From positions 5,878 to 69,877 of the forward strand of contig JACROU010000034.1 of NCBI GenBank assembly GCA_016214265.1: a DNA stretch of 64,000 nucleotides. Reading direction: 5' to 3'. The position numbers were made by a program, and so were the translations under genes. Positions 1 through 64,000 of this stretch are shown here, piece after piece (position 1 is the stretch's first letter; every line of letters begins with the position of its first letter). The notes beneath the pieces are model-generated. The model saw only the letters and a program-made list of their open reading frames with translations. It was not told the DNA's origin and did not search any database. The DNA is from Candidatus Omnitrophota bacterium. Lineage in GTDB: Bacteria > Omnitrophota > Omnitrophia > Omnitrophales > JACROU01.

Positions 1-536
1 TGTGCAAACACGATCATCCCGCCGATCGAATGCCCCACCCAATCCACTTGCGGCTGACCGGTCACCTCTTTAACTTTGGCTACGATTGCCGGAACGTCAT
101 AGCGGATATAATCGTCGATATTCCAATTCAACTTGTTGGCATTCAAGCTCATATTGCTCAAATCGTCCGGACGAAAACTAAGCAGTTCGCGAAAAGCGAG
201 CCAGCCAGGTTTCGAGCTCTTCCCCGCCCCACGAAGGGATACGGACCAAACATCAAATCCGCGATCGGCCAGATATTTGGCGAAACTTCGTTTGCGGCCG
301 ATATCCCAAAACTCGGCGTTATACCCCATTCCGTGACAGAGAATCACCGGGTTCTTGTACTTCACATGTCCTTTTTGATAATACCGCTGAAGGACCAGTG
401 TCCAGTCATCTTGGGTTTTTACGGAATAGACTTCCGAGTAGGTCCGAGGCATGAAATTGATAAACGTAAGCACCGCGCAGCCGGAGAATTGAAAACACAT
501 CAAAGCAATCAAAACGCCCGCAAGTTTTGTTTTCAT
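1..536 (-). CDS. alpha/beta hydrolase (lipase/esterase-like), N-terminal part; C-terminus runs off the left edge of the window
   Basis: Minus-strand ORF starting at ATG 534-536: MKTKLAGVLIALMCFQFSGCAVL... (signal peptide/lipobox-like), GHSIGG nucleophile-elbow (GxSxG) motif near window edge; ATG overlaps stop of upstream gene (ATGA). Not in ORF track because truncated. Confidence 0.6.
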   Translation of the reverse strand, partial: MKTKLAGVLIALMCFQFSGCAVLTFINFMPRTYSEVYSVKTQDDWTLVLQRYYQKGHVKYKNPVILCHGMGYNAEFWDIGRKRSFAKYLADRGFDVWSVSLRGAGKSSKPGWLAFRELLSFRPDDLSNMSLNANKLNWNIDDYIRYDVPAIVAKVKEVTGQPQVDWVGHSIGGMIVFA

Positions 537-1567
537 GAGATCACTTTTTTTAACCAAGGGTTAGGATGATATTTTCGTCCCACTTTGGCACAAGGTTTTC
601 CGTCAACCAGAACAACGTCGGCCGTAAAATCTACCCGATCGTGAAAAAACCAGGATCCGATTCCAACCGCATCAAAAGGCACTTTATCCCGGTTAAACTT
701 TCTCAGCTTTTCTTCATTAAAACCGCCGCTGATAATAATTTTTACCCAGCGGAAGCCTTCGCGATCCAACGCATTCCGAACATTCCGAACCAGCTCGCCC
801 GAAACACCGCGTGAATCTTCAGCTCGGCCGCGTACTGATACATCGATCAGTTTTTCGGAGGTGTCGAGCCGAACTCCCGAAAGTTTTTTTCCTAATTTAC
901 GAGCAACCTCAAGGCTGGTTCGAACACAATCGTTATCGAAATCAACAAGCGATACGATTTTGGAGTCATAATATCGACTAAACGCCTCCGAGGCCTCAGT
1001 GGTATTTCCACGAAAAGCAGCGATGAGCGCGTGAGGAATCGTTCCAATTCCTTTTTTCCCAGACCAAGCACCGTTGGCGTCTGTGGTCACGTCTTGAGCG
1101 CCTCCAATAAACGCTGCGAAACCGTCTCCTTCTTGCATCAAATAATGATCGAAGCGCGAACCGAAAAACAAAACCGGCTTCCCTCCTGCGGCCTCAACAG
1201 CACGCCGAACATTCGTCGCAATAGCAGTTCTGCGGGCAAGAATCCCCAAATAAATCGTTTCATAAATAGCGATATCCGAATAATTACCTTCCAAAGTCAT
1301 CACGGTTTCCCAGGGCTTGATCATGTCGCCATCGCGCAACGACTTCACAATCACTTTATTTTTCGAACCGAAACATTGCCTGAGCAAAGCCACAGTCTCG
1401 TCCACGCCGCAAAGAACGGCGCTGTGTTTGCAAAAAACTTGCATCAAGACATGCGCACGTTTCCCAGTTCCGCTGAGCATTTCGCGGCTTTTGACAAAAT
1501 ATGAATCCGTAAAATACCCCCGCCGGAGCTCAGCAATGGGAAATTTCAATTTGAATTTAATATTCAT
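533..1567 (-). CDS. pncB: nicotinate phosphoribosyltransferase-like (NAPRTase family)
   Basis: 344 aa; N-terminal ...YFTDSYF... and overall NAPRTase-like layout; sits immediately downstream of a nicotinamidase gene with 4-nt ATGA overlap. Confidence 0.6.
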   Translation of the reverse strand: MNIKFKLKFPIAELRRGYFTDSYFVKSREMLSGTGKRAHVLMQVFCKHSAVLCGVDETVALLRQCFGSKNKVIVKSLRDGDMIKPWETVMTLEGNYSDIAIYETIYLGILARRTAIATNVRRAVEAAGGKPVLFFGSRFDHYLMQEGDGFAAFIGGAQDVTTDANGAWSGKKGIGTIPHALIAAFRGNTTEASEAFSRYYDSKIVSLVDFDNDCVRTSLEVARKLGKKLSGVRLDTSEKLIDVSVRGRAEDSRGVSGELVRNVRNALDREGFRWVKIIISGGFNEEKLRKFNRDKVPFDAVGIGSWFFHDRVDFTADVVLVDGKPCAKVGRKYHPNPWLKKVIS

Positions 1568-2091
1568 GGAAGGATTCGAACACCAAAAATTTTCTTCATG
1601 CGCTTTAAAGCGGCCTCATGACTTTTAGGGTCAAAGTCCGCGACCCCTTGGCTGTAAATCACGGTGGGCATTTTCATCTGATAAAGCCGGGAGGCCGCCT
1701 CCATCACGCAGATAGAGGTACAAACACCTGTGAGATAGACTTCATTGATCTTGAGCCGCTTCAGAATGCGCATCAAGCGCGGATTCGAGAATCCGCTGTA
1801 AGCGCGCTTTTCAATCGCATAATCCCTCTTGCTTCGCTGAATGCCGCGAATCAGCTTGGCTCCGGATGAACCTTTCATCGCATGCGGTGGATATATTTTC
1901 AATTCATAGTCTGAAAGCCGGTGGGCGTCACTCACGAAAATGACGGGATCCCCCTCGCGATGAAATTGATCTATTTTCCGGGCCACGAACGGAATGATCC
2001 GTCGCGCTTGGAAGCCGCAATAAAGAACGCCTCCGGGGTCCAGAAAATCGTTCTGCATATCGTTGACCAAAAGAGCTTTGCGACGCTTCAT
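1564..2091 (-). CDS. pncA: isochorismatase-family hydrolase, likely nicotinamidase
   Basis: 175 aa; LLVNDMQNDF..., conserved Cys in ...TGVCTSICV...; coupled to pncB-like gene. Confidence 0.6.
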   Translation of the reverse strand: MKRRKALLVNDMQNDFLDPGGVLYCGFQARRIIPFVARKIDQFHREGDPVIFVSDAHRLSDYELKIYPPHAMKGSSGAKLIRGIQRSKRDYAIEKRAYSGFSNPRLMRILKRLKINEVYLTGVCTSICVMEAASRLYQMKMPTVIYSQGVADFDPKSHEAALKRMKKIFGVRILP

Positions 2092-2102
2092 CTTCTCACC
2101 CG

Positions 2103-2657
2103 CTATTCTCTGCCGATATATTCTCCGGTCTCTGTGTTCACACGAATCATGGTGCCTTCTTGAATAAACATAGGAACCTGAATGCTCATTCCCGTCTCAA
2201 GCGTGGCGGGCTTCATATTATTGGAAACAGAATCGCCCCGAATCGCCGGCGGAGAATCAACAACTTTCAGAATTACTTGTTTCGGAAGCTCGATGGTAAC
2301 CGGACGTTCATCATGGAAATCGATCTCCAGCTCCATATTTTCCTTCAAATAATTCTTCGCGTCCCCGACCACATCCTCACTAATATCGACCGTGTGATAA
2401 TCTTCTGTCTGCATAAAATGGTATCCGTTGGTGTCTTTGTAGAGAAACTGCATTTTCCGCGATTCCAGATGCGCCACGTCCATCTCTTCAGTCGAGGAAA
2501 ATTTGTTTTGAAGAATTTTACCCGTACGGATATTTTTAAGCGTCAATTGCACAAATGCCCGCTTATTTCCCGGCGTGTAATGAGTAAAATCCATCACCAG
2601 ATGGATTTCCTTGTTGTAAATAATGGCCATTCCTCTTCTCAGATCATTCGCTTGCAT
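2103..2657 (-). CDS. efp: translation elongation factor P
   Basis: 184 aa, typical EF-P length; ...GKGxAFVxxKLKN-like segment (FVQLTLKNIRTGK), three-domain layout. Confidence 0.8.
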   Translation of the reverse strand: MQANDLRRGMAIIYNKEIHLVMDFTHYTPGNKRAFVQLTLKNIRTGKILQNKFSSTEEMDVAHLESRKMQFLYKDTNGYHFMQTEDYHTVDISEDVVGDAKNYLKENMELEIDFHDERPVTIELPKQVILKVVDSPPAIRGDSVSNNMKPATLETGMSIQVPMFIQEGTMIRVNTETGEYIGRE

Positions 2658-2728
2658 GTTTTGGTTGTTCCTCCTCGGTATAGGCAGGTGCCAGGTTCAT
2701 GAACCTGGCACCTGCCCCTTACTTCACA

Positions 2729-3433
2729 TCACGGCAACATCATAAAAGAAATCATGCGGCCGGCATTTTCCTGCTCGCGCCGGTATGAGAAAAAATCACC
2801 CGGATTACAAAACGTACATAGTCCGGAATCAAAAATCGATGATTGGGGAATTCCAAGACCTTCGAGTTCCTGAAATAAATATCCAATCAGGTCAAAATGA
2901 TGCTTCCCGTTTACCGGCTTCATGAATGATTTAAATTCGGGAATTTGATCCGATCGAAACTCATAACAACACGAACGAATCGACGGCCCCAACGCCGCCT
3001 GAAGTCGCTTCACATCCGACCCGCTGCGGCCAGCAAGCTCCAAAATCGTTTTCTTCACAATCCCGAGGCGCGCGCCTTTCCAGCCTGCGTGAATCAAGGC
3101 AATCGTCAACGTTTCGGGATCAAACACAAAAACAGGAACGCAATCGGCGGTGCGTATCGTTAAAAGCACACCGGATTGATTCGTTACTAAAGCGTCAGTC
3201 TCGGCAATCTCGTCAACTTGGCCTTGATGAACCCAGGCGATGCGATCGCCATGACATTGCTTTAAGCCCACCGCATTCTCTCGGGCAATTTGAAGTTCCC
3301 GGCAGAGCGCCGAGCGATCCGGACACGCTTTATGCGTGGTGCCCGCAACCAATTTTCCGGAATTAAAACAGTCCCACAAAAAATAGGATGGAAGTCTTAC
3401 AATTTGCGAAGGTGTTTGCGACCGGAAAGTCAT
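2729..3433 (-). CDS. pgeF: YfiH/PgeF family (DUF152) purine nucleoside phosphorylase / peptidoglycan editing factor
   Basis: 234 aa; ...TADCVPV... and ...HAGWKG... motifs typical of the YfiH/laccase-domain family. Confidence 0.7.
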   Translation of the reverse strand: MTFRSQTPSQIVRLPSYFLWDCFNSGKLVAGTTHKACPDRSALCRELQIARENAVGLKQCHGDRIAWVHQGQVDEIAETDALVTNQSGVLLTIRTADCVPVFVFDPETLTIALIHAGWKGARLGIVKKTILELAGRSGSDVKRLQAALGPSIRSCCYEFRSDQIPEFKSFMKPVNGKHHFDLIGYLFQELEGLGIPQSSIFDSGLCTFCNPGDFFSYRREQENAGRMISFMMLP

Positions 3434-3435
3434 GA

Positions 3436-5559
3436 TTACTTTTTCTTTGTGGCAGCCATGCCTTGTTTCGGCTCAAACAATTTTTCTTCGGTAAGTATCG
3501 GCCTAGCCTTTTCATTCAGCGGATCCTGATTGAACCGCTTCCGGATCGCGCCCTGATTGAGATAATTATTTAACGTGATCAGAATCATTCCTTGATCCAG
3601 CGCCAGATATCGATACGCCACCAATCCGGAAACCGGATTTACCGCATCGTAAAAGCCGTATTCCCCGTAAATGGGATACCTTTCAATCAAACGGCGCATA
3701 TTCGCGGTTACGATTTCAGGAGCAATTTCGAGGGCCAGAATGCTGGCATGCGGGGACACAACGCCTTCTTTATACCCTTTCGAGCCGAAGGGTTTGGCGC
3801 CATATTCCGAATATCCCCCTTCGGGAATGGCGCAGGGACTCATACCCCAAACCGGATATTTTAGCTCACCCAGCGTGTACAGAATATGTCCTTCCACATG
3901 ATGACGATCGTTCATGCCAAGACCTTCGGGAGCCAGCCCGGCTTCATCCAAAACCATGGCGGGCATCAACGCTTCAAAGCATGATCCGCCCCAGCTGGGG
4001 ACGTATTTCAGCTTTTTCCATTCGTAATACCCGTCATAGTATTCCACGCCCAAAACTATTTTCTTGCTGCGATTGATCGGCTCCATAAATTGCCATGTGA
4101 AATTTTCCGGAAAAGTACGAAATGTGTGAAACCAATGCTCCAACGGAACTTCACCCCGGCCGATCGCCAGATAACTTCCCATTCGCGTTTCAGAAAAAAA
4201 AGCCCCGTAATGATAATTGGAGTACTGATTCATATGACCATAAAAACCGTGACACATTTGCCGCTCGACGGGATCGTAGAAAAAATTAAAATTAAACGTT
4301 TTCAGATAATCGTCACAGTCTTTTCCGACCTCTTCCGGAAACGCATTCTTCGCGACCACCAATCCGGCCGCGAGCCACGAGCTGTCGACGAAGGAAACAA
4401 AGTAGCTGGTCTTTTCAAGCGTAGTAGTGTCGTAATAATTGTAGGGAAATCCGCTGGAGTGATGTTCCAGCTTGCGCATACCGGCGATCGCATTCTTGAT
4501 TCGCTTAACGGCTTCGGCCTTGTCGATAAATCCCAGATCGGAAGCGGAAACAAGCACCATCAAGTACAAACCCACATTCGTGACATTCGTGTAATCACCG
4601 ACCCAGCCGTCCTCGGCAACGGGGGTTTCTTTGCCCAGCTGAATCATATCGAGCACCAAATGATGCTCTTTGTCGACCATCTCATCAAAATACCGCCAGG
4701 TGTCCCGGGCCACTTCCATCAGGAACTCGCGGTCGTCTTTCGGGAACTCTTTTTTCACGAGAGTTTGTTTCGGATATCCCCCCAACCGCTTGATCAAAAA
4801 CTTCGCGTATTCCGGCCCTTCCATCCACATCGGCGTTTTGGGAATAACGCGCGCCGGAGAATCAACCGCGCTTGGTCCTGGAGTTCCGGTCTTGGTGAAT
4901 TTGAAATTGTCAAAATAGAGTGCGCCTTCTTTTTTGGTCACGCGGCGATCTTCAAACACGATAACGAGCTCGTCCAGATTTTTGAAGGCAACCATCGGAT
5001 TCTTCCAGATTTCGGGATCGGAAAAATTTAAAATTCCGGTAAAATTATTGAGGGGAATGCTGACATGCTTCCAATCAGATTCCACATCCGTCACCACAAA
5101 ACCGCCTTTGAGTTTCTCCATGCGCTCCGCATCTTTAAAACTCTTCAATTCCACTTTGAAGACACTCGAAAAACCTTTTTCACGATCCCCCTTCACATCA
5201 AATTCCAAATGATCATATCCGGAGGCGTCGAGCTCATTCAGCTTGGTCCAAAATCCGTTTGCGGCAGGATCCGGTGAATCCACATCGTAAGTAAGCTTCA
5301 AGGCGAATTTGGACCCCGTTAATCCTTCATTGGGAACTAATTCGGGCACACAGTCAGCCGTATTGTCCTCAGGATCCGAGTCCCAGCCGCCGCTTTCGGC
5401 ATTTAAATTGTTTATTAGATTTCCAAACTCAAAATCTTGGACGACAACTTCGGTTGGCTGTTGCGGGGCTGTCTGGGATGCGGACGGAGTTTCCGCGTAA
5501 AGAAACGCCGGGCATATCAATTGAATAGAAATAAGAACGGCAAGGCACAGTTTAGACAT
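3436..5559 (-). CDS. secreted glycoside-hydrolase-like protein (putative glucoamylase/DUF3131, beta-1,2-glucanase-like (alpha/alpha)6 fold) with N-terminal beta-sandwich domain
   Basis: 707 aa, clear signal peptide (MSKLCLAVLISIQLICPAFLYA); C-terminal region rich in aromatic residues typical of (alpha/alpha)6 glycosidases. Family assignment from memory, not verified. Confidence 0.35.
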   Translation of the reverse strand: MSKLCLAVLISIQLICPAFLYAETPSASQTAPQQPTEVVVQDFEFGNLINNLNAESGGWDSDPEDNTADCVPELVPNEGLTGSKFALKLTYDVDSPDPAANGFWTKLNELDASGYDHLEFDVKGDREKGFSSVFKVELKSFKDAERMEKLKGGFVVTDVESDWKHVSIPLNNFTGILNFSDPEIWKNPMVAFKNLDELVIVFEDRRVTKKEGALYFDNFKFTKTGTPGPSAVDSPARVIPKTPMWMEGPEYAKFLIKRLGGYPKQTLVKKEFPKDDREFLMEVARDTWRYFDEMVDKEHHLVLDMIQLGKETPVAEDGWVGDYTNVTNVGLYLMVLVSASDLGFIDKAEAVKRIKNAIAGMRKLEHHSSGFPYNYYDTTTLEKTSYFVSFVDSSWLAAGLVVAKNAFPEEVGKDCDDYLKTFNFNFFYDPVERQMCHGFYGHMNQYSNYHYGAFFSETRMGSYLAIGRGEVPLEHWFHTFRTFPENFTWQFMEPINRSKKIVLGVEYYDGYYEWKKLKYVPSWGGSCFEALMPAMVLDEAGLAPEGLGMNDRHHVEGHILYTLGELKYPVWGMSPCAIPEGGYSEYGAKPFGSKGYKEGVVSPHASILALEIAPEIVTANMRRLIERYPIYGEYGFYDAVNPVSGLVAYRYLALDQGMILITLNNYLNQGAIRKRFNQDPLNEKARPILTEEKLFEPKQGMAATKKK

Positions 5560-5621
5560 GCTTTTTCCCCGATGGGTAGATAGGAACTAAAATTAGTGGT
5601 AAGTATAGCTAAAGGCAGGAA

Positions 5622-6668
5622 TTAAGTAAATTTCTTTAACTGCTTCGCGGTCAAGGGGCCGATGACTCCCGTTGTTTCAAGATGATAACGTTTCTGAAAT
5701 CCACGGATAGCAGACACCGTCTGGGTCGTCACAACACCATCCACGCGGCCTGTTTTATATCCGGCGCGCTTCAACGCCTTTTCAAATTCAAAAATTTTGC
5801 GTCTGTCCCAGGCTTTTTTGTTCGCCCGAACTTCTTTGTAGTCATTTCTGAAACTCACGCGCGAATAATAATCAAGAAGCACTTTTAAATCATGCCACGG
5901 GCGCACACTGCCCATGATTGCCACAACCACATCTCGATTCCTGTAATTAATGCGGCCGACAAAACAATGCATCGCACTGCGAGTAAATCCCGTTTTTCCC
6001 ACCACCAACCTTCGGTCTCTCCATAACATTTTATTGTGATTTTTAAGGAAGAATTTTCTTCCCCGCAAACTGCGGATTTGGGCGTATTTGGTCGCCAATG
6101 TCTGCATGATAAAGGGATATTTTTTTGCCGAATTCATAATCAACGCCAAATCCAGAGAAGTAGAATATTGCGCATCCGATGATAACCCGTGTGGATTCAC
6201 ATAATGCGTGTTGTACGCCCCGACTCTGCGAGCCTTTTTATTCATCAGCGCGGCAAATCCCCGCTCGGAACCGCTGATTTCGTGCGCGAACACAACCGCA
6301 ACATCATTGGCCGATGAAATAAGAAGCGCTTTCAACAAATCACGAACACGAAATCTTTCTCCAGGACGCACATAAATTTTGGTTCTTGGCACATATGAAG
6401 TCTCGGTATGAACCGTAATCACATCGTCCAAATCCATATTATCCAGCACCACCATCGCGGTCATGACTTTTGTGGTACTTGCCAGCGGACGGCGCAAATT
6501 GGAATTTTTGCCGCACAAAATCCGGCTTTGCGCTGAGTCATAGACAACCAGAGAACGCGCAGATACATAAGGCTCAATACCGATCGCCGCTTCCGCCTGA
6601 GGCATAGGGGAATACAAAGAGGAAACAATCGCAAACGAAACGAATGTGGTGAAAAATTTTTTTAACAT
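5622..6668 (-). CDS. D-alanyl-D-alanine carboxypeptidase (peptidase S11, PBP5/6-like) with C-terminal peptidoglycan-binding domain
   Basis: 348 aa; signal peptide; SxxK (ASTTKVMTA), SxN (SSANDVA), KTG (GKTGFT) motifs; C-terminal PG_binding-like segment (GVVTTQTVSAIRGFQKRYHLETTGVIGPLT). Confidence 0.75.
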   Translation of the reverse strand: MLKKFFTTFVSFAIVSSLYSPMPQAEAAIGIEPYVSARSLVVYDSAQSRILCGKNSNLRRPLASTTKVMTAMVVLDNMDLDDVITVHTETSYVPRTKIYVRPGERFRVRDLLKALLISSANDVAVVFAHEISGSERGFAALMNKKARRVGAYNTHYVNPHGLSSDAQYSTSLDLALIMNSAKKYPFIMQTLATKYAQIRSLRGRKFFLKNHNKMLWRDRRLVVGKTGFTRSAMHCFVGRINYRNRDVVVAIMGSVRPWHDLKVLLDYYSRVSFRNDYKEVRANKKAWDRRKIFEFEKALKRAGYKTGRVDGVVTTQTVSAIRGFQKRYHLETTGVIGPLTAKQLKKFT

Positions 6669-6781
6669 AAATTAATTGAACTTTCGATATGGATAACGGT
6701 TGTAGCATTTTCGACAGGACGTGAGGGGTACTTTAGCGGGTAGGGGCTTAGCATGCTAAACCCTACAAAAGAATCCGAGAA

Positions 6782-8365
6782 CTACGCGTAAACCCTAAAA
6801 TCAATTTTGGGGAAAATATTGTCTTTAGCTTCAAGATCTCGAAGCCAGACCTCGTCAACGCGGAAATTGTTGACGTCTTCATATATTCTCGTAAACCGAT
6901 TAATATGATCCCTCGTCCGCTGATGTGCGTAAGGCACCATCGTCCCAGTTTTCATAATAAACGCCCAATCGCTCGATTCAGCAAGCAATAGTTCCCTTGC
7001 CGCCTGATTAAGCGCCCGGCACACCAGACCGTCATCAGAACCATGAAATTTTTTGGCCAAAGCGTGCATCCGGTTACTGGCTTCATGAAGATGCCGGTAA
7101 ATCCAGTCATTGCTCCCCTCTAGCCACACCTCACTGTAACCTTTGTGCCCCCAGCTAGAAAACGACGGCGTCATCACCTGATTGCTCGGATACTCTTTCA
7201 AATATTCCCAGGCCGTCATCGTTTGAAGCGTCGGTGAATCATAAAAAATTTTCTTGAGCAGGAACTCTAAAAATTGTGGGCCCTCATACCACCAATGACC
7301 AAAAAGTTCCGCGTCATACGGCGCAACCACCAACGGCTTTCTGTCCATATGTCCGCTCAAAAATTCAATCTGTTTCTCCCGGTTGAACATGAAATTTCCG
7401 GCATGCTCCGCAGCTTTACCTCTCGCCCAATCGGGATGATACGGCTCTTTATGATTTGTGCTACCCGTAATCCGGAAATACTTGAGTCCAGTACCAATAC
7501 GAATTCCGTCGGGATGAATGTAGGGCTTGATGTAATCGAAATCACAATCGAAACCGATATCCCGGTAATATTCCCGATATTCAGACGCGCCCGGATACCC
7601 CTCCTCTGCACTCCACACCTGTTTGGACGATTCCATATCCCGGCTGAACGCTGCGACACCGCTCGGACAATAAACCGGAGCGTACACCCCAAATTTGGGA
7701 CGCGGTGAACCATGTAATACGCCGTGCGTCTCAAGGAAAAAGTATTGAATGCCGTTTTCCGATAAAATCTTGTCAACGCCAGGAGCGTAACCACACTCGG
7801 GAAGCCAAATGCCGCGCGGTGAGCGATCAAACATAGACTCGTAATGTTCTTTCGCCACCCGGATCTGTGCGCGGATAGACTGAGGTACCGTCTCCATCAA
7901 CGGAAGAAATCCGTGCGTCGCCCCACAAGTAATAATGTCGAGTTTGCCGAGATCCTGAAATTTTTTAAACGCCGTCACAAGATTTCTGTGATATTTGTTT
8001 TCGAAAACAAACCGCGCACGTTTAAAATCCTCGTGATATTTCTGCGAAAGCTCCCGGAATTCATTGTGATTCTGGTTGCGCTCGATTTCTTTTCCGGAAA
8101 GCTCAATCAGTTTATCCAGATGGGCCAAATACCGGTTTTGCAATAACTCATCGGCAAGCATCGACGCAAGCGGAGGTGAAATCGTCATCGTCACCCGGAA
8201 ATCAACGCCTTCATCGACGAGCCGGTCGAACGATTCAACGAGCGGAATGTAAGTTTCTGTGATGGCTTCATACAGCCAAATCTCTTCGAGAAAATAGGGG
8301 TGTTCGGGATGACGAACAAACGGCAGATGCGCGTGCAGTAGAAGTAAGAGATAACCTTTTTTCAT
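6782..8365 (-). CDS. GH57-family 1,4-alpha-glucan branching enzyme-like protein
   Basis: MKKGYLLLLLHAHLPFVRHPE... N-terminus typical of GH57; start chosen at internal Met (8365) rather than the upstream Met of the ORF track (8431). Confidence 0.7.
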   Translation of the reverse strand: MKKGYLLLLLHAHLPFVRHPEHPYFLEEIWLYEAITETYIPLVESFDRLVDEGVDFRVTMTISPPLASMLADELLQNRYLAHLDKLIELSGKEIERNQNHNEFRELSQKYHEDFKRARFVFENKYHRNLVTAFKKFQDLGKLDIITCGATHGFLPLMETVPQSIRAQIRVAKEHYESMFDRSPRGIWLPECGYAPGVDKILSENGIQYFFLETHGVLHGSPRPKFGVYAPVYCPSGVAAFSRDMESSKQVWSAEEGYPGASEYREYYRDIGFDCDFDYIKPYIHPDGIRIGTGLKYFRITGSTNHKEPYHPDWARGKAAEHAGNFMFNREKQIEFLSGHMDRKPLVVAPYDAELFGHWWYEGPQFLEFLLKKIFYDSPTLQTMTAWEYLKEYPSNQVMTPSFSSWGHKGYSEVWLEGSNDWIYRHLHEASNRMHALAKKFHGSDDGLVCRALNQAARELLLAESSDWAFIMKTGTMVPYAHQRTRDHINRFTRIYEDVNNFRVDEVWLRDLEAKDNIFPKIDFRVYA

Positions 8366-8369
8366 GGGT

Positions 8370-9254
8370 TCACTTTGCTGAAGCTCGGCTGGAAAAAGCG
8401 CCGGATGACAACCATTCGCGGAACAAAACACCTTTTTTAATTCGATCCATCAATTCACCGGAACTGATGCCGATTTTAAATCCTCCGGAAGCGGCATACA
8501 GCAATTCAAACTCACGGCTCATCCATTCCTCATCAATGACATCCGACGGCGTATCACGCGGGGTTCTCACCACATTAGACCGGGCAATCACATAAAATCG
8601 GCCGTATTGATCCCGAATTCCAATCTCAACCAAGAAACTTCTGTCCGGCTTGCCGACTTCCAAATACCAATTACCCGCATCAAAGTTAATATCAAGATCA
8701 AAAAAACTATTCGCGTTTGTTCCATCAAAATTACGATTCGTCACATCGTAAATGCGCAGTACCGCTTTGGGCCCGGTCAATTCACGATACCAACGAGTAA
8801 TCTGACTGCGCGTTGGCGCACTGAAATCCCAGTAGGTGTAGCACCAGTAAGGATCCCGAACCATCAGCACGATTTTTGTCACGCCATAACTGGACGGCAA
8901 ATCATGTTCATAACGGATTTCGTGAGAGGGCTCTCCTTCCACGTGCATGGCGCTTTCAGAATAAGGATGAACAAAACCTTGCTGGGCTTCAACGGAACGG
9001 GTTTTTAACCGGACACGAATGGCCAGCGGCGGCTCAATTCTTGACGTTTGTTTGCGGGTTGCCGGGGATTTTGACTTCGTTTTTAATTTCGACTTTGATT
9101 TTGGTGCGGATTTTTGTTTTGACTGCTTGACTTCTTCTTTTTTAATTTTCGAGATGAGCTCAGATTTATTCAGGGTGGAGGCGTTTGGGATGCGCAGTTT
9201 TTTAGCAATCGAAAGCAGTTTCTCTTTTACTAGCCGGTCCAGATTTTTAATCAT
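8370..9254 (-). CDS. DUF4912-domain protein with N-terminal Rho-N-like and Lys-rich linker
   Basis: 294 aa; N-terminal LSIAKKLRIPNASTLNKSELISKI (Rho_N-like), KSKSKLKTKSKS tract, Trp-rich C-terminal domain; DUF4912 genes commonly accompany GH57 genes. Confidence 0.5.
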   Translation of the reverse strand: MIKNLDRLVKEKLLSIAKKLRIPNASTLNKSELISKIKKEEVKQSKQKSAPKSKSKLKTKSKSPATRKQTSRIEPPLAIRVRLKTRSVEAQQGFVHPYSESAMHVEGEPSHEIRYEHDLPSSYGVTKIVLMVRDPYWCYTYWDFSAPTRSQITRWYRELTGPKAVLRIYDVTNRNFDGTNANSFFDLDINFDAGNWYLEVGKPDRSFLVEIGIRDQYGRFYVIARSNVVRTPRDTPSDVIDEEWMSREFELLYAASGGFKIGISSGELMDRIKKGVLFREWLSSGAFSSRASAK

Positions 9255-9334
9255 AGGCCCGTGTATCCCTCTGCTGTAACAGGTTTTCTAAAGGGCAAGG
9301 CAACAGAAAATTATACTAATTATCGGTTTACAAT

Positions 9335-9838
9335 TCAAGAAAGCTCAGCAATTTGTTTTGGCGTCATCAACCACTCTAAAGTGGCGCATTGATCGTATTT
9401 CAAATCATAGACGGTCAGTTTGGCAAGACCGGCCTTTTTCATATTGATGGAACCTGCCTTATTCCCCAACATCAGCATTGAAATAAGCCCGCTCAAATAA
9501 GGCTCGTGACCAACGATCAGAATGCTCTTTCGAGATTTGTAGTGCTTATCAATCTCAGAAACAAGCCTCTTGGGATCCCCCCCGATGGAAGCCAGGTTCT
9601 CGGTCACGGCAACTTTCTTTTTTAAATCAAAGATGTTGGCAACAATATCGGCCGTTTGCCGTGTTCGAAGATATGGACTGGTTAGAATCAAATCGAATGA
9701 AAGGTCCATCGCAAGCATCCCCTTCGCGACGTCTTTCATTTTCTGAATACCTTCATCCGTTAACGGACGCTGGCTATCGGTTCTGAATTTCGGACCGGGA
9801 TTCTCCGCAATGGCATGACGTAAAATGAAAAGTTCCAT
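9335..9838 (-). CDS. sixA: phosphohistidine phosphatase SixA (histidine phosphatase superfamily)
   Basis: MELFILRHAIAE... (RHG/RHA motif) and ...IVGHEP... motif; start set at internal Met. Confidence 0.7.
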   Translation of the reverse strand: MELFILRHAIAENPGPKFRTDSQRPLTDEGIQKMKDVAKGMLAMDLSFDLILTSPYLRTRQTADIVANIFDLKKKVAVTENLASIGGDPKRLVSEIDKHYKSRKSILIVGHEPYLSGLISMLMLGNKAGSINMKKAGLAKLTVYDLKYDQCATLEWLMTPKQIAELS

Positions 9839-9916
9839 AGTATGATATGATTTACCAAGGGTTAACACAAATCGAAGGCATCTGGTACCTTCTGTAAAAT
9901 ATCACGGATCGCTGTT

Positions 9917-11320
9917 ATGAAGCCACAAAAACATCTAGACCGGGAAATTGAGTGCAAATGGAAAGCTCTTTCCATTCAGGATTACGAAATCTTTCTTGCC
10001 GCGGCAAAAAAAATGGGGGGCCGGATTTCCAAGCCTCAACATCTTTTGATTTGCGACCTGTATCTTGATACTCCTGATAAGTTTTTCGGACATTCCCGAA
10101 CGAAATGCCGCATCCGGCTGACAAATAAAAAATCGGAGATCACATTAAAAAACTTTTCTATTTCGAAGCAGGGGCTGGTAACGCGCCACGAAAAAAGCAT
10201 CTCTATCCCCCATTTTGATTCTGAACATGCCGCGCTCGCATATTGTCGGAAGCATATTTTTCGAAATTTGCTGGGTCATATGCGAATAAAACCTATTTTC
10301 AAACTCACGAATCATCGATTGATTCGTAAGCTCACTTTACCGGACGGAACTTCCGCAGAATCCTGTTTTGACGACGTTGTTATTTCCCGCAGCACGAAAA
10401 AAGTTCATATGTTTGAAATCGAGCTGGAATATACGAAAGGCAATCTTGAAACTTTCAAGAATTTTGCCGCTAAATTAACACGCGTTTCAAAATTAAAACC
10501 TCAAACAAGATCGAAATTCGCCACCGCGATGTCACAGCTTTTCGGAGAAACCCACATCCCGTCGGACCCGAGGCAAATTGTGTATCCCTATCGCTACACA
10601 AAATATGATTCGCTTGGGTTTGTCGCAAAACAGATCGTTCGAGCCAACTTAAACAGAATGAAAACTAACGAAGCGGGTGTTCGACTTAATATTGAGGAAG
10701 AATCGCTTCACGACATGCGTGTTGCCGCAAGACGCATACGCGCTGCTCTTCGTCTGTTCAAAAAAGCTTTGCCATCGCAGGCAAGTAAAATAGCGTACAA
10801 GCTGCGCCGCTTCGGATACCTGCTTGGAAGAAAACGGGATCTGGATATTTTATCTGCTCATGCAAACCTTTCCTCCGAAATTGGGCGGGCTCATCAAGCC
10901 ATTCTTCGCGAATTGAATTCTCCACGTTATGCCAAGCTCATTCGTTCGATTGAGACCCTCGATAGCCGCTCTAAAAAGCTCGAGGCAAAAAAAATGATTC
11001 AAAAACGACTCGACAAAGTGCTAAGCGAAGCCCTGTCGATCACCCCAAAATCTTCCGACAAAGAACTTCATCGGCTACGCATTACGATCAAAAAACTCCG
11101 ATACGCCTGTGAATTTTTGGAATCGGTTTCACTACCAAAGACCAGAAAGCTCATAGATAGCTGCCGTCAGATACAAGATATTCTGGGTGCGCATCAAGAC
11201 GCAATTTTGGGATTAAAAACATTTCCTCGCAACAAATTATTCCGGAAGAAAAAGAAAGAGGCCCGATTGCAATTCGAAAAGGAATGGAAAGGTTTTTTAC
11301 TTCGGCTTTTGCGGTTTTAA
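9917..11320 (+). CDS. CYTH (triphosphate tunnel metalloenzyme) + CHAD domain protein
   Basis: 467 aa; N-terminal ExExK-containing CYTH-like region (EIECKWK...), C-terminal helical CHAD region with conserved His/Arg clusters (VAARRIRAALRLF; LHRLRITIKKLRYACEFL). One of only two plus-strand genes; divergent from ppk. Confidence 0.65.
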   Translation: MKPQKHLDREIECKWKALSIQDYEIFLAAAKKMGGRISKPQHLLICDLYLDTPDKFFGHSRTKCRIRLTNKKSEITLKNFSISKQGLVTRHEKSISIPHFDSEHAALAYCRKHIFRNLLGHMRIKPIFKLTNHRLIRKLTLPDGTSAESCFDDVVISRSTKKVHMFEIELEYTKGNLETFKNFAAKLTRVSKLKPQTRSKFATAMSQLFGETHIPSDPRQIVYPYRYTKYDSLGFVAKQIVRANLNRMKTNEAGVRLNIEEESLHDMRVAARRIRAALRLFKKALPSQASKIAYKLRRFGYLLGRKRDLDILSAHANLSSEIGRAHQAILRELNSPRYAKLIRSIETLDSRSKKLEAKKMIQKRLDKVLSEALSITPKSSDKELHRLRITIKKLRYACEFLESVSLPKTRKLIDSCRQIQDILGAHQDAILGLKTFPRNKLFRKKKKEARLQFEKEWKGFLLRLLRF

Positions 11321-13348
11321 TTCTTTCGGGAGCGTCCTGCCGAGCTGTTCGTTCCTATCATAAGCTTTCTGACATAAATATTCCTGCACGCGAAACCTCC
11401 GGTGTTCCACGGACTCCAGTTTTTGATAAGTTCCATCCGGCCGCAGCCGCCACGATTTCTGATTATCTTTAAAATATAACTTCACTAGTTCAGAAAGATA
11501 ACTTTTAATTTCCTTATGTTCCACCGGGAACATAATTTCGATACGACGATCCAGATTTCTCGGCATCCAGTCCGCGCTGGAAAGATACAGCTCATCATCG
11601 CCGCCGTTTGAGAAATAAAATATCCGGGCATGCTCCAGAAACATATCTACCACACTCACCACTTCGATATTTTCACTCAATCCCTTCACTCCAGGCCGGA
11701 GGCAGCATGTGCCACGAATATTCAATTTGATCTGGCAGCCGGCCTGCGAAGCTTTGTAAAGCGCTTCGATAATTTCTTCATCCACAAGAGAATTCATTTT
11801 CGCGATAATCATACTTGGTTTTTCTTTGCTCCGGATTTCTTCGCGTCGAATCAGGCGCAGCAGCCGGCGCTTCAGTCCGTAAGGCGCAATCTCGATTTTT
11901 GCGAGCGCTGTCGGCTCAGAATAGCCGGTAATCACATTAAAAAATGCCGACACATCACTCGCCAGATCTTCATTGGCTGAAAAAAGTCCCACATCCGAAT
12001 AAAGCTGGGCCGTTTTCTCATTATAATTTCCGGTCGACAGATGAACGTATCGCTTGATGCCTTCACTCTCGCGCCTCACCACCAGACAAGCCTTGGAGTG
12101 CGTTTTCAGGCCGGTCACTCCGTACAGCACGCTGGCGCCCGAAATTTCAAGCCGCCGCGCCCATTTGATATTTTTTTCTTCGTCGAAACGGGCCTTCAAT
12201 TCTACGAGTGCTGTCACTCGCTTTCCGTTTTCGGCCGCGCGGGCCAGCGCGTCCACAATCGTCGATTCAGCTCCCGTTCGATAGAGGGTCATCTTAATCG
12301 CCAGCACATCCGGATCATCCGCCGCCTCATTCACGAAACGAATCACTGGATCAAAAGAATCGTACGGGAGCACCAAGCAAACGTCTTTTTTTTTGAGAAG
12401 TTCCCAAACGTTATCAGCATTCTCAAAATCGGAAACCGGCCGGGGATTCCATGAGGGGCGCTTTAATTCAGGGAAGTTTGGCTGATATGCCAACGAAGAA
12501 AGGGTTTTCAGATCAAACCATGTATCGACATGGCAAATGTCATGCTCTGAAATTTTTAACTCTCTCTTCAAAAATTGAACGGCGTTTTCCGATGCCAAGA
12601 CTTCAAGCCGAACCACCGCACTTTGTCTGCGCATCCTGAGCGCTTCGGTCATAACTTTGGCAAAATCCTCGTCCTTTTCCTCATCAATCGTCATTTCGGC
12701 ACCGCGTGTCAGGCGCATTAGGCCCTGGCTTTTAATCTCGCAGCCGATGAACAGTTCCTGCGCAAAGGCCATCACCACATCCTCCAACAGAACGAACTGA
12801 TATCCGCTGTCGGCGGGAAGAGCGATAATCCGCGAAAAATTTTTTGGCATTTCGATCACGGCGAATTCTTCACCCGACTTTTGGCCGGGTTTTAAAACAC
12901 CGATCAAAACGTAAAGGCTAAGACTGGCCAAAGCAGGAACCGGCTTGTCTTCAGAAAGAGCAATTGGCGTCAGCACTGGGAATAATTCTTTTCTGAAAAA
13001 GTTTTTGAGATATTCCCTCTGCCGGTCACTAAGCGCTTCGCGCGGAACGCGGACAATCCCCGACTTCTCTAACTCCGGGATCATCACATTTTTGAAATAC
13101 TGATTTTCTTTCTCAATAATTTCGTAGGCCTGTTCAACGATTTTCCGGGTCATCGGATTGCCGCCATTTTCTAAACTGGCGACACGCACCATAAAAAACT
13201 CGTCAAAATTGGAGCTCGCGATCCCCATAAATTTAAGCTGTTCCAGAAGTGGGTTTGACGGATCCATCGCTTCGGCCAAAACCCGGGCATTAAATTCCAG
13301 CCACGACAATTCTCGATTGAAAAATTTTTCGCTCATAGTCACACCCAC
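11297..13348 (-). CDS. ppk: polyphosphate kinase 1
   Basis: 683 aa; FNRELSWLEFNARVL N-terminus, two PLD-like HKD regions, typical PPK1 length. Confidence 0.9.
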   Translation of the reverse strand: MGVTMSEKFFNRELSWLEFNARVLAEAMDPSNPLLEQLKFMGIASSNFDEFFMVRVASLENGGNPMTRKIVEQAYEIIEKENQYFKNVMIPELEKSGIVRVPREALSDRQREYLKNFFRKELFPVLTPIALSEDKPVPALASLSLYVLIGVLKPGQKSGEEFAVIEMPKNFSRIIALPADSGYQFVLLEDVVMAFAQELFIGCEIKSQGLMRLTRGAEMTIDEEKDEDFAKVMTEALRMRRQSAVVRLEVLASENAVQFLKRELKISEHDICHVDTWFDLKTLSSLAYQPNFPELKRPSWNPRPVSDFENADNVWELLKKKDVCLVLPYDSFDPVIRFVNEAADDPDVLAIKMTLYRTGAESTIVDALARAAENGKRVTALVELKARFDEEKNIKWARRLEISGASVLYGVTGLKTHSKACLVVRRESEGIKRYVHLSTGNYNEKTAQLYSDVGLFSANEDLASDVSAFFNVITGYSEPTALAKIEIAPYGLKRRLLRLIRREEIRSKEKPSMIIAKMNSLVDEEIIEALYKASQAGCQIKLNIRGTCCLRPGVKGLSENIEVVSVVDMFLEHARIFYFSNGGDDELYLSSADWMPRNLDRRIEIMFPVEHKEIKSYLSELVKLYFKDNQKSWRLRPDGTYQKLESVEHRRFRVQEYLCQKAYDRNEQLGRTLPKELKPQKPK

Positions 13349-14907
13349 TATTTGGGGGGAGCCCCTTGTTTTAATGTAATTGTCGAACCAAAATTTTCGG
13401 CAAACATATCCCCTTTTTTCGATAGCCCGTCCCGTTCGATAGAAATATCGCCCGCCTCTTCCGGCACCCAGAGAATAAAATTGTCCCCCGACCGCTCCAG
13501 CTGAAAGTTCCGGATTTTTTGCGTATGACTTTTATCGATAGCATCGGCAACCCGAAGAATCGCGGCAAGCTTCGAAACGATTGCTCGGTCCGATTTGGTG
13601 AGCGACATGTACGCCACATGCGTTGTTTGCGGAGTGGTGCGGCGATGATAGCGAACCACATTCGAAATGATATTTTTATCGGACTTACGCAGTCCGAAAA
13701 TATCAGCCGCATCAATCAAATAACTGGAATGTTTGTGATGCCCTTGAGGCGAAATATACATCCCGATATCGTGCAGAATCGCGGCAGCCTCAAGTAGCAG
13801 ACGGTCTTTCGCCCCAAGCCCGTGTTCCTCTTTCAAATTATCGAACAGCTTAATCGCGTTCGCTGCGACGCACAGGGCGTGCGGGCCGTCGTACATATAT
13901 TTCCGTCCCAATCGCCGGCAGGAGCTTATCACCTGTTTCGATACGTCAGTGCGCTTGAATCCGGATAAAATTTGCGCCTGTTCCAGCAGCAGTCCTTCGC
14001 GAATGCTGACCATCGGCACCACAATATTTTCGGTTCTTGTTTCAGCCAAAAAGTTGGCGTAAATCAGAAGTGATGGATAAAGCGTCTCGGCTTCCGAATA
14101 CGCAATTCCGTATTTATCCGAAATTTCATCGGCAGGCATTTTGGCGAGGGAATCAATAAATTTCAGAAACGTGGTCTTTTCAAGGATGACATAATCGCCT
14201 TCGATTTTTTCAGTGAGCTGGCGCGAAACAAAACGCATGTCGCCGCCGACCGCAATAAAAGTATTGATATCACCCAGATTATACTCCCGTCCGGCGTATT
14301 GCGCGATGTCACGAATACTGCGTTTCAACACACGCTGCATCTGCGCGGATTCCGTTTTGCCGGCAATAGCCTGTTCGGGCAGTCGAATCGATCCAATCGA
14401 AAGGGTTCGGGTCAGTTCCACCTCGCCCTTGCTGAAAATAATCATTTCTGTACTGCCGGAACCAACTTCGATAATCAGGCAGCTCTTGTTTTGAAAATCA
14501 AATTTTTCGCCCAGCGCGTGCTCCACCGCTATCAATTCCAAACGGTTTTCTTCCGGTCCCTCGATGACCTCAACGTCGATCCCGGTCCGTACAAAAACTT
14601 GATCGATAAAATTCTCCCGGTTCGCCGCCTCGCGCACGGCACTAGTCGCGATCGCGTGAACATTTTTAACCCCATAACTATCGAGGACCGATTTAAAATT
14701 TTTGAGCACCACGATCCCCTCACGAATCACGGCATTAGAAATACGTCCCGTCGTAAAAACATCTTTGCCAAACGCCACGGGTTTTTGTAAATTTTCAAGA
14801 TGCCGCATTTCAAATTTGGGTCCGATTTCAGCAATCACCATGCGAATTGCGCTAGAGCCGATGTCGATGACGGCTACGGTTTGTTTTTGAATCGTTGGTT
14901 CAGGCAT
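13348..14907 (-). CDS. ppx: exopolyphosphatase / guanosine pentaphosphate phosphohydrolase (Ppx/GppA) with C-terminal HD domain
   Basis: AVIDIGSSAIRMVIAE (actin-like ATPase fold N-term), HD domain motifs (HDIGMYISP); start at internal Met. Confidence 0.85.
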   Translation of the reverse strand: MPEPTIQKQTVAVIDIGSSAIRMVIAEIGPKFEMRHLENLQKPVAFGKDVFTTGRISNAVIREGIVVLKNFKSVLDSYGVKNVHAIATSAVREAANRENFIDQVFVRTGIDVEVIEGPEENRLELIAVEHALGEKFDFQNKSCLIIEVGSGSTEMIIFSKGEVELTRTLSIGSIRLPEQAIAGKTESAQMQRVLKRSIRDIAQYAGREYNLGDINTFIAVGGDMRFVSRQLTEKIEGDYVILEKTTFLKFIDSLAKMPADEISDKYGIAYSEAETLYPSLLIYANFLAETRTENIVVPMVSIREGLLLEQAQILSGFKRTDVSKQVISSCRRLGRKYMYDGPHALCVAANAIKLFDNLKEEHGLGAKDRLLLEAAAILHDIGMYISPQGHHKHSSYLIDAADIFGLRKSDKNIISNVVRYHRRTTPQTTHVAYMSLTKSDRAIVSKLAAILRVADAIDKSHTQKIRNFQLERSGDNFILWVPEEAGDISIERDGLSKKGDMFAENFGSTITLKQGAPPK

Positions 14908-15886
14908 CGCATTCCTCCTGTGCCAATTTAGCCGCACCCATCACAATCGAATAATCCTTCAGCTTCGCCGCGACCACTTTCACATTTTTTACAAGCCCCG
15001 ACATCGCGTAGTGCCGCATCGACTCATCAGCCTCAGGAATGATAATTTTCCCCATCGCTTCTACCACACCGCCGCCCAGCACAATTATTTCGGGATTCAG
15101 AACATTTACAATATTTGCCATCGCCATGCCCAGCAATTTCGCTTTATTCTTCACCAAAGTTTTTATCGCCGCATCTCCGGCTTTAATCGCAGCGGCCAAC
15201 GCACCGCTTTTTATTTTCGAAATGTCGGTTCCGGACATTTTCAGCAGTTTGGGCGCGCGATTTTTCAGCGCGAGCATAGCCGCTTCCGCCGCAATAGCGG
15301 GCCGGCCAATTTCCGTTTCAAGACAGCCGCGATTGCCGCATCCGCACACCGGCCCGAGAGGATCCACCAGGGTATGCCCAATTTCACCGGCGGCTCCCAT
15401 AGAACCCTGATAAAGTTTTCCATTCAAAATAAGTGCGCCGCCAATCCCTGTCCCGAGAAAAATGCCGATGACATGCGAATACCCGCGCGCCGCACCAAAA
15501 TGGAATTCACCGTACAATCCAACATTCACATCATTTTCGAGAGTCACCGGAACATCAAAATATTTACTGAGTTTTTTTCCGAGAGAAAGATTATTAAGGA
15601 ATGAAATGTTGGGAGATGAAACAACAACGCCTTCTTTGACGTCGATAATTCCGGGACATCCGACGCCGATTGCCGCAACGCTCTCGAGCCCGACTTTAGC
15701 CCCATTCAGCACTTGAAGAACGCTATCAACAATAGCACCGAAGAAATACTTTTCGCCCTTGTCGACCTGCACCTTGGTTTTGAGCGTTGAAATCAACCGG
15801 AACTTCTTATCCAATAGTCCGGTCAACATTTTGGTTCCACCCAAGTCAATGCCTATGAAGTACTTACGCTTCTTCTTTTTGGCCAT
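14900..15886 (-). CDS. ROK-family sugar kinase (glucokinase-like)
   Basis: 328 aa; IGIDLGGTK N-terminus, ROK zinc motif (CGCGNRGCLE). Confidence 0.75.
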   Translation of the reverse strand: MAKKKKRKYFIGIDLGGTKMLTGLLDKKFRLISTLKTKVQVDKGEKYFFGAIVDSVLQVLNGAKVGLESVAAIGVGCPGIIDVKEGVVVSSPNISFLNNLSLGKKLSKYFDVPVTLENDVNVGLYGEFHFGAARGYSHVIGIFLGTGIGGALILNGKLYQGSMGAAGEIGHTLVDPLGPVCGCGNRGCLETEIGRPAIAAEAAMLALKNRAPKLLKMSGTDISKIKSGALAAAIKAGDAAIKTLVKNKAKLLGMAMANIVNVLNPEIIVLGGGVVEAMGKIIIPEADESMRHYAMSGLVKNVKVVAAKLKDYSIVMGAAKLAQEECDA

Positions 15887-15946
15887 GAAACACCCCTGGG
15901 TTATTGACAGGGCAGTCCTTGCCCCTATGTAGGAAGGATACTTGAT

Positions 15947-16612
15947 TTACTGTTGGGTTTCAATATGATGGCGGACTTCCTTGCCCTGCTTCATATAGAT
16001 GACGTCTTCGGCAATGTTGTTGGCCAGATCAGCGATGCGCTCCAGATTGTGACCGATAATAATCAGACTCATCCCGGTTTTTACGATGGAAGGATCTTTC
16101 TGCATCAATTCCACAATTTGCTGATAAATTTCGTCGTTATAATCGTCCACTTCATCGTCCCGTTTCAACACACTTCGAGCAAGCTCCACATCCCCGTTCA
16201 CGAAAGCGTCGAGAGCGTCCTTGAGCATTTTCAGCGCCGCCTGCGCCATTTCGGGAAGATGAATATGGGTTTTCAACACAGGCTCTTTCATCACGATCAA
16301 AGAACGTTCCGCAATATTGACAGCATGGTCGCCCATCCGCTCGAGGTCCGTATTAATTTTCAAGATCGACGTCACCACACGCAAATCAACCGCCATCGGC
16401 TGTCCCAACGCAATCAGACTATGCCCCATCTCATCGATTTCAATTTCAAGCTGATTGATAACTTTATCACCGGCCACCACCTGATTAGCCAGAATACTAT
16501 CGCGTTTGAGAAGGGCCTGAATCGCCTTCTCAACCGTTTCTTCCACGAGCAAACCCATGCGAAGAAGTCTCTGTTTCAATTCTTTCAAGTCTTCATGAAA
16601 ATGTCGTTCCAT
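15947..16612 (-). CDS. phoU: phosphate transport system regulator PhoU
   Basis: Two PhoU repeats (E/DxxxD motifs: ...DDEVDDYNDEIY...); start set at internal Met to avoid 80-nt overlap with pstB. Confidence 0.8.
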   Translation of the reverse strand: MERHFHEDLKELKQRLLRMGLLVEETVEKAIQALLKRDSILANQVVAGDKVINQLEIEIDEMGHSLIALGQPMAVDLRVVTSILKINTDLERMGDHAVNIAERSLIVMKEPVLKTHIHLPEMAQAALKMLKDALDAFVNGDVELARSVLKRDDEVDDYNDEIYQQIVELMQKDPSIVKTGMSLIIIGHNLERIADLANNIAEDVIYMKQGKEVRHHIETQQ

Positions 16613-16622
16613 CAGTTTCTCC

Positions 16623-17447
16623 TCATCCAAATCGACCGGTGATATAATCTTCTGTTTCTTTTTTATCGGGTGTTGTAAAAATCTTTTTCGTCTCGCCGTG
16701 TTCAACCAAAAGTCCCAAATAAAAATATCCGGTAAAATCGCTGACCCGCGCCGCCTGCTGCATATTATGCGTCACAATCACGATTGTGTAATTTTTCTTG
16801 AGCTCGTGAATCAGTTCTTCAATCTTTGCCGTGGAAATCGGATCCAATGCCGAAGCGGGTTCGTCCATCAGCACAATTTCAGGATTCACCGCCAGAGCCC
16901 GTGCAATGCAAATCCGCTGCTGCTGGCCGCCGGAAAGTTCCAGCGCAGGCTTTTCCAGGCGGTCCTTAACTTCGTCCCAGATCGCGGACTTCTTCAGACT
17001 TTCCTCCACGATCCCCTCGAGCATTGATTTATTTTTGATTCCCTGAAGCCGGGGACCGTAAGCCACATTATCAAAAATAGTTTTCGGAAACGGATTCGAC
17101 TTTTGAAACACCATACCCACGATGCGTCGCAGCGCCACGACATTGATCTCGGAACCGTAAATATTTACCCCGTCAATAATCACCGATCCCTCAATCCGCG
17201 CTCCGGGAAGCGTATCATTCATTCGATTGAGTGTTCTTAAAAAAGTGGATTTTCCACATCCTGACGGCCCGATCAGAGCGGTCACCGCTTTTTTTTGAAT
17301 GTCGAGTGTGACACTTTTCAAAGCATGCACGCTGGAGTAATAGACATTCAAATCCTTAACCTTAATACTGATCGACGAATTATGTTTGTCCATTGGCACC
17401 GCCTTCTGAGCGTGAAAAATCTTTTCTTCCACCGGTACATTCATCAT
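16623..17447 (-). CDS. pstB: phosphate ABC transporter ATP-binding protein PstB
   Basis: Walker [10 protein letters not shown], signature LSGGQQQR, Walker B LMDEP; PstB-typical length. Confidence 0.9.
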
Positions 17448-18406
17448 ATAGTTACCAATCCTTGTTTCTTGCGGAAGTACATTCGAAATAAAACAGCCAC
17501 TAAGTTCAACAAAAACGTCAGTGAAATCAAGACCAGCGTAGTTCCATACTGAATCGGAAGTGTCTTTTCTGCGTCAACCGACTGCGTGGCCATGATGTAG
17601 ATGTGATATGAAAGATCCATAAATTGATCGAAGGGATTGACCATCGGGATAAAACCAAACAGATTCACAACCGGCAAATGCGGCAAAAAATAGGCGACAC
17701 CCGTAAACAGAATCGGCGCTGTCTCGCCTGCCCCGCGGCTCACCGCCAAAATCGCACCCGTTAAAATGCCGCCGCGCGCCTGAGGGATCACCACCCGCCA
17801 AATCGTCTGCCACTTCGTCGCCCCAAGCGCTAGTGAAGCCGCGCGATGACTTTGGGGAACGCTAATCAACGCTTCTTCCGTTGAAACAATAATCACGGGC
17901 AGCACCAGTATCGCCAGCGTCGCCGCCGCCCAAAGCATGCAAGGCTGGCCGAACAGAAGACCGGTTTTGAGCACTTGATCCAGATTCCGGCCAACAAAAA
18001 GAACAAAAAATCCGAGACCGAAAAGCCCAAAAACAATTGATGGAACTCCGGCCAGATTGTTAACCGCGGCTCGGATTAGGCGAAAAACAATTCCATCTCC
18101 GGCATACTCCACCAAATAAATCGCAGCGGCCACACCAAGCGGCAGCGCCATTACCACCATCAACACTGTTTTAGCAATAGCCCCAAAAATGCATGGGAAA
18201 ATTCCGCCTTGAGTCATGCCATCGGTGGGCGCCAGTAATAGAAATGACCCTGTAACGACCCCCGCACCATTTTTTACGATAATCCACAGAATCAAAAAGA
18301 TCGCTATCAGCGGAACGACAGCAAAAATACGCACCAGTCCGTTCATGAAGTTTTCGGAAAGGTTGTCGTGTTTTACGGTGAGATTGGAAACGATGGATTC
18401 TCTCAT
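17444..18406 (-). CDS. pstA: phosphate ABC transporter permease PstA
   Basis: 320 aa polytopic membrane protein with ABC permease EAA-like loop; operon position. Confidence 0.8.
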
Positions 18407-18408
18407 AA

Positions 18409-19359
18409 TTACATTCTCAATTTCCGCCGCATTTTGTTGATCACAACTTCAGAACAAATATTCAGAACAAACGTCATCGTAAACAGAATCGCTCCCACGA
18501 GAAAAAGAACGTAGTAATGTTCACTGCCCTGGACCACCTCACCCATTTCGGCGGCGATATTCGCTGTCATAGTTCGAACGCTTGAGAACATATCCAACGT
18601 TACCAGCGCGGCGTTTCCCGTCGCCATCAGCACAATCATGGTCTCGCCCAGCGCACGGCCGAATCCCAAAAGCACGGCCGCTGAAATTCCAGAAACGGCG
18701 GCGGGCACCACCGTTTTCCAAATCGTCTGCCACTTCGTCGCACCCAAAGCGTAGGAAGCGTCGCGAAGTTCTTTGGGAATTGCCCGAAGCGCCTCTTCCA
18801 CCAGTGTGACGATAATTGGAAATGTCACAAGCGAAACGCCGAGCGCCCCTACAAAAGCATTCAACCGGAATTTAGTGTGAAACAAATCCTGAACAAATGT
18901 GGCGACAACTGCCAGCATCAAAAATCCGATCACGACGGAAGGAATGCCGGCCAGCAATTCTAGTGTGGGCTTCAACGTTTCCCTCACCCGCGCAGACGCA
19001 ATTTCGGACAGATAAATGCCGCAGCCTATACCGAAAACCGAGGAAATCACTGTCGCCGGAAATGCCACCAGAAAACTTCCGCAAACAAGCGGAACAATGG
19101 AATATTTTGGAACTTCAGAAACCGACTGCCACATGACTTTGAAAATATTTTTCTCGTCGTATGGGTCGTACACCCACTTGCCGATCAAATCCAGAGGGGA
19201 TACAGACTTAAATGTCAGCATCCCCTCTTTGAAGAGAAATAAGAAGATCAGCGAAATAAAAACAATCGAGGCAATCCCGGAAATAAAGAGGGCTTTTTCA
19301 ATCAGCCACTCGGCAGGATGATGATTTTTCCGGGTTAATTCTTGAGTGATATCCGTCAT
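18409..19359 (-). CDS. pstC: phosphate ABC transporter permease PstC
   Basis: 316 aa polytopic membrane permease, operon position between pstS and pstA. Confidence 0.8.
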   Translation of the reverse strand: MTDITQELTRKNHHPAEWLIEKALFISGIASIVFISLIFLFLFKEGMLTFKSVSPLDLIGKWVYDPYDEKNIFKVMWQSVSEVPKYSIVPLVCGSFLVAFPATVISSVFGIGCGIYLSEIASARVRETLKPTLELLAGIPSVVIGFLMLAVVATFVQDLFHTKFRLNAFVGALGVSLVTFPIIVTLVEEALRAIPKELRDASYALGATKWQTIWKTVVPAAVSGISAAVLLGFGRALGETMIVLMATGNAALVTLDMFSSVRTMTANIAAEMGEVVQGSEHYYVLFLVGAILFTMTFVLNICSEVVINKMRRKLRM

Positions 19360-19379
19360 GAACCTCTTATTAGTCCCCT

Positions 19380-20258
19380 CTATTTTACTTTCAATGGAAT
19401 ATAGCCGACTTCTTCCACAATTTTTTGTCCCTCAGGACTAAGAATCCAACTAAGATATTCTTTGATTTTCCCTTTCGGCTTGAAACCCGTGTACATATAA
19501 AGATAACGGGCTATGGGATAGTGCCCTGACCAAGCCGCTTCATAATCGGCTTTTCCCTCAACATTTAAAGGACTGACGGCTTGAGATTTGTCATCTTTTT
19601 TGATGGGAAGAATTTTCAGATTCGGCTGATTCAAAAAATAAGCGACACCGCCGTAGGCAATTCCGTTAGCATCTTTGCTGATCGCGTTAACCGATGCGCT
19701 GGTTCCCGGAACGGTCTGGCAATCCGCGGCGAAATCCTGATTTTTCAGGACCAGTTCTTTAAAAAACGCGTACGTTCCGCTGTTTGATTCACGAGAATAA
19801 CGGATAATTTCCGCGTTATTGCCGCCGACGTCTTTCCAGTTATTGATTCGCCCCGTGTAAATTCCCATCAATTGCTTCATCGTCAGTGATTGAACAGGAT
19901 TATCTTTATTCACGACAACCGCGATACTGTCCATTCCCACCTTAAACTCAGCTGGATAATATCCGGCCGACTTGGCCTGCTGAATTTCCTTTTCTTTGAT
20001 CGGACGGCTGGCATTGGCGATATCTGTCGTTCCGTTGATGAGTGCCGCAATACCAGTTCCTGAACCTCCGCCAGTTACCTGAATCGAAACATCAGGATTA
20101 TTCTTCATGTACAGCTCAGCCCAACGCTGACCCAAAATTACGATCGTGTCGGATCCTTTGACCGTGATGTTGTTGGCGGCAAACGCCACCGGGCTTGCGC
20201 ACATGATCCCAATCAAGGCAAGCGATAAAATTTTATTCCTGAGATTTTTCATTTTCAT
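19380..20258 (-). CDS. pstS: phosphate-binding periplasmic protein PstS
   Basis: 292 aa, signal peptide, ...VKGSDTIV...GGGSGTG... PstS-family motifs; strong RBS AGGAGAT. Confidence 0.85.
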   Translation of the reverse strand: MKMKNLRNKILSLALIGIMCASPVAFAANNITVKGSDTIVILGQRWAELYMKNNPDVSIQVTGGGSGTGIAALINGTTDIANASRPIKEKEIQQAKSAGYYPAEFKVGMDSIAVVVNKDNPVQSLTMKQLMGIYTGRINNWKDVGGNNAEIIRYSRESNSGTYAFFKELVLKNQDFAADCQTVPGTSASVNAISKDANGIAYGGVAYFLNQPNLKILPIKKDDKSQAVSPLNVEGKADYEAAWSGHYPIARYLYMYTGFKPKGKIKEYLSWILSPEGQKIVEEVGYIPLKVK

Positions 20259-20300
20259 ATCTCCTGTATTCTATTTTTGCTACGTAAACTCCAGTTTTAA

Positions 20301-20318
20301 TTAATGTAAAGTTTGTGT
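20301..20318 (-). promoter_or_regulatory. Pho-box-like element: exact 18-nt sequence TTAATGTAAAGTTTGTGT (plus strand) shared with the crcB upstream region; part of four TTtACa-like hexamers phased at 11 bp upstream of pstS
   Basis: Gene-orientation reading: aTTACAc-aaac-TTTACA-ttaat-TAAAAC-tggag-TTTACG, cores spaced exactly 11 bp; identical 18-mer recurs at 25221-25238. Confidence 0.45.
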
Positions 20319-20327
20319 AATGTTTGC

Positions 20328-21815
20328 TTAAAACTTCCACAAGAGATCAACCTGCAGACGCCGCTGTGTTTCGTCAATCACTCCGGCCGTCCCGGCATTT
20401 AAATTATCAACCAGATAGCCGGAGCAAGAAAAAATCAGGCTATCCGTTATGCAATAACTTAGTTTAAGCACACTACCCTGTTTGCCGGCGTAGCCATTAC
20501 CAAAATCGCTATCCGAGAAAGCACCAACAACCGCATTGGCGCCAATATAGCGATACTCATAACGCGCTTCCCAGTCACCCTTTTTGTTGACAGATCCCAA
20601 ACGTGTTCCCAAAGCCCACGCAAAATCGGAGTGCAAAATGGTTCCCCCCTGATTTCCAATGGGACTGGCGCCAACGTTATCCGCGATATCAACGAAGAAT
20701 CGTGTTGGAAATCCATAAGGATATATGGCAATTTCATTATAAGTTTCAACGACTTGAAATTCGCGGGTATCCAACTGAGAAGTAGGTCCGCTCACATTAG
20801 GGTTACCACGTGCAAGACTGGTACCGCCGAGTGTGAAATTATTGTTCTGCCCGTAGTTCATATAATTGTAGTAAGAAAAGGCGGTTAAAAAATCCACCGG
20901 CCGTTCCAGAAATGGCGTGTAAAAAACAGGATTCAAGCCCCCCTGAATGGCCCAGAGCTCGGAATCTCCAGTCGTGGCAGCATTCAACGAATTCGGAGAA
21001 GCCAGCGCCGAGCTCTCCATCAATACATATTGCCCCGCAAGGAGATAGCCTTTGAGATCAAAATTATCTGAATCGATCAAATTGACATTGATTTTTTCAT
21101 AAACGCCTTCTGGCTTCACATCACGGTCCCAAATAATTTCAGATGAACCTATCTCGAAGGGATTATTTGCTTTACCCGCCGTCACTTCCAATTTCTCAAC
21201 GGGACCTATTTTTGCCCAATTCGGCGTGTAGGTTGCATATGCCTTATCAAACCAGACATTTTTGTAATTAAACAAATTAGTCAAAGTTTGATTTGAGGAC
21301 GTTGGGTCCGTACTCGTTCCTCCCACTTGTCCATCAGCTGTTGTCAGCGAAAATCCCACTTTCATTTGATCACTGAAAGTTTTCTCAAAACCATATCGGA
21401 CACGAAAACGAAAACGGTTACGAGCATCGGTCTCACCGGGATTTCCACTCGTATAATCCTGACCGTCATAGCGCAGTCTCAAATCACCGCCAAATTTCAA
21501 ATCCTTCAGCCATTTACTTGCACCGCCAAGAGCTGTACTCAAGCGTTCGTTGAATTCCGTATCGCTCATGGGGGGAGTTGCTAGCCCTTGCGCTCCTTCA
21601 ACACTTGGAGGTGTCTGAGGGCCTTTGATTTCAAGAGAACGAATTTTCTCATCTTGTTTAACAACGGTCTGTTTCATTTCACCCAGTTCTTTTTTCAAGT
21701 CATCAACCACTTTGCTCAGCACAGCAACCTGGTCGACATCCGCCCAAGCTGTGGTCGAAAAAAGAACAGCGATTAATGAAAACGCTGCGATAACTCGATT
21801 AAATTTCATTGCCAT
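20328..21815 (-). CDS. outer-membrane porin-like beta-barrel with N-terminal coiled coil (DcaP-like / phosphate-porin candidate)
   Basis: 495 aa; signal peptide, coiled-coil heptads (LSKVVDDLKKELGEMKQTVVKQDEKIRSLE), beta-rich alternating pattern, C-terminal ...LLWKF aromatic end; sits between phoBR and pstS. Confidence 0.5.
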   Translation of the reverse strand: MAMKFNRVIAAFSLIAVLFSTTAWADVDQVAVLSKVVDDLKKELGEMKQTVVKQDEKIRSLEIKGPQTPPSVEGAQGLATPPMSDTEFNERLSTALGGASKWLKDLKFGGDLRLRYDGQDYTSGNPGETDARNRFRFRVRYGFEKTFSDQMKVGFSLTTADGQVGGTSTDPTSSNQTLTNLFNYKNVWFDKAYATYTPNWAKIGPVEKLEVTAGKANNPFEIGSSEIIWDRDVKPEGVYEKINVNLIDSDNFDLKGYLLAGQYVLMESSALASPNSLNAATTGDSELWAIQGGLNPVFYTPFLERPVDFLTAFSYYNYMNYGQNNNFTLGGTSLARGNPNVSGPTSQLDTREFQVVETYNEIAIYPYGFPTRFFVDIADNVGASPIGNQGGTILHSDFAWALGTRLGSVNKKGDWEARYEYRYIGANAVVGAFSDSDFGNGYAGKQGSVLKLSYCITDSLIFSCSGYLVDNLNAGTAGVIDETQRRLQVDLLWKF

Positions 21816-21932
21816 TTCCTCCTTGATTGATTTTTAATTACTTCAGAACTCTAGAGAAGTGTACAAATGCCGCGTCTTGAAAATATTAGGAACATGTAAA
21901 AAACGGGTAAATCCAGGACCAGAGCTCGAAAA

Positions 21933-23738
21933 TCAGGATATGGTCCTGGTTTGAGAGATTCGAAGGGTGAACGAAAACCGGGATCCTTTTCCTGCCATAC
22001 TTTCACAAGAAACTTTACCGCCGTGGGCTTCAATAATATGCTTCACGATGGAAAGGCCCAGACCCGTGCCGCCCTCTTGCCGCGAACGGGCCTTATCTAC
22101 GCGGTAAAATCGCTCAAAAACACGGGCAATTTCATCCTGAGGAATTCCAATTCCCGTGTCTTCAATAGATATCTTCAAAAAATCACCGGCCTTTTCCGCA
22201 TCGATAATAATATTTCCGCCATCCTGATTAAACTTGATGGCGTTATCGATTAAATTGACAAGCACCTGCTTCAATTTATCCCTATCCGCCAAAATACGTC
22301 GACCCAAACTTTCCGCGATTCGATTTTCGAGCTGAATTCTTTTTTTCTTGATAGCTGGATAAAGCACAGAAAGCACGGCATCCATTTCCTGCTTTAAATC
22401 CAGCGACTCCAACTGTAGCGGCGATTGTTTCGACTCGATTTTTGACAAATCCAGAAGATCATCAATCAATCGGGTCAGCCGATCCGCATCGTCTTCGATC
22501 CGTTTCAGAAAATCCGCGCTTTTCTCAGGATCCTTCGACGCTCCAGACCGTAACGTTTCTGCGAATCCTTTAATCGATGTCAAAGGAGTCCTGAGCTCGT
22601 GAGACACATTAGCGACAAAATCACGCCGCATATTCTCCAGCTTTTTAACTTCGGTCACATCCGACAAAACCAAAACTCCCCGGACATCCCCATTTTGTTT
22701 CTCAATTCCCACCGCGTTTACATTCAAAAATTTCTCTTCAAACCTCGCGATCTCAAGCACTTTTTTGACAATCCCCCCCGTTTTCATCGCCTCACTCATC
22801 ATTTCATCAATTTCAGGATTGCGAACCACTTCAAGAAGACCTCTGCCCAAAACCTGACTTTCTACAATACCAAAAACTTCTTCAGCACCAGGATTGACGG
22901 TCAGAACGCTTCTGTCTCCGTCAACTGCAACAATCCCCTCCGACATATTTTTCAGAATTGCCGAAAGTTTTGCTCTCTGGCCTTCGCTCTCCGAAATACG
23001 AAGCTTGAGTGCCTTTACCATTTCATTCATGGCATCGGCCAGAATTTTCAGCTCGTCCTCGGCATCAATATAAATTTTCTCGGACAAATCCCCGCGAGCG
23101 TATCGCGTAGCCGCACGAGTCATCACCGCAATTCTAGAGCTGACGCGTCCGCCCAACCACAAGGCACAGATGATGATAAAAAATATTCCGGCGGCGGTTC
23201 CAATCAATACAGGTTTTTCGACCGTAGAAAAAGTTCGACGAACTATAGCCAATGGCAGACTAGCCCGGAAAATTCCAACCACGGAGTGAGAATCTTTGAT
23301 GGGAAGGGCAACATAAAGGATGTTAGTCTTCAACGTTTTACTGAAACGCTCGCTCATCCCGATGCCCTTCTTAAGTGCCTCCTGAACCTCGGGCCGCTCA
23401 AGATGATTATCCATTTGCTGCAAAGCTTCCCAGGATTCCTCTGACTCACCCAAAACAAAGCCGTCCGCACGAATCACAGTCAGACGGGCATCAGAATCTT
23501 TGCCCAATTTATGAATTAACGAATGTATTTTGCGGCGGTCGCCCTCTTGAATGAGCGCGGGTGTGATAATATTTTCGATAAGATGCAAACGCACAATGAG
23601 CGATTGCTTAAGCTCAGCTCGGATTTGCTGACGAAGCGAAAACGATATGTAGGCACCGGTGGCGATGAACACCACCGCGAAGAGCGTCAAAAATGCAAAA
23701 GTAATTTTCCGGCCAAATTTTTTTCGGATGAAATTCAT
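21933..23738 (-). CDS. phoR: PhoR-like sensor histidine kinase (TM-periplasmic-TM, HAMP, PAS, HisKA, HATPase_c)
   Basis: H-box HELRTPLTSIKGF, G-boxes GGTGLGLSIVKHIIEAHGG; overlaps phoB by 4 nt. Confidence 0.75.
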   Translation of the reverse strand: MNFIRKKFGRKITFAFLTLFAVVFIATGAYISFSLRQQIRAELKQSLIVRLHLIENIITPALIQEGDRRKIHSLIHKLGKDSDARLTVIRADGFVLGESEESWEALQQMDNHLERPEVQEALKKGIGMSERFSKTLKTNILYVALPIKDSHSVVGIFRASLPLAIVRRTFSTVEKPVLIGTAAGIFFIIICALWLGGRVSSRIAVMTRAATRYARGDLSEKIYIDAEDELKILADAMNEMVKALKLRISESEGQRAKLSAILKNMSEGIVAVDGDRSVLTVNPGAEEVFGIVESQVLGRGLLEVVRNPEIDEMMSEAMKTGGIVKKVLEIARFEEKFLNVNAVGIEKQNGDVRGVLVLSDVTEVKKLENMRRDFVANVSHELRTPLTSIKGFAETLRSGASKDPEKSADFLKRIEDDADRLTRLIDDLLDLSKIESKQSPLQLESLDLKQEMDAVLSVLYPAIKKKRIQLENRIAESLGRRILADRDKLKQVLVNLIDNAIKFNQDGGNIIIDAEKAGDFLKISIEDTGIGIPQDEIARVFERFYRVDKARSRQEGGTGLGLSIVKHIIEAHGGKVSCESMAGKGSRFSFTLRISQTRTIS

Positions 23739-24427
23739 AATTCCTGGTCAAAACGGTAACCCACATTTTTAACCGTGACCAGCCTCTGGGCTTCTGCTTT
23801 AAGTTTTTTTCTGAGCTGTCCAATGTGCATGTCGATGGTGCGCGTTTCAATGTTGACCGATTGATCGTAACCCCAAGCGTGTTCAAGAAGAAACTCGCGC
23901 GAAAGCACACGCCCTCCAGCCTCGAGCAGCGCTTTCAGAAGATCGTATTCTTTCGAGGTCATCTCCACCGTTTTACCTTTCACACTGACGATATGCTTTT
24001 CGGTATCGATTTGAAGCATTCCCGATTTTAGAATTTTTGTTTTGGGTTTTTCATAATGACGGCGAAGCACTGCTTTGACGCGGGCTACAAGTTCGCGGGG
24101 ACTGAACGGCTTGGTCATGTAATCATCGGCGCCCAGCTCGAGGCCGACAATCTTATCTGCTTCCTGAGCTTTTGCGGTCAAAATAATGATGGGAATGTGA
24201 GCCGTTTTTTCATCCTGCTTGAGAATTTTGGTGATTTCAATTCCGTTCATGCCAGGAAGCATGAGGTCGAGCACAAGAAGATCCGGCTTTTGCCTGCGAG
24301 CCTGCTCCAGTCCGGAATCTCCTCGGGAAGACGCCAGCACGCGATAGCCCGCATCCTCGAGATTGTATTTCACCAGCTCGAGAATATTACTTTCGTCTTC
24401 GACCACTAAAATTGTTTCTTTTTTCAT
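23735..24427 (-). CDS. phoB: OmpR/PhoB-family response regulator
   Basis: 230 aa; receiver (ILVVEDE...DLLVLDLMLPGMNG) plus winged-helix output (VTVKNVGYRF). Confidence 0.8.
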   Translation of the reverse strand: MKKETILVVEDESNILELVKYNLEDAGYRVLASSRGDSGLEQARRQKPDLLVLDLMLPGMNGIEITKILKQDEKTAHIPIIILTAKAQEADKIVGLELGADDYMTKPFSPRELVARVKAVLRRHYEKPKTKILKSGMLQIDTEKHIVSVKGKTVEMTSKEYDLLKALLEAGGRVLSREFLLEHAWGYDQSVNIETRTIDMHIGQLRKKLKAEAQRLVTVKNVGYRFDQEL

Positions 24428-24461
24428 TAAAATCCTCTTATTCCCATCTCAAGATGGGGGA

Positions 24462-24797
24462 TTATTTTTTTGCCCGATACATAATGACATTCACTTTTTC
24501 CAGCGTAATCAATCCCTCCTGAACCATCTCGTCAAGTTTCGGCAGGAATTTGCTGATTTTCTCCTCACTGTCCACAATTTCAATAATGATGGGCAAATCT
24601 TCGGACAACCGGAGCAATTTGGCCGTATGCATGTGACTTTTGCAGCCGAAGCCCAAGAACCCTTTAATAGCAGTTGCGCCGGCCAGTCCTTCCTTTTTCG
24701 CCAAGTGAACAATCGCCTCGTAAAGAGGCTGGCCCTTCCATTGATCCGCTTCTCCGATGAATATGCGTAACAGCTTCCCATCTGCTGGAATTTTCAT
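24462..24797 (-). CDS. DUF190 (PII-like) protein, typical partner of CrcB fluoride channels
   Basis: 111 aa; gene order crcB-DUF190 is a recurrent fluoride-regulon pair. Confidence 0.6.
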   Translation of the reverse strand: MKIPADGKLLRIFIGEADQWKGQPLYEAIVHLAKKEGLAGATAIKGFLGFGCKSHMHTAKLLRLSEDLPIIIEIVDSEEKISKFLPKLDEMVQEGLITLEKVNVIMYRAKK

Positions 24798-24811
24798 AGA
24801 CCTTTTCTCCT

Positions 24812-25186
24812 TTAAATCAGTTTAGCGATTAACATTCCGACCCAAAAAATAACGAACCCGGCAATGACGCTGATCACAACATTCAAGAACGCGCGCAACA
24901 CTTCGCCGTCGCGCATCAGATTGAATGTTTCCAGAATAAAAGTAGAAAAGGTGGTGAATGCTCCGCAGAATCCGATCATCAGGAGCACTTTCAGATTCGG
25001 GCCCAGCAGGAACTTTTCGTCCGCCAGGGTGCTGAGAAATCCAATCAGGAAACATCCTGAAAGATTCACCGCAAGCGTACCGTACGGAAAATCGGTTCCG
25101 AAGATCCGGTAAATGACGCCCGCCAAGGCATATCGGGCGAAAGTTCCGGTCAATCCTCCGAGAGCCAGACTCAACCACTTAAGCAT
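24812..25186 (-). CDS. crcB: fluoride ion channel CrcB/Fluc
   Basis: 124 aa, four TM helices, GxxGxxTTFSTF-like motif (FCGAFTTFSTF). Confidence 0.8.
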   Translation of the reverse strand: MLKWLSLALGGLTGTFARYALAGVIYRIFGTDFPYGTLAVNLSGCFLIGFLSTLADEKFLLGPNLKVLLMIGFCGAFTTFSTFILETFNLMRDGEVLRAFLNVVISVIAGFVIFWVGMLIAKLI

Positions 25187-25220
25187 TAGACTATCCTTCC
25201 GGGGTAAGATCAGCGTGAGG

Positions 25221-25238
25221 TTAATGTAAAGTTTGTGT
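25221..25238 (-). promoter_or_regulatory. second copy of exact 18-nt TTAATGTAAAGTTTGTGT element, within four 11-bp-phased TtACa-like repeats upstream of crcB
   Basis: Gene orientation: TTGACA-caaac-TTTACA-ttaac-cTCACG-ctgatc-TTACCC then RBS GGAAGGA and ATG; cores spaced 11 bp. Confidence 0.45.
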
Positions 25239-25242
25239 CAAG

Positions 25243-25857
25243 TTACGGCTTTGGCAAATTCACTTTCTTCCCTTGAGACAAGAAACAAAGAAAAGCGATA
25301 ACAAGGGCCACAATACTTAATAGTATTCCGGCAAAGGCGATAAGCATAATTTGATTCGGCTTTTTGTTGATCGCGTGAATTTCTCCAGAAGGCAGGCCAT
25401 CCAGCTTTTCCGGAAACTGGATTGCGTTTGAGGATAAAACATCGGAAGATTCAAATTGTTCGTTGACGATGCTCCCCTCAATGGTTCCTTCAACGCGGAA
25501 GATGTATTTTCCAGTACGGGTTGGCAAAAAATATCCCGCGTACGCGCCAGGTTCTCCGGATAACGGTTTCAGCTCGACGGAGAGCGTTTTGTCAGCGAAA
25601 ATGATCGTGCCTTTCAGCGATTGTTCAAGCCCGAAAATCGGACGGTTGTTCCGAGCGGAAGGATTTTTGATCAGAAACACAGCCGCATTCATTTGACCAG
25701 CAAAAGCCGGATCAGTCAGAAAGCCGACGACAAATTCATATTTTCCAGCAACTTTTCGATGTTCGAGAGCATAAGCCGATTGCTGAAAATAAACGAATGA
25801 TGCAAGCATCAAGAAAACGAAAACAATAAGTGACTTGAGATTAAATTCGAACTTCAC
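25243..25857 (-). CDS. hypothetical exported protein with C-terminal membrane anchor
   Basis: 204 aa; N-terminal signal peptide, beta-rich middle, C-terminal hydrophobic helix (IMLIAFAGILLSIVALVIAFLCFL); no family recognised. Confidence 0.4.
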   Translation of the reverse strand: MKFEFNLKSLIVFVFLMLASFVYFQQSAYALEHRKVAGKYEFVVGFLTDPAFAGQMNAAVFLIKNPSARNNRPIFGLEQSLKGTIIFADKTLSVELKPLSGEPGAYAGYFLPTRTGKYIFRVEGTIEGSIVNEQFESSDVLSSNAIQFPEKLDGLPSGEIHAINKKPNQIMLIAFAGILLSIVALVIAFLCFLSQGKKVNLPKP

Positions 25858-25873
25858 GCGACACCTCCTGTAA

Positions 25874-26875
25874 TTAAACTGATTCCAAAATATATTGAAA
25901 AATAAGCGGCGCGACTATCGTAGCATCCGATTCGATGATGAATCTCGGCGTCTTGGCATCCAATTTTCCCCACGTGATTTTTTCATTAGGAACCGCGCCC
26001 GAATAGGAACCGTACGAAGTAGTGGAATCGGAAATCTGGCAAAAATAGCCCCACAGCTTGCACTCCTCGCGCAAGTCCTGAATAATCAAAGGAACCACAC
26101 AAATCGGAAAATCTCCGGAAATGCCCCCCGCGATTTGAAAAAAACCAATCGTTTCTTTTATGGAATTGGCCCGGTACCAATCGATGAGCGCGGCCATTTG
26201 TTCCAACCCGGATTTAACGACCTGATAATTCGAGACTTCTCCGCGAATCACATTTGCCACAAAAATATTGCCGAGCGTGGAATCCTCCCAGCCTGGCGTA
26301 AAAATGGGGAGATTTTTTTCACAGGCGGCAACCAACCATGAATCTGCCGGATCGATTTGATAATCCGCCTTGATCTCGCCGCTTTTAATCAGCTGGTACA
26401 TGTACTCGTACGGAAAAAAACGCTGTTTCGTCTGATCCGCTTTTCGCCACAGTTTCAGCACTTTTCGTTCGATGCGTCGCATCGCCTCTTCTTCCGGAAT
26501 ACAGGTATCGGTCACCCGGTTCAACCCTGCTTCACGAAGCGCCAGCTCTTCCTCAGCCGTCAGATTCCGGTAATTCGGAACACGCTTGTAATGGTCATGC
26601 GCGACGAGATTGAAAATATCTTCTTCGAGATTGGCCCCGGTACAGCAAATCCCGTGAACTTTATCCTGACGAATCATCTCGGCCAGCGTGATACCCAGCT
26701 CGGCCGTACTCATCGCACCGCCCAACGTCACAAACATTTTCCCGCCTTTTTTCAAGTGGCTGATGTAAGCCTCAGCCGCGTCGACTATAACCGCAGCATT
26801 AAAATGCCGGAAATTTTTTTTGATAAAATCCTTAATTAAGATATTCTTTTTGCCCATAGCCGTCTGAGAAATCAT
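25874..26875 (-). CDS. deoxyhypusine synthase-like protein (DHS family, bacterial homologue)
   Basis: 334 aa from internal Met (MISQTAMGKK...); NAD-binding Rossmann-like layout and motifs reminiscent of DHS (GGAMSTAELG; GICCTGANLEED). Confidence 0.6.
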   Translation of the reverse strand: MISQTAMGKKNILIKDFIKKNFRHFNAAVIVDAAEAYISHLKKGGKMFVTLGGAMSTAELGITLAEMIRQDKVHGICCTGANLEEDIFNLVAHDHYKRVPNYRNLTAEEELALREAGLNRVTDTCIPEEEAMRRIERKVLKLWRKADQTKQRFFPYEYMYQLIKSGEIKADYQIDPADSWLVAACEKNLPIFTPGWEDSTLGNIFVANVIRGEVSNYQVVKSGLEQMAALIDWYRANSIKETIGFFQIAGGISGDFPICVVPLIIQDLREECKLWGYFCQISDSTTSYGSYSGAVPNEKITWGKLDAKTPRFIIESDATIVAPLIFQYILESV

Positions 26876-27693
26876 AGTCTCACCTTTACCATTTTGAGTA
26901 CTGCCAGAATGACAAGCACTGTGCCAAAAACACATATTATTGTAGCCCCTGTCGGGAAATCAAGGAAGTAAGAAATCGTGATCCCCAAAAAGCTCACAAC
27001 CGTTCCGGTGGCCCAACCTAACAAAAGACGGGTGGAAAGTTTCGTCGCAAATAAAATCGCGGCTACTGCCGGAACAATCAGGTACGAAAACACGAGCAGA
27101 ACGCCAGCAATTTGAACCGAACTTGTGACCACAACACCGAACGTGAGATAAAAAACCAAATCCCACAACTTCACATTCATCCCCCGCTGAAATGCCAGCA
27201 CAGGCTTCGTCGAAATAAGAATAAATATCCGCCGGAAATACCAGTGAAACACCCCGAGCAGGCTGTAAAGCAGTAGAATTTTAATAATTTGCGGCACACT
27301 CACGAGCAGGACATTCCCGATCAGCATCGAGCGGATGTGTTCGTCGCCCTCTGCGGAGCGGCTCAAAATCATAATCGCTGCAGCCGCCGCCATCGCGTAC
27401 ACGATTCCGATAATCGCCTCTTGCGGAATTTTTTCATGCCGCGTACGCGTAATCGAAAATATGAGCGCGCCGAGCACGGTCGCCAAAAGCGAAAACCAGT
27501 ACGTAACACTGCTATGAAGTTCGTAGCCGAACAAAATTGCGCAAGTTGCCCCAAGCGCGGCAATCTGAGCGAGCGCAAGATCCACGAAAATAACCTTGCG
27601 CTCAATCACATGAATTCCTAGATAAACATGAATACCAGTGAGAATCAAGCACGCCAGAAGCGGCTTCCACATAATCAGGAAAAAATCATTCAT
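26872..27693 (-). CDS. znuB: ABC-3 family metal (Zn/Mn) ABC transporter permease (ZnuB/TroCD-like)
   Basis: 273 aa, ~8 TM helices, typical ZnuB length and hydrophobicity pattern; adjacent to ZnuA-like binding protein. Confidence 0.7.
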   Translation of the reverse strand: MNDFFLIMWKPLLACLILTGIHVYLGIHVIERKVIFVDLALAQIAALGATCAILFGYELHSSVTYWFSLLATVLGALIFSITRTRHEKIPQEAIIGIVYAMAAAAAIMILSRSAEGDEHIRSMLIGNVLLVSVPQIIKILLLYSLLGVFHWYFRRIFILISTKPVLAFQRGMNVKLWDLVFYLTFGVVVTSSVQIAGVLLVFSYLIVPAVAAILFATKLSTRLLLGWATGTVVSFLGITISYFLDFPTGATIICVFGTVLVILAVLKMVKVRL

Positions 27694-28604
27694 TGGAGCG
27701 CCTGCACGATTTGATTAATGTCATAATCGATCATTGAAAAATAGTCGCCCGCCTCTTTTTTACCGTTTACATTTTGCGTCAAATTTAACAGGCGCGCACC
27801 GGTATCTTTGGAAACTTTTTTGGGAGTCGAAGTTTCATTGAACGGCTCGATGATAATAATTTTCACATTCCGTTCTTTCATCATCCGCTCAAGACCGGCA
27901 AGATGCTTCGCTGTCGGCGGAATCCCCGGTTTCGGCTCTAATTCACCGACCGATTCAAGCCCGAAACGTTCGGTGAAATACGGCCAACTTTTGTGATACG
28001 TGACCACCGAAGCACCTTTACACAAAGCCATCGCAGCCTGCCAGTGTTTCATTTTCTCATCCATCTTTCGGTTAAATTGCTCAAGATTTTGCCGAAAATA
28101 TTTTTCGCTCTCAGGGAAAATTCTGGAAAATCCATCCGCGATATTTCCCGCCATGATTTTCGCGTTTACAGGATCAATCGCGTAATGCGGATTGCCGAAA
28201 GCATGAATATCCCCTTCGGTTCTGGAATACGTTGTCGGAATTTCAAGCAATGGAACGCCCACGGAAGCGTCAATAGCACCCTCATCCTTTTTGAGAAATG
28301 CCGGATTTCCTGCCGCGACAAGCATCGCATCACGCCAGGCTTCCAAATCCAGTCCGCCGTGGACAAAAACACGGGCTTTTTTGAGCATCATCAAATCCTT
28401 CGGATTCGGCTGAATCTGGTGAATGTCCCGAATCGGCGAAGCGACATGATGAACACTCACTTTTTCACCCGCGATTTCGCGGACAAGGCTTTCGAGCGTA
28501 GTCGTTGTCGTCACCACCCGGATTTTTTCTGCTGCAAAAGCACTATGACTTAAAAAAGTAAGCGCGAACAAAAACCAAATTATTTTTCTCATTTTAGTCT
28601 CCAA
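27690..28604 (-). CDS. znuA: metal ABC transporter substrate-binding protein (ZnuA/TroA cluster-9 family)
   Basis: 304 aa, signal peptide, two-lobe TroA-like pattern with conserved His residues (SVHHVASP...HAFGNPHYAIDP). Confidence 0.7.
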   Translation of the reverse strand: METKMRKIIWFLFALTFLSHSAFAAEKIRVVTTTTTLESLVREIAGEKVSVHHVASPIRDIHQIQPNPKDLMMLKKARVFVHGGLDLEAWRDAMLVAAGNPAFLKKDEGAIDASVGVPLLEIPTTYSRTEGDIHAFGNPHYAIDPVNAKIMAGNIADGFSRIFPESEKYFRQNLEQFNRKMDEKMKHWQAAMALCKGASVVTYHKSWPYFTERFGLESVGELEPKPGIPPTAKHLAGLERMMKERNVKIIIIEPFNETSTPKKVSKDTGARLLNLTQNVNGKKEAGDYFSMIDYDINQIVQALQ

Positions 28605-29942
28605 TCATTGAACTGGATGTTTGTCGACACCAATCGTGATATTCGCCTTCAGATAAACCGCATCATCCGTTCTTTCACCAGGAATTCCCGGATCCGAATG
28701 CGTGTACTGAAGAATGAAGCTGGCGAACTCGCTTTCCCACAACGTCACGTAAGGAGAAATCGCCAGCGACGGACGGCCACGGTCAAACGTTTCGAGCGGA
28801 TCAACCACATCAAGCCGGCAGCCTACGCTCCACAACGGGGACATGCGATAATCCACCAGCGTGTAAAAACCCCATGGTGTGGAATTCGCAACAACCAGCT
28901 TAGTGCGGTCTTCCAAATACCATTCGCTCTGAAATTTCAGCGTACGGCCTTCAGATAAATGCCGGATCAATGTGGCGTCCCAGCCCAAGACATGAACTCC
29001 GTAACGGCCCCCTCCTTTGGGACTTTGAACAAAAATTTCCGCACCTGTCGAATCGATCAGAGAACGCGGAATATTTTCATCGCCAAACATCGCGGTGCCG
29101 CCGAGTTCCAAATTCATCGAGTCCCCTAACTCAAAAAATGTTTTCAGGTGCGTATCAAAAATCGGACGCCGGGAAATGCCCGAAAAACTGCTACCGTTAT
29201 TGCCGCGAAGCAGCTCTCCGGAAATTTCCAGCGGAAGATCCCAGGGATTCGAAATTTGATTCGTTAATCGAATGCCCGAAGACGACAAGCCCTCCTCTGA
29301 GAAAAAGTCGCGAATCACAAGCGGATAGTCCACCGTCTCGAGCTGTTCCAGATGAAGCAGGTTCTGCTTGCCGATTTTCGCGCGGAATTTTCCGGCCTTC
29401 GCCGTAAACCCGAGAGGAAGGTCCCAGCGTGTGTAGTAGGCTTCTTCAATGTCAACGTTTTGATCTTCCAGCGCGTCGTTGAAACTGAGTGTGGCATCGA
29501 AACGTGAATATGGATCGACATAAGAACCAAAATTCAGCTCCAGCTCTTTCATCACGATCGTGTCATTTCCGTCCACGTCGTTCGTGTTGTTACGAGACAC
29601 ATTTCCCTGCACCACTCCAACCACACCAATGTCGGGATTGAATCCTTGAGACAGCCCGAAAAATCCGGGCGAGCTTTTCACCGGCTGTGGCTTGCGCGCG
29701 GCTTCAGCTCCCGTTGCAATCTGCCCGATTTTTCTTTCGAACTTATCTTCGAGAGAAATAATTTGTGACTGCTGGGAGCGAATCACTTCGTTTTGATTGT
29801 CCACCGTCGCCCGCAGCTTTTCGACAGACGTCTGCATTTTGATCAATTGATCTTGCAATGATTTCAAAACCTCTTCCTGGGCTTCCGCTCTACCAACGGA
29901 AAGAAGCAGAATGCAGGAGAGGGTCATAACCTGAATGCGCAT
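28605..29942 (-). CDS. outer-membrane porin-like beta-barrel with N-terminal coiled coil (paralog 2, linked to metal uptake genes)
   Basis: 445 aa; signal peptide, long coiled coil (LKSLQDQLIKMQTSVEKLRATVDNQNEVIRSQQSQIISLEDKFERKI), beta-barrel-like remainder. Confidence 0.5.
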   Translation of the reverse strand: MRIQVMTLSCILLLSVGRAEAQEEVLKSLQDQLIKMQTSVEKLRATVDNQNEVIRSQQSQIISLEDKFERKIGQIATGAEAARKPQPVKSSPGFFGLSQGFNPDIGVVGVVQGNVSRNNTNDVDGNDTIVMKELELNFGSYVDPYSRFDATLSFNDALEDQNVDIEEAYYTRWDLPLGFTAKAGKFRAKIGKQNLLHLEQLETVDYPLVIRDFFSEEGLSSSGIRLTNQISNPWDLPLEISGELLRGNNGSSFSGISRRPIFDTHLKTFFELGDSMNLELGGTAMFGDENIPRSLIDSTGAEIFVQSPKGGGRYGVHVLGWDATLIRHLSEGRTLKFQSEWYLEDRTKLVVANSTPWGFYTLVDYRMSPLWSVGCRLDVVDPLETFDRGRPSLAISPYVTLWESEFASFILQYTHSDPGIPGERTDDAVYLKANITIGVDKHPVQ

Positions 29943-29996
29943 AAAAAGACTCCTTACCTGAAATAAGTGTGATTGTGAACTTAATGTCGCAAAAGA

Positions 29997-30284
29997 CTAG
30001 GCAAGTACCGGAGGAGCCCGGTTCTTAAGATGAGAAATAAAGTCGAATAAACCTAATTTCTCGGAGGCAGGTACAGCAAACTTTTTGGAAGAAAAAAGAA
30101 GGCCGGCAATTATGGAAGCAAAAATCAACGAACCTGTAATTTGTTTGACAAAATGACAAACAGCACAATCGGAATGGTCGACACCATCATCGTGATGATG
30201 AAACAACACCGCACCGAATCCTGCCAGAAGAATTAGAGCAAGGAAAATAACGAGGAATTTGTGAGCACGGAAAAACATCATCAT
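29997..30284 (-). CDS. small two-TM membrane protein with His/Cys-rich loop (HHHDDGVDHSDCAVCH)
   Basis: 95 aa; TM1 - metal-binding-like loop - TM2; located between ars operon and Zn-uptake porin. Confidence 0.4.
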   Translation of the reverse strand: MMMFFRAHKFLVIFLALILLAGFGAVLFHHHDDGVDHSDCAVCHFVKQITGSLIFASIIAGLLFSSKKFAVPASEKLGLFDFISHLKNRAPPVLA

Positions 30285-30409
30285 AAAATGACTCCAAATT
30301 AAGACGGCAGTATATCACTACTGTCAAAACAAACCGGCCTACGCAATCACCTAGTCTGAACCGTCCAACAACCGGTCGCCCTAAACGTCCGGATGAGAAA
30401 CAGAAAAAC

Positions 30410-30835
30410 TCAGTCTTCGAACTTTCCTGTCTCTGCAGCCCTTTTGAACTTTTTGTGAATCAAATCCCGGACTTTCCGGAACGCGTCAACCACCCGTTCC
30501 GTAACTTCTTCTCCATGCGGAGGATCGGGAAATGACCAGTGGAGACGAACACAGTTTCCCGGAAAAACCGGGCAGGATTCTTTAGCGTTATCGCAGACAG
30601 TGATTACATAGTCAAAATTCTGACCAGCAAATTCACTGACGTTTTTCGAGCGCTGATGGGAAATGTCGATGCCGATTTCCCGCATCACCTGAATCGCGGT
30701 TTTATTGACGGTTGACGGCCACATTCCCGCGCTCGCAACTTCGTAGGACTCCGCGCCGTAATGCCGGAGAATGCCTTCTGCCATCTGGGAACGGCACGAA
30801 TTCCCGGTGCAGAGAATTAAAATTTTTTTCTTCAT
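30410..30835 (-). CDS. arsC: arsenate reductase ArsC (LMW-PTP / thioredoxin-coupled type)
   Basis: 141 aa; CTGNSCRS P-loop (CX5R) and downstream Cys residues. Confidence 0.8.
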
Positions 30836-31887
30836 CGCATCACCGCATGCTCCGTTTCAACGAAATATTTCTTCTGGAAAAAAAGCGCCGCGTTCACAAG
30901 AAGAATCAGCACCGGCACCTCAACCAAAGGCCCAATCACCGCGGCGAAGGCGGCTCCTGAATTGATCCCAAACACCGCGGCCGCCACCGCGATGGCCAAC
31001 TCAAAATTGTTGCTGGCCGCGGTAAACGAAAGCGTCGCTGTCTTCGCGTAACCCGCACCAAACCTTTTGCCCATATAAAATGAGACCCAAAACATCAGCA
31101 AGAAATAAATCAAAAGTGGAATCGCAATTCTCACCACATCCATCGGAATCCGGACGATGAAGCCCCCTTTCAAGGAGAACATCACCACAATCGTGAACAA
31201 AAGCGCAATCAAAGTCAGAGGACTGATCTTGGGGATAAACCTTGTCTCGTACCACTCCCGGCCCTTAATCTTCAGGCAGAAAAACCGGGTGACGATTCCC
31301 GCGATGAATGGAATGCCGAGATAAATAAAAACGCTTTTCGCGATTTGAGCAATGGTAATCGTGACGGCAGCACCCTGAAGTCCAAACCAGGTCGGAATCA
31401 CCGTAATAAAAACCCAGGCGTAAAGGGCATAAAACAGAACCTGAAAAATTGAATTAAACGCGACCAAACCCGCACAATATTCGGTATCGCCTTGCGCGAG
31501 GTCATTCCAAACGATAACCATCGCAATGCATCGGGCAAGGCCAATCATGATGAGGCCCGTCATGTACGCGGGATAATCTCTCAAAAAAAGAATGGCCAGC
31601 GCAAACATAAGGACCGGACCGATAATCCAGTTTTGTACTAAAGAGAGCGTAAGAATTTTGACATTACGAAAAACATCGCCCATTTCCTCGTACCGGACTT
31701 TGGCCAGAGGCGGATACATCATCACAATCAATCCGATCGCGATGGGAATGTTGGTGGTTCCCACTTGGAACCGGTTCCAGAAATTGACAATTTGCGGACA
31801 GAGGTATCCCAGAGTGACGCCGGCGAACATGCCTAGAAAAATCCAGAGCGTTAAATATCTGTCTAAAAAGGAAAGCTTTTTCATCAC
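30832..31887 (-). CDS. acr3: arsenite efflux transporter ACR3 family
   Basis: 351 aa, ~10 TM, ACR3-like motifs; 4-nt overlap with arsC. Confidence 0.8.
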
Positions 31888-32189
31888 TCCCCTCTCTCAT
31901 TCAAAAATTTACAACAGCCGCCTTCAACCTTGATCGCTTTGAGATTTACCAACGCATCACCGATCTTTTTGTGAGCAGATGCCAGAATCCTGGAAATGGT
32001 CGAGCGATGAACTTTCATTTTCTCCGCTACTTTATCCTGACGAAGTCCTTCCAAATCCGCAAGTCTTACCGCTTCAATTTCATCCAAGGACAGAACAATC
32101 CCGTCCATATCACGTAAAGATTTTCCTGCAGGTCGAAAACAACGTTCTTGAGGCAGGCATCGAACCCACCGTGTTTTTTTAGGTCTCAT
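31884..32189 (-). CDS. DUF134 (UPF0251) predicted DNA-binding protein at head of ars operon
   Basis: 101 aa; [20 protein letters not shown]... N-terminus and [38 protein letters not shown] match DUF134; C-terminal GGCC. Confidence 0.6.
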
Positions 32190-32201
32190 ATGCCCTCGAG
32201 G

Positions 32202-32221
32202 TTATGCACATTTGTGCATAA
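32202..32221. promoter_or_regulatory. perfect 9-2-9 inverted repeat TTATGCACA-TT-TGTGCATAA, 13-32 nt upstream of the DUF134 start codon: candidate operator
   Basis: Read directly from sequence; reverse complement of the left arm equals the right arm. Confidence 0.5.
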
Positions 32222-32469
32222 TAAACCTTCTTAATGTCAGTGTCTATACTTGATTCACTAAGCGTCTTGATTAGACAATACTTGCAATCACGCAGGTAAA
32301 ATTAGGCACATGAGGCCCAAGCCCACTGAAAATTATCTCGCAAATTCTGGTCGGAACTTCTTCATGCGTTCCTCCCCCGCAAGAATATTCAAAATAATTT
32401 CATAATCATCAGCCGGAACGTCCTGTCCCACAGAACAGCCGCCCAATTACACTAATCACAGAGAATTTA

Positions 32470-32793
32470 TCAGAATTCATAAACAATCTCGAGCCGCTTC
32501 AGATAGTGTGTTAGCTCGTTCACACATTGAGCAACCCCATTCGTGTCCTGAGACTTGGCTTGTACTTCCATGCGATCTCCAATTTCTGAAATAAAGTCAA
32601 ACCCATATCCGCCACCGGAACCCTTCAGGATGTGGGCCAGTTGTTGAATAACTTCAAAATTTTTCCGGTCAAGCGCATCGCGAATCAATCTAATGTCATT
32701 TAATCTGTGCTCCAAATATCCAGGAACCAGTGGTTTCAGTTCCCCCTCTACTCTAACCAATATTTTTTGCTCCGAATTTGTAATCATGTTCAC
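32470..32793 (-). CDS. Hpt (histidine phosphotransfer) domain protein
   Basis: 107 aa; HxxKG motif (LAHILKGSGGGYGF). Confidence 0.65.
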   Translation of the reverse strand: MNMITNSEQKILVRVEGELKPLVPGYLEHRLNDIRLIRDALDRKNFEVIQQLAHILKGSGGGYGFDFISEIGDRMEVQAKSQDTNGVAQCVNELTHYLKRLEIVYEF

Positions 32794-34789
32794 TAATTTC
32801 CTTCTTTCCGTCCTCCCTGGACTGCATTTGTTCTTGGATTACATCAAGCAGCCGCTGTTTCTTGATTGGTTTAGTGATATAAGCCGTAAATCCCGCATCG
32901 ATACTTTTCTGAACTTCTTCCTTTAAGGCTCGCGCTGTCAAAGCGACGATCGGAACTGAATCTCGCCCCTGTTCTTTTTCCCAATTTCGAACCGCGTGGG
33001 TTGCGGCATAACCATCCATCACAGGCATTTGAATATCCATCAAAACGATGTCGTAGTGATCGGATTGAATTTTCTCAACGGCTTCTCGGCCATCACAGGC
33101 AAAATCCAGTCTCCAAGAAGTACCTTTTAAATAGGCCTGAATTAATATCTGATTATCCTGAACGTCTTCGGCCAATAGAATGTGAAGGGGCTGGACAAAA
33201 TTATTTTGCGGGACGGTTTCCTTAAATTCGGGGCCTTGAACCTTATCCTCACGCTTAGCTAACGTTGATGTGATCATATTAAATAAGTCCATTTTCCTTA
33301 TGGGCTTCAACAAATAGCCGCTTACTCCAAGCTTCTGAGCCCGGGCTATATCTCCATAACGTGCATCAGAGGTCAGCATCAAGATAGTTATCCGCTCGCA
33401 ATGGGACTCTTTCTTAATTTCTTCAATTAATTGAAATCCATCCATGTTGGGCATTCGACAATCAAGTAACAATAATTGATAGGGGTGATTCGCGGCGATG
33501 CTCCGCTTTAGTTCACTAATAGCGGCTTCACCACTCGCCGCCTGAGTTACTTGCGCTTCCCAAGATTCCAGAATGCGGTTAAGTATCAGCCGATTAGTTG
33601 CATTATCATCCACCAAAAGAACGCTTAGCCCCTTCAAACTGCTGATCGAACTTGTCTCTTGTATTGATCCTCCCTTTTGAATTTCGAACGGGAGCGTTAC
33701 ACAAAATGTGGTTCCCTGCCCCAATTGGCTTGTGACTTCAATTCCACCGCCCATCCGCTCCGCAAGTTTCTTTGATATCGTAAGCCCGAGACCGGTTCCA
33801 CCGTACTTTCGAGTCGTGGAAGCATCTGCTTGTGTAAAAGGATCAAAAATTTGCTTCAACTTCTCATTTGGAATTCCGATACCGGTATCTTTTACGGAAA
33901 ATAGAAGACGGCATTGATCCTCTGTCTTTTCGGCGGATGTTACTTCAAGCACTACCTCTCCTTTTTCGGTAAACTTTAAAGCATTGCCGATCAGATTGAC
34001 CAAAACCTGCTTCAATCGATTTGAATCTCCCATGAGTTTAGTTGGTACTTCAGGCAGTATCTGAAAAGCCAGCTCCAGCCCCTTCGCATGGGCACGATAA
34101 GCCACCAATTCCATGACCTGCTCGCACAACTCTTCAAGATTAAACCAGGCCTTCTCAAGCTCCAGATTTCCAGACTCTACTTTGGAAAGATCAAGAATAT
34201 TGTTAATTAAATTCAAAAGCGTTTCCCCGCCGTTTTTCAAAATCCGAACATACTCTCGCTGTTCAACGCTAAGGGGCGATTCTTCCAGAAGGTCCGTCAT
34301 TCCAATTACGGCATTCATCGGTGTGCGAATCTCATGGCTCATTGTAGCCAGAAACTCTGATTTTGCCCGAGACAGTTCCAAAGCAATATCTCGATCCTGA
34401 CGGAGCTGGCTTTTCTCAAAAGCCTTTTCAACTATCACAAGAATTTCACTTAATTCATAGGGTTTTTGAAGCAAATCATACGCCCCCTTTTTCATTGCCA
34501 TAACGACATTTTCAACGCGGGCATAGCCTGTTACTACGATAAATTCCAGATAAGGATAGATTTTCTTCGCAGCTTCCAGCAATTCCAAACCATCCATCTT
34601 GGGCATTTTGATATCAGTAATGACTACTTGGAAATTTCCATTTTTTATCTTTTCGAGAGCGTCTTCACCATCACAAGCGAAGGAGGCCTGGTACCCCTCT
34701 TCCTGTAATTCATAGACAAGAAAATCTCTCATTCCCGGCTCATCATCAACAACAAGAATCCTTTTATGGTTTTGGTCTTTTAATGTCAT
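32753..34789 (-). CDS. hybrid sensor histidine kinase: REC-HisKA-HATPase_c-REC-REC
   Basis: 678 aa; three receiver domains (ILVVDDEPGM...; VLLVDDNATNR...; ILLAEDVQDNQ...), H-box SHEIRTPMNAV, G-box GGTGLGLTISK. Confidence 0.8.
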   Translation of the reverse strand: MTLKDQNHKRILVVDDEPGMRDFLVYELQEEGYQASFACDGEDALEKIKNGNFQVVITDIKMPKMDGLELLEAAKKIYPYLEFIVVTGYARVENVVMAMKKGAYDLLQKPYELSEILVIVEKAFEKSQLRQDRDIALELSRAKSEFLATMSHEIRTPMNAVIGMTDLLEESPLSVEQREYVRILKNGGETLLNLINNILDLSKVESGNLELEKAWFNLEELCEQVMELVAYRAHAKGLELAFQILPEVPTKLMGDSNRLKQVLVNLIGNALKFTEKGEVVLEVTSAEKTEDQCRLLFSVKDTGIGIPNEKLKQIFDPFTQADASTTRKYGGTGLGLTISKKLAERMGGGIEVTSQLGQGTTFCVTLPFEIQKGGSIQETSSISSLKGLSVLLVDDNATNRLILNRILESWEAQVTQAASGEAAISELKRSIAANHPYQLLLLDCRMPNMDGFQLIEEIKKESHCERITILMLTSDARYGDIARAQKLGVSGYLLKPIRKMDLFNMITSTLAKREDKVQGPEFKETVPQNNFVQPLHILLAEDVQDNQILIQAYLKGTSWRLDFACDGREAVEKIQSDHYDIVLMDIQMPVMDGYAATHAVRNWEKEQGRDSVPIVALTARALKEEVQKSIDAGFTAYITKPIKKQRLLDVIQEQMQSREDGKKEISEHDYKFGAKNIG

Positions 34790-35387
34790 CTGACTTCACC
34801 TTCTTCTTTGTTGAGATCCCCAAATGAAATGCCACTCTTTCTTTAAGCTCTTCAAGATCAAAAGGCTTTCCAACATAATCATTTGCACCCAAATCTAAAA
34901 CTCTCTTTTTAACCTCCGGCGCCAACAGAGCACTCATAGCAATAATTTTCGTCCCGCTAAATTCTGAATGTGCTCTCACGAATTCCAAAACGTGAAAACC
35001 GTCAAGTCCAGGCATCATCAGATCAAGGATAACGAGATGAGGACGAAATTCATGAATTTGCCAGCCTGCATGGAAACCATCCCTCGTTTCTTCAATCAAT
35101 ATATCTGAAAATTCTTCCTCCAAATTCCATCGAATCATGTGGGAAAATTCTTCCTCATCATCGACAATCAGCATCCTCGGTTTTTCTTGATCCGCAAACT
35201 CTGCAGGAACAGATATTCGTAATGTTTTAAGAAATACGATGAGGTCTTTCACTTCGACCCGATGATGGCCTCCTGCGGTCAATGACGCTTGCAATTTCCC
35301 TTCCTTAATCCAACGGAATACGCTGCCTGGAGATACGTGGCAGAATTTCGCAACTTCAAAGGTTCCAAGATATCTCTCCATTTCCAT
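34764..35387 (-). CDS. response regulator with N-terminal excisionase/MerR-like HTH and C-terminal receiver (reversed domain order)
   Basis: 207 aa; N-terminal YLGTFEVAKFCHVSPGSVFRWIKEGKL (HTH_17-like) then MLIVDDEEE...ILDLMMPGLDG receiver. Confidence 0.6.
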   Translation of the reverse strand: MEMERYLGTFEVAKFCHVSPGSVFRWIKEGKLQASLTAGGHHRVEVKDLIVFLKTLRISVPAEFADQEKPRMLIVDDEEEFSHMIRWNLEEEFSDILIEETRDGFHAGWQIHEFRPHLVILDLMMPGLDGFHVLEFVRAHSEFSGTKIIAMSALLAPEVKKRVLDLGANDYVGKPFDLEELKERVAFHLGISTKKKVKSDDIKRPKP

Positions 35388-35484
35388 TCTCCATCCTGTT
35401 TATCATCTATAGCATGTTTAACACGTTTGAATGGTTTGAATATTAAGGAGAGATTAAGAAGTGTTAATCTTCGGGAAATATTTG

Positions 35485-35874
35485 TTAGCTTCGTGCGGCT
35501 GATGGGGGAATTGCGTCTAAAGCCTGGCTAACCGTTTTAATAAGCTCGTCCATGTAAAAAGGCTTTTTGAGACAGCTCAGACTGTGACGATAAGCTTCCT
35601 CAAGCCTGCCTTCAACAGCGTAGCCTGTAATAAAGATCACTTTTTGGTCAGGATTTTCTTTATGAAAAGTTTCTATCATTTGCACACCGTCCATATGCGG
35701 CATGCGAATATCCGTTATTACAAGATCAAAGCTCTGTTCATGCAATATTTTGAGTCCCTGGCCGGCATCTGAAGCAGTAACTACTTCATAGCCCTGGCCA
35801 CTCAACTCAAAAGCCAGCAAATCGCACCAGCCCGGCTCATCATCAACAACAAGAATTTTTATTTTTTTCAACAT
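35485..35874 (-). CDS. single-domain CheY-like response regulator
   Basis: 129 aa; ILVVDDEPG...DLVITDIRMPHMDG...KPF. Confidence 0.75.
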   Translation of the reverse strand: MLKKIKILVVDDEPGWCDLLAFELSGQGYEVVTASDAGQGLKILHEQSFDLVITDIRMPHMDGVQMIETFHKENPDQKVIFITGYAVEGRLEEAYRHSLSCLKKPFYMDELIKTVSQALDAIPPSAARS

Positions 35875-35879
35875 AGTTT

Positions 35880-36269
35880 TTATAGTGAAGTTGGAAGTGG
35901 CCCCAGTACTTTTTCAAGCGCCAGTTGGATATCAACGAGATCAACCGGCTTATAAAGACACGAAACGGCCCCTTCTTTTAAAACGCGGCTCTCGAAAATT
36001 TTTTCTGGATCAGGGAGACTGGAAAACATGATAACTTTCTGAGAAGGACGAATTTGTTTGATCTTTGCTAAAGCTTCATGACCTGACATAACAGGCATAT
36101 GCGTGTCCATTAAAACCACATCATATTCCTTTATCTCAATCTTTTTGACCGCTTCCAGGCCGTTCTCGACGGATTCCAGTTCAAACCCCAATGGCTCAAG
36201 AAGAAAAGCATACATATGCAACAAGCCCTCTTCGTCATCAACAACCAGTATCGTTTTGTGAAATTTCAT
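35880..36269 (-). CDS. single-domain CheY-like response regulator
   Basis: 129 aa; ILVVDDEEG...DVVLMDTHMPVMSG...KPV. Confidence 0.75.
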   Translation of the reverse strand: MKFHKTILVVDDEEGLLHMYAFLLEPLGFELESVENGLEAVKKIEIKEYDVVLMDTHMPVMSGHEALAKIKQIRPSQKVIMFSSLPDPEKIFESRVLKEGAVSCLYKPVDLVDIQLALEKVLGPLPTSL

Positions 36270-38545
36270 ATTGCCACAATTGGCAAAAGCACCTGAAAAA
36301 CAGTACCTTTTCCAACCTCGCTCTGAACATCAATTCTGCCGCCATGCCGCTCGATAATTTCGTGCACGAGTGAAAGCCCAAGCCCCGTTCCTTTTCCAAC
36401 TTCTTTTGTCGTAAAAAATGGGTTGAAGATTTCAGGCAAAACAGCTGGGGGAATTCCCGCTCCGTTATCCTCAACATCTATTGCAATCCAATTATTTCCC
36501 TGAAATAAAACTTTTCTGGTCGAAACGATAACTTTACCACCCTGCGGCATCGCATCAATCGCATTGTTACACAAATTAATCATAACCTGCTGAATTTGAT
36601 TTTGATTCGCCACGATCTTTGGAATCGTCTCGTCCAATCTTTTTTCGATTAGCACATTCGTCACTCTTCCCTGAGGAAAAATCAACGTAAGCGCCCCGTC
36701 AATTGCTTGATTTAGATTAATTTCATCTTTTCCGGTTTTTTCTACTCTTGAAAATGTGAGGAGGCTCTGCACAAGCGTCTTGCACCTGAGCGCTTCCCGT
36801 TCAATTGACTTCAAGGGCATTTCCAGGGGGTCTTTTGGCTGCATCCGCTTGACCAATCCTTGAGAAAATCCCAAAATGATTCCCAGAGGATTATTAATTT
36901 CATGGGCAACACCGGCAGCAAGCTGTCCAACAGCAGACATTTTTTCTGATTGCAACAACATATTTTCCAGCTTCTGTTTTTCAGTAACGTCTCGCAAAAC
37001 AGCAGTAAAAATCAATTTACCTTCCACGATAGTCTTGGAAATAGTTATTTCACAAGGAAATTCTTCTCCACTTTTCCTAAGACCAAATAGCGCCCCGTGA
37101 TGCTCACCTATCATTCGAAAAGAAACTTCGCCCTCACCAAATTGCTTTACATGCAGACGGTGTTTCTCTCGAAACCGCTCCGGCATAAGCATCTCAAGCG
37201 GCTGTCCAAGCACTTCTTCATTTTTATATCGAAAAATTCTTTCTGCTTGGTTATTAAAAAGTATAATTTTCTGATTCTCATCAACGGAAATAATCGCATC
37301 ACTGGCCGAGTCTAAAATATTCTGTAAGCGTGACCGTGATGAGGAGAGTTGCCCTACATAATCCTGAACTTTCTCTGTCATATTATTAAAGGCATGCCCC
37401 AGATCTTCGACTTCATCCTTCGACTCAACATTCACCCTTTTTGAAAAATTCCCATGGCCGATTTCTTGAGCAGTCTCAGTTAGTTCACGCAATGGGCGGG
37501 TGATTCTCCTTGCAAATACCATTCCAATGAAAGCAACAAAGATCGACACAAGTATGGAGAAACCCGCCAATTGATAGGCCAAGTTTTTGACTGATGCAAA
37601 CGCTTCACGCGATCTCACAAAAACAAAAACGCTCCAACCAGTTCCCTTAAACTCCCGGAACCCCTGAGAGCCGCAATAGCCAATAAGCCATTTCTCACCC
37701 TTGAGATCCCTTTCAATCGCAAAACCCGATTTTCCTTGCAAAGCTAAATCAATCGATTTCATCCCCAGGGAATGAAGATTGTATTTAAACAGATATTCGG
37801 GATCACTCATAGTTCCCGTTCCAGCAATTAGTTTTCCTTCGCGATCTGTTAATACCGCGTAGGAGGACGCCCCCTCTCCGGAAATCCGCACATCGTTCGC
37901 AATATCAAAAATCTCACTCCAGTTTAAATGAAATGACAACAAACCAATAATTTTATCGGGGTCTGCATGATTGAAAATGGGGAATACAATTTCCAATGTA
38001 TCCGCTTCAAGGGGTTTGAAATATTTGAAACTATAATTAATTGTGTTCTTTTGCTTTAATGCGTTCTGAAACGAAACCTTATCCTCCGCTTCCCAGCCGA
38101 TAAATTCCGGCAAACTTGAAGCAATCACTTTTCCATGGACATCATAACAAAGGATCGCACCAAAAATTCCGTGTGTTGTTGCAATATTTTCAAGGGCTTT
38201 AGAAATAGCACCGTGCGGATCATTTTCAAGGACGGCCTGCATAAGATCCGATCTGCTCCATGTTTCGGCTAATTTATTGACGATAAAAATCAGCCGGTCG
38301 ATTTCATCCATCGTGTGATACGACAAATCAGCCAATTTTTTCCCAATCGAGATTTTCAAAACGGATCCCGATTTATAAAAAGAAAGTACAGTACCGCACA
38401 ATGAAGTGGATAGTATGCTAATGACTAGAATCAGAATGAATTTTTGAGCCAGACGCAGTCGAATCGAGCTAAGAATAGAGCTTACCCTGCGTCCGAAAGG
38501 ATAATTATTCAAGCTCATATCCTTCTTCGCCGGGCAATTTGCCAT
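36266..38545 (-). CDS. sensor histidine kinase with periplasmic Cache-like sensor, HAMP, PAS, HisKA, HATPase_c
   Basis: 759 aa; TM - ~280 aa extracytoplasmic domain - TM - HAMP - PAS - HEINNPL H-box - GTGLGLSLVHEI G-box. Confidence 0.8.
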   Translation of the reverse strand: MANCPAKKDMSLNNYPFGRRVSSILSSIRLRLAQKFILILVISILSTSLCGTVLSFYKSGSVLKISIGKKLADLSYHTMDEIDRLIFIVNKLAETWSRSDLMQAVLENDPHGAISKALENIATTHGIFGAILCYDVHGKVIASSLPEFIGWEAEDKVSFQNALKQKNTINYSFKYFKPLEADTLEIVFPIFNHADPDKIIGLLSFHLNWSEIFDIANDVRISGEGASSYAVLTDREGKLIAGTGTMSDPEYLFKYNLHSLGMKSIDLALQGKSGFAIERDLKGEKWLIGYCGSQGFREFKGTGWSVFVFVRSREAFASVKNLAYQLAGFSILVSIFVAFIGMVFARRITRPLRELTETAQEIGHGNFSKRVNVESKDEVEDLGHAFNNMTEKVQDYVGQLSSSRSRLQNILDSASDAIISVDENQKIILFNNQAERIFRYKNEEVLGQPLEMLMPERFREKHRLHVKQFGEGEVSFRMIGEHHGALFGLRKSGEEFPCEITISKTIVEGKLIFTAVLRDVTEKQKLENMLLQSEKMSAVGQLAAGVAHEINNPLGIILGFSQGLVKRMQPKDPLEMPLKSIEREALRCKTLVQSLLTFSRVEKTGKDEINLNQAIDGALTLIFPQGRVTNVLIEKRLDETIPKIVANQNQIQQVMINLCNNAIDAMPQGGKVIVSTRKVLFQGNNWIAIDVEDNGAGIPPAVLPEIFNPFFTTKEVGKGTGLGLSLVHEIIERHGGRIDVQSEVGKGTVFQVLLPIVAI

Positions 38546-38981
38546 TAATTTTGAGTAATTTGATCGGCTTTGATTTATCCCAAGCTCCGGCTTCTATATA
38601 GCCGATCGCGTTGGGAAAACGCGCTACGTATGAGATCACAGAGTCGTTAGATTGCAGCTCAATAGTTCTAAAGAGAACCGGTGTTCCTGGAATCAAAAAT
38701 GTTTCCGCTGGGCCGGCATCTAATACAATTCGATAAAACCTATGCCGCAAGCCGGCTCCTGCGGTTAAGTTAATGGCTAAAATTTTCTGGCCGGTGGACC
38801 ATCTATCCTTTTGACCTCGATAGATCCGGGCCAATTCATTTCTTCCAATTTCATTTGAATTATTATTTTTATGCACAATGACCGCGATGGGATTTTTCAG
38901 CTCAGCATCACTGGCAAACAAAATTGAAAATGGAAATAGAGCAATGAGGGCAATTGATAAAATAACTTTTTGATATCTCAT
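38505..38981 (-). CDS. small periplasmic PBP-like (PstS-fold half-domain) protein, probable partner of adjacent sensor kinase
   Basis: 158 aa, signal peptide; ...IAVIVHKNN...IYRGQKDRWSTGQKI... resembles PBP-like phosphate-binding fold. Tentative. Confidence 0.35.
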   Translation of the reverse strand: MRYQKVILSIALIALFPFSILFASDAELKNPIAVIVHKNNNSNEIGRNELARIYRGQKDRWSTGQKILAINLTAGAGLRHRFYRIVLDAGPAETFLIPGTPVLFRTIELQSNDSVISYVARFPNAIGYIEAGAWDKSKPIKLLKINGKLPGEEGYELE

Positions 38982-38996
38982 AAAGGGGCGCGAAGT

Positions 38997-40403
38997 TTAG
39001 AAAGCGGCGGTCACTGATGCCACAAAACCGTCGTCATTTCCATTTTCAAGTGGTTCATTTTTCATTCTGTTCCATTGATATTCTAATTTGAGGGCCCACG
39101 TTGCAACGGGGCGATAGTTTAAGCCGATAGTCCAGCGTTCCTCATTATTGGTTCCCGAATAAAAGAGCGGATCTGAATCATCATCGATTCGCGCATTGTC
39201 ATACTGAAACACCAAAACAAAGGTTGGATCTGAAAATCCCCTTCCGAGAAAAGTTTCATTTAAGGAATTAAACCAAAACTTATAAGCGCCCTGAACATAA
39301 AATCCTCGCAAAGTTTCAGGAACTGGAAGGGTGGTTCCCGATTGAAACCCTCCTTCTTGAAGATCAAAAAGAGCATATTCGCCCTTGACCTCAAAGGGTC
39401 CTTTTTTCAACTTTGCATCGAGATCAAAACCATTGACCTTATGGCTTGATGTACTGTATTTCCCAAAATAACCACTGGCTCCCAACTCGGCCCAGGAAAA
39501 AGGATTCAACCCCAAACGTCCCACGAAGGCTTTGTTATTATTGTTATCCACACCGTAAGCCCCTCGCGCTTGTCTAAGCCCGGCCGTATCGGTAATTCCT
39601 GTATCCGTCAAACCATTAATAAAATAAAGCTGATAATCCAGACTGAAATCTTTAAACCATCCTCCCAGATGATCACCCAAAAACATACCGCCCGTGGAAC
39701 CTGCCCCCGCTTCCGACCACGTGGCCGGAATAACCCGCGATTCGACAATGGGACGATCAGTTAAATACTGGAAAGGCTGGAAATGTTCCAAATTGTATTT
39801 TCCGAAAGGAACAAGAACCACACCGGCTCGTGGTTTAATCAGATCGTGAACATAATATTCCAACCATGCCTGTTCTACTTCCACCTGCCCCGCTCTTACT
39901 CCGGACGTTTCCGCGGTTCTCTCAAACTCTATTTCTCCAAAAATACTGAGTCGATCTGACATTGTTGCTTTTGCCAGCAGTTCTATATTCCTGGCGTCAA
40001 AACGTGAACGTTCACCATCCAGATGTTTATAATCCAGTGTGTTATAAAGATCGAAATCCACCGCGTTCTTCATTTTCTCTTCGACGGCATCCTGACGTTG
40101 TATTAAATAACCCAACTCTTCACCTGTTTTTGTTGCTTCTACCAACTCTTTGCTATTCCCAGCAATATCTTTTGAGCTCTTTTGCTCCTCAAAATATTTA
40201 ATTTTGGTGCTCATGTCCTGAATCTCACTTCGCATTGCTACCATTTCTTTTTCCTGGTCCGCCATTTTTGCTTCCATTTTTTGGACCAGGTCTTTCAAAG
40301 CAGATTCGTCCGAAGCCTGAAGTTGTCCAAAGCTAAAAAACACCCCTCCCACGATCAAAAATATAAAGATGCTTGTTCTATTAATAAATCTGACTTTTTG
40401 CAT
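38997..40403 (-). CDS. outer-membrane porin-like beta-barrel with N-terminal coiled coil (paralog 3)
   Basis: 468 aa; signal peptide, coiled coil (LKDLVQKMEAKMADQEKEMVAMRSEIQDMSTKIKYFEE), beta-barrel, C-terminal ...TAAF. Confidence 0.5.
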   Translation of the reverse strand: MQKVRFINRTSIFIFLIVGGVFFSFGQLQASDESALKDLVQKMEAKMADQEKEMVAMRSEIQDMSTKIKYFEEQKSSKDIAGNSKELVEATKTGEELGYLIQRQDAVEEKMKNAVDFDLYNTLDYKHLDGERSRFDARNIELLAKATMSDRLSIFGEIEFERTAETSGVRAGQVEVEQAWLEYYVHDLIKPRAGVVLVPFGKYNLEHFQPFQYLTDRPIVESRVIPATWSEAGAGSTGGMFLGDHLGGWFKDFSLDYQLYFINGLTDTGITDTAGLRQARGAYGVDNNNNKAFVGRLGLNPFSWAELGASGYFGKYSTSSHKVNGFDLDAKLKKGPFEVKGEYALFDLQEGGFQSGTTLPVPETLRGFYVQGAYKFWFNSLNETFLGRGFSDPTFVLVFQYDNARIDDDSDPLFYSGTNNEERWTIGLNYRPVATWALKLEYQWNRMKNEPLENGNDDGFVASVTAAF

Positions 40404-40494
40404 GGCCTTGTTATCGACAGAACTATGCCAGGCATTAAATTAAAAATGTTTACTGGAAATCGTTTGGCAAGCTTAATGTTTGTGCAGGTAAAAT

Positions 40495-40573
40495 TGGGGT
40501 GAGCGACGGGAATTGAACCCGCAACCCCTAGATCCACAATCTAGTGCTCTGACCAGGTTGAGCTACGCTCACC
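40495..40573 (-). tRNA. tRNA-His (anticodon GTG) with encoded G-1 and 3' CCA
   Basis: Minus-strand: G-GTGAGCG TA GCTC AACCTGGTC AGAGC A CTAGA TTGTGGA TCTAG GGGTT GCGGG TTCAATT CCCGT CGCTCAC C CCA; cloverleaf folds, anticodon GTG, extra 5' G pairing with C73. Confidence 0.85.
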
Positions 40574-40622
40574 ACGCAGGGGATGAAAAAAGGACGGCGA
40601 TTATAACTTAAGGAAGGAGCGG

Positions 40623-41096
40623 TTAAAACTTTAAAATATTCTTTCCTTCGAGGTCGAACCATAAAACAAAAATGAACAAGAACGCGCTGGAGAGCATCAT
40701 CGCCCACGACCAAATACCGTCCCACCGGCCGCCCATTCTCTCCCAAAATACCAGCTTGGAACTTTTGTGGTAGCGATCACGAAGCTCTCTGGGCGTGAGC
40801 GGCAGCGGGCTCAAGGGATTACGCACACGATCTTCCATTTCCTGCAGCAGAAGGCAATACGCCTTTTGAATAAAATTGTGGCGCAAGCTCAGCATAACGA
40901 TCCCCAAGAGAAAAAAAAGGAGCAAAACAAACGATGTGATTTTAGTCATCACGCTCAGTTGCGAGACATCAACCCGCTGGGCCAGATACGATACAATCGC
41001 CGCGGTCACGGGGATACTCCAAAACACGTTGATGTGAGAACGCCGCTGTTCGAAAATTTGATTGTACTGCGCCAAATGAAGTTCTTTTTCATCCAT
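40623..41096 (-). CDS. hypothetical membrane protein
   Basis: 157 aa, 3 predicted TM segments; no family recognised. Confidence 0.35.
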   Translation of the reverse strand: MDEKELHLAQYNQIFEQRRSHINVFWSIPVTAAIVSYLAQRVDVSQLSVMTKITSFVLLLFFLLGIVMLSLRHNFIQKAYCLLLQEMEDRVRNPLSPLPLTPRELRDRYHKSSKLVFWERMGGRWDGIWSWAMMLSSAFLFIFVLWFDLEGKNILKF

Positions 41097-41694
41097 TTCT
41101 TTTCATAAGCTCCTCTACATGTTTGCGCACATACTTGGACAAAACATCCACTTCCAAATTCACCGTATCCCCCACTTTCAAACCGGACATATTCGTTTCC
41201 TCGAGTGTGTGCGGAATAATCGCAACCACAAACGAATCTTTGGCAAGCGATTGAATCGTCAAGCTGATTCCATCCACAGTGATGGATCCTTTAGAAATCA
41301 GATCGTCCATAATTTCGCGGCCGGCGCGGATATGAAACTCGATATTTTTCCCTTTTTTGATTTTGCGAATAATATTTCCGGTTCCGTCCACGTGGCCCTG
41401 AACCATGTGCCCGCCAAGCCGGTCCGACATCCGCAAGGAACGTTCAAAATTAATCAAACTGCCTCGCGACAATTTCCCAAGCGATGTCGCCTTGAGCGTC
41501 GCGCGGATCACATCCACTTCAACAAAATCATCCCCAAAATCAACAATGGTCAAGCAAACGCCGTTCGTCGCCAGACTGTCACCAATTTTCATATCATCCT
41601 GAAGATCGCGAACAGCAAAACGAAAACGGACGACGTTACCCTTGGCTTTTTTGGAAAGAACTGTTCCTTTTTTCTCGACGATTCCGGTAAACAT
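41089..41694 (-). CDS. ribE: riboflavin synthase alpha subunit (B. subtilis ribE nomenclature)
   Basis: MFTGIVEKKGTV... N-terminus, two lumazine-binding repeats; start at internal Met abutting ribD stop. Confidence 0.85.
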   Translation of the reverse strand: MFTGIVEKKGTVLSKKAKGNVVRFRFAVRDLQDDMKIGDSLATNGVCLTIVDFGDDFVEVDVIRATLKATSLGKLSRGSLINFERSLRMSDRLGGHMVQGHVDGTGNIIRKIKKGKNIEFHIRAGREIMDDLISKGSITVDGISLTIQSLAKDSFVVAIIPHTLEETNMSGLKVGDTVNLEVDVLSKYVRKHVEELMKRNG

Positions 41695-42752
41695 TATTTC
41701 ACATATCCTTCGATTAAAAAATCTTCGCCGGTTCGCGAACACCTCACCCCGCGAAGTCTGACCGATGTGCCTCCGCCAAGCATCAAGGGGGCGATGAACA
41801 TGCACACTTTATCAACGGCATTTGCGGCAAGAAACGCCGCACAAATTTCTCCGCCCCCTTCGACCATCAGAGAGGAAATACCCAGCCGATAAAGTTCCCT
41901 GAGAATCTCTTTAATATTCAACCGATGTTTTTTTTCGCCGACGCAAAACACTTCAACGCGACGGTCTTTTGCGTAAATCTCGATACGTCTCGAAGAATTA
42001 TTTTTCGAAGAAAAAACCACAGTCCGGGCATCCCGACCAAACACCTTGGAATGCCTCGAAAGCTTCAGGGTGCGATCTAAAATTACTCGTAGCGGAAGAC
42101 GCGGGGATTTTGACTTCGATTTCAAAAGATAAGGTACGAGGCGTGGATTATCGTTCTCGACGGTTCGGGTTCCGACCAAAATCGCGTCGACTTTACTTCG
42201 CAGCCGGTGTACCCATTTCCGTGCCTCAAGCCCGCTGATCCATTCGCGCGAGTGTTTGGCTGTCGTGATTTTCCCGTCAAGGCTTTCAGCCATTTTCAGG
42301 ATCACAAACGGACGCTTCTTCGCGTGAAACGTGAAAAAGGCTTCGTTTTGCTCGGCGACTTTGTCAGCGAGAATCCCGGATGAGACTTTCACACCTGCCT
42401 TTTTCAAGATTGAAATCCCCTTTTTGTGGTGACGAGGATTCGGATCCAAAGCACCGACAATCACTTCGTTCACACTGGATTTCAAAATCGCATCGGTGCA
42501 CGGCGGCGTTTTTCCATACGTCGAGCAGGGCTCCAAACTCACGTACAGAGTTGCCCCTTTGGCTCGGAAGCCCGCCTTTTTCAGCGCAACGACTTCCGCA
42601 TGCGGACCGCCGAAAAAGGAATGATACCCTCCCGCGATCAATTTCCCTTTTTTCACAACGCAGGCGCCTACCATCGGATTCGGTGACACGCGTCCCCTGC
42701 CCTGCTGCGCGAATCTGATGCAATGATCAATCCACTTGCCATGTTTAGACAT
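41694..42752 (-). CDS. ribD: bifunctional diaminohydroxyphosphoribosylaminopyrimidine deaminase / 5-amino-6-(5-phosphoribosylamino)uracil reductase
   Basis: 352 aa; CMP/dCMP deaminase zinc motif (HAEVVAL...PCSTYGKTPPC), C-terminal RibD reductase domain. Confidence 0.85.
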   Translation of the reverse strand: MSKHGKWIDHCIRFAQQGRGRVSPNPMVGACVVKKGKLIAGGYHSFFGGPHAEVVALKKAGFRAKGATLYVSLEPCSTYGKTPPCTDAILKSSVNEVIVGALDPNPRHHKKGISILKKAGVKVSSGILADKVAEQNEAFFTFHAKKRPFVILKMAESLDGKITTAKHSREWISGLEARKWVHRLRSKVDAILVGTRTVENDNPRLVPYLLKSKSKSPRLPLRVILDRTLKLSRHSKVFGRDARTVVFSSKNNSSRRIEIYAKDRRVEVFCVGEKKHRLNIKEILRELYRLGISSLMVEGGGEICAAFLAANAVDKVCMFIAPLMLGGGTSVRLRGVRCSRTGEDFLIEGYVK

Positions 42753-42778
42753 AAAATGATGTTTTCAGCTATTGGCTG

Positions 42779-42800
42779 ATAGCTATTAGCTAATAGCTAT
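42779..42800. repeat. perfect 22-nt palindrome ATAGCTATTAGCTAATAGCTAT overlapping the nusB stop codon, flanked by further AGCTAT arms (42767-42800)
   Basis: Read from sequence; reverse complement identical to itself. Confidence 0.9.
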
Positions 42801-43225
42801 TGTTCTTTCCCGCTCGGAAGTTTTTCAGAGTGACTGATTTTATCGAGAATGCCGTTCACAAATTTTCCGGAATCCGCCTGGGAAAATTTTTTAGCAAGGT
42901 TCACAGCTTCATTGAGGGTCACTTTGGGAGGAACATCAGCGGAGTTGAGCAATTCGTAAGCGGCCAGCCTCAAAATATTACGGTCGATCACGGCCATGCG
43001 GTTTAAATGCCAATTTTCAGCGTACTTTTTGATTAACTCATCGAGTTCCATAATTTTCCCGGTGGTCCCCCGAACCAGCCCTTCGGTAAATTTCCGGATT
43101 TCCGGATCATCCAAATCGCTGTGCTCCCAAAAATCACGAAGCACATCATCCACCTCGCTTTGCGTCAGATGAAGTTGATATAAAATTTGAAGGGCATATT
43201 CCCGGGCAATCGTGCGTTTGCGCAT
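42797..43225 (-). CDS. nusB: transcription antitermination factor NusB
   Basis: 142 aa; ...AREYALQILYQ... N-terminus typical of NusB; embedded in rib operon. Confidence 0.85.
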   Translation of the reverse strand: MRKRTIAREYALQILYQLHLTQSEVDDVLRDFWEHSDLDDPEIRKFTEGLVRGTTGKIMELDELIKKYAENWHLNRMAVIDRNILRLAAYELLNSADVPPKVTLNEAVNLAKKFSQADSGKFVNGILDKISHSEKLPSGKEQ

Positions 43226-43689
43226 TAAATTTGATCCTTTAAATTCAGAATCTGAAGAAGCACTTCGGCCGCCTCGCGGCCTTTGTTGCCGTGCTTGCCG
43301 CCGGAGCGTTCCAGTGCCTGCCGGTCCGTATTCGTGGTCAGAACACCGAAAGCAATCGGCGAGCGCGTCACGAGCTGAACTTTCATAATTCCCTGCACCA
43401 GACCGGAAGAGACATAATCGAAATGAGCCGTTTCGCCGCGGATGACGGCACCCAGCGCGATCACGCCGTCATTCTTTTTCTTCACGATCAATTCCTGCGC
43501 GACAAACGGAATCTCAAAAGCCCCCGGCACCCAAGTCACCGTGATATTTTCTTTTTTCACGCCCGCGCGGACCAATTCAGCCAGACAGCCTTTCAACAGC
43601 CGCTCGGTAATTTCACCGTTAAACCGGGACGCGACAATGCCAACACGCCTCTTTCTTCCAATTGATTTGCCTTCCAAAATTTTTGTCAT
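43225..43689 (-). CDS. ribH: 6,7-dimethyl-8-ribityllumazine synthase
   Basis: 154 aa; ...VGIVASRFNGEITERLL... lumazine synthase signature. Confidence 0.85.
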   Translation of the reverse strand: MTKILEGKSIGRKRRVGIVASRFNGEITERLLKGCLAELVRAGVKKENITVTWVPGAFEIPFVAQELIVKKKNDGVIALGAVIRGETAHFDYVSSGLVQGIMKVQLVTRSPIAFGVLTTNTDRQALERSGGKHGNKGREAAEVLLQILNLKDQI

Positions 43690-43749
43690 GGAGTGAAATG
43701 GGGGTAAAAATGGCTTTTGTCATTTCCGCAAAAGCGCGAATGGCAACTA

Positions 43750-44943
43750 TTACAACCGATGACCCAATTTTTCTTGTTTTGTTTTTAAGTACGTTTCATT
43801 CAGTTCGTGTTTGGGCATAATCAAAGGAACGCGTTCGACCACTTTTAGTCCGTGCCCTTCGAGCCCGACAATTTTCCGGGGATTGTTCGTGATGAGCCGA
43901 ATTTCGGCCAGTCCCAGATCGCGTAAAATTTGCGCACCGACACCGTAATCGCGAAGATCCGCTTTAAACCCCAGCTGCTGATTCGCTTCGACCGTATCCA
44001 GCCCCTGATCCTGCAATTCGTAAGCCTTGATTTTGTTAGCCAAACCAATGCCGCGCCCCTCCTGCCTCATATAAAGAAGAACACCGGTGCCGGCATCTTC
44101 AATCATTTTCATCGCGCCAAGAAGCTGATACTGACAATCGCAGCGCAGGGACCCCAGCACATCGCCCGTGAAACATTCCGAGTGAACGCGCACCATCGTC
44201 GACTTGTCATTCACATCGCCACGCACCATCGCCACGTGATCTTTTCCATCCACGTGCGATCGATATAACTTAATCTTCCATTCACCGTGCTGAGTGGGCA
44301 GTTTCGCTTCACTCATTTTCTCTACCAGCTTGTCAAACTTATAACGGTACTCAATCAGCGATTGAATCGTGCCGATTTTGAGTCCGTGTTGCTTGGCGAA
44401 AACAAGAAGTTCCGGCGTTCGTGCCATCGTACCGTCATCATTCATAATTTCACAAATCACAGCCATCGGCTGAAATCCGGCCAACCGCGCCAAATCAACT
44501 CCGGCCTCGGTGTGTCCAGCGCGGGTCATGACGCCGCCCTGTTTGGCTTTAAGCGGAAAAATGTGGCCGGGACTGGCAATATCGCGAAAATTCCTTTTGG
44601 GGTCGACCAGCACCTCAATCGTGCGCGCGCGGTCAAACGCGGAAATACCCGTAGTGATTCCGAGTTTGGCATCGACAGAAAATGTAAATGCGGTTTTCGA
44701 CATGTCATCTTTGTTCTTGCCCACCATGTCCGAAAGATAAAATTCATTGGCTCGATCTTCCGTCATCGGCACGCAAATCAGACCGCGCCCGTGTTTGGAC
44801 ATGAAATTAATCATTTCCGGCGTAACGCATTGCGCGGCAAAAACTAAATCGCCTTCGTTCTCACGCGACTCATCATCGGTCATAATAACCATCTTGCCCG
44901 CGCGGATATCAGAGATTATTTCTTCGATCGTGTTGAATGACAT
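43750..44943 (-). CDS. ribBA: bifunctional 3,4-dihydroxy-2-butanone-4-phosphate synthase / GTP cyclohydrolase II
   Basis: 397 aa; DHBP synthase N-terminus (RENEGDLV), GCH-II C-terminus with Cys zinc motif (CECFTGD...CDCQYQ). Confidence 0.9.
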
Positions 44944-44966
44944 AAGGTTAGGATTTTAACAGACAA

Positions 44967-45884
44967 TCAGCTTATTTCCAACTGCCGGATAAGCACCTTC
45001 ATATCTTCCGGCAAGTCAGATTCAAACGTAAGTGTTTTTCCTGTGCGGGGATGCTGAATGGTAAGCCGTTTAGCGTGCAGGGCCTGACGGTTGATAAAAG
45101 GGTTCTTCACGCCATAGAAAACATCGCCCAAAACGGGATGCCCCAAATGCGCCATGTGCACACGAATTTGATGCGTACGGCCGGTTCCCAGGCTCACCTC
45201 AAGCAATGTCGCTGATTTGTAGCGCGCAAGAACGCGGAACATTGTATGCGCGGTTTTGCCGCCAGTAGGTTTGACGATGATTTTTTTCCGGTTCACAAAC
45301 GCCCTGCCAATCGGCTCGCGGCATTCTCCCTGATCATGCTGAACCACACCTTTCACGAAAGCCCAATAAATCCGTTTCGCCGTGCGATTTTTAATTTGCT
45401 TGGCCAGTGACGCATGCGCCATCTCATTCTTCGCAACCACCAGAATGCCGGACGTATCTTTATCGAGCCGGTGTACGATTCCGGGACGAAGCGCATCCCG
45501 GGTTTTCGAAAGCTCGCCGCCCAAATGGAATAAAAGCGCATTCACGAGAGTGTGCTCTTTGTTTCCCGGCGCGGGATGAACCACCATCCCCACTGGTTTA
45601 TTAATGACGATCAAATCTTTGTCTTCGAAAAGAATCTCGAGTGGAATTTCTTCTGCTTCCAAATGCATACCGCCTTCGGTGACAAGATTCACCTCAATCT
45701 CGTCGCCGCCCTTCACCACCGTATGGGGCTTGCAGCGGACATCATTAATTTTGATCACACCGGAGGCAAAATATTTTTTCAGCTGACTGCGTGAGAGCTC
45801 GCCCATAAGATTCCGGGCCAGATAAGTGTCGATGCGTTGACCCGTGTCGAACGGTTCAACGCGGAAGGTTTTGTCTATTTTCAT
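44967..45884 (-). CDS. rluD: RluA-family 23S rRNA pseudouridine synthase (RluD-like) with N-terminal S4 domain
   Basis: 305 aa; HRLDKDTSGILVVAKN catalytic Asp motif. Confidence 0.8.
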   Translation of the reverse strand: MKIDKTFRVEPFDTGQRIDTYLARNLMGELSRSQLKKYFASGVIKINDVRCKPHTVVKGGDEIEVNLVTEGGMHLEAEEIPLEILFEDKDLIVINKPVGMVVHPAPGNKEHTLVNALLFHLGGELSKTRDALRPGIVHRLDKDTSGILVVAKNEMAHASLAKQIKNRTAKRIYWAFVKGVVQHDQGECREPIGRAFVNRKKIIVKPTGGKTAHTMFRVLARYKSATLLEVSLGTGRTHQIRVHMAHLGHPVLGDVFYGVKNPFINRQALHAKRLTIQHPRTGKTLTFESDLPEDMKVLIRQLEIS

Positions 45885-46635
45885 TAGAAGTAGAAACGAT
45901 ATCTTTCTTTCGGAAAAGGATCAGGTAAAGCACGCCGGCGACAACAACGAAGGCAAGCGATGTAATTTGAGCCTGCGTCATCCCCCAGATGACAGGAATA
46001 TTATCCCCGCGATAATACTCGCCCATAAACCGGTTCTGTCCGTACAGCACCAGATAAGCGATGGTGATTTCGCCCACAAAAGATCGGCGCGGGTAACGGT
46101 ACGCCAAAAAGACAAACAAAATAAAGTCAAAAATCGAAAAATAAATCTGCGTAGGATGAACCACCTCTTTCAAGAACGGGAATTTTACCGCCCACGGCAA
46201 ATGTGTCGGGGTGCCGTAGCAACAACCATTCAGAAAACAACCGATGCGTCCGAAAGCCATCGCCAGCGACACAGCGGGAAAATAAAGATCCGTCAGTTCA
46301 AAGAAATTGACGCGGCGAATCAAACAGAAAATGGCGAGCCCCACCACCGCGCCGATTAACCCGCCATAAATCACGAGTCCGCCCTGCCAAACCGCAAATA
46401 CTTCCATCGGATTTTTCTGGTAATAATCGAAGTGCTGCAGGACATAAAAAACACGGCCGCCCAAAATTCCCACAAACGTCAGAAACAGAATCAAATCAAT
46501 AATCTGATTCTGTTTCAATCCGGCAACCGGCTGTTGTTTTGATAAATAGAAAATGGCCGCAAGCACGCCAATGGCAAACATGAGGCCGTAAGAGTACAAA
46601 TGAATCGGTCCAACACTAAAAATAATTGGCAGCAT
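45856..46635 (-). CDS. lgt: prolipoprotein diacylglyceryl transferase
   Basis: 259 aa polytopic; Lgt signature ...GRIGCFLNGCCYG... Confidence 0.85.
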   Translation of the reverse strand: MLPIIFSVGPIHLYSYGLMFAIGVLAAIFYLSKQQPVAGLKQNQIIDLILFLTFVGILGGRVFYVLQHFDYYQKNPMEVFAVWQGGLVIYGGLIGAVVGLAIFCLIRRVNFFELTDLYFPAVSLAMAFGRIGCFLNGCCYGTPTHLPWAVKFPFLKEVVHPTQIYFSIFDFILFVFLAYRYPRRSFVGEITIAYLVLYGQNRFMGEYYRGDNIPVIWGMTQAQITSLAFVVVAGVLYLILFRKKDIVSTSNENRQNLPR

Positions 46636-46638
46636 AAA

Positions 46639-47109
46639 TTAAGCTCGCTTTCCTTTCAAAATCAGGAGAACCAAAATAGAAACACCCACCGTGATAAAAG
46701 AATCGGCCAGATTGAACACCGGCCAAATCCGGAAATCCAAAAAATCAATCACCGCGCCCTGAGTCATACGGTCAATGACATTACCAAGCGCACCGCCCAG
46801 CACAAATCCAAAACTCAGGCGGAACATTAATAATTCGTTTCTCATTTGAAAGGTGAGGTAGAACAGAACTAAAATCCCCAGAAAAATCGCAGCTAACAAC
46901 CATTTTGATCCGCCGTGAAAAAATCCGAAAGCAATTCCGGTGTTCCGAACCAGTGTCAGATGAAAAATATTGGAGATAACAGGCAAGGATTCCGTATCCC
47001 TGAGATAATACATTATGCAAGATTTTGAGGCTTGATCCAGACAGACAACCAGCAGAATAACAAGGGGTAAAAACCAGGTACTGACTCGGCAAGGACAAGT
47101 AGCGTTCAT
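46639..47109 (-). CDS. lspA: lipoprotein signal peptidase II
   Basis: 156 aa; ...NTGIAFGFF... and ...VIDFLDF...FNLAD... LspA motifs. Confidence 0.8.
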   Translation of the reverse strand: MNATCPCRVSTWFLPLVILLVVCLDQASKSCIMYYLRDTESLPVISNIFHLTLVRNTGIAFGFFHGGSKWLLAAIFLGILVLFYLTFQMRNELLMFRLSFGFVLGGALGNVIDRMTQGAVIDFLDFRIWPVFNLADSFITVGVSILVLLILKGKRA

Positions 47110-47115
47110 GCTGTA

Positions 47116-47502
47116 CTATCCGCGCTTGGCCTTTTTCTCCTCTTCTTCTTTACATTTGATGCAAAGGCGGGCGTACGGAACGGCTTTGAGCCTTTCCATA
47201 CCAATAGGAACATTGCAATTTTCGCAAACACCGTAAGTTCCTTCTTCAATTTTCTTGAGGGCTTCATCGATCCGGTTTAAAAGCTGCTGCTCGTTCGACG
47301 CCAGATCAATGCTAAATTCACGGTCGAAATTATCCGTGGCAACATCAGCCATGTGAAAGGTGTAGCCTGACAAATCACCCGAGGCATCTCTTTGGCTCAT
47401 ATTCAAATTGTCTGTGGTGAAATGATCAATTCCAGCCGCAACGACTTTGCGCTGTTCTTCAAGCTGCTTCTTAATTTTGTCGTAATTGCGCTGTTGTTTC
47501 AT
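47116..47502 (-). CDS. DksA/TraR-family C4 zinc-finger protein
   Basis: Coiled-coil N-terminus and C-terminal CxxC-17-CxxC finger (CENCNVPIGMERLKAVPYARLCIKC); start at internal Met. Confidence 0.6.
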   Translation of the reverse strand: MKQQRNYDKIKKQLEEQRKVVAAGIDHFTTDNLNMSQRDASGDLSGYTFHMADVATDNFDREFSIDLASNEQQLLNRIDEALKKIEEGTYGVCENCNVPIGMERLKAVPYARLCIKCKEEEEKKAKRG

Positions 47503-47676
47503 GGAAAGCCTCACTTTCACACTCAATAAGTATACCCGAGATTGAATTAAACTGCCAAAGGACTGCATCAAAAGCGGATGATTATACTCAAGCCGACCAA
47601 GACTTCAACATTCTTCTTCCATTGAACAAAGATTTCTTTATACTAATGCGACATTCCGGCAAAACATGGAGGTTTC

Positions 47677-49305
47677 TTGAAGATACTCTTAATCAATCCT
47701 TTATTCCCCGATTCCCTGTGGTGCTTTCGAGGGATTCGCCATTTGACCCCCGCTCACGCCCATGCCCCCGTTGGTCTATGCACCGTTGCCGGACTCACCC
47801 CCCCTGATGTAGATGTAGAAATTCTCGATGAAAACGTAGAGCCGATGGATTTTGAGCGGGAATGCGACATTGTCGCAATGACGGCGTTTAACGTTCAGGT
47901 GCCACGGGCGCTAGAAATCGCTGCGGAATTTAGAAAACGCGGCAAAACCCTAGTTTTTGGCGGTCCGTACTCTTCCCTGATCGGCGAAAAGTTCCTCCCT
48001 TTTTATGATGTCTGTTTCAAGGGCGAAACGGAATACACCTGGCCTCAATTTATTGAAGAATACAAGCAGGGCAAGCACAAGCGGCTTTACGTTCAAGAAG
48101 GCAATATCGACATTTCAAAGTCCCCGACGCCCCGTTTTGACCTATTGAAAGCGGATCGCTACGCCTGTTTTTATCTACAAACCACCCGCGGGTGCCCCTT
48201 CAAATGTGAATTCTGCGATATCATCATCTCCGACGGACGCATCCCACGCGCCAAATCCGTCGAGCAAATCATCAAGGAAGCGGAAGTTTTGCGCAAAATC
48301 GGGGCAAACAACGTGACGTTTTCGGACGCCAACTTTATTGGAAATCCCGTTTCCGCAAAAAAAATCCTGGAAGCTCTTGTGGATTGGGGCAAACAGCACA
48401 ATTTCCCGATTCGCTGGAACTGTGAGCTGACAATCAACGTCGCCGAGCGCGACGATCTTCTGGAGCTGGCACGGCAGGCGAATTTCGGCGGCATGTTTTT
48501 CGGTATCGAAACTCCACGCAAATCAAGCCTTTCGGAAACAATGAAAACTGTGAACCTGAAACGCTCGCTCGTGGAAAGCGTACAAAAAGTTCAGTCTTAC
48601 AATATCGTCACCTGGTCCGGCATGATTGTGGGATTCGACCACGACGATAATCAAATTTTTCAGGAACAGCTCGATTTTCTTCAAGAAGCGGGCATCCCCT
48701 TCACCACAGCGGGTATTCTGGTAGCGATTCCGCTTACCCCACTGTATGACCGCCTGGAAAAAGAGGGCCGCCTGACGATGGATCTTTCGCGCATGATTGA
48801 GGATTCGGAAAAATGGCGCGGGCACGGTTCCGGTGATTTGAATTTTATCCCGAAGCTGATGTCGCAGGAGGAAATCAAAACCGGCTACAACTGGTTAATC
48901 CGTGCGATGTACTCGTATGAGGCAATGGCCGAACGCCTGATCAAGTGCTTCTCAAATTTCAGAAAATATGAACCGTTGCGCAAGCCGGACAAATTTAGTT
49001 GGATGGGATTTTTGAAAGGCATGAAGTTTATGGGGCAAATCTTTAAACACTTCGTGCTGACCCGGAATAAAATCCGGCGTCAATTTTTCTTCAAGGTGAT
49101 AAAAGCTTGGTGGGAGAACCGCAAGATTTGGAATCTGGAGCACATTATCAGCTGCCTCACCATTCACATTCACTTCCATTTTTATGTGAATGAGTCACAG
49201 GGCGATCCCGACTCGGCGGGATTTGTCTCGCCCTTCAATGGCATCGAGCCCATGCATCAACCGGTTTCCACTGAACCGACGCTTATTGCTTCGCGTACGG
49301 TTTGA
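47677..49305 (+). CDS. B12-binding-domain radical SAM protein (class B rSAM with DUF4070-like C-terminus), function unknown
   Basis: 542 aa; N-terminal cobalamin-binding Rossmann-like region, CxxxCxxC (GCPFKCEFCD) radical SAM motif. Confidence 0.75.
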   Translation: MKILLINPLFPDSLWCFRGIRHLTPAHAHAPVGLCTVAGLTPPDVDVEILDENVEPMDFERECDIVAMTAFNVQVPRALEIAAEFRKRGKTLVFGGPYSSLIGEKFLPFYDVCFKGETEYTWPQFIEEYKQGKHKRLYVQEGNIDISKSPTPRFDLLKADRYACFYLQTTRGCPFKCEFCDIIISDGRIPRAKSVEQIIKEAEVLRKIGANNVTFSDANFIGNPVSAKKILEALVDWGKQHNFPIRWNCELTINVAERDDLLELARQANFGGMFFGIETPRKSSLSETMKTVNLKRSLVESVQKVQSYNIVTWSGMIVGFDHDDNQIFQEQLDFLQEAGIPFTTAGILVAIPLTPLYDRLEKEGRLTMDLSRMIEDSEKWRGHGSGDLNFIPKLMSQEEIKTGYNWLIRAMYSYEAMAERLIKCFSNFRKYEPLRKPDKFSWMGFLKGMKFMGQIFKHFVLTRNKIRRQFFFKVIKAWWENRKIWNLEHIISCLTIHIHFHFYVNESQGDPDSAGFVSPFNGIEPMHQPVSTEPTLIASRTV

Positions 49306-49308
49306 TTG

Positions 49309-50859
49309 TCATTCCCGTTTTTTCCGGGATGACATTAAAATTTCTCTCGTCTGAATTTTGTAACCTTCCACGCCGTCCTGCAGATACGTAAAATCTTTGT
49401 AGGTTCCATCCACGAATTGCTCTTTTTCAAGTCCGCGCAGTTTTCCTTCCACCGCAACGATTGACTGAAAAAGATAAATGAAACGCGCCACTTCACGCAC
49501 AGTACGTTCAGGAATCACAATCGTGTAATTAAGAATGCCGCGTTCCGTCGCGTCACGCATAACACCTTCCATCGAAGCCTGTTGCACTTTCGATAGCGGC
49601 AGTCCCTCCATCGATTCAATTTCTTTTCCTTTAATAGCGCTTCCGTGAGGAATTACTGAATCGCGGCCGGCCGCTGTTTTTTGAGTGCCCACAAAAAGCA
49701 CCAGATCCCGCATCGCACCGGTTCCCTCTGCCGCGCCGTTCCAAATCGAATGCATTTTTTCGGAACCGACAATCGAAACAAAATCCATCCCTTGACCGAA
49801 TTTCTGAACCGACTCAGAATAAAGCTGCTGCGCTAAATCGCCCACTTGTTTTAAAAGCGGATCGTAAACAATCATAATCAAGAAAGTTTTTTTCTTTTTT
49901 ACTTCCGCGATTACCTGATTCATCGCCGACTGAAACACCACGTTTTTTTCGTTATCGGCCGGATTATCAAGCATATCAGAAATCGCGTCTTTAATTCCGC
50001 TCATCGCATCCATCACCCGCGAGCGCGGACTTTCGCCTAACTTCTCATTCGCGGTCACCGCTAACGCAAGAAGTCCGACGGGTGAAAAAGCCGAGAACCG
50101 CCCTCCCGTTCCATCGGGCACCGAAAGCATCGCGTAAAACGGATCGATTTTATTCAGCTGAAATAAAAGACTTTTTTCATTCAGACCCGTGGTCGCTACA
50201 AAAAATTGCCCCACCCCGCTTTTTAGATTCAACCGCTTTTGAAGAAAATCGCGGACAATCAAAAACGCGGCCAAAGTTTCCTGAGTACTTCCCGATTTCG
50301 AAATGACATTAAATTTTGTTTTTTGCAAAAGTCCGCGCTTATCCAAGCCTTCGAGTAAATCTGAAACTTTTTCCGGACTAAAATCATTTCCGATGAAATG
50401 AATTTCAGGTGCCCCGCCGCGAGCCTCACGCGGAAGAAAATTATGATGCGTGCTAAGTGTAGACCAGACAATGGCTTGCGTCGTTAAGTCTGAACCACCA
50501 ATTCCCAGATTAACCCACACTTCACACTTTTGGGAGCGCACTTTTTCAGCAACACAAATTACATCCTGAATATTTTTATTTTCGATCACGAGCTTGCCGT
50601 CTTTATCCAGCGGATCTTTGAGGGAAACAGATTCTGGAATTTCTAAATCAATCCACGGAAGTGTCCAGCCCCGAAGAACTTTTTTCAAATGCAAACGGCC
50701 TTTGCCATTAGAGGCGTTGGCAAACTCTTCGCGGAACTTAGTTTGTATTTGTTTTACCTTTCCGCTCAATTCCGTCTTGTCTTGAGGTGTAAACCGGGAA
50801 TTAGATTGGATTTTTTCTGATGAGAGATTTTCTTGTTTGATGTGAACTGAGGTACTCAA
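49309..50859 (-). CDS. pgi: glucose-6-phosphate isomerase family (SIS domains), divergent
   Basis: 516 aa; LGIGGSDL and ISKSGSTQETL motifs resembling PGI signatures; canonical GGRYS not seen, so assignment is tentative. Confidence 0.55.
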   Translation of the reverse strand: MSTSVHIKQENLSSEKIQSNSRFTPQDKTELSGKVKQIQTKFREEFANASNGKGRLHLKKVLRGWTLPWIDLEIPESVSLKDPLDKDGKLVIENKNIQDVICVAEKVRSQKCEVWVNLGIGGSDLTTQAIVWSTLSTHHNFLPREARGGAPEIHFIGNDFSPEKVSDLLEGLDKRGLLQKTKFNVISKSGSTQETLAAFLIVRDFLQKRLNLKSGVGQFFVATTGLNEKSLLFQLNKIDPFYAMLSVPDGTGGRFSAFSPVGLLALAVTANEKLGESPRSRVMDAMSGIKDAISDMLDNPADNEKNVVFQSAMNQVIAEVKKKKTFLIMIVYDPLLKQVGDLAQQLYSESVQKFGQGMDFVSIVGSEKMHSIWNGAAEGTGAMRDLVLFVGTQKTAAGRDSVIPHGSAIKGKEIESMEGLPLSKVQQASMEGVMRDATERGILNYTIVIPERTVREVARFIYLFQSIVAVEGKLRGLEKEQFVDGTYKDFTYLQDGVEGYKIQTREILMSSRKKRE

Positions 50860-50930
50860 TGGAAAACTCCTTTCTTAGTGGCCAATAAGGGGGCTATTCT
50901 ACGAAAGGAGTGAAGTTGTGACTAGTGTTT

Positions 50931-52655
50931 TTAAAACTCGGTATTGAGAACGAAATGAATCCGGAAGGTGTCGCCATCGCTGGGGCCATCACCAATTGCC
51001 TCGGCAAGATAAATACGCGCGGTAAAATGATTAAACAAATCCACAAGAACACCACCACCAATACCCATCAGCCATTTTTCATCCTGTTCGCCAGGCAACC
51101 CCTTATTTAGCCAAGACTTGCCGATATCCGTAAATCCGACCAATTGAAATTGCTCGCGCGGTTTTTGTCCAAACAATTCAAAATTTTTGGGAATCAAGTA
51201 CGGTGGAAACCGCAATTCAAACGATCCGGTATATCCTTTATCCCCCAAATAATCTCCTTCCGGATAGCCACGCACTGTCTCCATGCCACCTTCACGAAAC
51301 TGCTCAGAAGAAACCAGCCGGTCCGGCGTAATTTGCATTGCTCCGCGCACCACAACAATCGAATCAAACAAAAAGCGGTTAAAACGCGCGCCGCCAAGAC
51401 TCCATGAGAAAAATTGCCCGCCGGTATCTGGTCGGCTGGCTTTATCATCTTTTTTTTCCAAGGCTCCCAAAAAACTGCTAAATCCCTGGCTGAATTGATT
51501 GGTCAACACTGTCCGGCCCCACTTATCGAATTGAGAAATATTCGGACCGAATCGCAGAACCCGAAGTTCATCATCCGAAACCTCATGCGCCAAAATCCGG
51601 CTTTTGATTGTTGAAATATCAAAACCGCTAGTGAAGTCCCCTTCCCATTTCGGAGTCATAAATAATGGAAACGTAAACGATGGTCCAAATGTTGTTGAGC
51701 GGCCTCGAATCTCAAATTGTTTGACCTTACCGATCAACGACAAGTTGGAATTGCTGAAGTTCATATTGAACGTGTCGCCGCGGGCATCAAGAGGAAATGA
51801 ATACGAAGCCGATTCACCGATAAAAGCATGATATTCTGAAATCACGAAACGGCTTATCATCCGGTCATTGAGCGTTAAAAAATCATTATGCGTCGCGATT
51901 ATATTCTGGCGCGTTGTTCCAGATGACTTAGTTCCAAGATTGTCCCACTGGTGGCCAGCGTGCATCGGAAACTTGTCTTTCACCGTGATAACAACATCGG
52001 TGGCTTCTTTTTCTTTGGCCGGCGCCAAAACAGCACGTGCGGTAATATCAGGATTTCGATTGATGCGGACCAAACTGTTTTCCAAATGCTGGACTTTAAA
52101 TACCTGTCCATGTTTTAAGTGAACCAAGCGCTTAACACCATACTTGGTAAAATGTTTTTCTCCCTGAATTTTAATATCGGCAACCTTACCTTCAAGAATT
52201 CTGATCTCGACTTTGCCTTCCATAATTTTTTGCGGAGGCAGATATGCCTGACTGGTCACGTATCCCTTTGAGCGGTACAAAGCAGTGATTTCTTTGGAAC
52301 ATTGGGCCAGTTCGGGAAGAAGCACTTTCCGATTCTCAAATTTGGCAGTGATTTTTTTGATTTCATTTGAAGGAATAACCGTGTTACCGGAAAAACCAAT
52401 TTCTTTAATAAAAACTTCCTTTTTGGGAAACTCCTGCCCCTCTTGAATAGCGATGGGTTCTTCGATTTCTGGACGTTTTTGGACTTCGGGTTTCTTGAGT
52501 TCACTGGATTTCGCAAATTCGCGGGATTGAGATCCCATCAATTCAACCTGCCGGCTCACATTGGAACCTGGAGGCGGCTGCTGCTGAGCAAAAGCAGTCG
52601 GAAGATTAACCAGCAAACTGCATATGAATAAGAAGATAAAATAATTAGGCTTCAC
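50931..52655 (-). CDS. ShlB/FhaC/HecB-type two-partner-secretion outer-membrane transporter (TpsB) with POTRA domains
   Basis: 574 aa; signal peptide, POTRA-like (VEIRILEGKVADIKIQGEKHF), C-terminal beta-barrel ending ...NTEF. Confidence 0.65.
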   Translation of the reverse strand: MKPNYFIFLFICSLLVNLPTAFAQQQPPPGSNVSRQVELMGSQSREFAKSSELKKPEVQKRPEIEEPIAIQEGQEFPKKEVFIKEIGFSGNTVIPSNEIKKITAKFENRKVLLPELAQCSKEITALYRSKGYVTSQAYLPPQKIMEGKVEIRILEGKVADIKIQGEKHFTKYGVKRLVHLKHGQVFKVQHLENSLVRINRNPDITARAVLAPAKEKEATDVVITVKDKFPMHAGHQWDNLGTKSSGTTRQNIIATHNDFLTLNDRMISRFVISEYHAFIGESASYSFPLDARGDTFNMNFSNSNLSLIGKVKQFEIRGRSTTFGPSFTFPLFMTPKWEGDFTSGFDISTIKSRILAHEVSDDELRVLRFGPNISQFDKWGRTVLTNQFSQGFSSFLGALEKKDDKASRPDTGGQFFSWSLGGARFNRFLFDSIVVVRGAMQITPDRLVSSEQFREGGMETVRGYPEGDYLGDKGYTGSFELRFPPYLIPKNFELFGQKPREQFQLVGFTDIGKSWLNKGLPGEQDEKWLMGIGGGVLVDLFNHFTARIYLAEAIGDGPSDGDTFRIHFVLNTEF

Positions 52656-52735
52656 AAATCCTCCAAAGATATCGGTTTAGTACTTATTATGTATCGGCAG
52701 GACATAAAACCAATTAACAGAAGAAGGTGCCACGG

Positions 52736-55204
52736 CTATTTCTTCTTACCCACTTTTTTCCTGTGAATATAGTCGTAATTAGGAAGTTCCAAATAGAACA
52801 TCTGGAAGTTTTCGTCCACGTAAAACATCCTTCGTTCCAACGAATCGTTGATAAGCTCCGACGCGGCCACCGCAATTTGCGCTTGAATCGTTTCCGCCAC
52901 AATAAGCAAGTTTACTCCATTCCAGTACACGGCACCGTTGTAAGTTCCGAATAAAGTCAATGTGTTAACCGGCCATACCGTGCCTGTCATGTTTACAGAC
53001 ACACCTCCTGCCGCACCCGGAGCAATGACGGTCAATGTGCCTCCGGTGACATTCGCTTCCACCGCATTCAATGCGGTGCCAATTGTGCCCGCCAGTCCCG
53101 ATGCGGTTAATGTGGAATTAGCGCTGGAGGTAAAATTCACCAGCGGACCGTTACCATCCAAAATCGATCCGCCGCCCGTTGTCGAAACAGTAAAACTGCC
53201 GCCCGTCGCCGTTATCGCTCCGGCAGTTATGTCACCGCCGGCCGTGAAATTAATATTGCCGGCTGCTGTTGACAGCGATGCCGCGCATCCATCGCATTCA
53301 TTCAACGCAATATTTCCAACTCCTGTTACCGTCGCTGTTATCGTATCAAAACATACCTCAATCGGACCCGGATTCCCGATACTGCCAGCCGCCGTAAAGT
53401 TTCCGATTCCGCCCGCCAAATCCACACCCAGATCAGTTCCGATTTCCTCAATTTTGCCCGCGGAATTAATCGTAACCGTATCGCCCGCAGCCGCCACATT
53501 GTCTACGTTCACATCGCCGCTTGTCGTTGTTGTAAGAATAACATTGCGTCCGACACCACCTGCCGTCACGGTAGTAAGATTCAGATCCCCGCCAACTGAT
53601 TCCAAAGTAATCGCTCCATTCACCGTGGTCGCGCTGGCCACACCCAATCCGCCGGAAGTATCCTTCACGTTGATCCCGCCCGTTCCCGTCACTTTGAACG
53701 TGGCGGAGTTCATGCTGAAATCCACTTCCAAAGTGCCCGCCTCACCGATACCATTGACCGATGTCAAATCTGCATCGGTGGCCACCAAATCAGCGGCCGC
53801 ATCCGCACCACTTTCCTCAATCGCTCCGGCCGAGTCGAGCGTAATCGTATCGCCGACAGCGCTCACCACATCCACCGACATATCACCGCCCGAGACCACA
53901 TTAACGGAGCCGGAAAATGTCGTCACGTTAGCCAGCGTAATCGCGTCGAATTCTTCAACATTGATGATCCCGGCCGCCGTCACATTGGCCGTCAAAGTAG
54001 TCACATTGGTTTCAAGGGCATCAACCGCAGTCCCAACACCGCCAAGAGAAGTAATCGTAAGGTTATTCGCCGTCACATTCGTAAGCGCCGCCGCGTCGCC
54101 CAGCACCGAACCATTTGTCGCGGTAAGCGTCGCATCATTCGGCGTATTCACCGCACCCGCAGCGCCAAATGTGACGTTCCCGTCCGTTGTCAGTGTGATT
54201 GAAGAATTTCCAGTGCCCGTAATTTCACCATCCACCTGAATCGCCCCGCCCGCCATCGGAGAGCGAATCGTCACGGGATCGCTGAACGAAATTGCGTTCA
54301 CGGTCACCAAACCGGTTCCATCCGCGCGGCCAATTATGATATTGCTGAATCCGTCAACCAACGCTGTGGGTATCGGGATTTGCATGGTTCCGGCCGCACC
54401 CGCGATGCCAATGCTGGTTCCAGCCGCCGCTGGTTGAAGTGTGATCGAACCTGTGCCGCTCACCGATCCCGCGCCACCCGAAAAACTGATTGAATCCGCG
54501 GTCAATGTCAGCGCATTCACACCCGCCGCGAGAATATTGTTAAACGTCATCGTGGAATTTCCGGAATTGAATTCCACGGAATCCGTAGGCGTTACCGGCC
54601 CGCTAAAAGTCATCGTACCAACGGTGGTTGTGTTGTAGGCTGGCGCGTAGGTGCCGGAAATCAGATTCAAACTTCCATTCACCACGACGGGACCGGCAGG
54701 CACATAAGTCTCACCGGCATTATTAATTCTGAGATTGTAGTAAGTCGGATTGTTTACTCGCGTATTCACGGAGGGGACGCTCCCTGAATATTCCACAGTG
54801 GATGTCTGGGGATCAAAGACACCATTGATCACCAACGGGGCCGCGTCAAAAATAACTTGTTTTGGACTCGTGGAGTCGCTCGTCGTCCCCTCACCTAATT
54901 GGCCGTACGCGTTATACCCCCACGCGTACACTGCCGCATCTCCCGTCGTCATGGCTATCGAATGGGCGCCGCCACCGGCGATCTTCGAAATATTTTGTAA
55001 AAATCCGGTGCCACCAACGCCCAACACTTCTATCGGTATCAAGGAATTGTTGGTTGTGCCGTCGCCTATCTGGCCGAAATTATTGATTCCCCAAGCGTAG
55101 ACACGCGAGCCATCACTTTTCAGCTCGACCGTGTGAACATACCCGGTCTTGATAAATGATATATTCTTCAGGAATCCCACACCGCCGACGCCCAGAAACC
55201 GTTA
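52736..55204 (-). CDS. C-terminal portion of giant repeat exoprotein (last blades of second RCC1 propeller + beta-helix-like repeats + basic C-terminus), separated from upstream ORF by a frameshift
   Basis: ORF frame continues upstream of its GTG to 55204 reading ...[25 protein letters not shown]..., matching earlier repeat [26 protein letters not shown] in the giant ORF. Confidence 0.6.
55143..55194. repeat. exact 52-bp direct repeat (copy 1) of 55748-55799 within RCC1 array
   Basis: ccggtcttgataaatgatatattcttcaggaatcccacaccgccgacgccca occurs identically at both positions, 605 bp apart. Confidence 0.9.
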
Positions 55205-58200
55205 TTGGAGAGGGCCACGCTGTGATAGCTGCCTGCATCGATTTGGGAAATATTCAGCAGAATTCCAAAGCCGCTAATGTCGACAACTTCTACTGGCACC
55301 GAGGAATCATTCATCGTTCCGTCACCCAACTGACCCGACGCGTTATCTCCCCACGCCAACACGGTTCCATCAGTCTTCAGAGCGACCGTATGATAAAACC
55401 CGGCAGCAACTTGAACTATGTCCTGCAGATTTCCAATTCCACCCATTCCCAAAACTTCGACCGGGACCAAGGCATCATTCATCGTGCCGTCACCTAACTG
55501 ACCTTTATTATTTCCTCCCCATGCGTAAACCTTCGGGCCTTCACCACTCTTCAGAGCCACCGTATGGAAAAGTCCCGTATCAATCTGAGAAATATTTTGC
55601 AAATAATCCACGCCGCCGACGCCCAATACCTCCACCGGCGTTGACGAATTGCCCGTCGCACCGTTATTGCCCAACTGGCCGTGATCATTGCTTCCCCACG
55701 CGTAAACGCGCGAGCCATCGCTTTTCAGCGCGACCGTGTGATCATATCCGGTCTTGATAAATGATATATTCTTCAGGAATCCCACACCGCCGACGCCCAA
55801 CACCTCGACCGGCACAGAAGAATTATTCGTCGTCCCATCACCCAACTGACCCTGCGCATTGTATCCCCACGCATAAACCAAACCATCCATCGTAAGTGCA
55901 ACAGTAAAATAACCACCGCCGGCAATCTGACTGATGTTACTGAGAGTCCCGACGGCCGTTGTGTTGAGATTCCATGTTCCGCTTCCTGCTTCAAGCCGAT
56001 GATTGAGCTCTACCGTCAGCTGACCTGACACGGTAACCTGATTTGCCAGGATTTTTGAAGTCACTTCCGCGGTCGCGCCGTCGCCGAAGGTGAGATGATT
56101 GAACGTCCAGTCAGTCGCACCGCCAAAATTGCCGGTGCCCGCGAGCGAAAATGTTCCGCCGATAAGATTAATCGTACCGTCACCCGTCACATCGCCGCCC
56201 TGAACTGCAATATTCTTTGTGCCAATCAATGATCCGGCTGTTACCTGCAAGTCTCCTGCCATCGTGAGCGCGTCCGTTGGCTCGAGCGTGCCTGATCCGG
56301 AGTACGTTAAATTATTGAAGTTTGATCCGCCGCTAGTGATCGTTTGCGCGGACGTACCATCAAAAGTTACGGTGCCGGATCCAGCCGTGAACGTGCCGGA
56401 ATTTGTCCAGTTGCCGGCTACCTTGATATTCTGGCCACCGCTAGCCAGATCACCGGCAGTAATTATCACATTGCCATTCACATCGAGGGCATCAATCAGC
56501 ACAGCGCTTCCAGCTGATTTGTTCACGGTGAAATTATTAAAACTCGTTCCACTCGAAGTAATATTTTGTATGCCAGCTCCATCGAATGTCACCGTTCCAG
56601 TGTTCGCGTTAAAGGTGGCGCCCGTATTCGTCCAGTTACCTCCGACATTAATTGAATTGGATCCGGCAACAAGAACCGAAGCGCTGGTCACCTCGCCGCC
56701 CAAGGTATGGAACGTGGAAGGATTTGATTGGTTATTGTATTCGGTCTGAATCCATTCGGCTGATCGGGCTGTCGAGGAGAAGCGAACTTCGTCGATTCTG
56801 CCAGCAACATAATAAGGGATATTGTTATAGGTATGCCCACCGATGCGTAAAGGATTCGACGAATCAGTCCAGACCGCCGTAGTGTCTGAAGCAACGTTCG
56901 CCGTGTTAACATAAATGGTCGTTGTGCCCGCCGATGTCACAACAACTGCGTTATACCATTGTCCCGAAGAGATAATTCCCCCGGCACTCACTATTTCATT
57001 GATCCCTGCCCTGCCCACGCCTACCCTGCCATCCCCGTAATAATATATGGCCCAATTCTGGTCATTATTGACCTGATTCACGAGCCCGCCGGCATCAGCC
57101 GCAGTCGCTGGCATCGTGTCGACATAAAACCATACGCTGATCGTACCGTCTGACGTAGTGAGGTTCCAGCTATTGCTGTCAGGAATACTGATATAATCGT
57201 TTATTCCGCCAAAGCTTCCCGCCCCATCAATCTGTCCTGCTGTCGCCGTCGGACCGAGTATCAATCCATTGTTTGCGTTAGCCGTCGAGTCAGTCGTGCT
57301 TAAAACCGTTCCGTCTGCCAGATGCCACACGCCGGCATAGTTCGAATCCCACACCGCCGACGCGTTCTGAGTATCCGCAGTAGCGCTCGCGCCGTAATCA
57401 AGGTAGAGCGTCGTATCCCGCACACTCGACAGATCCGCCTTCACCCAAGCGATGAGTTTGCCCGTCGTATCATCGTAATATTCGACTTGATACGGCATCA
57501 CGGCGCCAAGTGCATCCGTAAACTTGATCGTATAATTAGAACCGTTTTGCACTTTGCCGATGAGGCTTGCATCTGTGACGCTCACGAGAACCGGGAAGCC
57601 CGTCAAGTCTGCCGGAACTTTCGTGCGATCAATGATGATGGCGCGTCGGGATGAATAGCCACTCTGCCACTGAATATTTAGGTTTCCGCGAACATTGAAG
57701 GCATCCTGCAACGTATAAGTTCCCGACAAAATCGTAACGTTGTTGAAACTGGCGCCGCCGGAAGTAATTGTGTGACTGCCAACACCGTCAAACGTTGCTG
57801 TGCTCGTACCCGGTGTAAACGTTCCGCCTGAAATCGTGAAGTTGCCTCGATAATATTGCGTGCCGGAAGCAGCGGTAAGACTGCCGCCCGTCATCGTCAA
57901 GTCACCATTCAATGTCATGTCGAAAGTAGCCATGTCGAAATTGCTGGTCGAAATCGGCAGATCGCCGGTGAGAACCACATTTCCGGTCAGCGAAACATCG
58001 CTGGCAAAGTTGATGGTGCGACCCGCTCCGAGTCCGGTATTAATGTCGCCGGCCAAATTCACAATACCGACACCGTTCTGAACAAAATTTCCATCCAAAG
58101 TAATATCGCCCGCCGCCGAGGTTATGAAGAACCCGCCGTTGGTAACCGTCATGACATTGCTCGCACCGCCCGTCGCCGTCACGGAATTCGAAATATCAAT

Positions 58201-61200
58201 AGTTCCGGCGGCAATCAAAGTCACGTTACCCCCCGCAGTAAACGGCGCGTTAACGGTGATCGATCCTGCCTTCGAGTTCAAACTTAAATTTCGCGCGACC
58301 GTAAATGTGAAATCGCTTGCATTGATCCACAAACTATCGTTGGTCTCGATTGTCAAATCGCGGCCCGAATTAAAATCGTTATAGTCAAAATAAATACTTC
58401 CAGCACCGAAAAGCGTCGAATCGGCCTTAAGAACAATGTCGCCGCCGCCTGTCGTTGTGAAGTACGGAGAATAACCGTTCGTCCACCCCAAATCCAAATC
58501 CCCGGCCGTCAGGCTGATTCCGCCTGCACCGTCGGTATCCACATTGTCATCAAAACCGGCATAACCTGTAGCCGTCATCACAAAACTCGCCGCCGAGATC
58601 CGCCAATCGGCCCAGAAGTCCCGGGCGCTGGCAATGTTGATATCACCCAGCCGCACATTACCGCCGACAGTGTTAGCGAAATAAATATTTCCCGTGCCCG
58701 CGGTCAGAGTAAAGCCCTCCACGCCGGGATTCGTTCCGTCAATCGTGTTGTAGAAGTTGATATTAGCGCCAGGAGAAGCTCCAGAATTTGTGGAATCAAG
58801 AAGGAATCCGCTCGCGGCGAAAATTACCGGCCCGTAGAAATTCATTTGGCCAACGCTGTAAATATTCGCGTCCACTGAAAAAGTCCCCCCACTTGAGTTC
58901 AGGGATCCATTGATAACCAGATTAGAAGCGTTGGTGAAATAGTCGATACTGCCATCAACGGCATTGATACTTAAATTGCAATAATCGTTAGCGCCAAAAT
59001 CTTTGATGATAAAACTGCTCGCCGTCGCGTCGCCATCGCCAACGTAGTTCCAAGTTCCCTGAGTCGTGTCATTGCCCGAAGTCAGAGTAACGTTTTCATT
59101 TCCTTTTAATTGTATCGTGGCCGGATTGGTTAGCGTTCCCGTAACGGAAAAATTTTGACCATTAAGATCGAGAGTGCCGGCAGAGTTGGTAATGTTGTTA
59201 GAAATCACAAGCGCATCTTGAAGCTGCAGCGTGCCAGAACCCGAATGTGTCATATCGTAAAAACTCGATCCACCACTCGTAAGCATCTGAGTATTGACAC
59301 TATCAAAGGTAACCATACCCACGCCTGCCGTAAATGTACCCGTACTCAGCCAGTCGCCGGCGACATTCATATTCACCGAATGACCCGTGAGATTTCCGGT
59401 AATAGAAACATTATTGAAGGAAGTGACGTTCGCACCAAGAACAGAGCCAGCGCCGTTGAAAGTTACCGTGCGAGTACCCGGAATAAATGCTGCCGAATTC
59501 GTCCAATTACCACCAACAGTGATATCACTTACATTTGAATCAAGAGTTCCCGTCGTAATATCAATATGCCTCAACGCAGTGATTGCTCCTCCGAGAGTGA
59601 ATGTCGATGAGGGGTTATTGAACTTAAGATCATAATAAGTTGTACTTGTAACATTACTGGTAATTCCGGAATATTCAAAAAGCGATGTCTGACAATCGAA
59701 AGTGCCCAAGATGACAAAAGACGTAAGAGTTGAAATGACCCCGACAGGTGTCAGCTGCGGAGACATCAGAGTGCCATCTCCTAATTGCCCAAATGCGTTA
59801 TATCCCCACGTCCAGACTGTTCCGTCAGTTTTTAGCGCCACCGTGTGAGCGCTACCCGCTGCTATCCGGGTAACAACTCCCGTAGTCTGACTTTGAACTG
59901 GAACTGATGAATCCGTCGTCGTCACATCCCCTAATTGCCCATATCCGTTATATCCCCACGCCCACACCGTCCCATCGCTCTTTAACGCTACCGTATGATA
60001 ATCGCCCGCCGTTATCCGGCTAACACCCGTGATCTGACTTTGAACAGGAATCGATGAACTATTTGTCGTACCATCTCCTAATTCACCATATCCACCATAT
60101 CCCCAAGCCCAGACTGTCCCGTCCGTCTTTAACGCCACCGTGTGTATCGTATCAGCCGCAATCCCACTCACGACGCCTGTGATTTGACTTTGAACAGGAA
60201 CCGACGAATTATTTGTTGTCCCATTACCCAATTGACCATACCAATTCCCCCCCCATGCCCACACCGTTCCGTCATTCTTTAACGCCACCGTGTGAGAAGA
60301 GCCCGCCGCGATTTCGCTCATAATTCCCGATGTTTGACTTTGAACAGGAACCGATGAATCGGTTGTCGTGCCATCCCCCAATTGGCCGAACCTGTTAAGT
60401 CCCCACGCCCAGACTGTCCCGTCATTCTTTAACGCCACCGTATGATAATAACCCGCCGTGATTTCGCTCATGATTCCCGTTGTTTGACTTTGAACGGGTA
60501 CGGACGAATCCGTTGTCGTCCCATCGCCTAACTGACCATACACGTTATACCCCCAAGCCCACACCGTTCCATCCGTCTTCAACGCTACCGTATGAGAATT
60601 ACCCGCCGCTATCCGGGTGACAATTCCCGTAATTTGACTTTGAACGGGTATGGATGAATTTGTTGTCGTGCCGTCGCCTAATTGACCGTATGAATTAAGT
60701 CCCCACGCCCACACCGTTCCGTCCGTCTTCAACGCTACCGTGTGATAATCGCCCGCCGCGATTTGGGTAACCCCGGTAAAATAACTATTGCCGGCCCACG
60801 CAAGATTCCAGTGACTTGTTCCGGCCTGAAGAGTATGAGTTGCAGATATTTTAAGCTGTCCCGTCATCGTTATTTGGTTCGTTCCCGCTTTCGACGTAGT
60901 CCCGACATCTGATCCATCTCCAAATGTAAGATTGTTGAATGTCCAATCCGTCGCGCCGCCGAAATTACCCGTGCCGACAAGTACAAAATTTCCGCCGGTA
61001 AGATTGATCGCGCCGTCACCTGACACATTTCCACCATTGACGGTAATATCACCGGTTCCCGTTAACGTCTTCGTGGCCCACACGAATAACCCTTGATCTA
61101 CCGTCAGACTGCCGCTTGTCACCGAATAAAGCATATCCGAATCAACCAACGCGCCCTTGGCCGTATTCAAATTCGCAATCGCGATCGGACCCGCAGTTTC

Positions 61201-64000
61201 GTGACGCACAATCAGCGTGCTTCCATATATATCTAGTCCCGTCACACTCGCCGGATTGACAGGAGCGATCGTAACCGTGCTTCCTTTCACCGCATTCCCC
61301 GAGATATACACATCCACATTCCCGCCATTCAACAAATCCACACTGCTGAACGTGTAAGCCCCTCCGGTAGTCACTGCCTGCTCAACAATTAATCGCCCAT
61401 CCACCGCCAGTCGAATCGTCACGCCATCCCCAATCAGGCTCACCCCGAGATCGGTATAAACATTTCCTGATACCGCCGCACCGAAATACCAGTTCGTATT
61501 TCCTAATCCATCCACACTTCCCGTCTCCGCCGCATTGATTATGGTCGCGTTCGTATTGTGCGAATCCTGGACATTGAGATAAGCAATGGTGCGCGTGCCT
61601 TGCGGATCAACATTCCACTGCGTACCGGGCGCGCTCGAGCGGAGCGACAACAGCTGGCCCGCCGCACCTTGTAACGTCATCGTCCCCGTAATCGTCTGCG
61701 TCGAACCCGCCGCGAAGGTGAGTACATCCGCCGCCGCGACCGTCTTCGTTAAATTGTAAAATGTTGTGTCGCCGGAAATCGTCTGATTAGTTCCGTTCAA
61801 CACTACCGTTCCGGTTCCCGCTATAAATGTCGCAGCGTTTGTAAAATTTCCTGTGAGAGTTAATGTGCCGCTCGTCATCGAAAAAGTACCGGCGCTCAGA
61901 TTGAGATTGCCATTCACTGTCACATTATAAGTTGATTCATCAAAATTATTCGAAATCGGAACATAACCGGTAAGAGTCGTATTGCCAAGAACGGTAACGG
62001 GTCCACCAAAAGTGATCGTTCCGCCGCCGGTTGATGTGATGAGTCCGGCGATTTCAAGATCCGCCGCCACGGGCGCCGCCGCGCCTTTTTGGACAGAGAT
62101 ATTTCTGAGCGCCAGCAATTGATCGTTCGCACCGTCGGATTCAATAATCACGCTGTCAACAGCCGGTGCCGTCAGCGAAAAATTGGAGCCGGTCAAAGTA
62201 ATGTCCCGTCCCGCATCTACCTTGCCCGATACTCTCACCCGCACGCCGCCAACTCCGTCCAAATTCGTATCCGCAGTCAGAATAATATCTGAAACCGCAC
62301 CCGCCGCCTGAATCAAAGCAAGCACATCAATATCGTCGGTTGAAGTTATGGTTATTGTCGTTCCCGAAGTGATTGTCCCATTAATCACAACACTGCCCAT
62401 TCCTCCATTCAAAACAATGTTACCGGCCCCCACCGTGAGAGCCGCATTAATTGTCACCCCGGAACCGATCGTGAGCGTTCCGCCTGATCCCGGACTTGAA
62501 TTAATCACATCATTAACTGTGATCGTAGTGCCAGACACAACAGTCACATCACCACCATTCGTCGTAATTCCAACAACTCCGTCCACGGTTCCTATGGCAA
62601 CGGCATTAGCATCTGTGTAACTGATGGCATTGCCCGCGCCAGTCACATTGGCAGCAAAAGTCGCAACATTGTTGCCTGCGTCTGTGAGCGTCACCGCACC
62701 CACTGACTGGACATCCAGACTACTTACCGCAAGTGAAGCAGATTGCGTCACCGTTCCGCCTGTGCGCAGTGAAAGTGTACTGTACGTTGCGGGTGCTGTT
62801 ATCGCCGAAGAAATAGTGATACTTCCAGAGTTTGCCGTGGAACCAATTCGTAAAGTACCCGCTGTAATTTGATCGAGTTCGGTATCTGTAAGGCCAAGCT
62901 TACCCACCGTATTCGTTCCCAAATCAATCTGGCGCGAACTGGTATTTTGAACTAACGTCACAATTCCCGAACCCACATCCACCGAGCCGGAGAATGTCAT
63001 GTCATCTGCTGTAAACGTCAGCGAGCCAGCCGAGATCGTTGAAGAGGCTGTTACATTATTTGCATTGTCGATCGTAAAAATTCCAAGCCGCGTTGTTCCG
63101 CCCACTACCGCGGAAAATGTAATGTCTCCGGAAGTTCCGGATCTCAACGTCAGATTCTCCGTCCCCGCCACCGATCCATTCAATGTTCCCTGAAAACTGA
63201 TATTAGCTCCCCCCGCCGATCCGCCGCCGTTCGTCGTGTCCAAGAGAACACCCACGTCCAAAATCACGCTGTCACTAAACGTAATCGCATTTCCCGCAGT
63301 CACAATATCCGCCGCCAAATGCGCCGTCGCTCCGGAACCGTCTAAATATATGGAAGCGTTCCCCAAACCGGTGATCTGACCGTTCACCTGAATCGAACCT
63401 CCCAAAGCCGGCGAGCGAATCGTCACGGGATCTGTAAACGTCACGGCATTAACCGTAATTAATCCGGATCCGGCCACACGACCGATCGTGATACCGCTAA
63501 AGCCATCTCCGAGAGCTGCAATATCCGTCGACGATAACGCAAGCGTTCCTGCCCCTCCGGCAATTCCGATTGCGGCCGCATCAGATGCCGGCTGCAACGT
63601 AAGTGCCGCACTGCCTGTCACTGAATTAGCGCCACCCAGAAAATCAATTCCATTTGCGGAAAGTATTAAATTATTGACACCTGCAGAAAGTGTTCCCGCG
63701 AATATCAATGAGTTGCTTCCCGCATTCAAAGTAACCGGATTATTAATCGCAACAGTGCCATCAGCGCGGAAATTATCTGCCATAGTCCATGTTCCGCTGG
63801 CGCCATTGAAGGAAACATTATTGAAGTTGCTGCCGCCTGAAGTAATACTGTTTGTTCCCGCCGTCGTAAAGTTCACCGTTCCGCCGCTGAAAGCCCCTCC
63901 AACTTTTGTATCCCAATTGCCGCTGACAGTAATGGTGTTGGCTGCCATAGTGAATGTTCCGCGAATATCAATATCCCCAACATTCACATTTCCACCAGGT
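55168..64000 (-). CDS. giant repeat exoprotein (partial, N-terminus beyond window; >2,900 aa here): beta-helix-like GxxT/NxT repeats, seven-bladed RCC1 propeller, DUF2341-like + LamG/ConA-like module, second RCC1 propeller (interrupted)
   Basis: Long low-complexity G/T/S/N/A-rich passes typical of beta-helical adhesins; RCC1 blades [27 protein letters not shown] x7; LamG-like WFYVD...RIDEVRFS; no stop from 63987 to window edge. Confidence 0.7.
55748..55799. repeat. exact 52-bp direct repeat (copy 2)
   Basis: Identical to 55143-55194. Confidence 0.9.
56700..57660 (-). other. DUF2341-like + LamG/concanavalin-A-like lectin module inside giant protein
   Basis: ...[26 protein letters not shown]... 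followed by ...[11 protein letters not shown]...[15 protein letters not shown]...[22 protein letters not shown]... ; domain names from memory. Confidence 0.45.
59745..60790 (-). repeat. RCC1 propeller A: seven tandem ~150-bp blade repeats inside giant gene
   Basis: Seven consecutive ...[42 protein letters not shown]... units; visible as near-identical ~150-nt periodicity on plus strand. Confidence 0.6.

Follow-up and report, generated by a model that had tools for sequence, protein, structure and literature searches.

Introduction

In Escherichia coli, the Pho box is formed by two 7-bp repeats spaced at 11 bp, which replace the -35 element and lie about 10 bp before the -10 element, and the PhoP repeats of Bacillus subtilis read TT(A/T/C)ACA. 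The principle of 11-nt direct repeats is documented for Streptomyces PhoP as well (PMC2275107). On the fluoride side, a review states that about 15% of Flucs are controlled by a riboswitch and about 85% lie outside such control, and that fluoride tolerance is linked to phosphate importers, pyrophosphatase and polyphosphatase (PMC11139923). In the literature searched, nothing relevant was found that connects crcB with the Pho regulon or phoB, or DUF190 with fluoride, and no description was found of a fluoride-export gene pair under a phosphate-starvation promoter.

Here, we analyzed a 64,000-nt stretch of DNA from a Candidatus Omnitrophota bacterium (the window), in which crcB and a DUF190 gene stand ahead of a phoB-phoR pair. 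The window resembles PhoB/PhoP promoters in its direct repeats with an 11-bp period and a TTTACA-like core, in the two to four repeats that abut a -10 element without a -35 element, in the placement of its sites before pstS, porin and regulator genes, and in a regulator of the OmpR family whose recognition helix is PhoB-like. It differs from them in that the predicted -10 element abuts the start codon of the first gene and, unlike in phoBR autoregulation, in that two unrelated genes, crcB and DUF190, separate the module from phoB. Compared with crcB operons controlled by the fluoride riboswitch (RF01734), the cargo of crcB and DUF190 is identical, but the window has no riboswitch at any threshold tried. 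Whereas phosphate genes respond to fluoride in the reports covered by PMC11139923, the predicted relationship here is the reverse: a fluoride-export pair would lie under a phosphate-starvation promoter.

Results

Gene content of the locus

The genes for CrcB, DUF190, a PhoB-like regulator and a PhoR-like kinase all lie on the minus strand. ORF204 precedes them, and phosphate-uptake genes, assigned by gene calls and profile matches, follow:

25243-25857, minus strand: ORF204, 204 aa, family not recognised; last gene of a tightly packed znuA-znuB-DHS-like-ORF204 string
24812-25186, minus strand: crcB, Fluc fluoride channel, 124 aa (Pfam CRCB PF02537, TIGR00494)
24462-24797, minus strand: DUF190/UPF0166 gene, 111 aa (PF02641), 14 nt past crcB, with its own RBS AGGAGA
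23735-24427, minus strand: PhoB-type response regulator, 230 aa (top match TIGR02154)
21933-23738, minus strand: PhoR/PnpS-type sensor kinase, 601 aa, overlapping phoB by 4 nt
15947-21815, minus strand: phosphate-uptake genes 3' of phoR, comprising the next six
20328-21815, minus strand: porin
19380-20258, minus strand: pstS
18409-19359, minus strand: pstC
17444-18406, minus strand: pstA
16623-17447, minus strand: pstB
15947-16705, minus strand: phoU

CrcB, with a predicted transport role, matched PF02537 at 4.6e-30 (104.5 bits) and exceeded the cut-off of the TIGR00494 equivalog (107.7 bits; cut-off 80.45). Its N-terminus, M-x-K-W/F-L-x-L-x-x-G, is kept in 71 relatives whose alignments reach residue 1-2. 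Therefore, the crcB ATG was fixed at 25186; the next in-frame ATG is found only at codon 70. The DUF190 protein matched PF02641 at 4e-42 (142.9 bits) and has solved homologues in 2DCL (3.6e-26) and 1O51 (1.4e-24). The PhoB-type regulator scored 256 bits with TIGR02154 (cut-off 296.2); regulators of relatives that are encoded next to phoR and pst genes share 64-73% identity with it, and the recognition helix is conserved. The kinase scored 429 bits with NF046044 PnpS (cut-off 400) and 320 bits with TIGR02966 (cut-off 334), and several of its homologues carry the name PhoR in their sources.

The linkage of phoB-phoR to porin-pstSCAB-phoU is conserved in relatives, and in the window crcB-DUF190 lies on the margin of a phosphate island of 16 kb (sixA, CYTH-CHAD, ppk1, ppx, ROK, phoU, pstBACS, porin and phoRB). 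This arrangement is not an assembly artefact, as two other assemblies carry it, one at 99.9% identity over 16.9 kb and one at 100% identity. Both are near-identical and belong to the same organism, and the arrangement recurs nowhere else in the comparison. Base composition gave no sign of a recent horizontal insertion of crcB-DUF190 (GC fraction 0.44-0.49 against 0.47 for the window), and this explanation was rejected.

A Pho-box-type array precedes crcB

The gap before crcB measures 56 nt, nearly all of it taken up by one copy of a module that also occurs before porin and pstS:

25203-25241, minus strand: Pho-box array of four hexamers at an exact 11-bp period, starting 1 nt past the ORF204 stop codon
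25241-25236, minus strand: repeat R1, TTGACA
25230-25225, minus strand: repeat R2, TTTACA
25219-25214, minus strand: repeat R3, CTCACG
25208-25203, minus strand: repeat R4, CTTACC
25194-25200, minus strand: crcB Shine-Dalgarno sequence GGAAGGA, between R4 and the predicted -10
25188-25193, minus strand: predicted -10, TAGTCT (putative role), 9 nt after R4 and at offset 48 from the start of R1
21858-21911, minus strand: second module, before porin; TTTACC-N5-TTTACA-N5-CTAATA-N5-AAGACG, 9 nt, TACACT
20268-20321, minus strand: third module, before pstS; ATTACA-N5-TTTACA-N5-TAAAAC-N5-TTTACG, 9 nt, TAGAAT

Two hexamers of the crcB array are near the consensus TTTACA, and two are degenerate, R3 and R4 being weak matches. 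The original prediction of four 11-bp-phased repeats and an 18-mer in common with pstS was confirmed: the period is exact, and the 18-mer ACACAAACTTTACATTAA occurs exactly twice, before crcB (25221-25238, minus strand) and before pstS (20301-20318, minus strand). When up to three mismatches were allowed, 0.04 matches were expected, and none of 100 shuffles gave two. The pattern TTWACA-N5-TTWACA with at most one mismatch was found four times in the window against 1.1 expected, and every match lies just upstream of a same-strand gene that is either phosphate-related or crcB, namely pstS, porin, crcB and CYTH-CHAD.

A position weight matrix (PWM) trained solely on the boxes of relatives ranked the porin site first in the window (20.1 bits) and the crcB site second (16.5 bits); no match was found inside crcB or DUF190, nor directly before phoB. 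The score at crcB is only modestly above the mean best shuffle score of 14.3, with a shuffle maximum of 20.8, and the case therefore rests on the 18-mer, its position and the comparative evidence. Further matches at 43692-43708 (before ribH-nusB), 14977-14993 (plus strand) and 52745-52761 (plus strand) were discarded as chance-level, as such scores occur in shuffles.

By sequence comparison, we derived for Omnitrophota both the consensus and a module geometry of four repeats, about 9 nt and then TAnnnT, without a separate -35 element. In the window, each of the three arrays (crcB, porin and pstS) has TAnnnT at offset 48 from R1; among 11 arrays of relatives, 7 have it at offset 47-50 (P ~3e-8, or ~1e-4 against an AT-rich background). 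The pstS and porin modules and those 11 arrays all line up collinearly with the crcB module. We conclude that the repeats before crcB are a genuine Pho-box-type array, to which PhoB would bind and from which it would induce transcription.

Absence of a fluoride riboswitch

The original prediction also held that no crcB-motif riboswitch lies upstream of crcB. The RF01734 covariance model agreed with this, giving no match at the gathering score (34 bits) in the whole 64-kb window and none at E<=10 with lax filters in the region 24300-25900, whereas the riboswitches of relatives, used as positive controls, scored 48-57 bits. The intergenic RNA before crcB is less structured than its own shuffles (z=+1.25). 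However, this absence is ordinary and does not distinguish the locus: when all 80 related Omnitrophota crcB-DUF190 loci were scanned with Rfam, the riboswitch was present in only 9-10, so that about 88% are without it, in keeping with the minority of Flucs under such control (PMC11139923). Where present in relatives, the riboswitch lies immediately upstream of crcB-DUF190, or about 2.5 kb upstream in L009. The Rfam scan found riboswitches in L009, L034 and L050, three loci that a regex screen had missed.

The transcription unit from crcB to phoR

The gaps between successive genes are 14 nt (crcB-DUF190), 34 nt (DUF190-phoB, 24428-24461) and -4 nt (phoB-phoR). As predicted originally, the 34-nt gap contains a hairpin, albeit a weak one, and an AAGAGGA RBS:

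24441-24460, minus strand: 6-bp stem-loop, -10.7 kcal/mol, z=-0.68 against shuffles
24433-24439, minus strand: phoB Shine-Dalgarno sequence AAGAGGA

The minimum-energy fold of the stem-loop also pairs part of the phoB RBS. A role of the hairpin as terminator or attenuator was rejected on its z-score and because the coding strand has no U-tract, the T-run being on the plus strand only. Searches between crcB and phoB found no terminator-like site on the minus strand. A sigma-70-like match, ATGTCA-18-AATAAT at 24490-24461, agrees at 9 of 12 positions; 9 such matches were found against 11.1 expected in shuffles. An independent promoter and terminator between DUF190 and phoB had been named as evidence against a common transcript; no terminator and no convincing promoter were found there.

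The crcB array is the only recognisable Pho-box-type array ahead of phoB-phoR. Because this array is genuine and the only one, and because no terminator or convincing promoter intervenes, the best reading is a putative Pho-controlled transcript covering crcB, DUF190, phoB and phoR.

Comparison with related Omnitrophota loci

Seven phoBR loci of relatives (L087-L093), retrieved by exact look-up of PhoR homologues, were compared. The array lies directly 5' of phoB in five of them (L087, L088, L090, L091 and L093) and ahead of phoU-phoB in L089; it is also found ahead of porin (in L087, L090 and L093) or pst-linked genes. crcB was found near phoBR in none of the seven. Among the 80 relatives, DUF190 is paired with crcB in 77, the pair occurs in many different contexts, and orthologous phoBR genes stand downstream of it in none. 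This variety of contexts, together with 0/80 loci beside orthologous phoBR, points to a local rearrangement here. In this lineage alone, crcB-DUF190 seems to have been inserted into the leader of phoBR; the wiring does not look like a conserved design. A scan of metagenome contigs with PhoR returned only four distant kinases (24-31% identity) and no close relatives of the locus.

L010/L037 are the only loci among the 80 with a PhoB-like regulator next to crcB-DUF190 (47-51% identity). Their order is fluoride riboswitch, crcB, DUF190, OmpR-family regulator, short PhoR/PnpS-like kinase, PHO4/Pit transporter and TauE. As in the window, crcB-DUF190 lies directly 5' of a PhoB/PhoR-like pair with a phosphate transporter. 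L010/L037 depart from the window in having a fluoride riboswitch that includes a terminator stem. Their regulator follows a gap of 103 nt in which a separate TATAAT stands, shares only 52% identity and has a recognition helix that has diverged, and their kinase is without sensor domains. A TTTACA-type array was looked for before the L010 regulator, and none could be phased.

Promoter geometry and the predicted start site

The predicted -10 ends 1 nt before the crcB ATG. No other TAnnnT was found upstream of the crcB RBS at a workable distance, except TAACCT, 1 nt after R2. Because of this placement, with the crcB RBS upstream of the -10, the Pho-driven RNA would be expected to start at about 25181-25179, within crcB codons 2-3. 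When phosphate is limiting, RNA polymerase would be brought to the array by PhoB~P, and the short gaps and the lack of a terminator would let transcription continue across crcB and DUF190 and on into phoB-phoR. With a start inside codons 2-3, DUF190, PhoB and PhoR would be encoded by this RNA, but CrcB at full length probably would not. As no terminator precedes crcB, the mRNA from which CrcB is translated would likely come from read-through out of the znuA-znuB-DHS-ORF204 string upstream.

On balance, we lean towards the view that the crcB array is the phoBR autoregulatory promoter with crcB-DUF190 interposed, that the Pho RNA starts in crcB, and that CrcB comes from read-through. The CrcB protein may not be Pho-induced at all. 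The coupling of fluoride and phosphate is most probably a side effect of how the genes are ordered. DUF190 could be subject to it, and CrcB would be so only if transcription began further upstream than predicted. The proposal of a crcB-DUF190-phoBR unit under Pho control thus stands as regards the array, its being the sole such array ahead of phoBR, and the lack of a terminator, but the predicted start inside crcB leaves CrcB possibly uninduced, and the wiring is lineage-specific.

Some observations weigh against this explanation. The start site was placed by -10 geometry alone, and an upstream start would make CrcB Pho-induced. An untranslated crcB leader of 370 nt would be exposed to Rho-dependent termination, which is awkward for a phoBR promoter. 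The position of the crcB RBS, between R4 and the -10, might reflect selection for translating transcripts that begin upstream, within the array. The sigma-70-like sequence at the end of DUF190 could give phoB an independent basal promoter.

Discussion

The Pho-box and operon evidence applies equally to a purposeful Pho unit crcB-DUF190-phoB-phoR, in which the CrcB and DUF190 proteins would both be induced, fluoride toxicity to phosphoryl-transfer enzymes being worse when phosphate is scarce. Retention of the crcB RBS speaks for such a unit, as does the joining of crcB-DUF190 to a PhoB/PhoR-like pair and a PHO4/Pit transporter in a second, independent lineage (L010/L037). That lineage, however, keeps a riboswitch with a terminator stem, and its regulator has its own upstream TATAAT and a diverged sequence and helix. 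With the predicted start inside crcB, the arrangement found in one species-level lineage only among about 80 related species, and no link between crcB and the Pho regulon in the searched literature, we regard a purposeful unit as rather unlikely. We are equally doubtful of a recurrent, selected coupling in some Omnitrophota, in which PhoB~P would induce crcB-DUF190, or at least DUF190, with phoBR, and L010/L037 would be an independent second case. The fluoride/phosphate rationale remains speculation, the reported physiological links notwithstanding.

An array that serves crcB-DUF190 only, or is bound without consequence, would leave phoBR to a promoter of their own in the 3' end of DUF190, with the gap hairpin as a partial terminator or stabiliser. 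The sigma-70-like match and a stem-loop whose fold pairs part of the phoB RBS fit this arrangement, but shuffles give such matches at least as often, the hairpin has neither a U-tract on the coding strand nor a notable z-score, and relatives consistently have a Pho box before phoB, so that only this genome would lack phoBR autoregulation; we consider it improbable. The repeats might also not be a PhoB site, owing their likeness to chance or representing an ordinary sigma-70 promoter or a divergent fluoride-sensing RNA. R1, being a perfect TTGACA, could act as a -35, and the PWM scores are close to shuffle maxima. Yet no acceptable -10 was found 16-18 nt past this TTGACA, the exact 18-mer is common to the pstS site, the module is collinear with those of pstS, porin and the 11 arrays of relatives, and the intergenic RNA is unstructured and gave nothing with RF01734 at E<=10, which together make this reading very improbable. 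Least probable of all is that PhoB~P on the DNA of the crcB RBS blocks or occludes read-through and launches a crcB-truncated RNA, so that starvation would lower CrcB and raise DUF190 and PhoBR. The array and -10 do take up the whole gap with the crcB RBS in it, and transcription is predicted to begin past the ATG, but such a roadblock is purely conjectural, has no precedent in this lineage, and would require an activator to withstand elongating polymerase, which usually displaces it.

A phosphate-starvation promoter that normally stands directly before phoB-phoR is best read as standing here before an interposed fluoride-channel pair, in a putative one-lineage rearrangement, and it may or may not raise CrcB itself. 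The significance is limited in that one lineage is concerned and the promoter geometry suggests that CrcB may escape control. Most fluoride channels have no riboswitch and their regulation is largely obscure; a Pho-box promoter before crcB-DUF190 would be a concrete alternative input and, if the coupling is selected, one of the 'unknown regulatory mechanisms' behind the approximately 85% of Flucs without a riboswitch. It would also, if true, provide the first regulatory handle on DUF190, whose function is obscure and which is almost always paired with crcB in this phylum. Finally, the candidate Omnitrophota Pho-box module, four 11-bp-phased TTTACA-like hexamers followed by 9 nt and TAnnnT, may be used for Pho regulon prediction in this uncultured phylum.

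Genomic context of crcB and DUF190

In this MAG of an uncultured Candidatus Omnitrophota bacterium, approximately 16 kb (window 9335–25241) form a phosphate island, and the crcB–DUF190 pair marks its upstream end. Past phoU, the order is ROK kinase gene, ppx, ppk1, CYTH-CHAD protein gene, and sixA; these genes, together with phoU, pstBACS, a porin gene, phoR, and phoB, make up the island. The features of this region, starting with znuA in the minus-strand run, are as follows.

27690–28604 (−), znuA
26872–27693 (−), znuB
25874–26935 (−), deoxyhypusine-synthase-like gene
25243–25857 (−), 204-aa ORF, family unassigned, with hydrophobic N- and C-terminal segments
24812–25186 (−), crcB
24462–24797 (−), DUF190 gene
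23735–24427 (−), PhoB-type regulator gene
21933–23738 (−), PhoR/PnpS-type kinase gene
20328–21815 (−), Porin_5 porin gene
15947–20258 (−), pstS, pstC, pstA, pstB, and phoU, downstream of the porin gene
14900–15886, ROK kinase gene
13348–14937, ppx
11297–13348, ppk1
9335–9868 (−), sixA

The crcB–DUF190–phoBR arrangement was also found in two other assemblies (99.9% identity over 16.9 kb and 100% identity), which excludes mis-assembly. In the upstream string, the ORFs at 25243–25857 (−) and 28605–29942 (−) had no Pfam or NCBIfam match; the latter encodes 445 aa with a signal-peptide-like N-terminus. A very large ORF (2939 aa, 55168–63987 (−)) lies near the right-hand window end.

Absence of a fluoride riboswitch

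The Rfam fluoride riboswitch model (RF01734) gave no match at the gathering score in the whole window and, with filters relaxed, none up to E = 10 in 24300–25900, in agreement with the original prediction that no such riboswitch precedes crcB. The 76 nt around the gap before crcB folded more weakly than their own shuffles (z = +1.25). GTDB species genomes were scanned with the DUF190 protein, yielding 80 related loci (74–88% identity, nearly all Omnitrophota; L-numbered here) with crcB directly 5′ of DUF190 in 77, and all 80 were scanned with Rfam for RF01734. The riboswitch was detected in nine (L009, L010, L028, L034, L037, L050, L075, L077, and L078; 48–57 bits), and a tenth copy, in L007, was cut by the contig end. 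Because approximately 88% of the related loci also have no fluoride riboswitch, its absence at the window crcB is ordinary.

In L009, the riboswitch (139–204 (+)) lies approximately 2.5 kb 5′ of crcB (2704), so that crcB–DUF190 would belong to the distal part of a longer operon under riboswitch control. L005 carries an nhaA-I RNA (Rfam RF03057, a riboswitch type; 5440–5502 (+), 47.7 bits, gathering score 37) approximately 100 nt 3′ of DUF190.

A predicted Pho-box promoter ahead of crcB

The stop of the upstream ORF (25243) and the crcB ATG (25186) are separated by 56 nt, reading c-TTGACA-caaac-TTTACA-ttaac-CTCACG-ctgat-CTTACC-ccggaagga-TAGTCT-a-ATG, in which four hexamers recur with an exact 11-bp period. 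The 18-mer ACACAAACTTTACATTAA has exactly two window copies, 5′ of crcB and 5′ of pstS (0.04 matches with ≤3 mismatches expected by chance); gap sequence and window search thus confirm the phased array and the 18-mer shared with pstS. TTWACA-N5-TTWACA with ≤1 mismatch matched the window four times, against 1.1 expected, in each case on the same strand as and just 5′ of a gene: pstS, the porin gene, crcB, and the CYTH-CHAD gene. The crcB and pstS modules are identical at 34 of 54 positions, counted by hand from the aligned layout, which fits shared constraint or module duplication. The fourth Pho-box-like site (9851–9867 (+); TTTACC-aaggg-TTAACA, then TAAAAT at offset 44 from the start of the first repeat) precedes the ORF at 9917–11320 (+) in the divergent gap between sixA (minus strand) and the CYTH-CHAD gene; this polyphosphate-associated gene is a plausible further Pho-regulon member.

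To avoid circularity, arrays were examined in relatives. The closest homologues of the window PhoR are only 46–55% identical, and seven of their contexts were retrieved (L087–L093). Their regulators share 64–73% identity with the window PhoB, and the recognition helix hardly varies among them; the DNA motif is therefore expected to carry over. Arrays of the TTTACA-N5-TTTAC[AT] type lie directly 5′ of phoB in L087, L088, L090, L091, and L093, 5′ of phoU–phoB in L089, 5′ of a porin gene in L087, L090, and L093, and 5′ of small ORFs near the porin gene in L088 and L090; in L092, phoB is part of a pstSCAB–phoU–phoBR string, and the retrieved locus ends before the region upstream of that string.

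A position weight matrix (PWM) trained on these relatives' sites only ranked the porin site 1st in the window (20.1 bits), the crcB site 2nd (16.5), and the pstS site 5th (14.1), with no match inside crcB, inside DUF190, or immediately 5′ of phoB. As single scores are not far over the shuffle maxima, the argument rests on motif, 18-mer identity, position, strand, and conservation combined, which together indicate that a Pho-box promoter sits ahead of crcB–DUF190–phoB–phoR. Another match (TTTACCcccatTTCACT, 16.0 bits, 43692–43708 (−)), just upstream of ribH (43225–43689) and nusB (42797–43225), was judged chance-level.

Promoter geometry and the start of crcB

Aligned in register, the arrays consist of two strong repeats, two degenerate repeats, and TAnnnT approximately 9 nt after the fourth. 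TAnnnT occurs at offset 47–50 from the first repeat in 7 of 11 relatives' arrays (P ~3e-8 if the TAnnnT frequency of the loci themselves is used, ~1e-4 if the background is taken as generously AT-rich) and at offset 48 in all three window arrays: TAGTCT (crcB), TAGAAT (pstS), and TACACT (porin gene). In promoters of Escherichia coli PhoB and Bacillus subtilis PhoP, the activator site takes the place of the −35 element, with constant spacing to the −10; the Omnitrophota arrays show a matching layout, from which we infer that the hexamer is the −10.

The crcB module nearly fills its gap, beginning 1 nt past the upstream stop codon and ending 1 nt before the ATG. Transcription starting ~7 nt after the −10 would begin at ~25181–25179, within crcB codons 2–3, and the crcB Shine-Dalgarno sequence (GGAAGGA, 25200–25194) sits after repeat 4 but ahead of the −10, upstream of this predicted start site. 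Conservation of the CrcB N-terminus (M-x-K-W/F-L-x-L-x-x-G) across the 71 relatives aligned as far as residue 1–2 identifies the ATG at 25186 as the true start, and no further in-frame ATG occurs before codon 70. Should this geometry be correct, Pho-driven RNA could not carry a complete crcB; the first genes translatable from it would be DUF190 (with its own AGGAGA RBS), phoB, and phoR, and CrcB would come from read-through of the tightly packed upstream string, no terminator being found between that string and crcB. A 118-aa GTG ORF (24822–25178 (−)) covers nearly all of crcB in another frame of the same strand; its start at 25178 coincides with the predicted Pho-dependent start site, probably by chance.

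Were transcription to begin a few tens of nucleotides further upstream, the original prediction of Pho-controlled crcB would hold again. Window pstS (20252–20273 (−)) and L091 phoB (~4285–4308) have 9 nt from predicted −10 to ATG, which suggests that near-leaderless or very short Pho leaders are used in this lineage; at pstS, an AGGAG lies upstream of the predicted start site. Even beside these 9-nt leaders, the 1-nt spacing at crcB is too short, and this promoter position is an argument that Pho control may not extend to CrcB protein.

The DUF190–phoB junction and the probable transcript

The 34-nt spacing between DUF190 and phoB contains, as predicted, a small stem-loop and an AAGAGGA RBS. 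The stem-loop (24441–24460) is unremarkable (−10.7 kcal/mol, z = −0.68), with a T-run solely on the opposite strand. The hairpin would be a good intrinsic terminator on the plus strand only (stem, then ATTATTTTTT); no plus-strand gene converges on it. Most likely, the crcB-module promoter drives one transcript through crcB, DUF190, phoB, and phoR. The proposed Pho-controlled four-gene unit is thus retained in its promoter and, most likely, its transcript, with the amendments that CrcB protein may escape this control and that the unit is lineage-specific.

At the distal end, an 8-bp inverted repeat (CCAGGACC...GGTCCTGG, 21-nt loop, 21936–21973 (−)) spans the phoR stop codon and abuts the T-rich porin Pho box; a role as terminator or as boundary element is possible.

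Origin of the arrangement and a possible fluoride–phosphate link

The Pho box kept directly before phoB in relatives points to autoregulation. The window's 34-nt gap before phoB has no Pho box, the nearest being the crcB module, and crcB–DUF190 occurs in many different neighbourhoods among relatives. The economical reading is that, in this lineage, the pair became interposed between phoB and the phoBR promoter; its base composition gives no sign of recent foreign insertion. In ~15 related loci, genes of methionine-salvage type (PNP_UDP_1, IF-2B, and Aldolase_II) lie 3′ of crcB–DUF190. A conserved gene beginning MQMQKDVHLTGKDL lies within ~20 nt 3′ of DUF190 in L012 (5352–8023) and ~14 other loci (L013, L015, L017–L019, L021, L024, L026, L027, L030, L035, L039, L041, and L045); in L012, it encodes a PNP_UDP_1 phosphorylase, and genes of the IF-2B family and for a class II aldolase come next, a set that looks like methionine salvage.

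Fluoride resistance has functional ties to phosphate importers, pyrophosphatase, and polyphosphatase, phosphate is protective against fluoride, and divalent-cation transporters are over-represented in fluoride-exporter operons (PMC11139923). The last point fits znuA–znuB upstream and supports crcB belonging functionally to the upstream string. No link of crcB to a Pho regulon was found in the literature searched.

The sister MAGs L010 (4529–8940) and L037 (4528–~8000) have a fluoride riboswitch that includes a terminator stem, followed by crcB–DUF190, an OmpR-family regulator, a short PnpS/PhoR-like kinase (312 aa, without sensor domain), a PHO4/Pit transporter, and TauE; in L037, a single 540-aa ORF covers both regulator and kinase. 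There too crcB–DUF190 lies directly 5′ of a PhoB/PhoR-like pair, but the regulator is only 52% identical to that of the window, with a divergent recognition helix and its own upstream region containing TATAAT. Recurrence in two lineages out of ~80 is suggestive at most of a fluoride–phosphate link. The crcB–DUF190–phoBR arrangement, with the pair placed behind a Pho-box promoter, is lineage-specific.

Follow-up and report, generated by a model that had tools for sequence, protein, structure and literature searches.

The 101-residue DUF134 protein that heads a small arsenic-resistance operon in an Omnitrophota genome is probably an autoregulated, arsenic-responsive repressor of that minimal DUF134-acr3-arsC operon, a counterpart of ArsR in function but of unrelated fold. 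The comparative evidence, namely gene order, the overlap of promoter and operator, the conservation and uniqueness of the operator, its co-variation with the recognition helix, and the cysteines and ars linkage of the clade, strongly supports this idea, which the initial annotation had put forward from a single 64,000-nucleotide stretch of DNA (the window). Given that DUF134 genes head some 75 related ars operons, each with a conserved operator of its own, we very probably have a new arsenic-responsive repressor before us.

The three genes lie on the minus strand behind one promoter and are translationally coupled, the stop and start codons of neighboring genes overlapping; the cluster 5′ of the operon consists of two-component genes.

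31884–32189, minus strand: DUF134/UPF0251 helix-turn-helix (HTH) protein gene, 101 aa, the proposed arsenic-responsive repressor
30832–31887, minus strand: acr3, encoding an arsenite efflux permease; translationally coupled to DUF134, the stop codon of which overlaps the acr3 start
30410–30835, minus strand: arsC, arsenate reductase of the LMW-PTP (thioredoxin-coupled) type; its ATG overlaps the acr3 stop codon

The acr3 product, with the SBF fold, is an ACR3 equivalog (TIGR00832, 468.4 bits against a cut-off of 282.8). The arsC product passes the Pfam LMWPc threshold (PF01451, 81 bits; cut-off 23) and scores 136 bits against the pI258 ArsC type (TIGR02691), which is below the equivalog cut-off of 174.3 but still makes this the top-scoring family. 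Its cysteines are at positions 9, 14, 81, 88, and 95, with Arg15 within C9-TGNSC-R15-S. The disulfide cascade of pI258 ArsC runs through Cys10 of the CX5R P-loop, Cys82, and Cys89; the P-loop and the two downstream cysteines are represented here by Cys9, Arg15, Cys81, and Cys88. The open reading frames, together with the Pfam and TIGR00832 scores, confirm the annotation of a DUF134-acr3-arsC arsenic-resistance unit, and the first gene, in the position usually held by arsR, is indeed a PF02001 match.

That match is clear: 71.8 bits against a cut-off of 27, with residues 2–92 covering positions 6–94 of the 98-position profile, and DUF134 (PF02001) is the best of the ten Pfam families matched at E<0.01. 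The winged-helix families HTH_5 (PF01022) and HTH_20 (PF12840) are absent from these matches, and searches with ArsR/SmtB seeds gave no match to this reading frame. Against NCBIfam PRK04217 (NF003257) the protein scores 60.7 bits, short of the equivalog cut-off of 115, so that the ars-linked DUF134 protein belongs to a distinct subfamily; every database name that we met for its homologs is “DUF134 domain-containing protein.” Scores for sigma-70 models are likewise below threshold (Sigma70_r4, 20.9 bits against 24.1; TIGR02937, 24.8 against 42.9), sigma region 2 is absent from the reading frame, and the protein is not a sigma-70 factor. A profile match to the DNA-binding domain of Bacillus subtilis DeoR (7bhy; E=2e-4, 38% identity over 40 residues, rmsd 0.5–0.7 Å) does not extend to membership of the SorC/DeoR type either: the HTH alone is shared, and the protein ends at residue 101 without the effector domain of about 250 residues. 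We found no solved DUF134 structure, and structure matches were at the level of the HTH, to DeoR and sigma region 4; the AlphaFold model has a pLDDT of 85. The predicted fold is a helix-turn-helix of the sigma-70-region-4/DeoR type between short N- and C-terminal strands, with a recognition helix at about residues 61–68, HRSTISRI in the window.

The question of whether a conventional regulator accompanies the operon was addressed with three ArsR/SmtB seeds (phmmer, E<0.01) in all frames of the 64-kb window, which detected no ArsR/SmtB-like reading frame, in agreement with the earlier statement that no such gene is present; a four-sequence ArsR/SmtB profile at E<50 likewise detected nothing in the window. 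With these seed sequences the search is good but not exhaustive. Our literature search gave no paper tying DUF134 or UPF0251 to arsenic, as had been surmised, and no published function for ordinary DUF134 proteins.

Linkage between DUF134 and acr3/arsC in other genomes, which the initial annotation had proposed as a check, is nearly absolute in the clade. We compared 80 homologous loci, mostly from Omnitrophota MAGs and being the best 80 of at least 386 GTDB homologs; the source organisms are all uncultured, represented by MAGs or SAGs. Among these best 80, an ars gene directly follows DUF134 on the same strand in 73 of the 75 loci with at least 1.2 kb of downstream DNA by automatic count, and in 74 after inspection, one locus with ArsP-Acr3-ArsC (L074) having been a gene-calling miss. 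The first gene after DUF134 is ArsP (55), Acr3 (14), ArsM (3), or ArsF (3). An ArsP-family permease, ArsM, ArsE, ArsF, ArsG, Acr3, and ArsC occur as partners in variable order, and their identities are backed by profile scores (NCBIfam: ArsG 280, ArsF 119, ArsE-type 105, ArsM 356, ACR3 409–468 bits; Pfam: ArsP_1 257 bits). Two Acr3 lineages sharing only about 30% identity are found with DUF134, and an aquaglyceroporin gene lies 3′ of a more divergent DUF134 member; this variety of partners points to a link with arsenic function and not to a single syntenic block. One locus, L020, has the operator and lacks ars genes downstream.

The cysteines are distributed in the same way. The N-terminal pair and the C-terminal GGCC noted previously are present in the translation, as R-C11-L-P, R-C17-F-R-P, and G-G-C92-C93, and are conserved in the clade (C11 in 80/81, C17 in 80/81, C92 in 78/81, and C93 in 81/81). 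In a set of 150 representatives of the wider family, only ars-linked members have the CC doublet, and 111 lack cysteine at every one of these positions; in divergent ars-linked members C17 is lost and C11, C92, and C93 remain. By sequence, then, Cys11 and the Cys92-Cys93 doublet define the ars-linked DUF134 clade. AfArsR and CgArsR are known to bind As(III) at three-cysteine sites that include vicinal pairs (PMC11868830), and the DUF134 cysteines would by this precedent bind As(III), with arsenite as the derepressing signal.

The signal could be a different one. A DUF134 protein that binds its operator and regulates itself might respond to methylarsenite, aromatic arsenicals, antimonite, or thiol or redox stress instead of cysteine-bound inorganic arsenite, or might require a helper protein, as ordinary DUF134 proteins may use NifX-like neighbors or fusions; we regard this as unlikely, if the best of the alternatives. 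Most operons of the clade are rich in organoarsenical genes (ArsP, ArsM, ArsEFG), a fifth cysteine (C22) accompanies ArsP-first operons and is missing from Acr3-first ones, including that of the window, and ArsR proteins selective for MAs(III) are known (PMC11868830). However, the operon in the window holds only acr3 and arsC, both genes for inorganic arsenic, and the conserved C11/C92/C93 triad corresponds to the requirement of As(III), whereas MAs(III) needs two thiols only (PMC11868830). As for a helper, NifX-like domains are fused or adjacent to DUF134 proteins in the wider family, but the ars-clade proteins have, judging from their sequences, lost all C-terminal extensions, and only ars genes are conserved as their partners.

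A more improbable reading makes the cysteines a structural site: the four or five of them could equally form a Zn or Fe-S site for folding or dimerisation, the regulator being constitutive or otherwise controlled and the arsenic response coming from elsewhere, for example from an ArsR outside the window. C11, C17, C92, and C93 would, as a set of four, suit Zn(Cys)4, zinc-ribbon tails of the CxxC...CxxC form are common among general DUF134 proteins, and the window gives a view of 64 kb of the genome. Yet divergent ars-linked members without C17 have three cysteines only, the set is confined to the ars-linked clade, and it would be difficult to see why an arsenic-blind regulator should always head ars operons. 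Nor do the neighborhoods favor an outside regulator: for 79 of the 80 loci, six-frame searches of the 6 kb flanking each side detected no ArsR, and in the remaining one (L076) the adjoining ArsR/SmtB-like gene encodes a single cysteine.

For the preferred reading, a DUF134 repressor of its own operon, the region in front of the first gene supplies the following features.

32241–32246, minus strand: –35 hexamer TAGACA, a sigma-70-like pattern match
32218–32223, minus strand: –10 hexamer TATTAT, the final four bases of which are the first four of the palindrome
32202–32221, no strand assigned: operator, a perfect palindrome TTATGCACA-nn-TGTGCATAA, the proposed site of a DUF134 dimer
32193–32197, minus strand: Shine-Dalgarno-like GAGGG, 5′ of the DUF134 start codon, assigned by eye
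32302–32320, minus strand: terminator-like hairpin and T-run, a 6-pair stem followed by TTTTACCTGC, between the two-component cluster and the ars promoter

The palindrome TTATGCACA-tt-TGTGCATAA has 9-nt arms, 100% complementary, around a 2-nt spacer and lies 13–32 nt 5′ of the DUF134 ATG (32189–32187, minus strand), exactly as first described; as a 20-bp duplex it is TTATGCACAAATGTGCATAA. It is unique in the window even with up to three mismatches allowed, where shuffled sequences predict 0.01 matches. It covers about –12 to +9 relative to the ars promoter, TAGACA-17-TATTAT, which agrees with the sigma-70 pattern at 10 of 12 positions with a spacer of 17 and is the only such match in 29900–32600. 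A GGAG or GAGG is present in homologous loci at the spot equivalent to the Shine-Dalgarno-like element. The terminator-like hairpin is a pattern match only: the region has two such sites, and shuffled sequences give an expectation of 3.7. Its role would be to shield the ars operon from upstream read-through.

Palindromes of the ATGCACATATGTGCAT type are found 9–36 nt before the start codon in 79 of 81 loci, at 12–24 nt in all but two, and a strict operator pattern has 58 matches in 748 kb, all of them 5′ of DUF134 genes and none elsewhere. In 68 of 79 homologous loci there is a TTGACA-16/17-TATAAT promoter with its –10 box overlapping the left arm of the palindrome. The sequence of the half-site changes with the recognition helix: TGCACA goes with H-R-S-T-[IV] (the HRSTIS class) in 46/46 loci with unaltered TGCACA half-sites, TGAACA with S-R-P-T-F (SRPTFS) in 14/14, and TGCATA with H-Q-S-T-I (HQSTIS) in 10/10, while operators with mixed half-sites pair with intermediate helices (SRSTF in L071, HPSTI in L078). 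Arginine usually prefers G and glutamine A, and the pairing of the R62-to-Q change with a G:C-to-A:T change in the operator fits this preference. The three classes are largely three clades in a neighbor-joining tree calculated with the helix masked, so that the perfect association represents perhaps two to four independent changes and not 81. The suggestion that the palindrome looks like an autoregulatory operator is thus upheld by its conserved position, its overlap with the –10 box, its absence elsewhere, and this co-variation.

That the palindrome is no protein operator at all, but arose as an inverted repeat by chance, acts in RNA as a hairpin or attenuator, or terminates the gene upstream, is scarcely credible and effectively refuted already by the sequences: short AT-rich palindromes are frequent in intergenic DNA and a single-stranded nucleic acid could fold into the hairpin, but chance predicts the 0.01 matches given above, about 79 loci preserve the primary sequence itself, beyond its pairing, at a constant distance from the –10 box, changes in it are matched by changes in protein residues, and transcription is predicted to start in mid-palindrome, so that the mRNA would carry one arm only. 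A terminator was rejected on the missing T-run, the conservation of sequence and not of pairing, the –10 overlap, and the separate hairpin at 32320–32302; an Rfam scan of 29900–32600 at E<1 returned only a chance-level histone stem-loop match inside acr3.

The repressor would work as follows. A DUF134 dimer would bind the 20-bp TTATGCACA-nn-TGTGCATAA through the helix H61-R62-S63-T64-I65-S66-R67, and since the operator extends over part of the –10 hexamer and over the probable start of transcription at this near-consensus promoter, its occupancy would block RNA polymerase. Trivalent arsenic, arriving directly or through reduction of arsenate by ArsC, would bind Cys11 and the vicinal Cys92-Cys93, with Cys17 as a possible further ligand, in a three-sulfur site; such arsenic sites have arisen several times independently among ArsR proteins. 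Binding would alter the conformation or the geometry of the dimer, the repressor would leave the operator, and DUF134, acr3, and arsC would be co-transcribed. Dimerisation, repression over activation, arsenite as the ligand, and the choice of binding cysteines are what we infer from the sequences.

The closest functional parallels are the ArsR repressors of arsRBC-type operons (R773 ArsR, AfArsR of A. ferrooxidans, CgArsR of C. glutamicum, ArArsR), which likewise come first and are co-transcribed with pump and reductase. The DUF134 protein shares with them its small size, its place as first gene of an ars operon, and an inverted-repeat operator at its own promoter, from which autoregulation by a dimer is predicted; by analogy, derepression by As(III) is to be expected. 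Its cluster of at least three cysteines including a vicinal pair resembles Cys95-Cys96 of AfArsR and Cys15-Cys16 of CgArsR (PMC11868830). There is, however, no kinship in sequence or fold: DUF134 has a tri-helical HTH of the sigma-70-region-4/DeoR type and not a winged helix, its cysteines fall within the N-terminal strand region or at the very C-terminal end, and the operator sequence differs. Clusters of arsP-arsM-arsEFG-acr3-arsC, known for organoarsenicals and arsenite, comprise exactly the genes of the homologous loci. To our knowledge the described clusters of this kind are headed by an ArsR-family gene, whereas those of the clade are headed by DUF134, the window having only the minimal acr3-arsC pair.

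The closest relative of the HTH with a solved structure is B. subtilis DeoR (SorC family; PDB 7bhy, 8r7y), the helix of which, ISRPTVSR, makes base-specific contacts to TTGAACA in the palindrome TTGAA-N6-TTCAA (PMC11229326). This helix is nearly identical to the ISRPTFSR class of the clade, where the operator is ATGAA-CATATG-TTCAT. DeoR, however, is a tetrameric sugar-phosphate sensor of 313 residues with a large C-terminal effector domain, which the DUF134 protein of 101 residues lacks; the flanking strands differ as well, and the DUF134 sensor is presumed to be cysteine-based.

Ordinary DUF134/UPF0251 proteins (Clostridia, Enterobacteriaceae plasmids, archaea, and others) have the same PF02001 domain as the ars-clade protein, share its N-terminal MRPxxxR...P...F.P and EGG motifs, and have upstream regions likewise with CATATG-centered repeats. 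Unlike the ars clade, they are without the Cys11/Cys92-Cys93 set, mostly end in Zn-ribbon or NifX-like extensions, and neighbor NifB/NifX-family and Mrp/MinD ATPase genes instead of ars genes. We rejected ars linkage as a trait of the whole family, as ordinary members adjoin unrelated or NifX/Mrp genes; the association of the wider family with NifX/Mrp metal-cluster proteins is in keeping with the Zn or Fe-S alternative. A tentative generalization, which we hold as a possibility well below even, is that DUF134/UPF0251 proteins overall are one-component repressors that act on CATATG-centered palindromes through a DeoR-like HTH and have interchangeable sensors: tails of the Zn-ribbon type, NifX-like cluster-binding domains (either fused or encoded next to DUF134), or the few cysteines that the ars clade has at sites of the hydrophobic core. 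On this view the ars clade would represent an arsenic sensor of separate, non-homologous origin, common across Omnitrophota and neighboring candidate phyla, in which Cys22 might tune the response to inorganic As(III) (Acr3-first operons) or organoarsenicals (ArsP/ArsM/ArsEFG).

The usual teaching on how prokaryotes sense arsenic centers on ArsR/SmtB. The recently described “new types” of arsenic sensor are themselves ArsR proteins in which the cysteines have moved (PMC11868830). In the present case the role of ArsR appears to have passed, throughout a candidate phylum, to DUF134, a family unrelated to ArsR and hitherto without a function. The hypothesis can be tested directly with synthetic genes and, if true, it would offer orthogonal arsenic biosensors a repressor of about 100 residues, a defined operator of 20 bp, and three specificity pairs of helix and operator from nature. 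It would also provide the first function for DUF134 and a convergent thiol-based metalloid switch on a different DNA-binding scaffold, and it would mean that the regulator used by Omnitrophota and related groups escapes surveys based on counts of arsR.

A DUF134 gene heads a minus-strand operon in the window, followed by acr3 and arsC, with overlapping stop and start codons between consecutive open reading frames:

32320..32302, minus strand: terminator-like hairpin, between the ars unit and the upstream two-component genes
32246..32218, minus strand: promoter TAGACA-17-TATTAT, the sole sigma-70-like match in 29900-32600
32202-32221: palindrome TTATGCACA-tt-TGTGCATAA, 13-32 nt upstream of the DUF134 ATG
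32189..31884, minus strand: DUF134 gene, 101 aa (PF02001, 71.8 bits; cut-off 27)
31887..30832, minus strand: acr3, ACR3 arsenite efflux permease, 351 aa (TIGR00832, 468 bits; cut-off 283)
30835..30410, minus strand: arsC, LMW-PTP-type arsenate reductase, 141 aa

The initial annotation, which had described this gene order and the palindrome from the sequence alone, was right in every detail. The DUF134 protein is identical to GenBank MBI4970874.1 from a Candidatus Omnitrophica MAG, annotated as “DUF134 domain-containing protein” and nothing more; it represents a distinct DUF134 subfamily, below the equivalog cut-off of NCBIfam PRK04217, and a Pfam scan gave sub-threshold matches only to generic HTH families (Sigma70_r4, HTH_23, HTH_3) and no match to the ArsR-type HTH_5 or HTH_20. 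The best NCBIfam match of ArsC is to the thioredoxin-coupled pI258 type (136 bits, under the equivalog cut-off of 174), and the expected Cys9, Arg15, Cys81 and Cys88 are all present.

Immediately upstream of the ars unit is a dense two-component signalling cluster (32470-38545, minus strand) that encodes an Hpt protein, two single-domain receiver proteins and three further ORFs of 678, 207 and 759 aa. Histidine-kinase-like motifs occur in the 678- and 759-aa ORFs, and the 678-aa one has receiver-like motifs as well; the Hpt protein alone was scanned against families, the remainder being judged from translations. A predicted membrane protein of 95 aa, in which the stretch HHHDDGVDHSDCAVCHF is rich in His and Cys, is encoded 125 nt 3' of arsC (29997-30284, minus strand); it has no Pfam match, is not kept beside the ars operons of other loci, and probably belongs with the next protein (445 aa, 28605-29942, also without a Pfam match) and the ZnuA/ABC-3 metal-uptake genes (26872-28604).

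Linkage of DUF134 to acr3 and arsC, which the initial annotation had proposed looking for elsewhere, is widespread. A protein search returned 814 relatives of the window DUF134 protein, the best 120 of which are 64-74% identical to it, all named ones among these coming from Omnitrophota. Scanning one genome per GTDB species gave 386 loci encoding relatives, and we studied the best 80 (L001-L080; 60-73% identity) with 6 kb per side; genes were called by simple ORF picking, neighbouring ORFs were clustered, and cluster representatives were scanned against NCBIfam and Pfam. About half of the 80 are labelled Omnitrophota, the other labels, as deposited, including Planctomycetia, Auribacterota, Thermodesulfovibrionia, Pseudomonadota and Elusimicrobia. 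An ars gene lies directly 3' of DUF134 on the same strand in 73 of the 75 loci having at least 1.2 kb downstream; L074, where gene calling missed ArsP-Acr3-ArsC, makes a 74th, and L020 is the only one of the 75 with unrelated downstream genes. The recurrent operon (bit scores of cluster representatives in brackets) comprises DUF134, an ArsP-family permease (PF03773, 257), ArsM (356), an ArsE-type thioredoxin-like protein (105), ArsF (119), ArsG (280), Acr3 (409) and ArsC. The gene right after DUF134 varies (ArsP 55, Acr3 14, ArsM 3, ArsF 3), two Acr3 lineages that share only about 30% identity both occur behind DUF134, and of the more divergent DUF134 members P0124 precedes Acr3 and P0125 an aquaglyceroporin; as judged from gene neighbourhoods, this ties the association to arsenic function and not to one inherited block.

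L020 (4884-7434) holds a clade member with a perfect operator yet without ars genes 3'; what comes next there is a small, Gly/Pro-rich secreted protein, a ferredoxin-like, Cys-rich protein of 72 aa, and two ORFs of 131 and 332 aa. Some loci (L032, L058, L029) have a second DUF134 paralog, such as the 107-aa ORF that follows arsC in L032 or the one of 157 aa that opens L058.

The window palindrome is unique there at up to three mismatches (0.01 matches expected by chance), and the -10 hexamer has four bases in common with its left arm, so that the start site likely falls inside the palindrome. In 79 of 81 loci, the window counted, a TAATGCACATATGTGCATTA-type palindrome precedes the DUF134 start codon at a distance of 9-36 nt, which narrows to 12-24 nt if two of these 79 are set aside; the DNA around it is without conservation across loci. 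The strict pattern ATG[CA]A[CT]A-NN-T[GA]T[GT]CAT has 58 matches in the 748 kb of loci, all upstream of DUF134 and nowhere else, and one match in the window, and in 68 of the 79 loci a TTGACA-16/17-TATAAT promoter has its -10 hexamer overlapping the left arm. The palindrome is thus a conserved, specific, predicted operator of the DUF134 protein, and its position over the -10/+1 region of a near-consensus promoter would match the classical arrangement for repression rather than activation. Degraded operators occur at two loci, L015 (5880-6000), which retains the right half-site TGTGCATAA only, and L030 (ATGCACCTATGTGCGA); they may reflect relaxed regulation, or assembly or rearrangement junctions.

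Three operator classes were found, each with its own version of the recognition helix (residues 61-65): half-site TGCACA goes with H-R-S-T-I/V in the 46 loci with unaltered half-sites, the window among them, TGAACA with S-R-P-T-F (14/14 loci) and TGCATA with H-Q-S-T-I (10/10 loci). Mixed operators pair with intermediate helices, GAACA..TGTGC in L071 with S-R-S-T-F and GCATA..TGTGC in L078 with H-P-S-T-I. Arginine commonly prefers guanine and glutamine adenine, and the change from Arg62 to Gln, which goes with a G:C-to-A:T change in the operator, fits these preferences. In a tree with the helix masked the classes are mostly clades, so the pattern reflects a handful of independent events, not 81; we regard this co-variation between sequences as strong but not overwhelming evidence on its own.

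There is no solved structure for any DUF134 protein; B. subtilis DeoR, through its DNA-binding domain, comes nearest both by sequence profile (7bhy; E=2e-4, 38% identity over 40 residues) and by fold. In the AlphaFold2 model (mean pLDDT 85), residues 35-82 form a three-helix HTH of a type akin to those of DeoR/SorC and sigma region 4, and strands at 8-10, 17-20, 29-33 and 85-88 surround it. In crystal structures DeoR makes base-specific contacts to 5'-TTGAACA-3' within the palindrome TTGAA-CAAAAT-TTCAA (PMC11229326). Its recognition helix is ISRPTVSR, whereas one DUF134 class has ISRPTFSR on ATGAA-CATATG-TTCAT; half-site core and six-base spacing are the same in both. By analogy, this likeness independently supports a DUF134 HTH that would read the palindrome directly, as a dimer.

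As first claimed, ArsR/SmtB was not detected: a good but non-exhaustive search with a small set of seed sequences found no such ORF in any frame of the 64-kb window and no homolog in 79 of the 80 loci (6 kb each side). The exception, L076:5387-5710 (minus strand, divergently oriented), alone among the surroundings of the 80 operons resembles ArsR/SmtB; having a single cysteine, it probably does not sense As(III) as an ArsR would.

The evidence is computational throughout, the source organisms being uncultured, and from it we infer an arsenic-released autorepressor. A DUF134 dimer on the palindrome, across -10/+1, would repress its own operon; As(III), bound by the thiols of Cys11, Cys92 and Cys93 and perhaps by a fourth, Cys17, would release it; DUF134, acr3 and arsC would then be transcribed and translated as a coupled unit, and ArsC would supply As(III), made from arsenate, to sensor and pump alike. 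Sequence comparison establishes the order of the genes, the overlap of promoter with operator, how conserved and unique the operator is, its co-variation with the helix, and the cysteines and ars linkage that mark this clade, whereas dimerisation, the sign of the regulation, which ligand is bound and which residues bind it are inferred. We consider this mechanism as a whole probable, and the narrower claim, that the DUF134 protein is an operator-binding regulator of the ars operon, very likely.

The proposed thiols are highly conserved among the 81 proteins (Cys11 and Cys17 in 80, Cys92 in 78, Cys93 in all). Of the 81, 69 have one more cysteine, Cys22 (“PQCK”), where the window protein has Gly (codon 22, 32124-32126). 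Loci without Cys22 are Acr3-first in seven cases versus ArsP-first in three, the truncated locus L022, with a partial Acr3 match by tblastn, being an eighth, whereas those with it are Acr3-first in seven versus ArsP-first in 52. Cys22 might adjust how far the sensor responds to inorganic or to organic arsenicals, in a pattern that phylogeny confounds. That the same regulator answers to another signal (organoarsenicals, Sb(III), thiol stress) or needs a partner protein is possible but unlikely.

When 1.84 billion cluster representatives were searched exhaustively with HMMER, 3413 proved to be family members. The ars-linked clade is condensed there into about five full-length representatives, after which identity falls sharply to the 45-55% of ordinary DUF134 proteins. 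In the best 150 of the 3413, the Cys92-Cys93 doublet is confined to ars-clade sequences and their fragments, and 111 lack cysteine at all five positions, where Phe, Tyr, Asn and Val/Tyr/Phe mostly stand instead; on this comparison the cysteines were added specifically in this clade. Cys17 is lost from divergent ars-linked members, which retain Cys11, Cys92 and Cys93, so conservation comes down to three thiols, two of them vicinal. The As(III) sites of AfArsR (Cys95, Cys96, Cys102) and CgArsR (Cys15, Cys16, Cys55'), which arose independently at different places of the ArsR fold (PMC11868830), share this arrangement. A structural Zn or Fe-S site at these cysteines, with arsenic sensed elsewhere, appears improbable, and a palindrome that is not a protein site is effectively excluded by operator conservation, helix co-variation, uniqueness of the strict pattern, the -10 overlap and an Rfam scan of 29900-32600 that gave nothing above chance level.

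Ordinary DUF134 proteins differ from the arsenic-linked repressor proposed here in having Zn-ribbon or NifX-like C-terminal extensions and in adjoining NifB/NifX-family and Mrp/MinD ATPase genes, not ars genes; we examined E. coli plasmid pKL53-L, a plasmid of Peptoclostridium acidaminophilum and a metagenomic contig on which the adjoining genes are unrelated. At L088:5995-6751 and L089:4995-8724, ordinary DUF134 has 3' of it genes for Mo-Fe-cluster-binding proteins of the NifB/NifX family and for Mrp/MinD-type ATPases (MrpORP), and the arrangement recurs on 194 plasmids, among them many conjugative ones of Klebsiella, Citrobacter and Escherichia. CATATG-centred repeats stand upstream of ordinary DUF134 genes (L088:5835-5997, L089:4835-4997), GCATATGCCA occurring twice in pKL53-L and TTGACATATGCCA with its reverse complement TGGCATATGTCAA in Peptoclostridium, which suggests that the whole family may autoregulate via related sites.

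A literature search outside subscription journals found no link of DUF134 or UPF0251 to arsenic, neither DUF134 nor COG1342 occurred in the papers listed by a combined search, and “DUF134 domain-containing protein” and “predicted DNA-binding protein (UPF0251 family)” were the only database names seen; a 2025 paper frames ars regulation solely as ArsR types (PMC11868830). Functionally the circuit would be of the ArsR type, whereas by membership the window protein stands outside ArsR/SmtB, since the defining domain (HTH_5/HTH_20) was tested for and is lacking. What would be new is the replacement of ArsR by a non-homologous regulator, and with it a first functional assignment for one DUF134 branch.

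Follow-up and report, generated by a model that had tools for sequence, protein, structure and literature searches.

Is the giant gene at the end of this 64,000-nucleotide stretch of Candidatus Omnitrophota DNA (hereafter the window) the cargo of a two-partner secretion system, exported by the outer-membrane transporter encoded next to it? A sequence-only reading of the window had proposed such a system, with a beta-helical fibre decorated with RCC1 propellers and a lectin-like module. Our comparisons of sequences and gene orders lead us to put at roughly two in three the probability that the locus is a type Vb (two-partner) secretion system of an Omnitrophota bacterium with an unusual giant cargo. 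The positions of its features are given in Table 1.

Table 1. Features of the giant gene and transporter gene, in window coordinates
Feature	Position	Strand	Description	Basis
TpsB-type outer-membrane transporter	50931..52655	(-)	574 aa, GTG start	Pfam, PDB, NCBI name
Intergenic spacer	52656..52735	(-)	80 nt, giant-gene stop to barrel start	
Downstream ORF of giant gene	52736..55180	(-)	814 aa	
C-terminal beta-helix region	52739..53728	(-)		tblastn against L013 and L014; alignment
Module A copy 2	54122..54679	(-)	50-54% identical to copy 1	Internal BLAST
RCC1 propeller 2	54851..55932	(-)	Seven blades in intact allele; interrupted in window	
Frameshift or chimeric junction	55136..55194	(-)	Blade 5 of propeller 2	blastn and alignment against L001
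Upstream ORF of giant gene	55168..64000	(-)	ORF at 55168-63999, runs open to window edge	
Laminin_G_3 domain	56746..57207	(-)	Predicted ConA-like lectin/glucanase fold	Pfam, 71.2-74.2 bits
DUF2341 domain	57349..57528	(-)		Pfam, 28.7-31.1 bits (cut-off 23.4)
RCC1 propeller 1	59704..60777	(-)	Seven 50-aa blades	Pfam RCC1, RCC1_2, WD40_RLD
Module A copy 1	63274..63819	(-)	…LTLQP…GFSxITIGR…; predicted right-handed parallel beta-helix	

The transporter and its linkage to the giant gene

Comparison of the 574-aa protein with Pfam showed matches to ShlB (79.6 bits, cut-off 22.7, over profile positions 3-309 of 311), POTRA_2 (75.6 bits, cut-off 24) and POTRA (43.9 bits, above cut-off). The order of the domains was POTRA_2 (residues 83-156), POTRA (157-226) and ShlB barrel (219-536), which gives two POTRA domains, of which the first belongs to the ShlB type. 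In the translation, the N-terminus reads MKPNYFIFLFICSLLVNLPTAFA followed by QQQ, a putative Sec signal peptide of about residues 1-23 that ends in …PTAFA. The VRGY motif of the L6 loop, which lies in …GGMETVRGYPEG…, aligned with …GGESSVRGF… of CdiB, and an FTDIG motif was also present. The solved structures that matched the transporter were CdiB (6wim, E=1.1e-19, the best) and FhaC (4qky, E=4.9e-7), while the TpsB4 POTRA structure 2mhj matched residues 79-156. NCBI names the protein a ShlB/FhaC/HecB family protein (MBI4970895.1); 244 homologues were found at E<=1e-20, and the ShlB family was present in 120 of the 120 matches listed.

Weak NCBIfam BamA matches on the POTRA region are what a general Omp85 insertase of the BamA/TamA kind, adjacent to the fibre gene by coincidence, would lead one to expect. 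These matches reached 31.6 and 28.1 bits, below the cut-offs of 297 and 1050, and the protein carries two POTRA domains, compared with five in BamA and three in TamA. The short length of the protein, the passing of the ShlB and POTRA_2 cut-offs and the ranking of CdiB and FhaC as best solved relatives make an insertase highly improbable, and a BamA/TamA identity is effectively refuted. The sequence-only reading had placed a ShlB/FhaC-type transporter directly downstream of the giant gene on the same strand, and both the family and the position agree with our results.

The two genes are adjacent, on one strand and with the cargo first, an operon-like linkage. In the spacer between them, a ribosome-binding site (GGAGG) lies 5 nt ahead of the GTG of the barrel gene, and a promoter and terminator scan found no terminator-like hairpin, so that the giant gene and the transporter are probably co-transcribed. 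The transporter gene is followed by housekeeping genes, and no HMW1C-type glycosyltransferase or other accessory gene was found at the locus.

A broken reading frame and its intact allele

The giant gene had been read as a single gene; in the window it consists of two ORFs in different frames that overlap by 13 nt. Two blades of propeller 2, its last, fall in the 814-aa ORF, together with module A copy 2, the C-terminal beta-helix and a tail that is short and basic; the RCC1 families were the only Pfam matches of this ORF. Upstream, the NCBI protein of the same 73,472-nt contig (P0193, 3727 aa) extends the giant protein 784 aa beyond position 64000, which brings its visible part to at least 4,565 aa.

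Such a break, with a net loss of 82 nt in blade 5 of propeller 2, could mean that the system is decaying or non-functional and that the cargo, genuinely and possibly repeatedly frameshifted, is not made as one fibre. An in-frame stop must also lie upstream of the P0193 start, since NCBI annotates this protein as a complete CDS, and a C-terminal tail of about 190 aa, common to the fibre genes of two related loci (L013 and L014), is missing here. However, comparison of the window with L001, an independent Logan assembly from run SRR12113407 whose flanks are 99.83-99.88% identical to those of the window, showed a single uninterrupted giant frame and a propeller 2 with seven regular blades. The junction measures 59 nt in the window and 141 nt in L001; the segment found in the window has about 90% identity to the junction between blades 1 and 2, 600 nt away, and the identity to L001 falls to 95.8% just after it. 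Because of this match to a neighbouring blade junction and the local drop in identity, the junction looks like a repeat-induced chimera, or else a variant allele. The two halves, of 3,727 and 814 codons, contain no further stops, which would be unexpected in an old pseudogene. With an intact frame in a 99.85%-identical population, we consider decay of the locus quite improbable.

The shaft, the propellers and the lectin-like module

The G/T/N-rich, beta-helix-like passes described from the sequence were borne out by the composition of the giant frame (G 14.4%, T 13.3%, N 8.0%, C 0.1%) and by structure prediction, in which the shaft of the cargo is a long right-handed parallel beta-helix, most like those of TpsA proteins. 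Module A, present in two copies, is the most widely conserved stretch of this shaft. An N-terminal TPS domain was present in 39 of the 57 database proteins with module A, and 7 of the others are clearly N-truncated.

The C-terminal beta-helix region was 45-50% identical to that of the fibre genes preceding the barrels of L013 and L014, the Omnitrophota-type contigs that bear the two closest barrels. No Pfam family matched the last 621 aa of the giant protein at E<=0.05. A classical autotransporter (type Va) was rejected, as no family of the 12-stranded C-terminal barrel kind was found and the C-terminus aligned with the beta-helix regions of relatives.

Searches of the giant frame against Pfam gave 422.7 bits for RCC1, in 11 stretches, and 599.8 bits for WD40_RLD. 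Two complete RCC1 propellers had been claimed. The first has all seven blades and is visible as a 150-nt tandem array at 59774-60759, whereas the second is incomplete in the window, because the frame breaks inside blade 5, and complete in L001. Propeller 2 and the 100 or so residues before it are a duplicate of the propeller 1 cassette (51-56% identical).

The proposed DUF2341-LamG module was recovered, with both domains above their Pfam cut-offs. Comparison of the Laminin_G_3 region with PDB sequences gave a match to the S-layer domain protein 4qvs (E=2.6e-6), while an AF2 model of the module (pLDDT 49.7) was too poor to use, and the assignment of this candidate lectin-like module follows the sequence scores.

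Related loci and the order of the genes

Comparison with L013, a 2.17-Mb JGI contig, showed a giant gene (at least 11,299 aa) and, after it, a barrel with 51% identity to the transporter of the window and then the same housekeeping genes (PGI, a dksA-type zinc finger, lspA, lgt, rluD and the rib operon). The pairing of a giant gene with a TpsB is thus kept in synteny, and it recurs in L014 (barrel 54% identical), where a tandem pair of barrels has a fibre gene on one side and, on the other, a gene of 7,137 aa with TPS at its N-terminus. Among the barrels whose cargo N-terminus is visible, the closest (P0077, 48% identical) adjoins a 4,420-aa protein whose N-terminus scores 114 bits for Pfam TPS. 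A more distant Omnitrophota locus (L003, barrel 32% identical) encodes a 2,227-aa TpsA with a TPS domain (92 bits) and module A.

The domain mix had been considered unusual for a TPS cargo; RCC1 in such cargo is not unique to the window. A Logan contig of ERR14964774 (locus L017) carries a complete TpsA of 3,445 aa (P0272) next to its own ShlB gene, with a TPS domain (NPNGI motif), PATR repeats and RCC1 propellers, and its cassette of propeller and preceding segment is 46-48% identical to that of the window. This protein is unannotated and no published description of it was found. The same combination of beta-helix and RCC1 propeller thus occurs in a complete TpsB-TpsA pair, which differs from the window in that the transporter comes first, the TPS domain is clear, PATR repeats are present, DUF2341 and LamG are absent and the barrel is only 29% identical.

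The cargo-then-transporter order had been called the less common arrangement. It is not rare among these relatives, as it was seen in the window, L013, L014 and L004; the transporter precedes the cargo in L003, L015 and L017.

The search for a TPS domain and an export signal

No TPS domain was found in any of the six frames of the window with Pfam on segments or with a custom TPS HMM. The sequence-only reading had pointed upstream for this domain and a signal peptide; neither a TPS domain (PF05860) nor a signal peptide was found in the extension given by P0193 or elsewhere in the visible 4,565 residues. P0193 starts with MATGFTISSL…, without either feature, and its CDS is not flagged as partial, so that the assembled MAG has a frame that ends on its upstream side with no recognisable signal for export. 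The giant gene of L013 is itself cut at its 5' end and is not collinear with that of the window; hence no orthologue displays the N-terminus.

The giant protein may therefore not be a TpsA: it could reach the surface by another route, such as type II/IV-like machinery or an unrecognised signal, while the barrel serves an unlinked cargo or reads the fibre without a canonical TPS domain. Besides the search results, it is favoured by the occurrence of module A and other shaft repeats in proteins that have no TPS, among them planctomycete ones whose N-terminus is of the LExR type, and by the published giants of the phylum. According to West-Roberts et al. 2023 (bioRxiv 10.1101/2023.11.21.568195), the Archaeovorin-type and Dockerin-type giant proteins of Omnitrophota have many transmembrane regions as well as SecA DEAD-like domains, and genes for type II/IV-like secretion lie next to theirs; TPS, ShlB and FhaC are not mentioned there, and RCC1 is mentioned for Clostridia only.

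However, the visible part of the giant protein had no Pfam match to SecA_DEAD or any other secretion-related family, nor to a dockerin or peptidase family; the pairing with a barrel is conserved; and every barrel relative whose cargo N-terminus is visible carries a TPS domain there. Moreover, a set of domains of the exported type behind a start that lacks any signal points to a true start other than the annotated one. We therefore regard export by another route as unlikely, although less so than decay of the locus, and the fibre as a plausible TpsA cargo.

Discussion

In the type Vb reading, the 574-aa protein is the TpsB, in which two POTRA domains follow a signal peptide and precede an outer-membrane barrel of the Omp85 type, and the gene just upstream would encode its cargo, probably much longer than the residues that are visible. 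This cargo would cross the inner membrane via Sec, dock on the POTRA domains by an N-terminal TPS domain expected beyond the visible part, and be threaded unfolded through the barrel. Outside the cell, it would fold into a long right-handed beta-helical shaft, along which two seven-bladed RCC1 propellers and the DUF2341-LamG module would form globular heads. The likeliest targets of these heads would be proteins or glycans of another cell or surface, in keeping with the proposal that Omnitrophota live attached or as predators.

FhaB/FhaC of Bordetella, HMW1A/HMW1B of Haemophilus and EtpA/EtpB of ETEC have a transporter of the same FhaC type, with its VRGY motif and pair of POTRA domains, and in type Vb adhesin systems, as here, a same-strand transporter lies beside a very large G/T/N-rich beta-helical protein. 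The cargo gene comes first in hmw1A-hmw1B and fhaB…fhaC, as in the window. The locus differs from these adhesin systems in its host, an uncultured Omnitrophota bacterium, in the propellers and DUF2341-LamG module inserted in the shaft and in a TPS domain that would lie outside the visible part, and from HMW1A/HMW1B in the absence of the glycosyltransferase. FhaB has about 3,600 aa, a length exceeded by the visible cargo of the window and by that of its syntenic relative.

CdiA/CdiB resembles the locus in its large filamentous cargo and in CdiB, the closest solved relative of the barrel. However, cdi loci run cdiB-cdiA-cdiI, whereas the cargo precedes the transporter here; the C-terminus, unlike that of CdiA, is beta-helical and ends in a short basic tail, and the cargo was followed by neither a toxin or immunity module nor a VENN motif nor a small ORF of the cdiI kind. 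The Archaeovorin-type and Dockerin-type giants share with the window the phylum, very long genes, long beta-helical stretches, predicted extracellular binding domains and a proposed attachment to other cells. The protein of the window is paired with a TpsB and, for its visible part, is set apart from them by family matches and neighbours.

A broader reading, which we think possible but would not favour, is that Omnitrophota have giant proteins of a third class, so far undescribed: beta-helical fibres with dedicated FhaC-type export, between about 4,500 and more than 11,000 residues long and far larger than any characterised TPS substrate. In such a class the shaft and C-terminal modules would be conserved and the binding heads swapped between lineages (RCC1/LamG here, other domains in the syntenic relative), and the fibres could be organelles by which ultra-small bacteria grip host or prey cells. 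In a stronger variant, the cargo may truly be without a canonical TPS domain and be recognised by TpsB in a new way.

The locus illustrates that repeat-rich giant genes get broken in MAG assemblies and that domains on giant proteins are missed by whole-protein domain scans. If the fibre is exported by the adjacent TpsB, type Vb substrates would reach beyond the sizes known for them, and a 16-stranded barrel would have to handle chains from 4,500 to over 11,000 residues long, with propellers that must fold outside. Such export would also bring a further secretion route into the debate on giant genes in Omnitrophota, which has so far concerned SecA-like domains and type II-like neighbours, and would make the RCC1 propellers and LamG candidate heads for recognition of host or prey in an uncultured, possibly predatory lineage.

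A TpsB-type transporter follows the giant gene

Across 50931-64000 the minus strand carries three long ORFs, namely that of the transporter and, directly upstream of it, the two pieces of the giant fibre gene. NCBI, where the locus tags of the contig begin with HZC17_, lists the transporter as MBI4970895.1, named 'ShlB/FhaC/HecB family hemolysin secretion/activation protein', and labels the gene products at the locus as ShlB family and DUF2341 domain-containing protein.

Features of the locus and its surroundings
Feature	Position	Strand	Length	Remark
Upstream ORF of giant gene	55168-63999	-		open at window edge, no stop ahead of first GTG
Downstream ORF of giant gene	52736-55180	-	814 aa	ORF list
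Transporter ORF	50931-52655	-	574 aa	ORF list
Antisense ORF within giant gene	52962-54239	+	425 aa	example
PGI-like gene	49309-50859	-	516 aa
B12-binding radical SAM gene (DUF4070)	47677-49305	+
tRNA-His (GTG)	40495-40572	-		ARAGORN; Rfam, gathering thresholds

The barrel exceeded the cut-offs of the Pfam models ShlB (79.6 bits), POTRA_2 (75.6 bits) and POTRA (43.9 bits), and its best sequence matches among solved structures were CdiB (6wim, E=1.1e-19), FhaC (4qky and 3njt) and TpsB4 (POTRA domain), the alignment covering the motif of the L6 loop (…METVRGY… vs …ESSVRGF…). The translation begins with a typical signal peptide, ending …NLPTAFA before QQQ. A GGAGG lies 5 nt ahead of the GTG start, the gap from the stop of the giant gene is 80 nt, and a promoter/terminator scan found no terminator-like hairpin between the two genes. 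The NCBIfam BamA models returned 28-32 bits on the barrel against cut-offs of 297-1050; a BamA/TamA identity was rejected on these scores, and we regard a BamA-like barrel as highly improbable. These results therefore uphold the assignment to FhaC/ShlB rather than BamA/TamA made in the sequence-only reading, and the barrel is, judged by its sequence, a TpsB-type protein, the exporter of a two-partner secretion (TPS) pair.

The giant gene is split in the window and intact in an independent assembly

An exact look-up for the barrel returned a single record, a 20.7-kb Logan contig (L001, from SRR12113407) that ends within the range of the window. The two ORFs of the giant gene are in different frames and share 13 nt, with the break lying within blade 5 of propeller 2, the second set of RCC1 repeats; the 814-aa ORF begins with two further RCC1 blades. 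Comparison with L001 showed that 55136-55194 comprises 59 nt in the window and 141 nt in L001, with flanks that are 99.83-99.88% identical; L001 is an independent assembly of a 99.85%-identical population. The 141-nt version gives a continuous frame and seven regular blades in propeller 2. An intact form of the giant gene exists in nature.

The 59-nt segment together with the sequence after it is 90% identical over 131 nt to the junction of blades 1 and 2, 600 nt upstream, and just past the junction the identity between the window and L001 falls to 95.8%. The 59-nt version is probably a chimera that the repeats caused when the MAG was assembled, or else a defective variant. The split frame would also fit a locus that is genuinely decaying in this genome, a reading that we find quite unlikely beside the continuous frame of L001. 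Programmed frameshifting at 55168-55194 was rejected, since what distinguishes the intact allele is a length change of 82 nt, not a slippery site. The giant gene with two complete RCC1 propellers that had been proposed is thus real, but in the window it is split by a frameshift and its propeller 2 is broken. Antisense ORFs within the gene were treated as by-products of biased composition.

Domains and shaft of the fibre

Patching the giant gene of the window with the 141-nt version gave a hybrid of 3,781 residues of one protein, composed of 14.4% G, 13.3% T, 8.0% N and 0.1% C. On the upstream ORF, Pfam detected RCC1 (422.7 bits in 11 stretches), WD40_RLD (599.8 bits), Laminin_G_3 (71 bits; 74 bits when a segment was scanned instead) and DUF2341 (28.7 bits). 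The LamG region matched the sequence of an S-layer domain protein in the PDB (4qvs, E=2.6e-6), and the LamG assignment is a putative one made at the sequence level; the AF2 model of the DUF2341-LamG module, from a six-sequence alignment, was too poor for use (pLDDT 49.7).

Internal comparison showed that the giant protein is made of duplicated super-modules. Module A, the most widely conserved stretch of the shaft, occupies hybrid residues 61-242 and has a second copy at 3135-3320 (50-54% identity), while propeller 1 and the approximately 100 residues preceding it are repeated at propeller 2 (51-56% identity). Shaft units of the 'FxNLT' type recur many times between the super-modules, and propeller 1 is a 150-nt tandem array at the DNA level. 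The AF2 model of window positions 62620-63822 (module A onward, 18-sequence alignment) had a mean pLDDT of 82.4, its first 290 residues being mostly above 90 and forming short periodic strands. Foldseek gave no significant match to the module A model, and its weak matches were all solenoids. The periodic strands and these solenoid matches point to a shaft that is predicted to form a right-handed, TpsA-like beta-helix, TpsA being the exported cargo with an N-terminal TPS domain. An autotransporter architecture was rejected, as the last 621 residues had no Pfam match (E<=0.05).

The N-terminus of the cargo

A homology search with a 2,331-aa query retrieved P0193, a 3,727-aa NCBI protein that is encoded on the same 73,472-nt contig and is 100% identical to the query. 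P0193 corresponds to the upstream ORF and carries it 784 residues past the window edge on the N-terminal side, which brings the visible giant protein to at least 4,565 residues. The extension that had been suggested as a way to find a signal peptide and a TPS domain thus gained sequence, but neither feature was found there: P0193 opens amid shaft-like repeats (MATGFTISSLGSFTMTSG…) and lacks a signal peptide, no Pfam family was found in the 784 added residues, and a custom TPS HMM built from six TpsA N-termini matched neither the 4,565 visible residues nor any frame of the window. The P0193 CDS is not flagged as partial by NCBI, which implies that the assembly has a closed frame on the upstream side. 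It is implausible that a protein whose domains are all of the extracellular type should begin with no export signal. Because such a signal is expected and the same gene already has one demonstrable break, we think that its true 5' end is to be sought further upstream, beyond a second break. Exact look-ups of the 814-aa ORF and of P0193 returned no record, and scans of genomes and metagenomes with the 400 N-terminal residues returned only relatives of at most 62% identity.

The N-terminus as visible would also fit export of the cargo by another route, or non-canonical recognition; we consider this unlikely, and TPS domains do begin the cargo at loci with related barrels.

Loci with related barrels
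Locus	Identity to window barrel	Gene order	TPS domain of cargo
L014 (barrel P0075)	54%	fibre gene, two tandem barrels, 7,137-aa gene	TPS N-terminus
L015 (barrel P0077)	48%	barrel, then 4,420-aa protein	N-terminal, Pfam 114 bits
L003 (Omnitrophota)	32%	barrel, then 2,227-aa TpsA	92 bits
L004 (Verrucomicrobiales)	22%	TpsA, then barrel

Cargo of related loci

The tandem ShlB-type barrels of L014 (Omnitrophota OFTM55, JAJDCD010000016.1; 6671-10165) are of 572 aa each, and the gene with the TPS N-terminus starts about 7.6 kb beyond them (17802-18389). Module A was present in 57 retrieved proteins, 39 of which have an N-terminal TPS domain; among the other 18, seven are clearly N-truncated and roughly another seven come from planctomycetes and have an LExR-type N-terminus. 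A further protein, P0272 (3,445 aa), combines TPS, PATR and RCC1 propellers, has its own adjoining ShlB gene and carries a propeller cassette 46-48% identical to that of the window, so that by its sequence it would be a precedent for the domain mix of the fibre.

The third-best relative of the barrel (P0076, 51% identity) is encoded on a 2.17-Mb JGI contig (Ga0315338_1000003, JGI 3300032138), directly after a gene that codes for at least 11,299 aa (L013/L009, nt 3-33902), and is followed as in the window by genes for a PGI-like protein, a dksA-type zinc finger, lspA, lgt, a pseudouridine synthase, ribBA, ribH, nusB, ribD and ribE. This giant gene begins at contig nt 3 and is 5'-cut as well; if the contig were a circular chromosome broken inside it, the gene would be even longer. 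It is not collinear with that of the window; the two share only module A, some further short stretches and a C-terminal region of about 250-300 residues at about 50% identity. RCC1 and LamG are absent from its product, which matched only SBBP, NosD and Beta_helix. The heads thus differ from lineage to lineage; the pairing of a giant gene with the barrel is conserved. The window fibre (52736-52900) stops about 190 residues before the counterparts in its two closest relatives (L013:9127-9820 and L014:5828-6392), both of which continue into a non-helix C-terminal tail that is conserved between them (…SYT…GL.F.DIVK..NY.KFG…NNLI…).

Among the neighbouring genes, the DUF4070 radical SAM gene lies on the opposite strand between the PGI-like and dksA-type genes; it is present in L001 and missing from the otherwise syntenic L013. 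The PGI-like protein, hypothetical at NCBI, has no more than a distant resemblance to PGI, with 41 bits for the Pfam PGI model and every NCBIfam PGI model falling well short of its cut-off; it is conserved in L013, where it likewise comes directly after the barrel. The tRNA is the sole RNA gene that the two RNA searches found in the window.

Two other observations concern TPS proteins elsewhere. The whole-protein hmmscan of a 3,890-aa protein from a Burkholderiales MAG (L002:4667-16339) gave DUF5649 only, and its first 600 aa alone gave Pfam TPS at 94.9 bits; domains of giant proteins can therefore escape both a scan of the whole protein and precomputed domain columns. In a Xenococcaceae cyanobacterium MAG (L007:3293-5692), one frame holds a GT2 glycosyltransferase domain (residues 5-164) and then TPS (337-552), either as a fusion or as two genes read through.

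Discussion

We place the probability of a type Vb system at this locus, one whose cargo is oversized and modular, at roughly two in three. The adjacent TpsB-type barrel and the TpsA-like shaft suggest that the giant cargo would be exported by the adjoining barrel and displayed as a binding fibre. The sequence-only reading is probably right: its TpsB half is borne out by the ShlB and POTRA scores, while the TPS domain of the cargo was not found. By analogy, the locus would work like FhaB/FhaC, HMW1A/B and EtpA/B; it differs from them in the size of the cargo, in the inserted propellers and LamG module, and in its host.

The Omnitrophota giant proteins already published are described as having transmembrane regions and SecA DEAD-like domains, with type II/IV-like genes as neighbours, and TPS and ShlB are both unmentioned in that paper (10.1101/2023.11.21.568195), as they are in a 2026 preprint on complete Omnitrophota genomes. 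Our literature search found no paper tying Omnitrophota to TPS or filamentous haemagglutinin, and none on a TpsA with RCC1 or another propeller. The locus would gain in interest if fibres above 10,000 residues were confirmed to be exported by TPS in Omnitrophota.

Follow-up and report, generated by a model that had tools for sequence, protein, structure and literature searches.

A giant exoprotein gene from an Omnitrophota metagenome-assembled genome is split inside its second RCC1 propeller, by a very recent lesion or an assembly error

Introduction

Two neighboring open reading frames (ORFs), one of them running off the end of the available DNA, meet inside a row of RCC1 blades in a metagenome-assembled genome (MAG) of Omnitrophota deposited at NCBI. 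This arrangement raises the question of whether they encode two proteins or the halves of one, and, if one, how the reading frame came to be broken. The DNA analyzed here is a single stretch of 64,000 nt, referred to below as the window. All of the features given with coordinates as part of the locus are located on the minus strand (-). A sequence-only reading of the same DNA had proposed a single giant exoprotein gene whose second RCC1 propeller is interrupted by a deletion that shifts the frame, and had left open a pseudogenized adhesin, a phase-variable switch or a collapsed assembly repeat as the outcome.

Results

The upstream ORF (55168-63987) spans 2,939 codons with no stop up to the window edge. 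It forms the 5' part of a tpsA-like giant exoprotein gene (55168..64000, at least 2,939 codons) whose N terminus lies past the edge and which ends at a TGA codon at 55168-55170. The downstream ORF (52736-55180) has 814 codons and is annotated by NCBI as a hypothetical protein of 814 aa (HZC17_03550; MBI4970896.1) starting from a GTG at 55180. Extended upstream of this start, its frame, which is -1 relative to that of the upstream ORF, reaches a TAA codon at 55202-55204. The 3' part of the tpsA-like gene (52736..55201) is therefore open, out of frame, for 821 codons, and the frame-overlap window (55168..55204) runs from this TAA to the TGA of the upstream ORF. The sequence statements of the sequence-only reading were all reproduced, among them the ORF coordinates, the 2,939 codons and the extension to the TAA. 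A run of 821 codons would be free of stops by chance with P of about 1e-17; the remaining two frames contain 55 and 37 stops. With no stop anywhere in the downstream frame, the break arose either very recently or as an error of the assembly. Of the 28 other ORFs scanned in the window, all look intact but for a short one that matches its domain only in part, so the contig has no general indel problem.

The two ORFs are pieces of one two-partner-secretion (TpsA-type) exoprotein gene. The proposal of a single gene was borne out by paralogous modules, by relatives that are single proteins and by a conserved end motif. The sequence that follows propeller 2 in the downstream ORF (...TYYNLRINN) parallels the one that follows propeller 1 in the upstream ORF (E = 2e-10), and a 163-aa module of the downstream ORF is 52% identical to a module near the start of the upstream ORF. 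When the 702 non-RCC1 amino acids of the downstream ORF were used as the query in an exhaustive HMMER search of representative proteins, the relatives recovered were giant single proteins. An N-terminal TPS domain (PF05860) was present in 76 of the 145 relatives of this C-terminal part and in 51 of the 97 relatives of the N-terminal part, for which the first 1,073 aa of the upstream ORF served as the query. The giant relatives came from the exhaustive representative search; matches in the length-bounded homologue search extended to about 1.74 times the query length at most. The downstream ORF carries a conserved C-terminal motif of the TpsA family (52904..53008), which lies at the extreme C terminus of six TPS-domain proteins (P0255, P0260, P0263, P0276, P0287, and P0288). 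Genome contigs and metagenome contigs yielded no related loci for the downstream ORF or for TpsB, and searches of PDB and NCBIfam with the C-terminal region returned nothing useful. HZC17_03550 is the out-of-frame C terminus of the neighboring giant TpsA gene and not an independent "hypothetical protein."

The product can be called an exoprotein because a TpsB gene adjoins it. This gene (tpsB, 50931..52655) encodes an Omp85-type transporter with POTRA_2 (2.7e-21), POTRA (3.9e-11) and ShlB/FhaC barrel (ShlB, 3.8e-22) matches at near full profile coverage, together with weak matches to Omp85/BamA. It is intact, has GGAGG as its Shine-Dalgarno sequence and begins 80 nt past the tpsA stop, on the same strand and in the order tpsA, then tpsB. 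A promoter-like or terminator-like site was not found in the 80-nt gap, and the two genes are probably co-transcribed as one transcription unit. Judging by its sequence, the locus is a two-partner (type Vb) secretion system, with the predicted TPS domain of tpsA itself falling outside the window. Rfam and tRNA scans across the window identified a tRNA-His only.

Pfam searches placed two RCC1 propellers in the gene. Propeller 1 (59737..60780) is intact, with seven 150-nt blades and seven RCC1 plus seven RCC1_2 matches. Between the two propellers (56746..57528) lie a DUF2341 domain (57349-57528) and a Laminin_G_3/ConA-like lectin domain (56746-57207). The predicted product, at more than 3,750 aa (about 4,000), is a beta-helical exoprotein into which two RCC1 propellers and a DUF2341-LamG module are inserted. 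RCC1 repeats were found in none of the 146 representative relatives, all of which also lacked the architecture of two RCC1 propellers plus LamG; only the Omnitrophota protein P0061 has RCC1. P0061 is the product of a related TPS-plus-RCC1 gene that stops at a contig end inside its own blades, which are 83-90% identical.

Propeller 2 (54821..55932) has blade starts at 55932, 55764, 55590, 55416, 55248, 55159, and 54988. The upstream frame encodes blades 1 to 4 and the head of blade 5, amounting to four and one-third blades; the tail of blade 5 together with blades 6 and 7, or two blades and a fraction, is encoded in the downstream frame. The truncated blade 5 (55160..55248) measures 89 nt, compared with an expected 165-174 nt and with 168-174 nt for the remaining six blades of this propeller. 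By this comparison, the length missing from blade 5 is about 76 nt (25 codons plus 1 nt), that is, of the form 3n+1. The sequence-only reading was thus right about an out-of-frame deletion but had placed it between blades, whereas it falls inside blade 5. It had also expected a shift of frame to yield a complete seven-bladed second propeller. With about 76 nt absent from blade 5, correcting the frame instead gives six complete blades and a stub, about 25 residues short. The frame-corrected propeller 2 has six Pfam RCC1 repeat matches and a 30-aa stub, compared with seven matches for propeller 1, and the W, G, G, and P columns, which hardly vary among RCC1 blades, are missing at the junction. 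An AlphaFold2 (AF2) model of it built from a 30-sequence alignment reached a pLDDT of 90.8, with a dip in confidence at the junction, and superposed on UVR8/RCC1 with TM-scores of 0.75-0.83; single-sequence AF2 of propeller 2 gave a pLDDT of 32. The overall fold of the frame-corrected propeller is predicted to be still RCC1-like.

The junction contains the heptamer TGGGCGT (55188..55194), the candidate microhomology at a deletion breakpoint. In the upstream frame it reads W-A-(W), matching the blade motif VWAWG, and in the downstream frame (L)-G-V, in agreement with the blade consensus in both. The same position is the edge of a 52-bp exact repeat, with copies at the blade 5/6 boundary (55143..55194) and the blade 1/2 boundary (55748..55799). 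The identity of the two copies, claimed in the earlier reading, was confirmed, and the pair is the only exact direct repeat of at least 30 nt in the 64-kb window. Identity of 90% extends over 131 nt around the copies (55064-55194 and 55669-55799), with 13 mismatches; had these been randomly spread, a mismatch-free run of 52 nt would have a P of about 0.0009. Blade 6 is 77% identical to blade 2, compared with 50-69% for other blade pairs, and outside the exact tract the pair holding it differs at many synonymous sites. The repeats had been put forward as a substrate for slippage or recombination. As a direct cause they were rejected: the copies are 605 nt apart, and recombination between them would delete 605 nt, not 76 nt. 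The spacing of 605 nt plus the missing 76 nt equals 681 nt, or 227 codons, which corresponds to four whole blades (58, 58, 56, and 55 aa). The 52-bp repeat looks like a feature separate from the deletion, namely, a gene-conversion tract into which the deletion cut. The 7-nt microhomology probably accounts for the junction better than the repeats do.

The explanation that we propose, and to which we give about an even chance, is that the tpsA gene of this TPS locus lost approximately 76 nt from blade 5, likely by slippage between TGGGCGT heptamers. The most likely cause of the loss would be replication slippage between two such heptamers, located at the W-A-W codons of the blade and, in the blade 5/6 linker, at the L-G-V codons. 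The 7-nt microhomology is a reconstruction. An intact allele would carry an extra 76 nt (...AACGGTTTCTGGGCGTGGGG...GTGTTGGGCGTCGGCGG...), restoring one frame. The 52-bp tract would reflect a recent gene conversion common to the blade 1/2 and 5/6 boundaries, with its left end cut by the deletion. If the deletion is real, translation would stop after eight out-of-frame codons (WASAVWDS and then the stop), and the exported product would be a C-terminally truncated TpsA ending in an incomplete propeller. The remaining ~820 codons, encoding blades 6 and 7, more beta-helix and the conserved C-terminal motif, would remain as an untranslated, still undecayed stretch, pointing to a lesion of very recent date or to a variant within the population. 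We infer the microhomology mechanism, the presence of the deletion in the DNA of the organism and the fate of the products.

A local assembly or scaffolding error, in which the organism has a single intact ORF whose blade 5 spans all 55 aa and the 76 nt dropped out when short reads were joined across near-identical blades, is a serious possibility that we nevertheless put short of even chances. The source is a MAG, probably derived from short reads, and may have been assembled with the MEGAHIT plus IDBA-UD pipeline of PMC7906910. The junction coincides with the left end of the window's sole exact repeat of at least 30 nt, an error-prone spot for assemblies, and the break of P0061 at a contig end within its blades shows that such repeats disturb assembly. 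The intact state of the 821 downstream codons, of the conserved end motif and of tpsB would be equally expected from an artifact. Local errors have been reported for Illumina-only Omnitrophota assemblies (bioRxiv 10.1101/2023.11.21.568195), and West-Roberts et al. (2023) obtained a single gene of 74,983 aa after correction of two adjacent giant ORFs (bioRxiv 10.1101/2023.11.21.568195). However, a de Bruijn contig should normally hold only k-mers derived from reads, and a 7-nt overlap would be too short for a mis-join in the graph. To the left of the junction there is no shared k-mer of at least 21 nt, and simple collapse of a repeat would therefore not lose 76 nt; common metagenome assemblers also use k values longer than the 52-nt repeat. 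The loss would probably have required chimeric reads or else a scaffold or gap-closing join lacking support, and the ORF scan showed no further broken gene in the window.

Readings in which the split is functional are far less probable. We regard it as highly improbable that a programmed -1 frameshift takes place in the 33-nt overlap or that the 814-aa ORF is translated from the GTG at 55180. The downstream frame is indeed -1 and fully open, a single-tRNA slip at U-UUC (GGU UUC to G GUU U) is formally possible, and Shine-Dalgarno use is patchy in this genome, so that a missing one does not bar initiation. Programmed frameshifting was nevertheless rejected, because the overlap TAACGGTTTCTGGGCGTCGGCGGTGTGGGATTCCTGA lacks an X XXY YYZ slippery heptamer, no stable, stimulatory RNA structure follows it (fold z = -0.64), and even a perfect shift would leave blade 5 truncated by ~25 residues at the point where AF2 confidence dips. 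An independent downstream gene was also discarded. Its product could not be exported because it would begin mid-blade, without a signal peptide or TPS domain, and its homologues are the C termini of TPS proteins, the region being the C terminus of one polypeptide in relatives.

Recombinational on/off switching, with blades acting as donor cassettes for gene conversion through tracts such as the 52-bp repeat, is very unlikely in our estimation. The exact 52-nt tract in a blade pair that is otherwise synonymously diverged, along with the raised identity of blade 6 to blade 2, is consistent with recent intragenic conversion. Against switching, neither inverted repeats nor a nearby recombinase gene was found, and a loss of 76 nt is not reversible by slippage; copying the missing piece back from another blade would happen too seldom to serve as a switch. 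The phase-variable on/off switch suggested in the sequence-only reading likewise found no support, given that near the junction no base is repeated more than 3 nt in a row, that the junction has no homopolymer or short tandem tract, and that the loss is ~76 nt and not 1-2 nt. A broader idea, that Omnitrophota TpsA blades frequently exchange sequence by intragenic gene conversion and so generate intact, chimeric and truncated alleles, seems to us a long shot. If true, it would mean that a surface adhesin for attachment to host or prey is varied or switched by recombination.

Discussion

What splits this gene is either ordinary gene breakage, for which we favor the microhomology deletion, or a short-read assembly error; it involves no new mechanism, and no long-standing question is opened by it. 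Its main value is for annotation and curation, with a bearing on the use of either ORF in protein catalogues or giant-gene counts. A modest biological point is the existence of an Omnitrophota lineage with a type Vb exoprotein that combines two RCC1 propellers with a LamG lectin module. Omnitrophota are a phylum thought to live on other cells, and the RCC1/LamG exoprotein is plausibly an attachment device. N-terminal TpsA fragments are secretion-competent; hence, a truncated TpsA allele could still be exported.

The locus resembles FhaB/FhaC of Bordetella, HMW1A/B, ShlA/B, and CdiA/B in that a giant beta-helical exoprotein gene adjoins an Omp85-type TpsB gene. As in FhaB/FhaC and other type Vb systems, the TPS domain (PF05860) is N-terminal in the relatives of both gene halves. 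Unlike in FhaB/FhaC-type systems, the passenger has two RCC1 propellers and a DUF2341-LamG module inserted, and the gene is broken. Propeller 1 shares its seven RCC1 repeats with RCC1, UVR8, the HERC2 RLDs, and bacterial RCC1-repeat proteins, but both propellers here sit in a secreted beta-helical passenger, and propeller 2 lacks most of blade 5.

Large, repeat-rich surface-protein genes with frame-disrupting lesions are also known among frameshifted or pseudogenized type V secretion genes. One example is the genome paper on Fusobacterium nucleatum, in which a tpsB pseudogene and a "frameshift of AT family transporter" are listed (PMC1924603). In contrast to a verified lesion of an isolate genome, the putative lesion described here is a loss of 76 nt within a blade, in a MAG. 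The giant genes of Omnitrophota come from the same phylum, encode very long surface proteins rich in repeats and beta-helix, and, as here, are split or truncated in short-read assemblies (bioRxiv 10.1101/2023.11.21.568195). That study discusses RCC1 for Oscillospiraceae and not for Omnitrophota. The giant proteins of Omnitrophota are longer than 30,000 aa, with numerous transmembrane regions as well as SecA-like domains; the protein described here is part of a TPS locus and has a length of about 4,000 aa.

Organization of the tpsA-tpsB locus

The giant open reading frame (ORF) described in the sequence-only reading was recovered by both the ORF list and translation. It extends over 55168-63987 on the reverse strand (2,939 codons), is open to the window edge and has its N-terminus outside the window. 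The second ORF was likewise as described, occupying 52736-55180 on the same strand (814 codons), and its upstream extension is stopped by a TAA at 55202-55204. Relative to the upstream ORF, the downstream ORF is in the -1 frame, with TAACGGTTTCTGGGCGTCGGCGGTGTGGGATTCCTGA (55204-55168) shared between the two. No stop interrupts the downstream frame for 821 codons, a run that would arise by chance with a probability of approximately 1e-17; the remaining two frames contain 55 and 37 stops. Its 814-aa product is identical to NCBI entry MBI4970896.1, annotated as [quoted passage not shown] on a 73,472-bp contig. A 425-codon ORF antisense to this fragment (52962-54239, forward strand) has probably stayed open by chance, the coding sequence here being G+C rich and repetitive.

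Pfam searches assigned two RCC1 propellers to the upstream ORF, with DUF2341 and Laminin_G_3 (ConA-like lectin) domains in between. The downstream ORF likewise begins with an RCC1 match. Directly 3' lies tpsB (50931-52655, reverse strand), which encodes POTRA_2, POTRA, and ShlB/FhaC/HecB barrel domains and is preceded by a GGAGG ribosome-binding site. This gene identifies a two-partner secretion (TPS; type Vb) locus of the order tpsA-tpsB. No promoter-like or terminator-like site was found ahead of tpsB. The ORF just 3' of it (49309-50859, reverse strand; 516 aa) starts with TTG; its sole match, to phosphoglucose isomerase, was weak (E = 1.2e-10) and covered no more than positions 99-308 of the 486-position profile.

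Elsewhere, the window carries ordinary housekeeping genes, e.g., a riboflavin operon, lgt, lspA, ppk, ppx, and two-component systems; tpsB belongs to the block ribBA-rluD-lgt-lspA-dksA-rSAM-pgi-tpsB. Their domains are complete, except for one short ORF with a partial domain match only. In a 158-aa ORF (38505-38981, reverse strand), the match was confined to positions 91-197 of the PBP_like_2 profile (267 positions). Its neighbors are a Cache-HAMP-PAS histidine kinase gene (36266-38545) and a porin O/P-like ORF (38997-40403), and it could encode a phosphate-binding protein that is truncated or divergent.

The two ORFs are parts of one gene

The upstream and downstream ORFs almost certainly represent one disrupted gene, as the sequence-only reading had proposed; internal paralogous modules, giant TPS-domain relatives, and a C-terminal motif all agree on this. 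The stretch following propeller 2 in the downstream ORF (...TYYNLRINN) aligned to that following propeller 1 in the upstream ORF (...TYYDLKFNN) with an E value of 2e-10. In addition, the downstream ORF contains a 163-aa module with 52% identity to one near the upstream-ORF start (E = 1e-32).

In the word-indexed homologue search, match length did not exceed approximately 1.74 times that of the query (1,414 aa for 821 aa, 1,217 for 702, and 2,201 for 1,264). Because of this ceiling, giant relatives, as well as the giant protein of the window itself, were invisible to it. When the non-RCC1 702 aa of the downstream ORF were instead compared exhaustively by phmmer with 1.84 billion representatives, 717 relatives emerged, the best of which were 2,400-7,200 aa long. 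Pfam placed an N-terminal TPS secretion domain in five of these database proteins (P0252, P0253, P0255, P0257, and P0260). By BLAST, the domain was present in 76 of 145 relatives, including 63 of the 95 with at least 1,500 aa, and was always N-terminal to the matched region. In six TPS-domain proteins (P0255, P0260, P0263, P0276, P0287, and P0288), the motif GGVSV..GTV.P.NTL....PG.V.(F/W)NGV was located within 1-3 residues of the C-terminus, and the same end motif is present in the downstream ORF at 52904-53008 (reverse strand). Given the TPS domains of the relatives and the shared end motif, the 814-aa ORF therefore corresponds to the C-terminal part of TpsA. The six relatives terminate straight after the motif (...NGVxVP, then stop). 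The downstream ORF runs approximately 55 aa past it (52739-52903), finishing in a lysine-rich tail, and this extension had no database match.

We also considered the downstream ORF as an independent gene and rejected this option: it is devoid of its own export signal, and its annotated GTG lies mid-blade.

The break falls in a shortened propeller blade 5

In propeller 2, the seven blades begin at 55932, 55764, 55590, 55416, 55248, 55159, and 54988 and measure 168, 174, 174, 168, 89, 171, and 168 nt, respectively. At 89 nt versus 168-174 nt, blade 5 therefore has a shortfall of the form 3n+1. Consequently, the expectation of the sequence-only reading that a frame shift alone would restore a complete second propeller did not hold. 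Pfam detected six RCC1 repeats in the frame-corrected propeller 2 versus seven in propeller 1, and four columns that hardly vary in a 30-sequence RCC1 alignment (W, G, G, and P) were absent between residues 264 and 283 of the corrected sequence. An AlphaFold2 model of the corrected propeller, built with the 30-sequence alignment, had a pLDDT of 90.8 and superposed on the seven-bladed UVR8 and RCC1 (TM 0.75-0.83). Confidence dropped at the junction, and blade 5 had fewer strands than the other blades. Thus, of the proposed out-of-frame deletion between blades, the deletion was upheld against a one-base error, but the shortened unit is blade 5 itself.

In the upstream frame, the junction reads TTC TGG GCG T|CG (F-W-A), which fits the blade motif (V/F)-W-A-W-G; in the downstream frame it reads C TGG GCG TC, or (L)-G-V. 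The ancestral blade 5 would have comprised 55 aa and contained two TGGGCGT heptamers 76 nt apart. The missing nucleotides, approximately 76, would sit between ...AACGGTTTCTGGGCGT and TGGGCGTCGGCGG..., and loss of one TGGGCGT repeat unit would generate exactly the present sequence. Consistent with this reconstruction, adding 76 nt to the 605-nt repeat spacing gives 681 nt, i.e., 227 codons or four whole blades.

The 52-bp repeat

The copies of the 52-bp repeat at 55143-55194 and 55748-55799 are identical, as had been noted, and form the only exact direct repeat of at least 30 nt in the 64-kb window. The suggestion that they served as the substrate for slippage or recombination fails on size, since recombination between them removes 605 nt, not 76 nt. 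The tails of blades 5 and 1 are identical. Identity is 90% across the 131 nt that include the 52-bp run, and all 13 mismatches fall after the run (P of about 0.0009 under random placement), several of those nearest to it being synonymous. Blades 6 and 2 share 77% identity, and the remaining pairs share 50-69%. An exact tract that gives way to scattered, partly synonymous differences points to an old blade duplication overlaid by a recent gene-conversion patch. The right breakpoint of the deletion would fall inside this patch, which would account for the coincidence of the junction with the repeat edge.

Two further exact direct repeats of 24-26 nt, with copies approximately 0.9-1.1 kb apart, lie at 17798/18718 and 34734/35831; the latter pair flanks a response-regulator gene (34764-35387).

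Origin of the break

Functional explanations of the split were also evaluated. Programmed -1 frameshifting was rejected: no heptamer of the type X XXY YYZ occurs in the overlap, a stable RNA structure is lacking (z = -0.64), and the product would still be devoid of most of one blade. A phase-variable switch, raised in the sequence-only reading, is not supported in its repeat-tract version, as neither a homopolymer nor a short tandem tract occurs at the junction. Recombinational switching between blades, for which the gene-conversion tract is the sole support, is very improbable.

We give even weight to whether the truncating deletion is real in the organism. The downstream frame, end motif, and tpsB are all intact, which leaves two options: the lesion arose very recently, or the organism does not carry it. 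An assembly error is a serious possibility, albeit somewhat short of an even chance. The sequence derives from a MAG, and the break coincides with one edge of the window's sole long exact repeat. Moreover, the contig that encodes P0061, a related Omnitrophota TPS and RCC1 protein (locus L001), breaks off within blades of 189 nt sharing 83-90% identity. West-Roberts et al. (bioRxiv 10.1101/2023.11.21.568195) documented local errors in Omnitrophota assemblies built from Illumina reads alone, and in one of their cases two adjacent giant ORFs became one 74,983-aa gene once corrected. However, no k-mer is shared left of the junction, so that a plain de Bruijn collapse would not be expected to give this join, and no other broken gene was evident in the window. 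Scans of genome and metagenome contigs with the downstream ORF and TpsB as queries found no orthologous locus.

Consequences and relation to known systems

Export of TpsA proteins proceeds N-terminus first, and N-terminal TPS-domain fragments are secretion competent, as for FHA, HMW1, and ShlA. If the deletion is real, the cell would display or release a TpsA keeping propeller 1 and the LamG module and ending in a stub of four and a third blades; the product would lose blades 6 and 7, the conserved C-terminal motif, and a beta-helical part of approximately 700 aa. HZC17_03550 is best handled as part of the neighboring gene.

All 146 representative relatives of the C-terminal region lacked RCC1. 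RCC1 propellers with DUF2341-LamG occur in a TPS exoprotein at 55945-60780 of the window and at 10001-13289 of locus L001, the partial Omnitrophota protein P0061 (GCA_023819315.1) of the latter being the only other example seen. This combination inside a TPS exoprotein appears to be rare. Full-text literature searching for two-partner secretion together with RCC1 gave two papers only, of which the one listed names neither in its title or abstract. Frame-disrupted type V secretion genes are of a known kind (e.g., PMC1924603). The split tpsA is a new member of a known gene family with an uncommon domain architecture, not a new kind of system.
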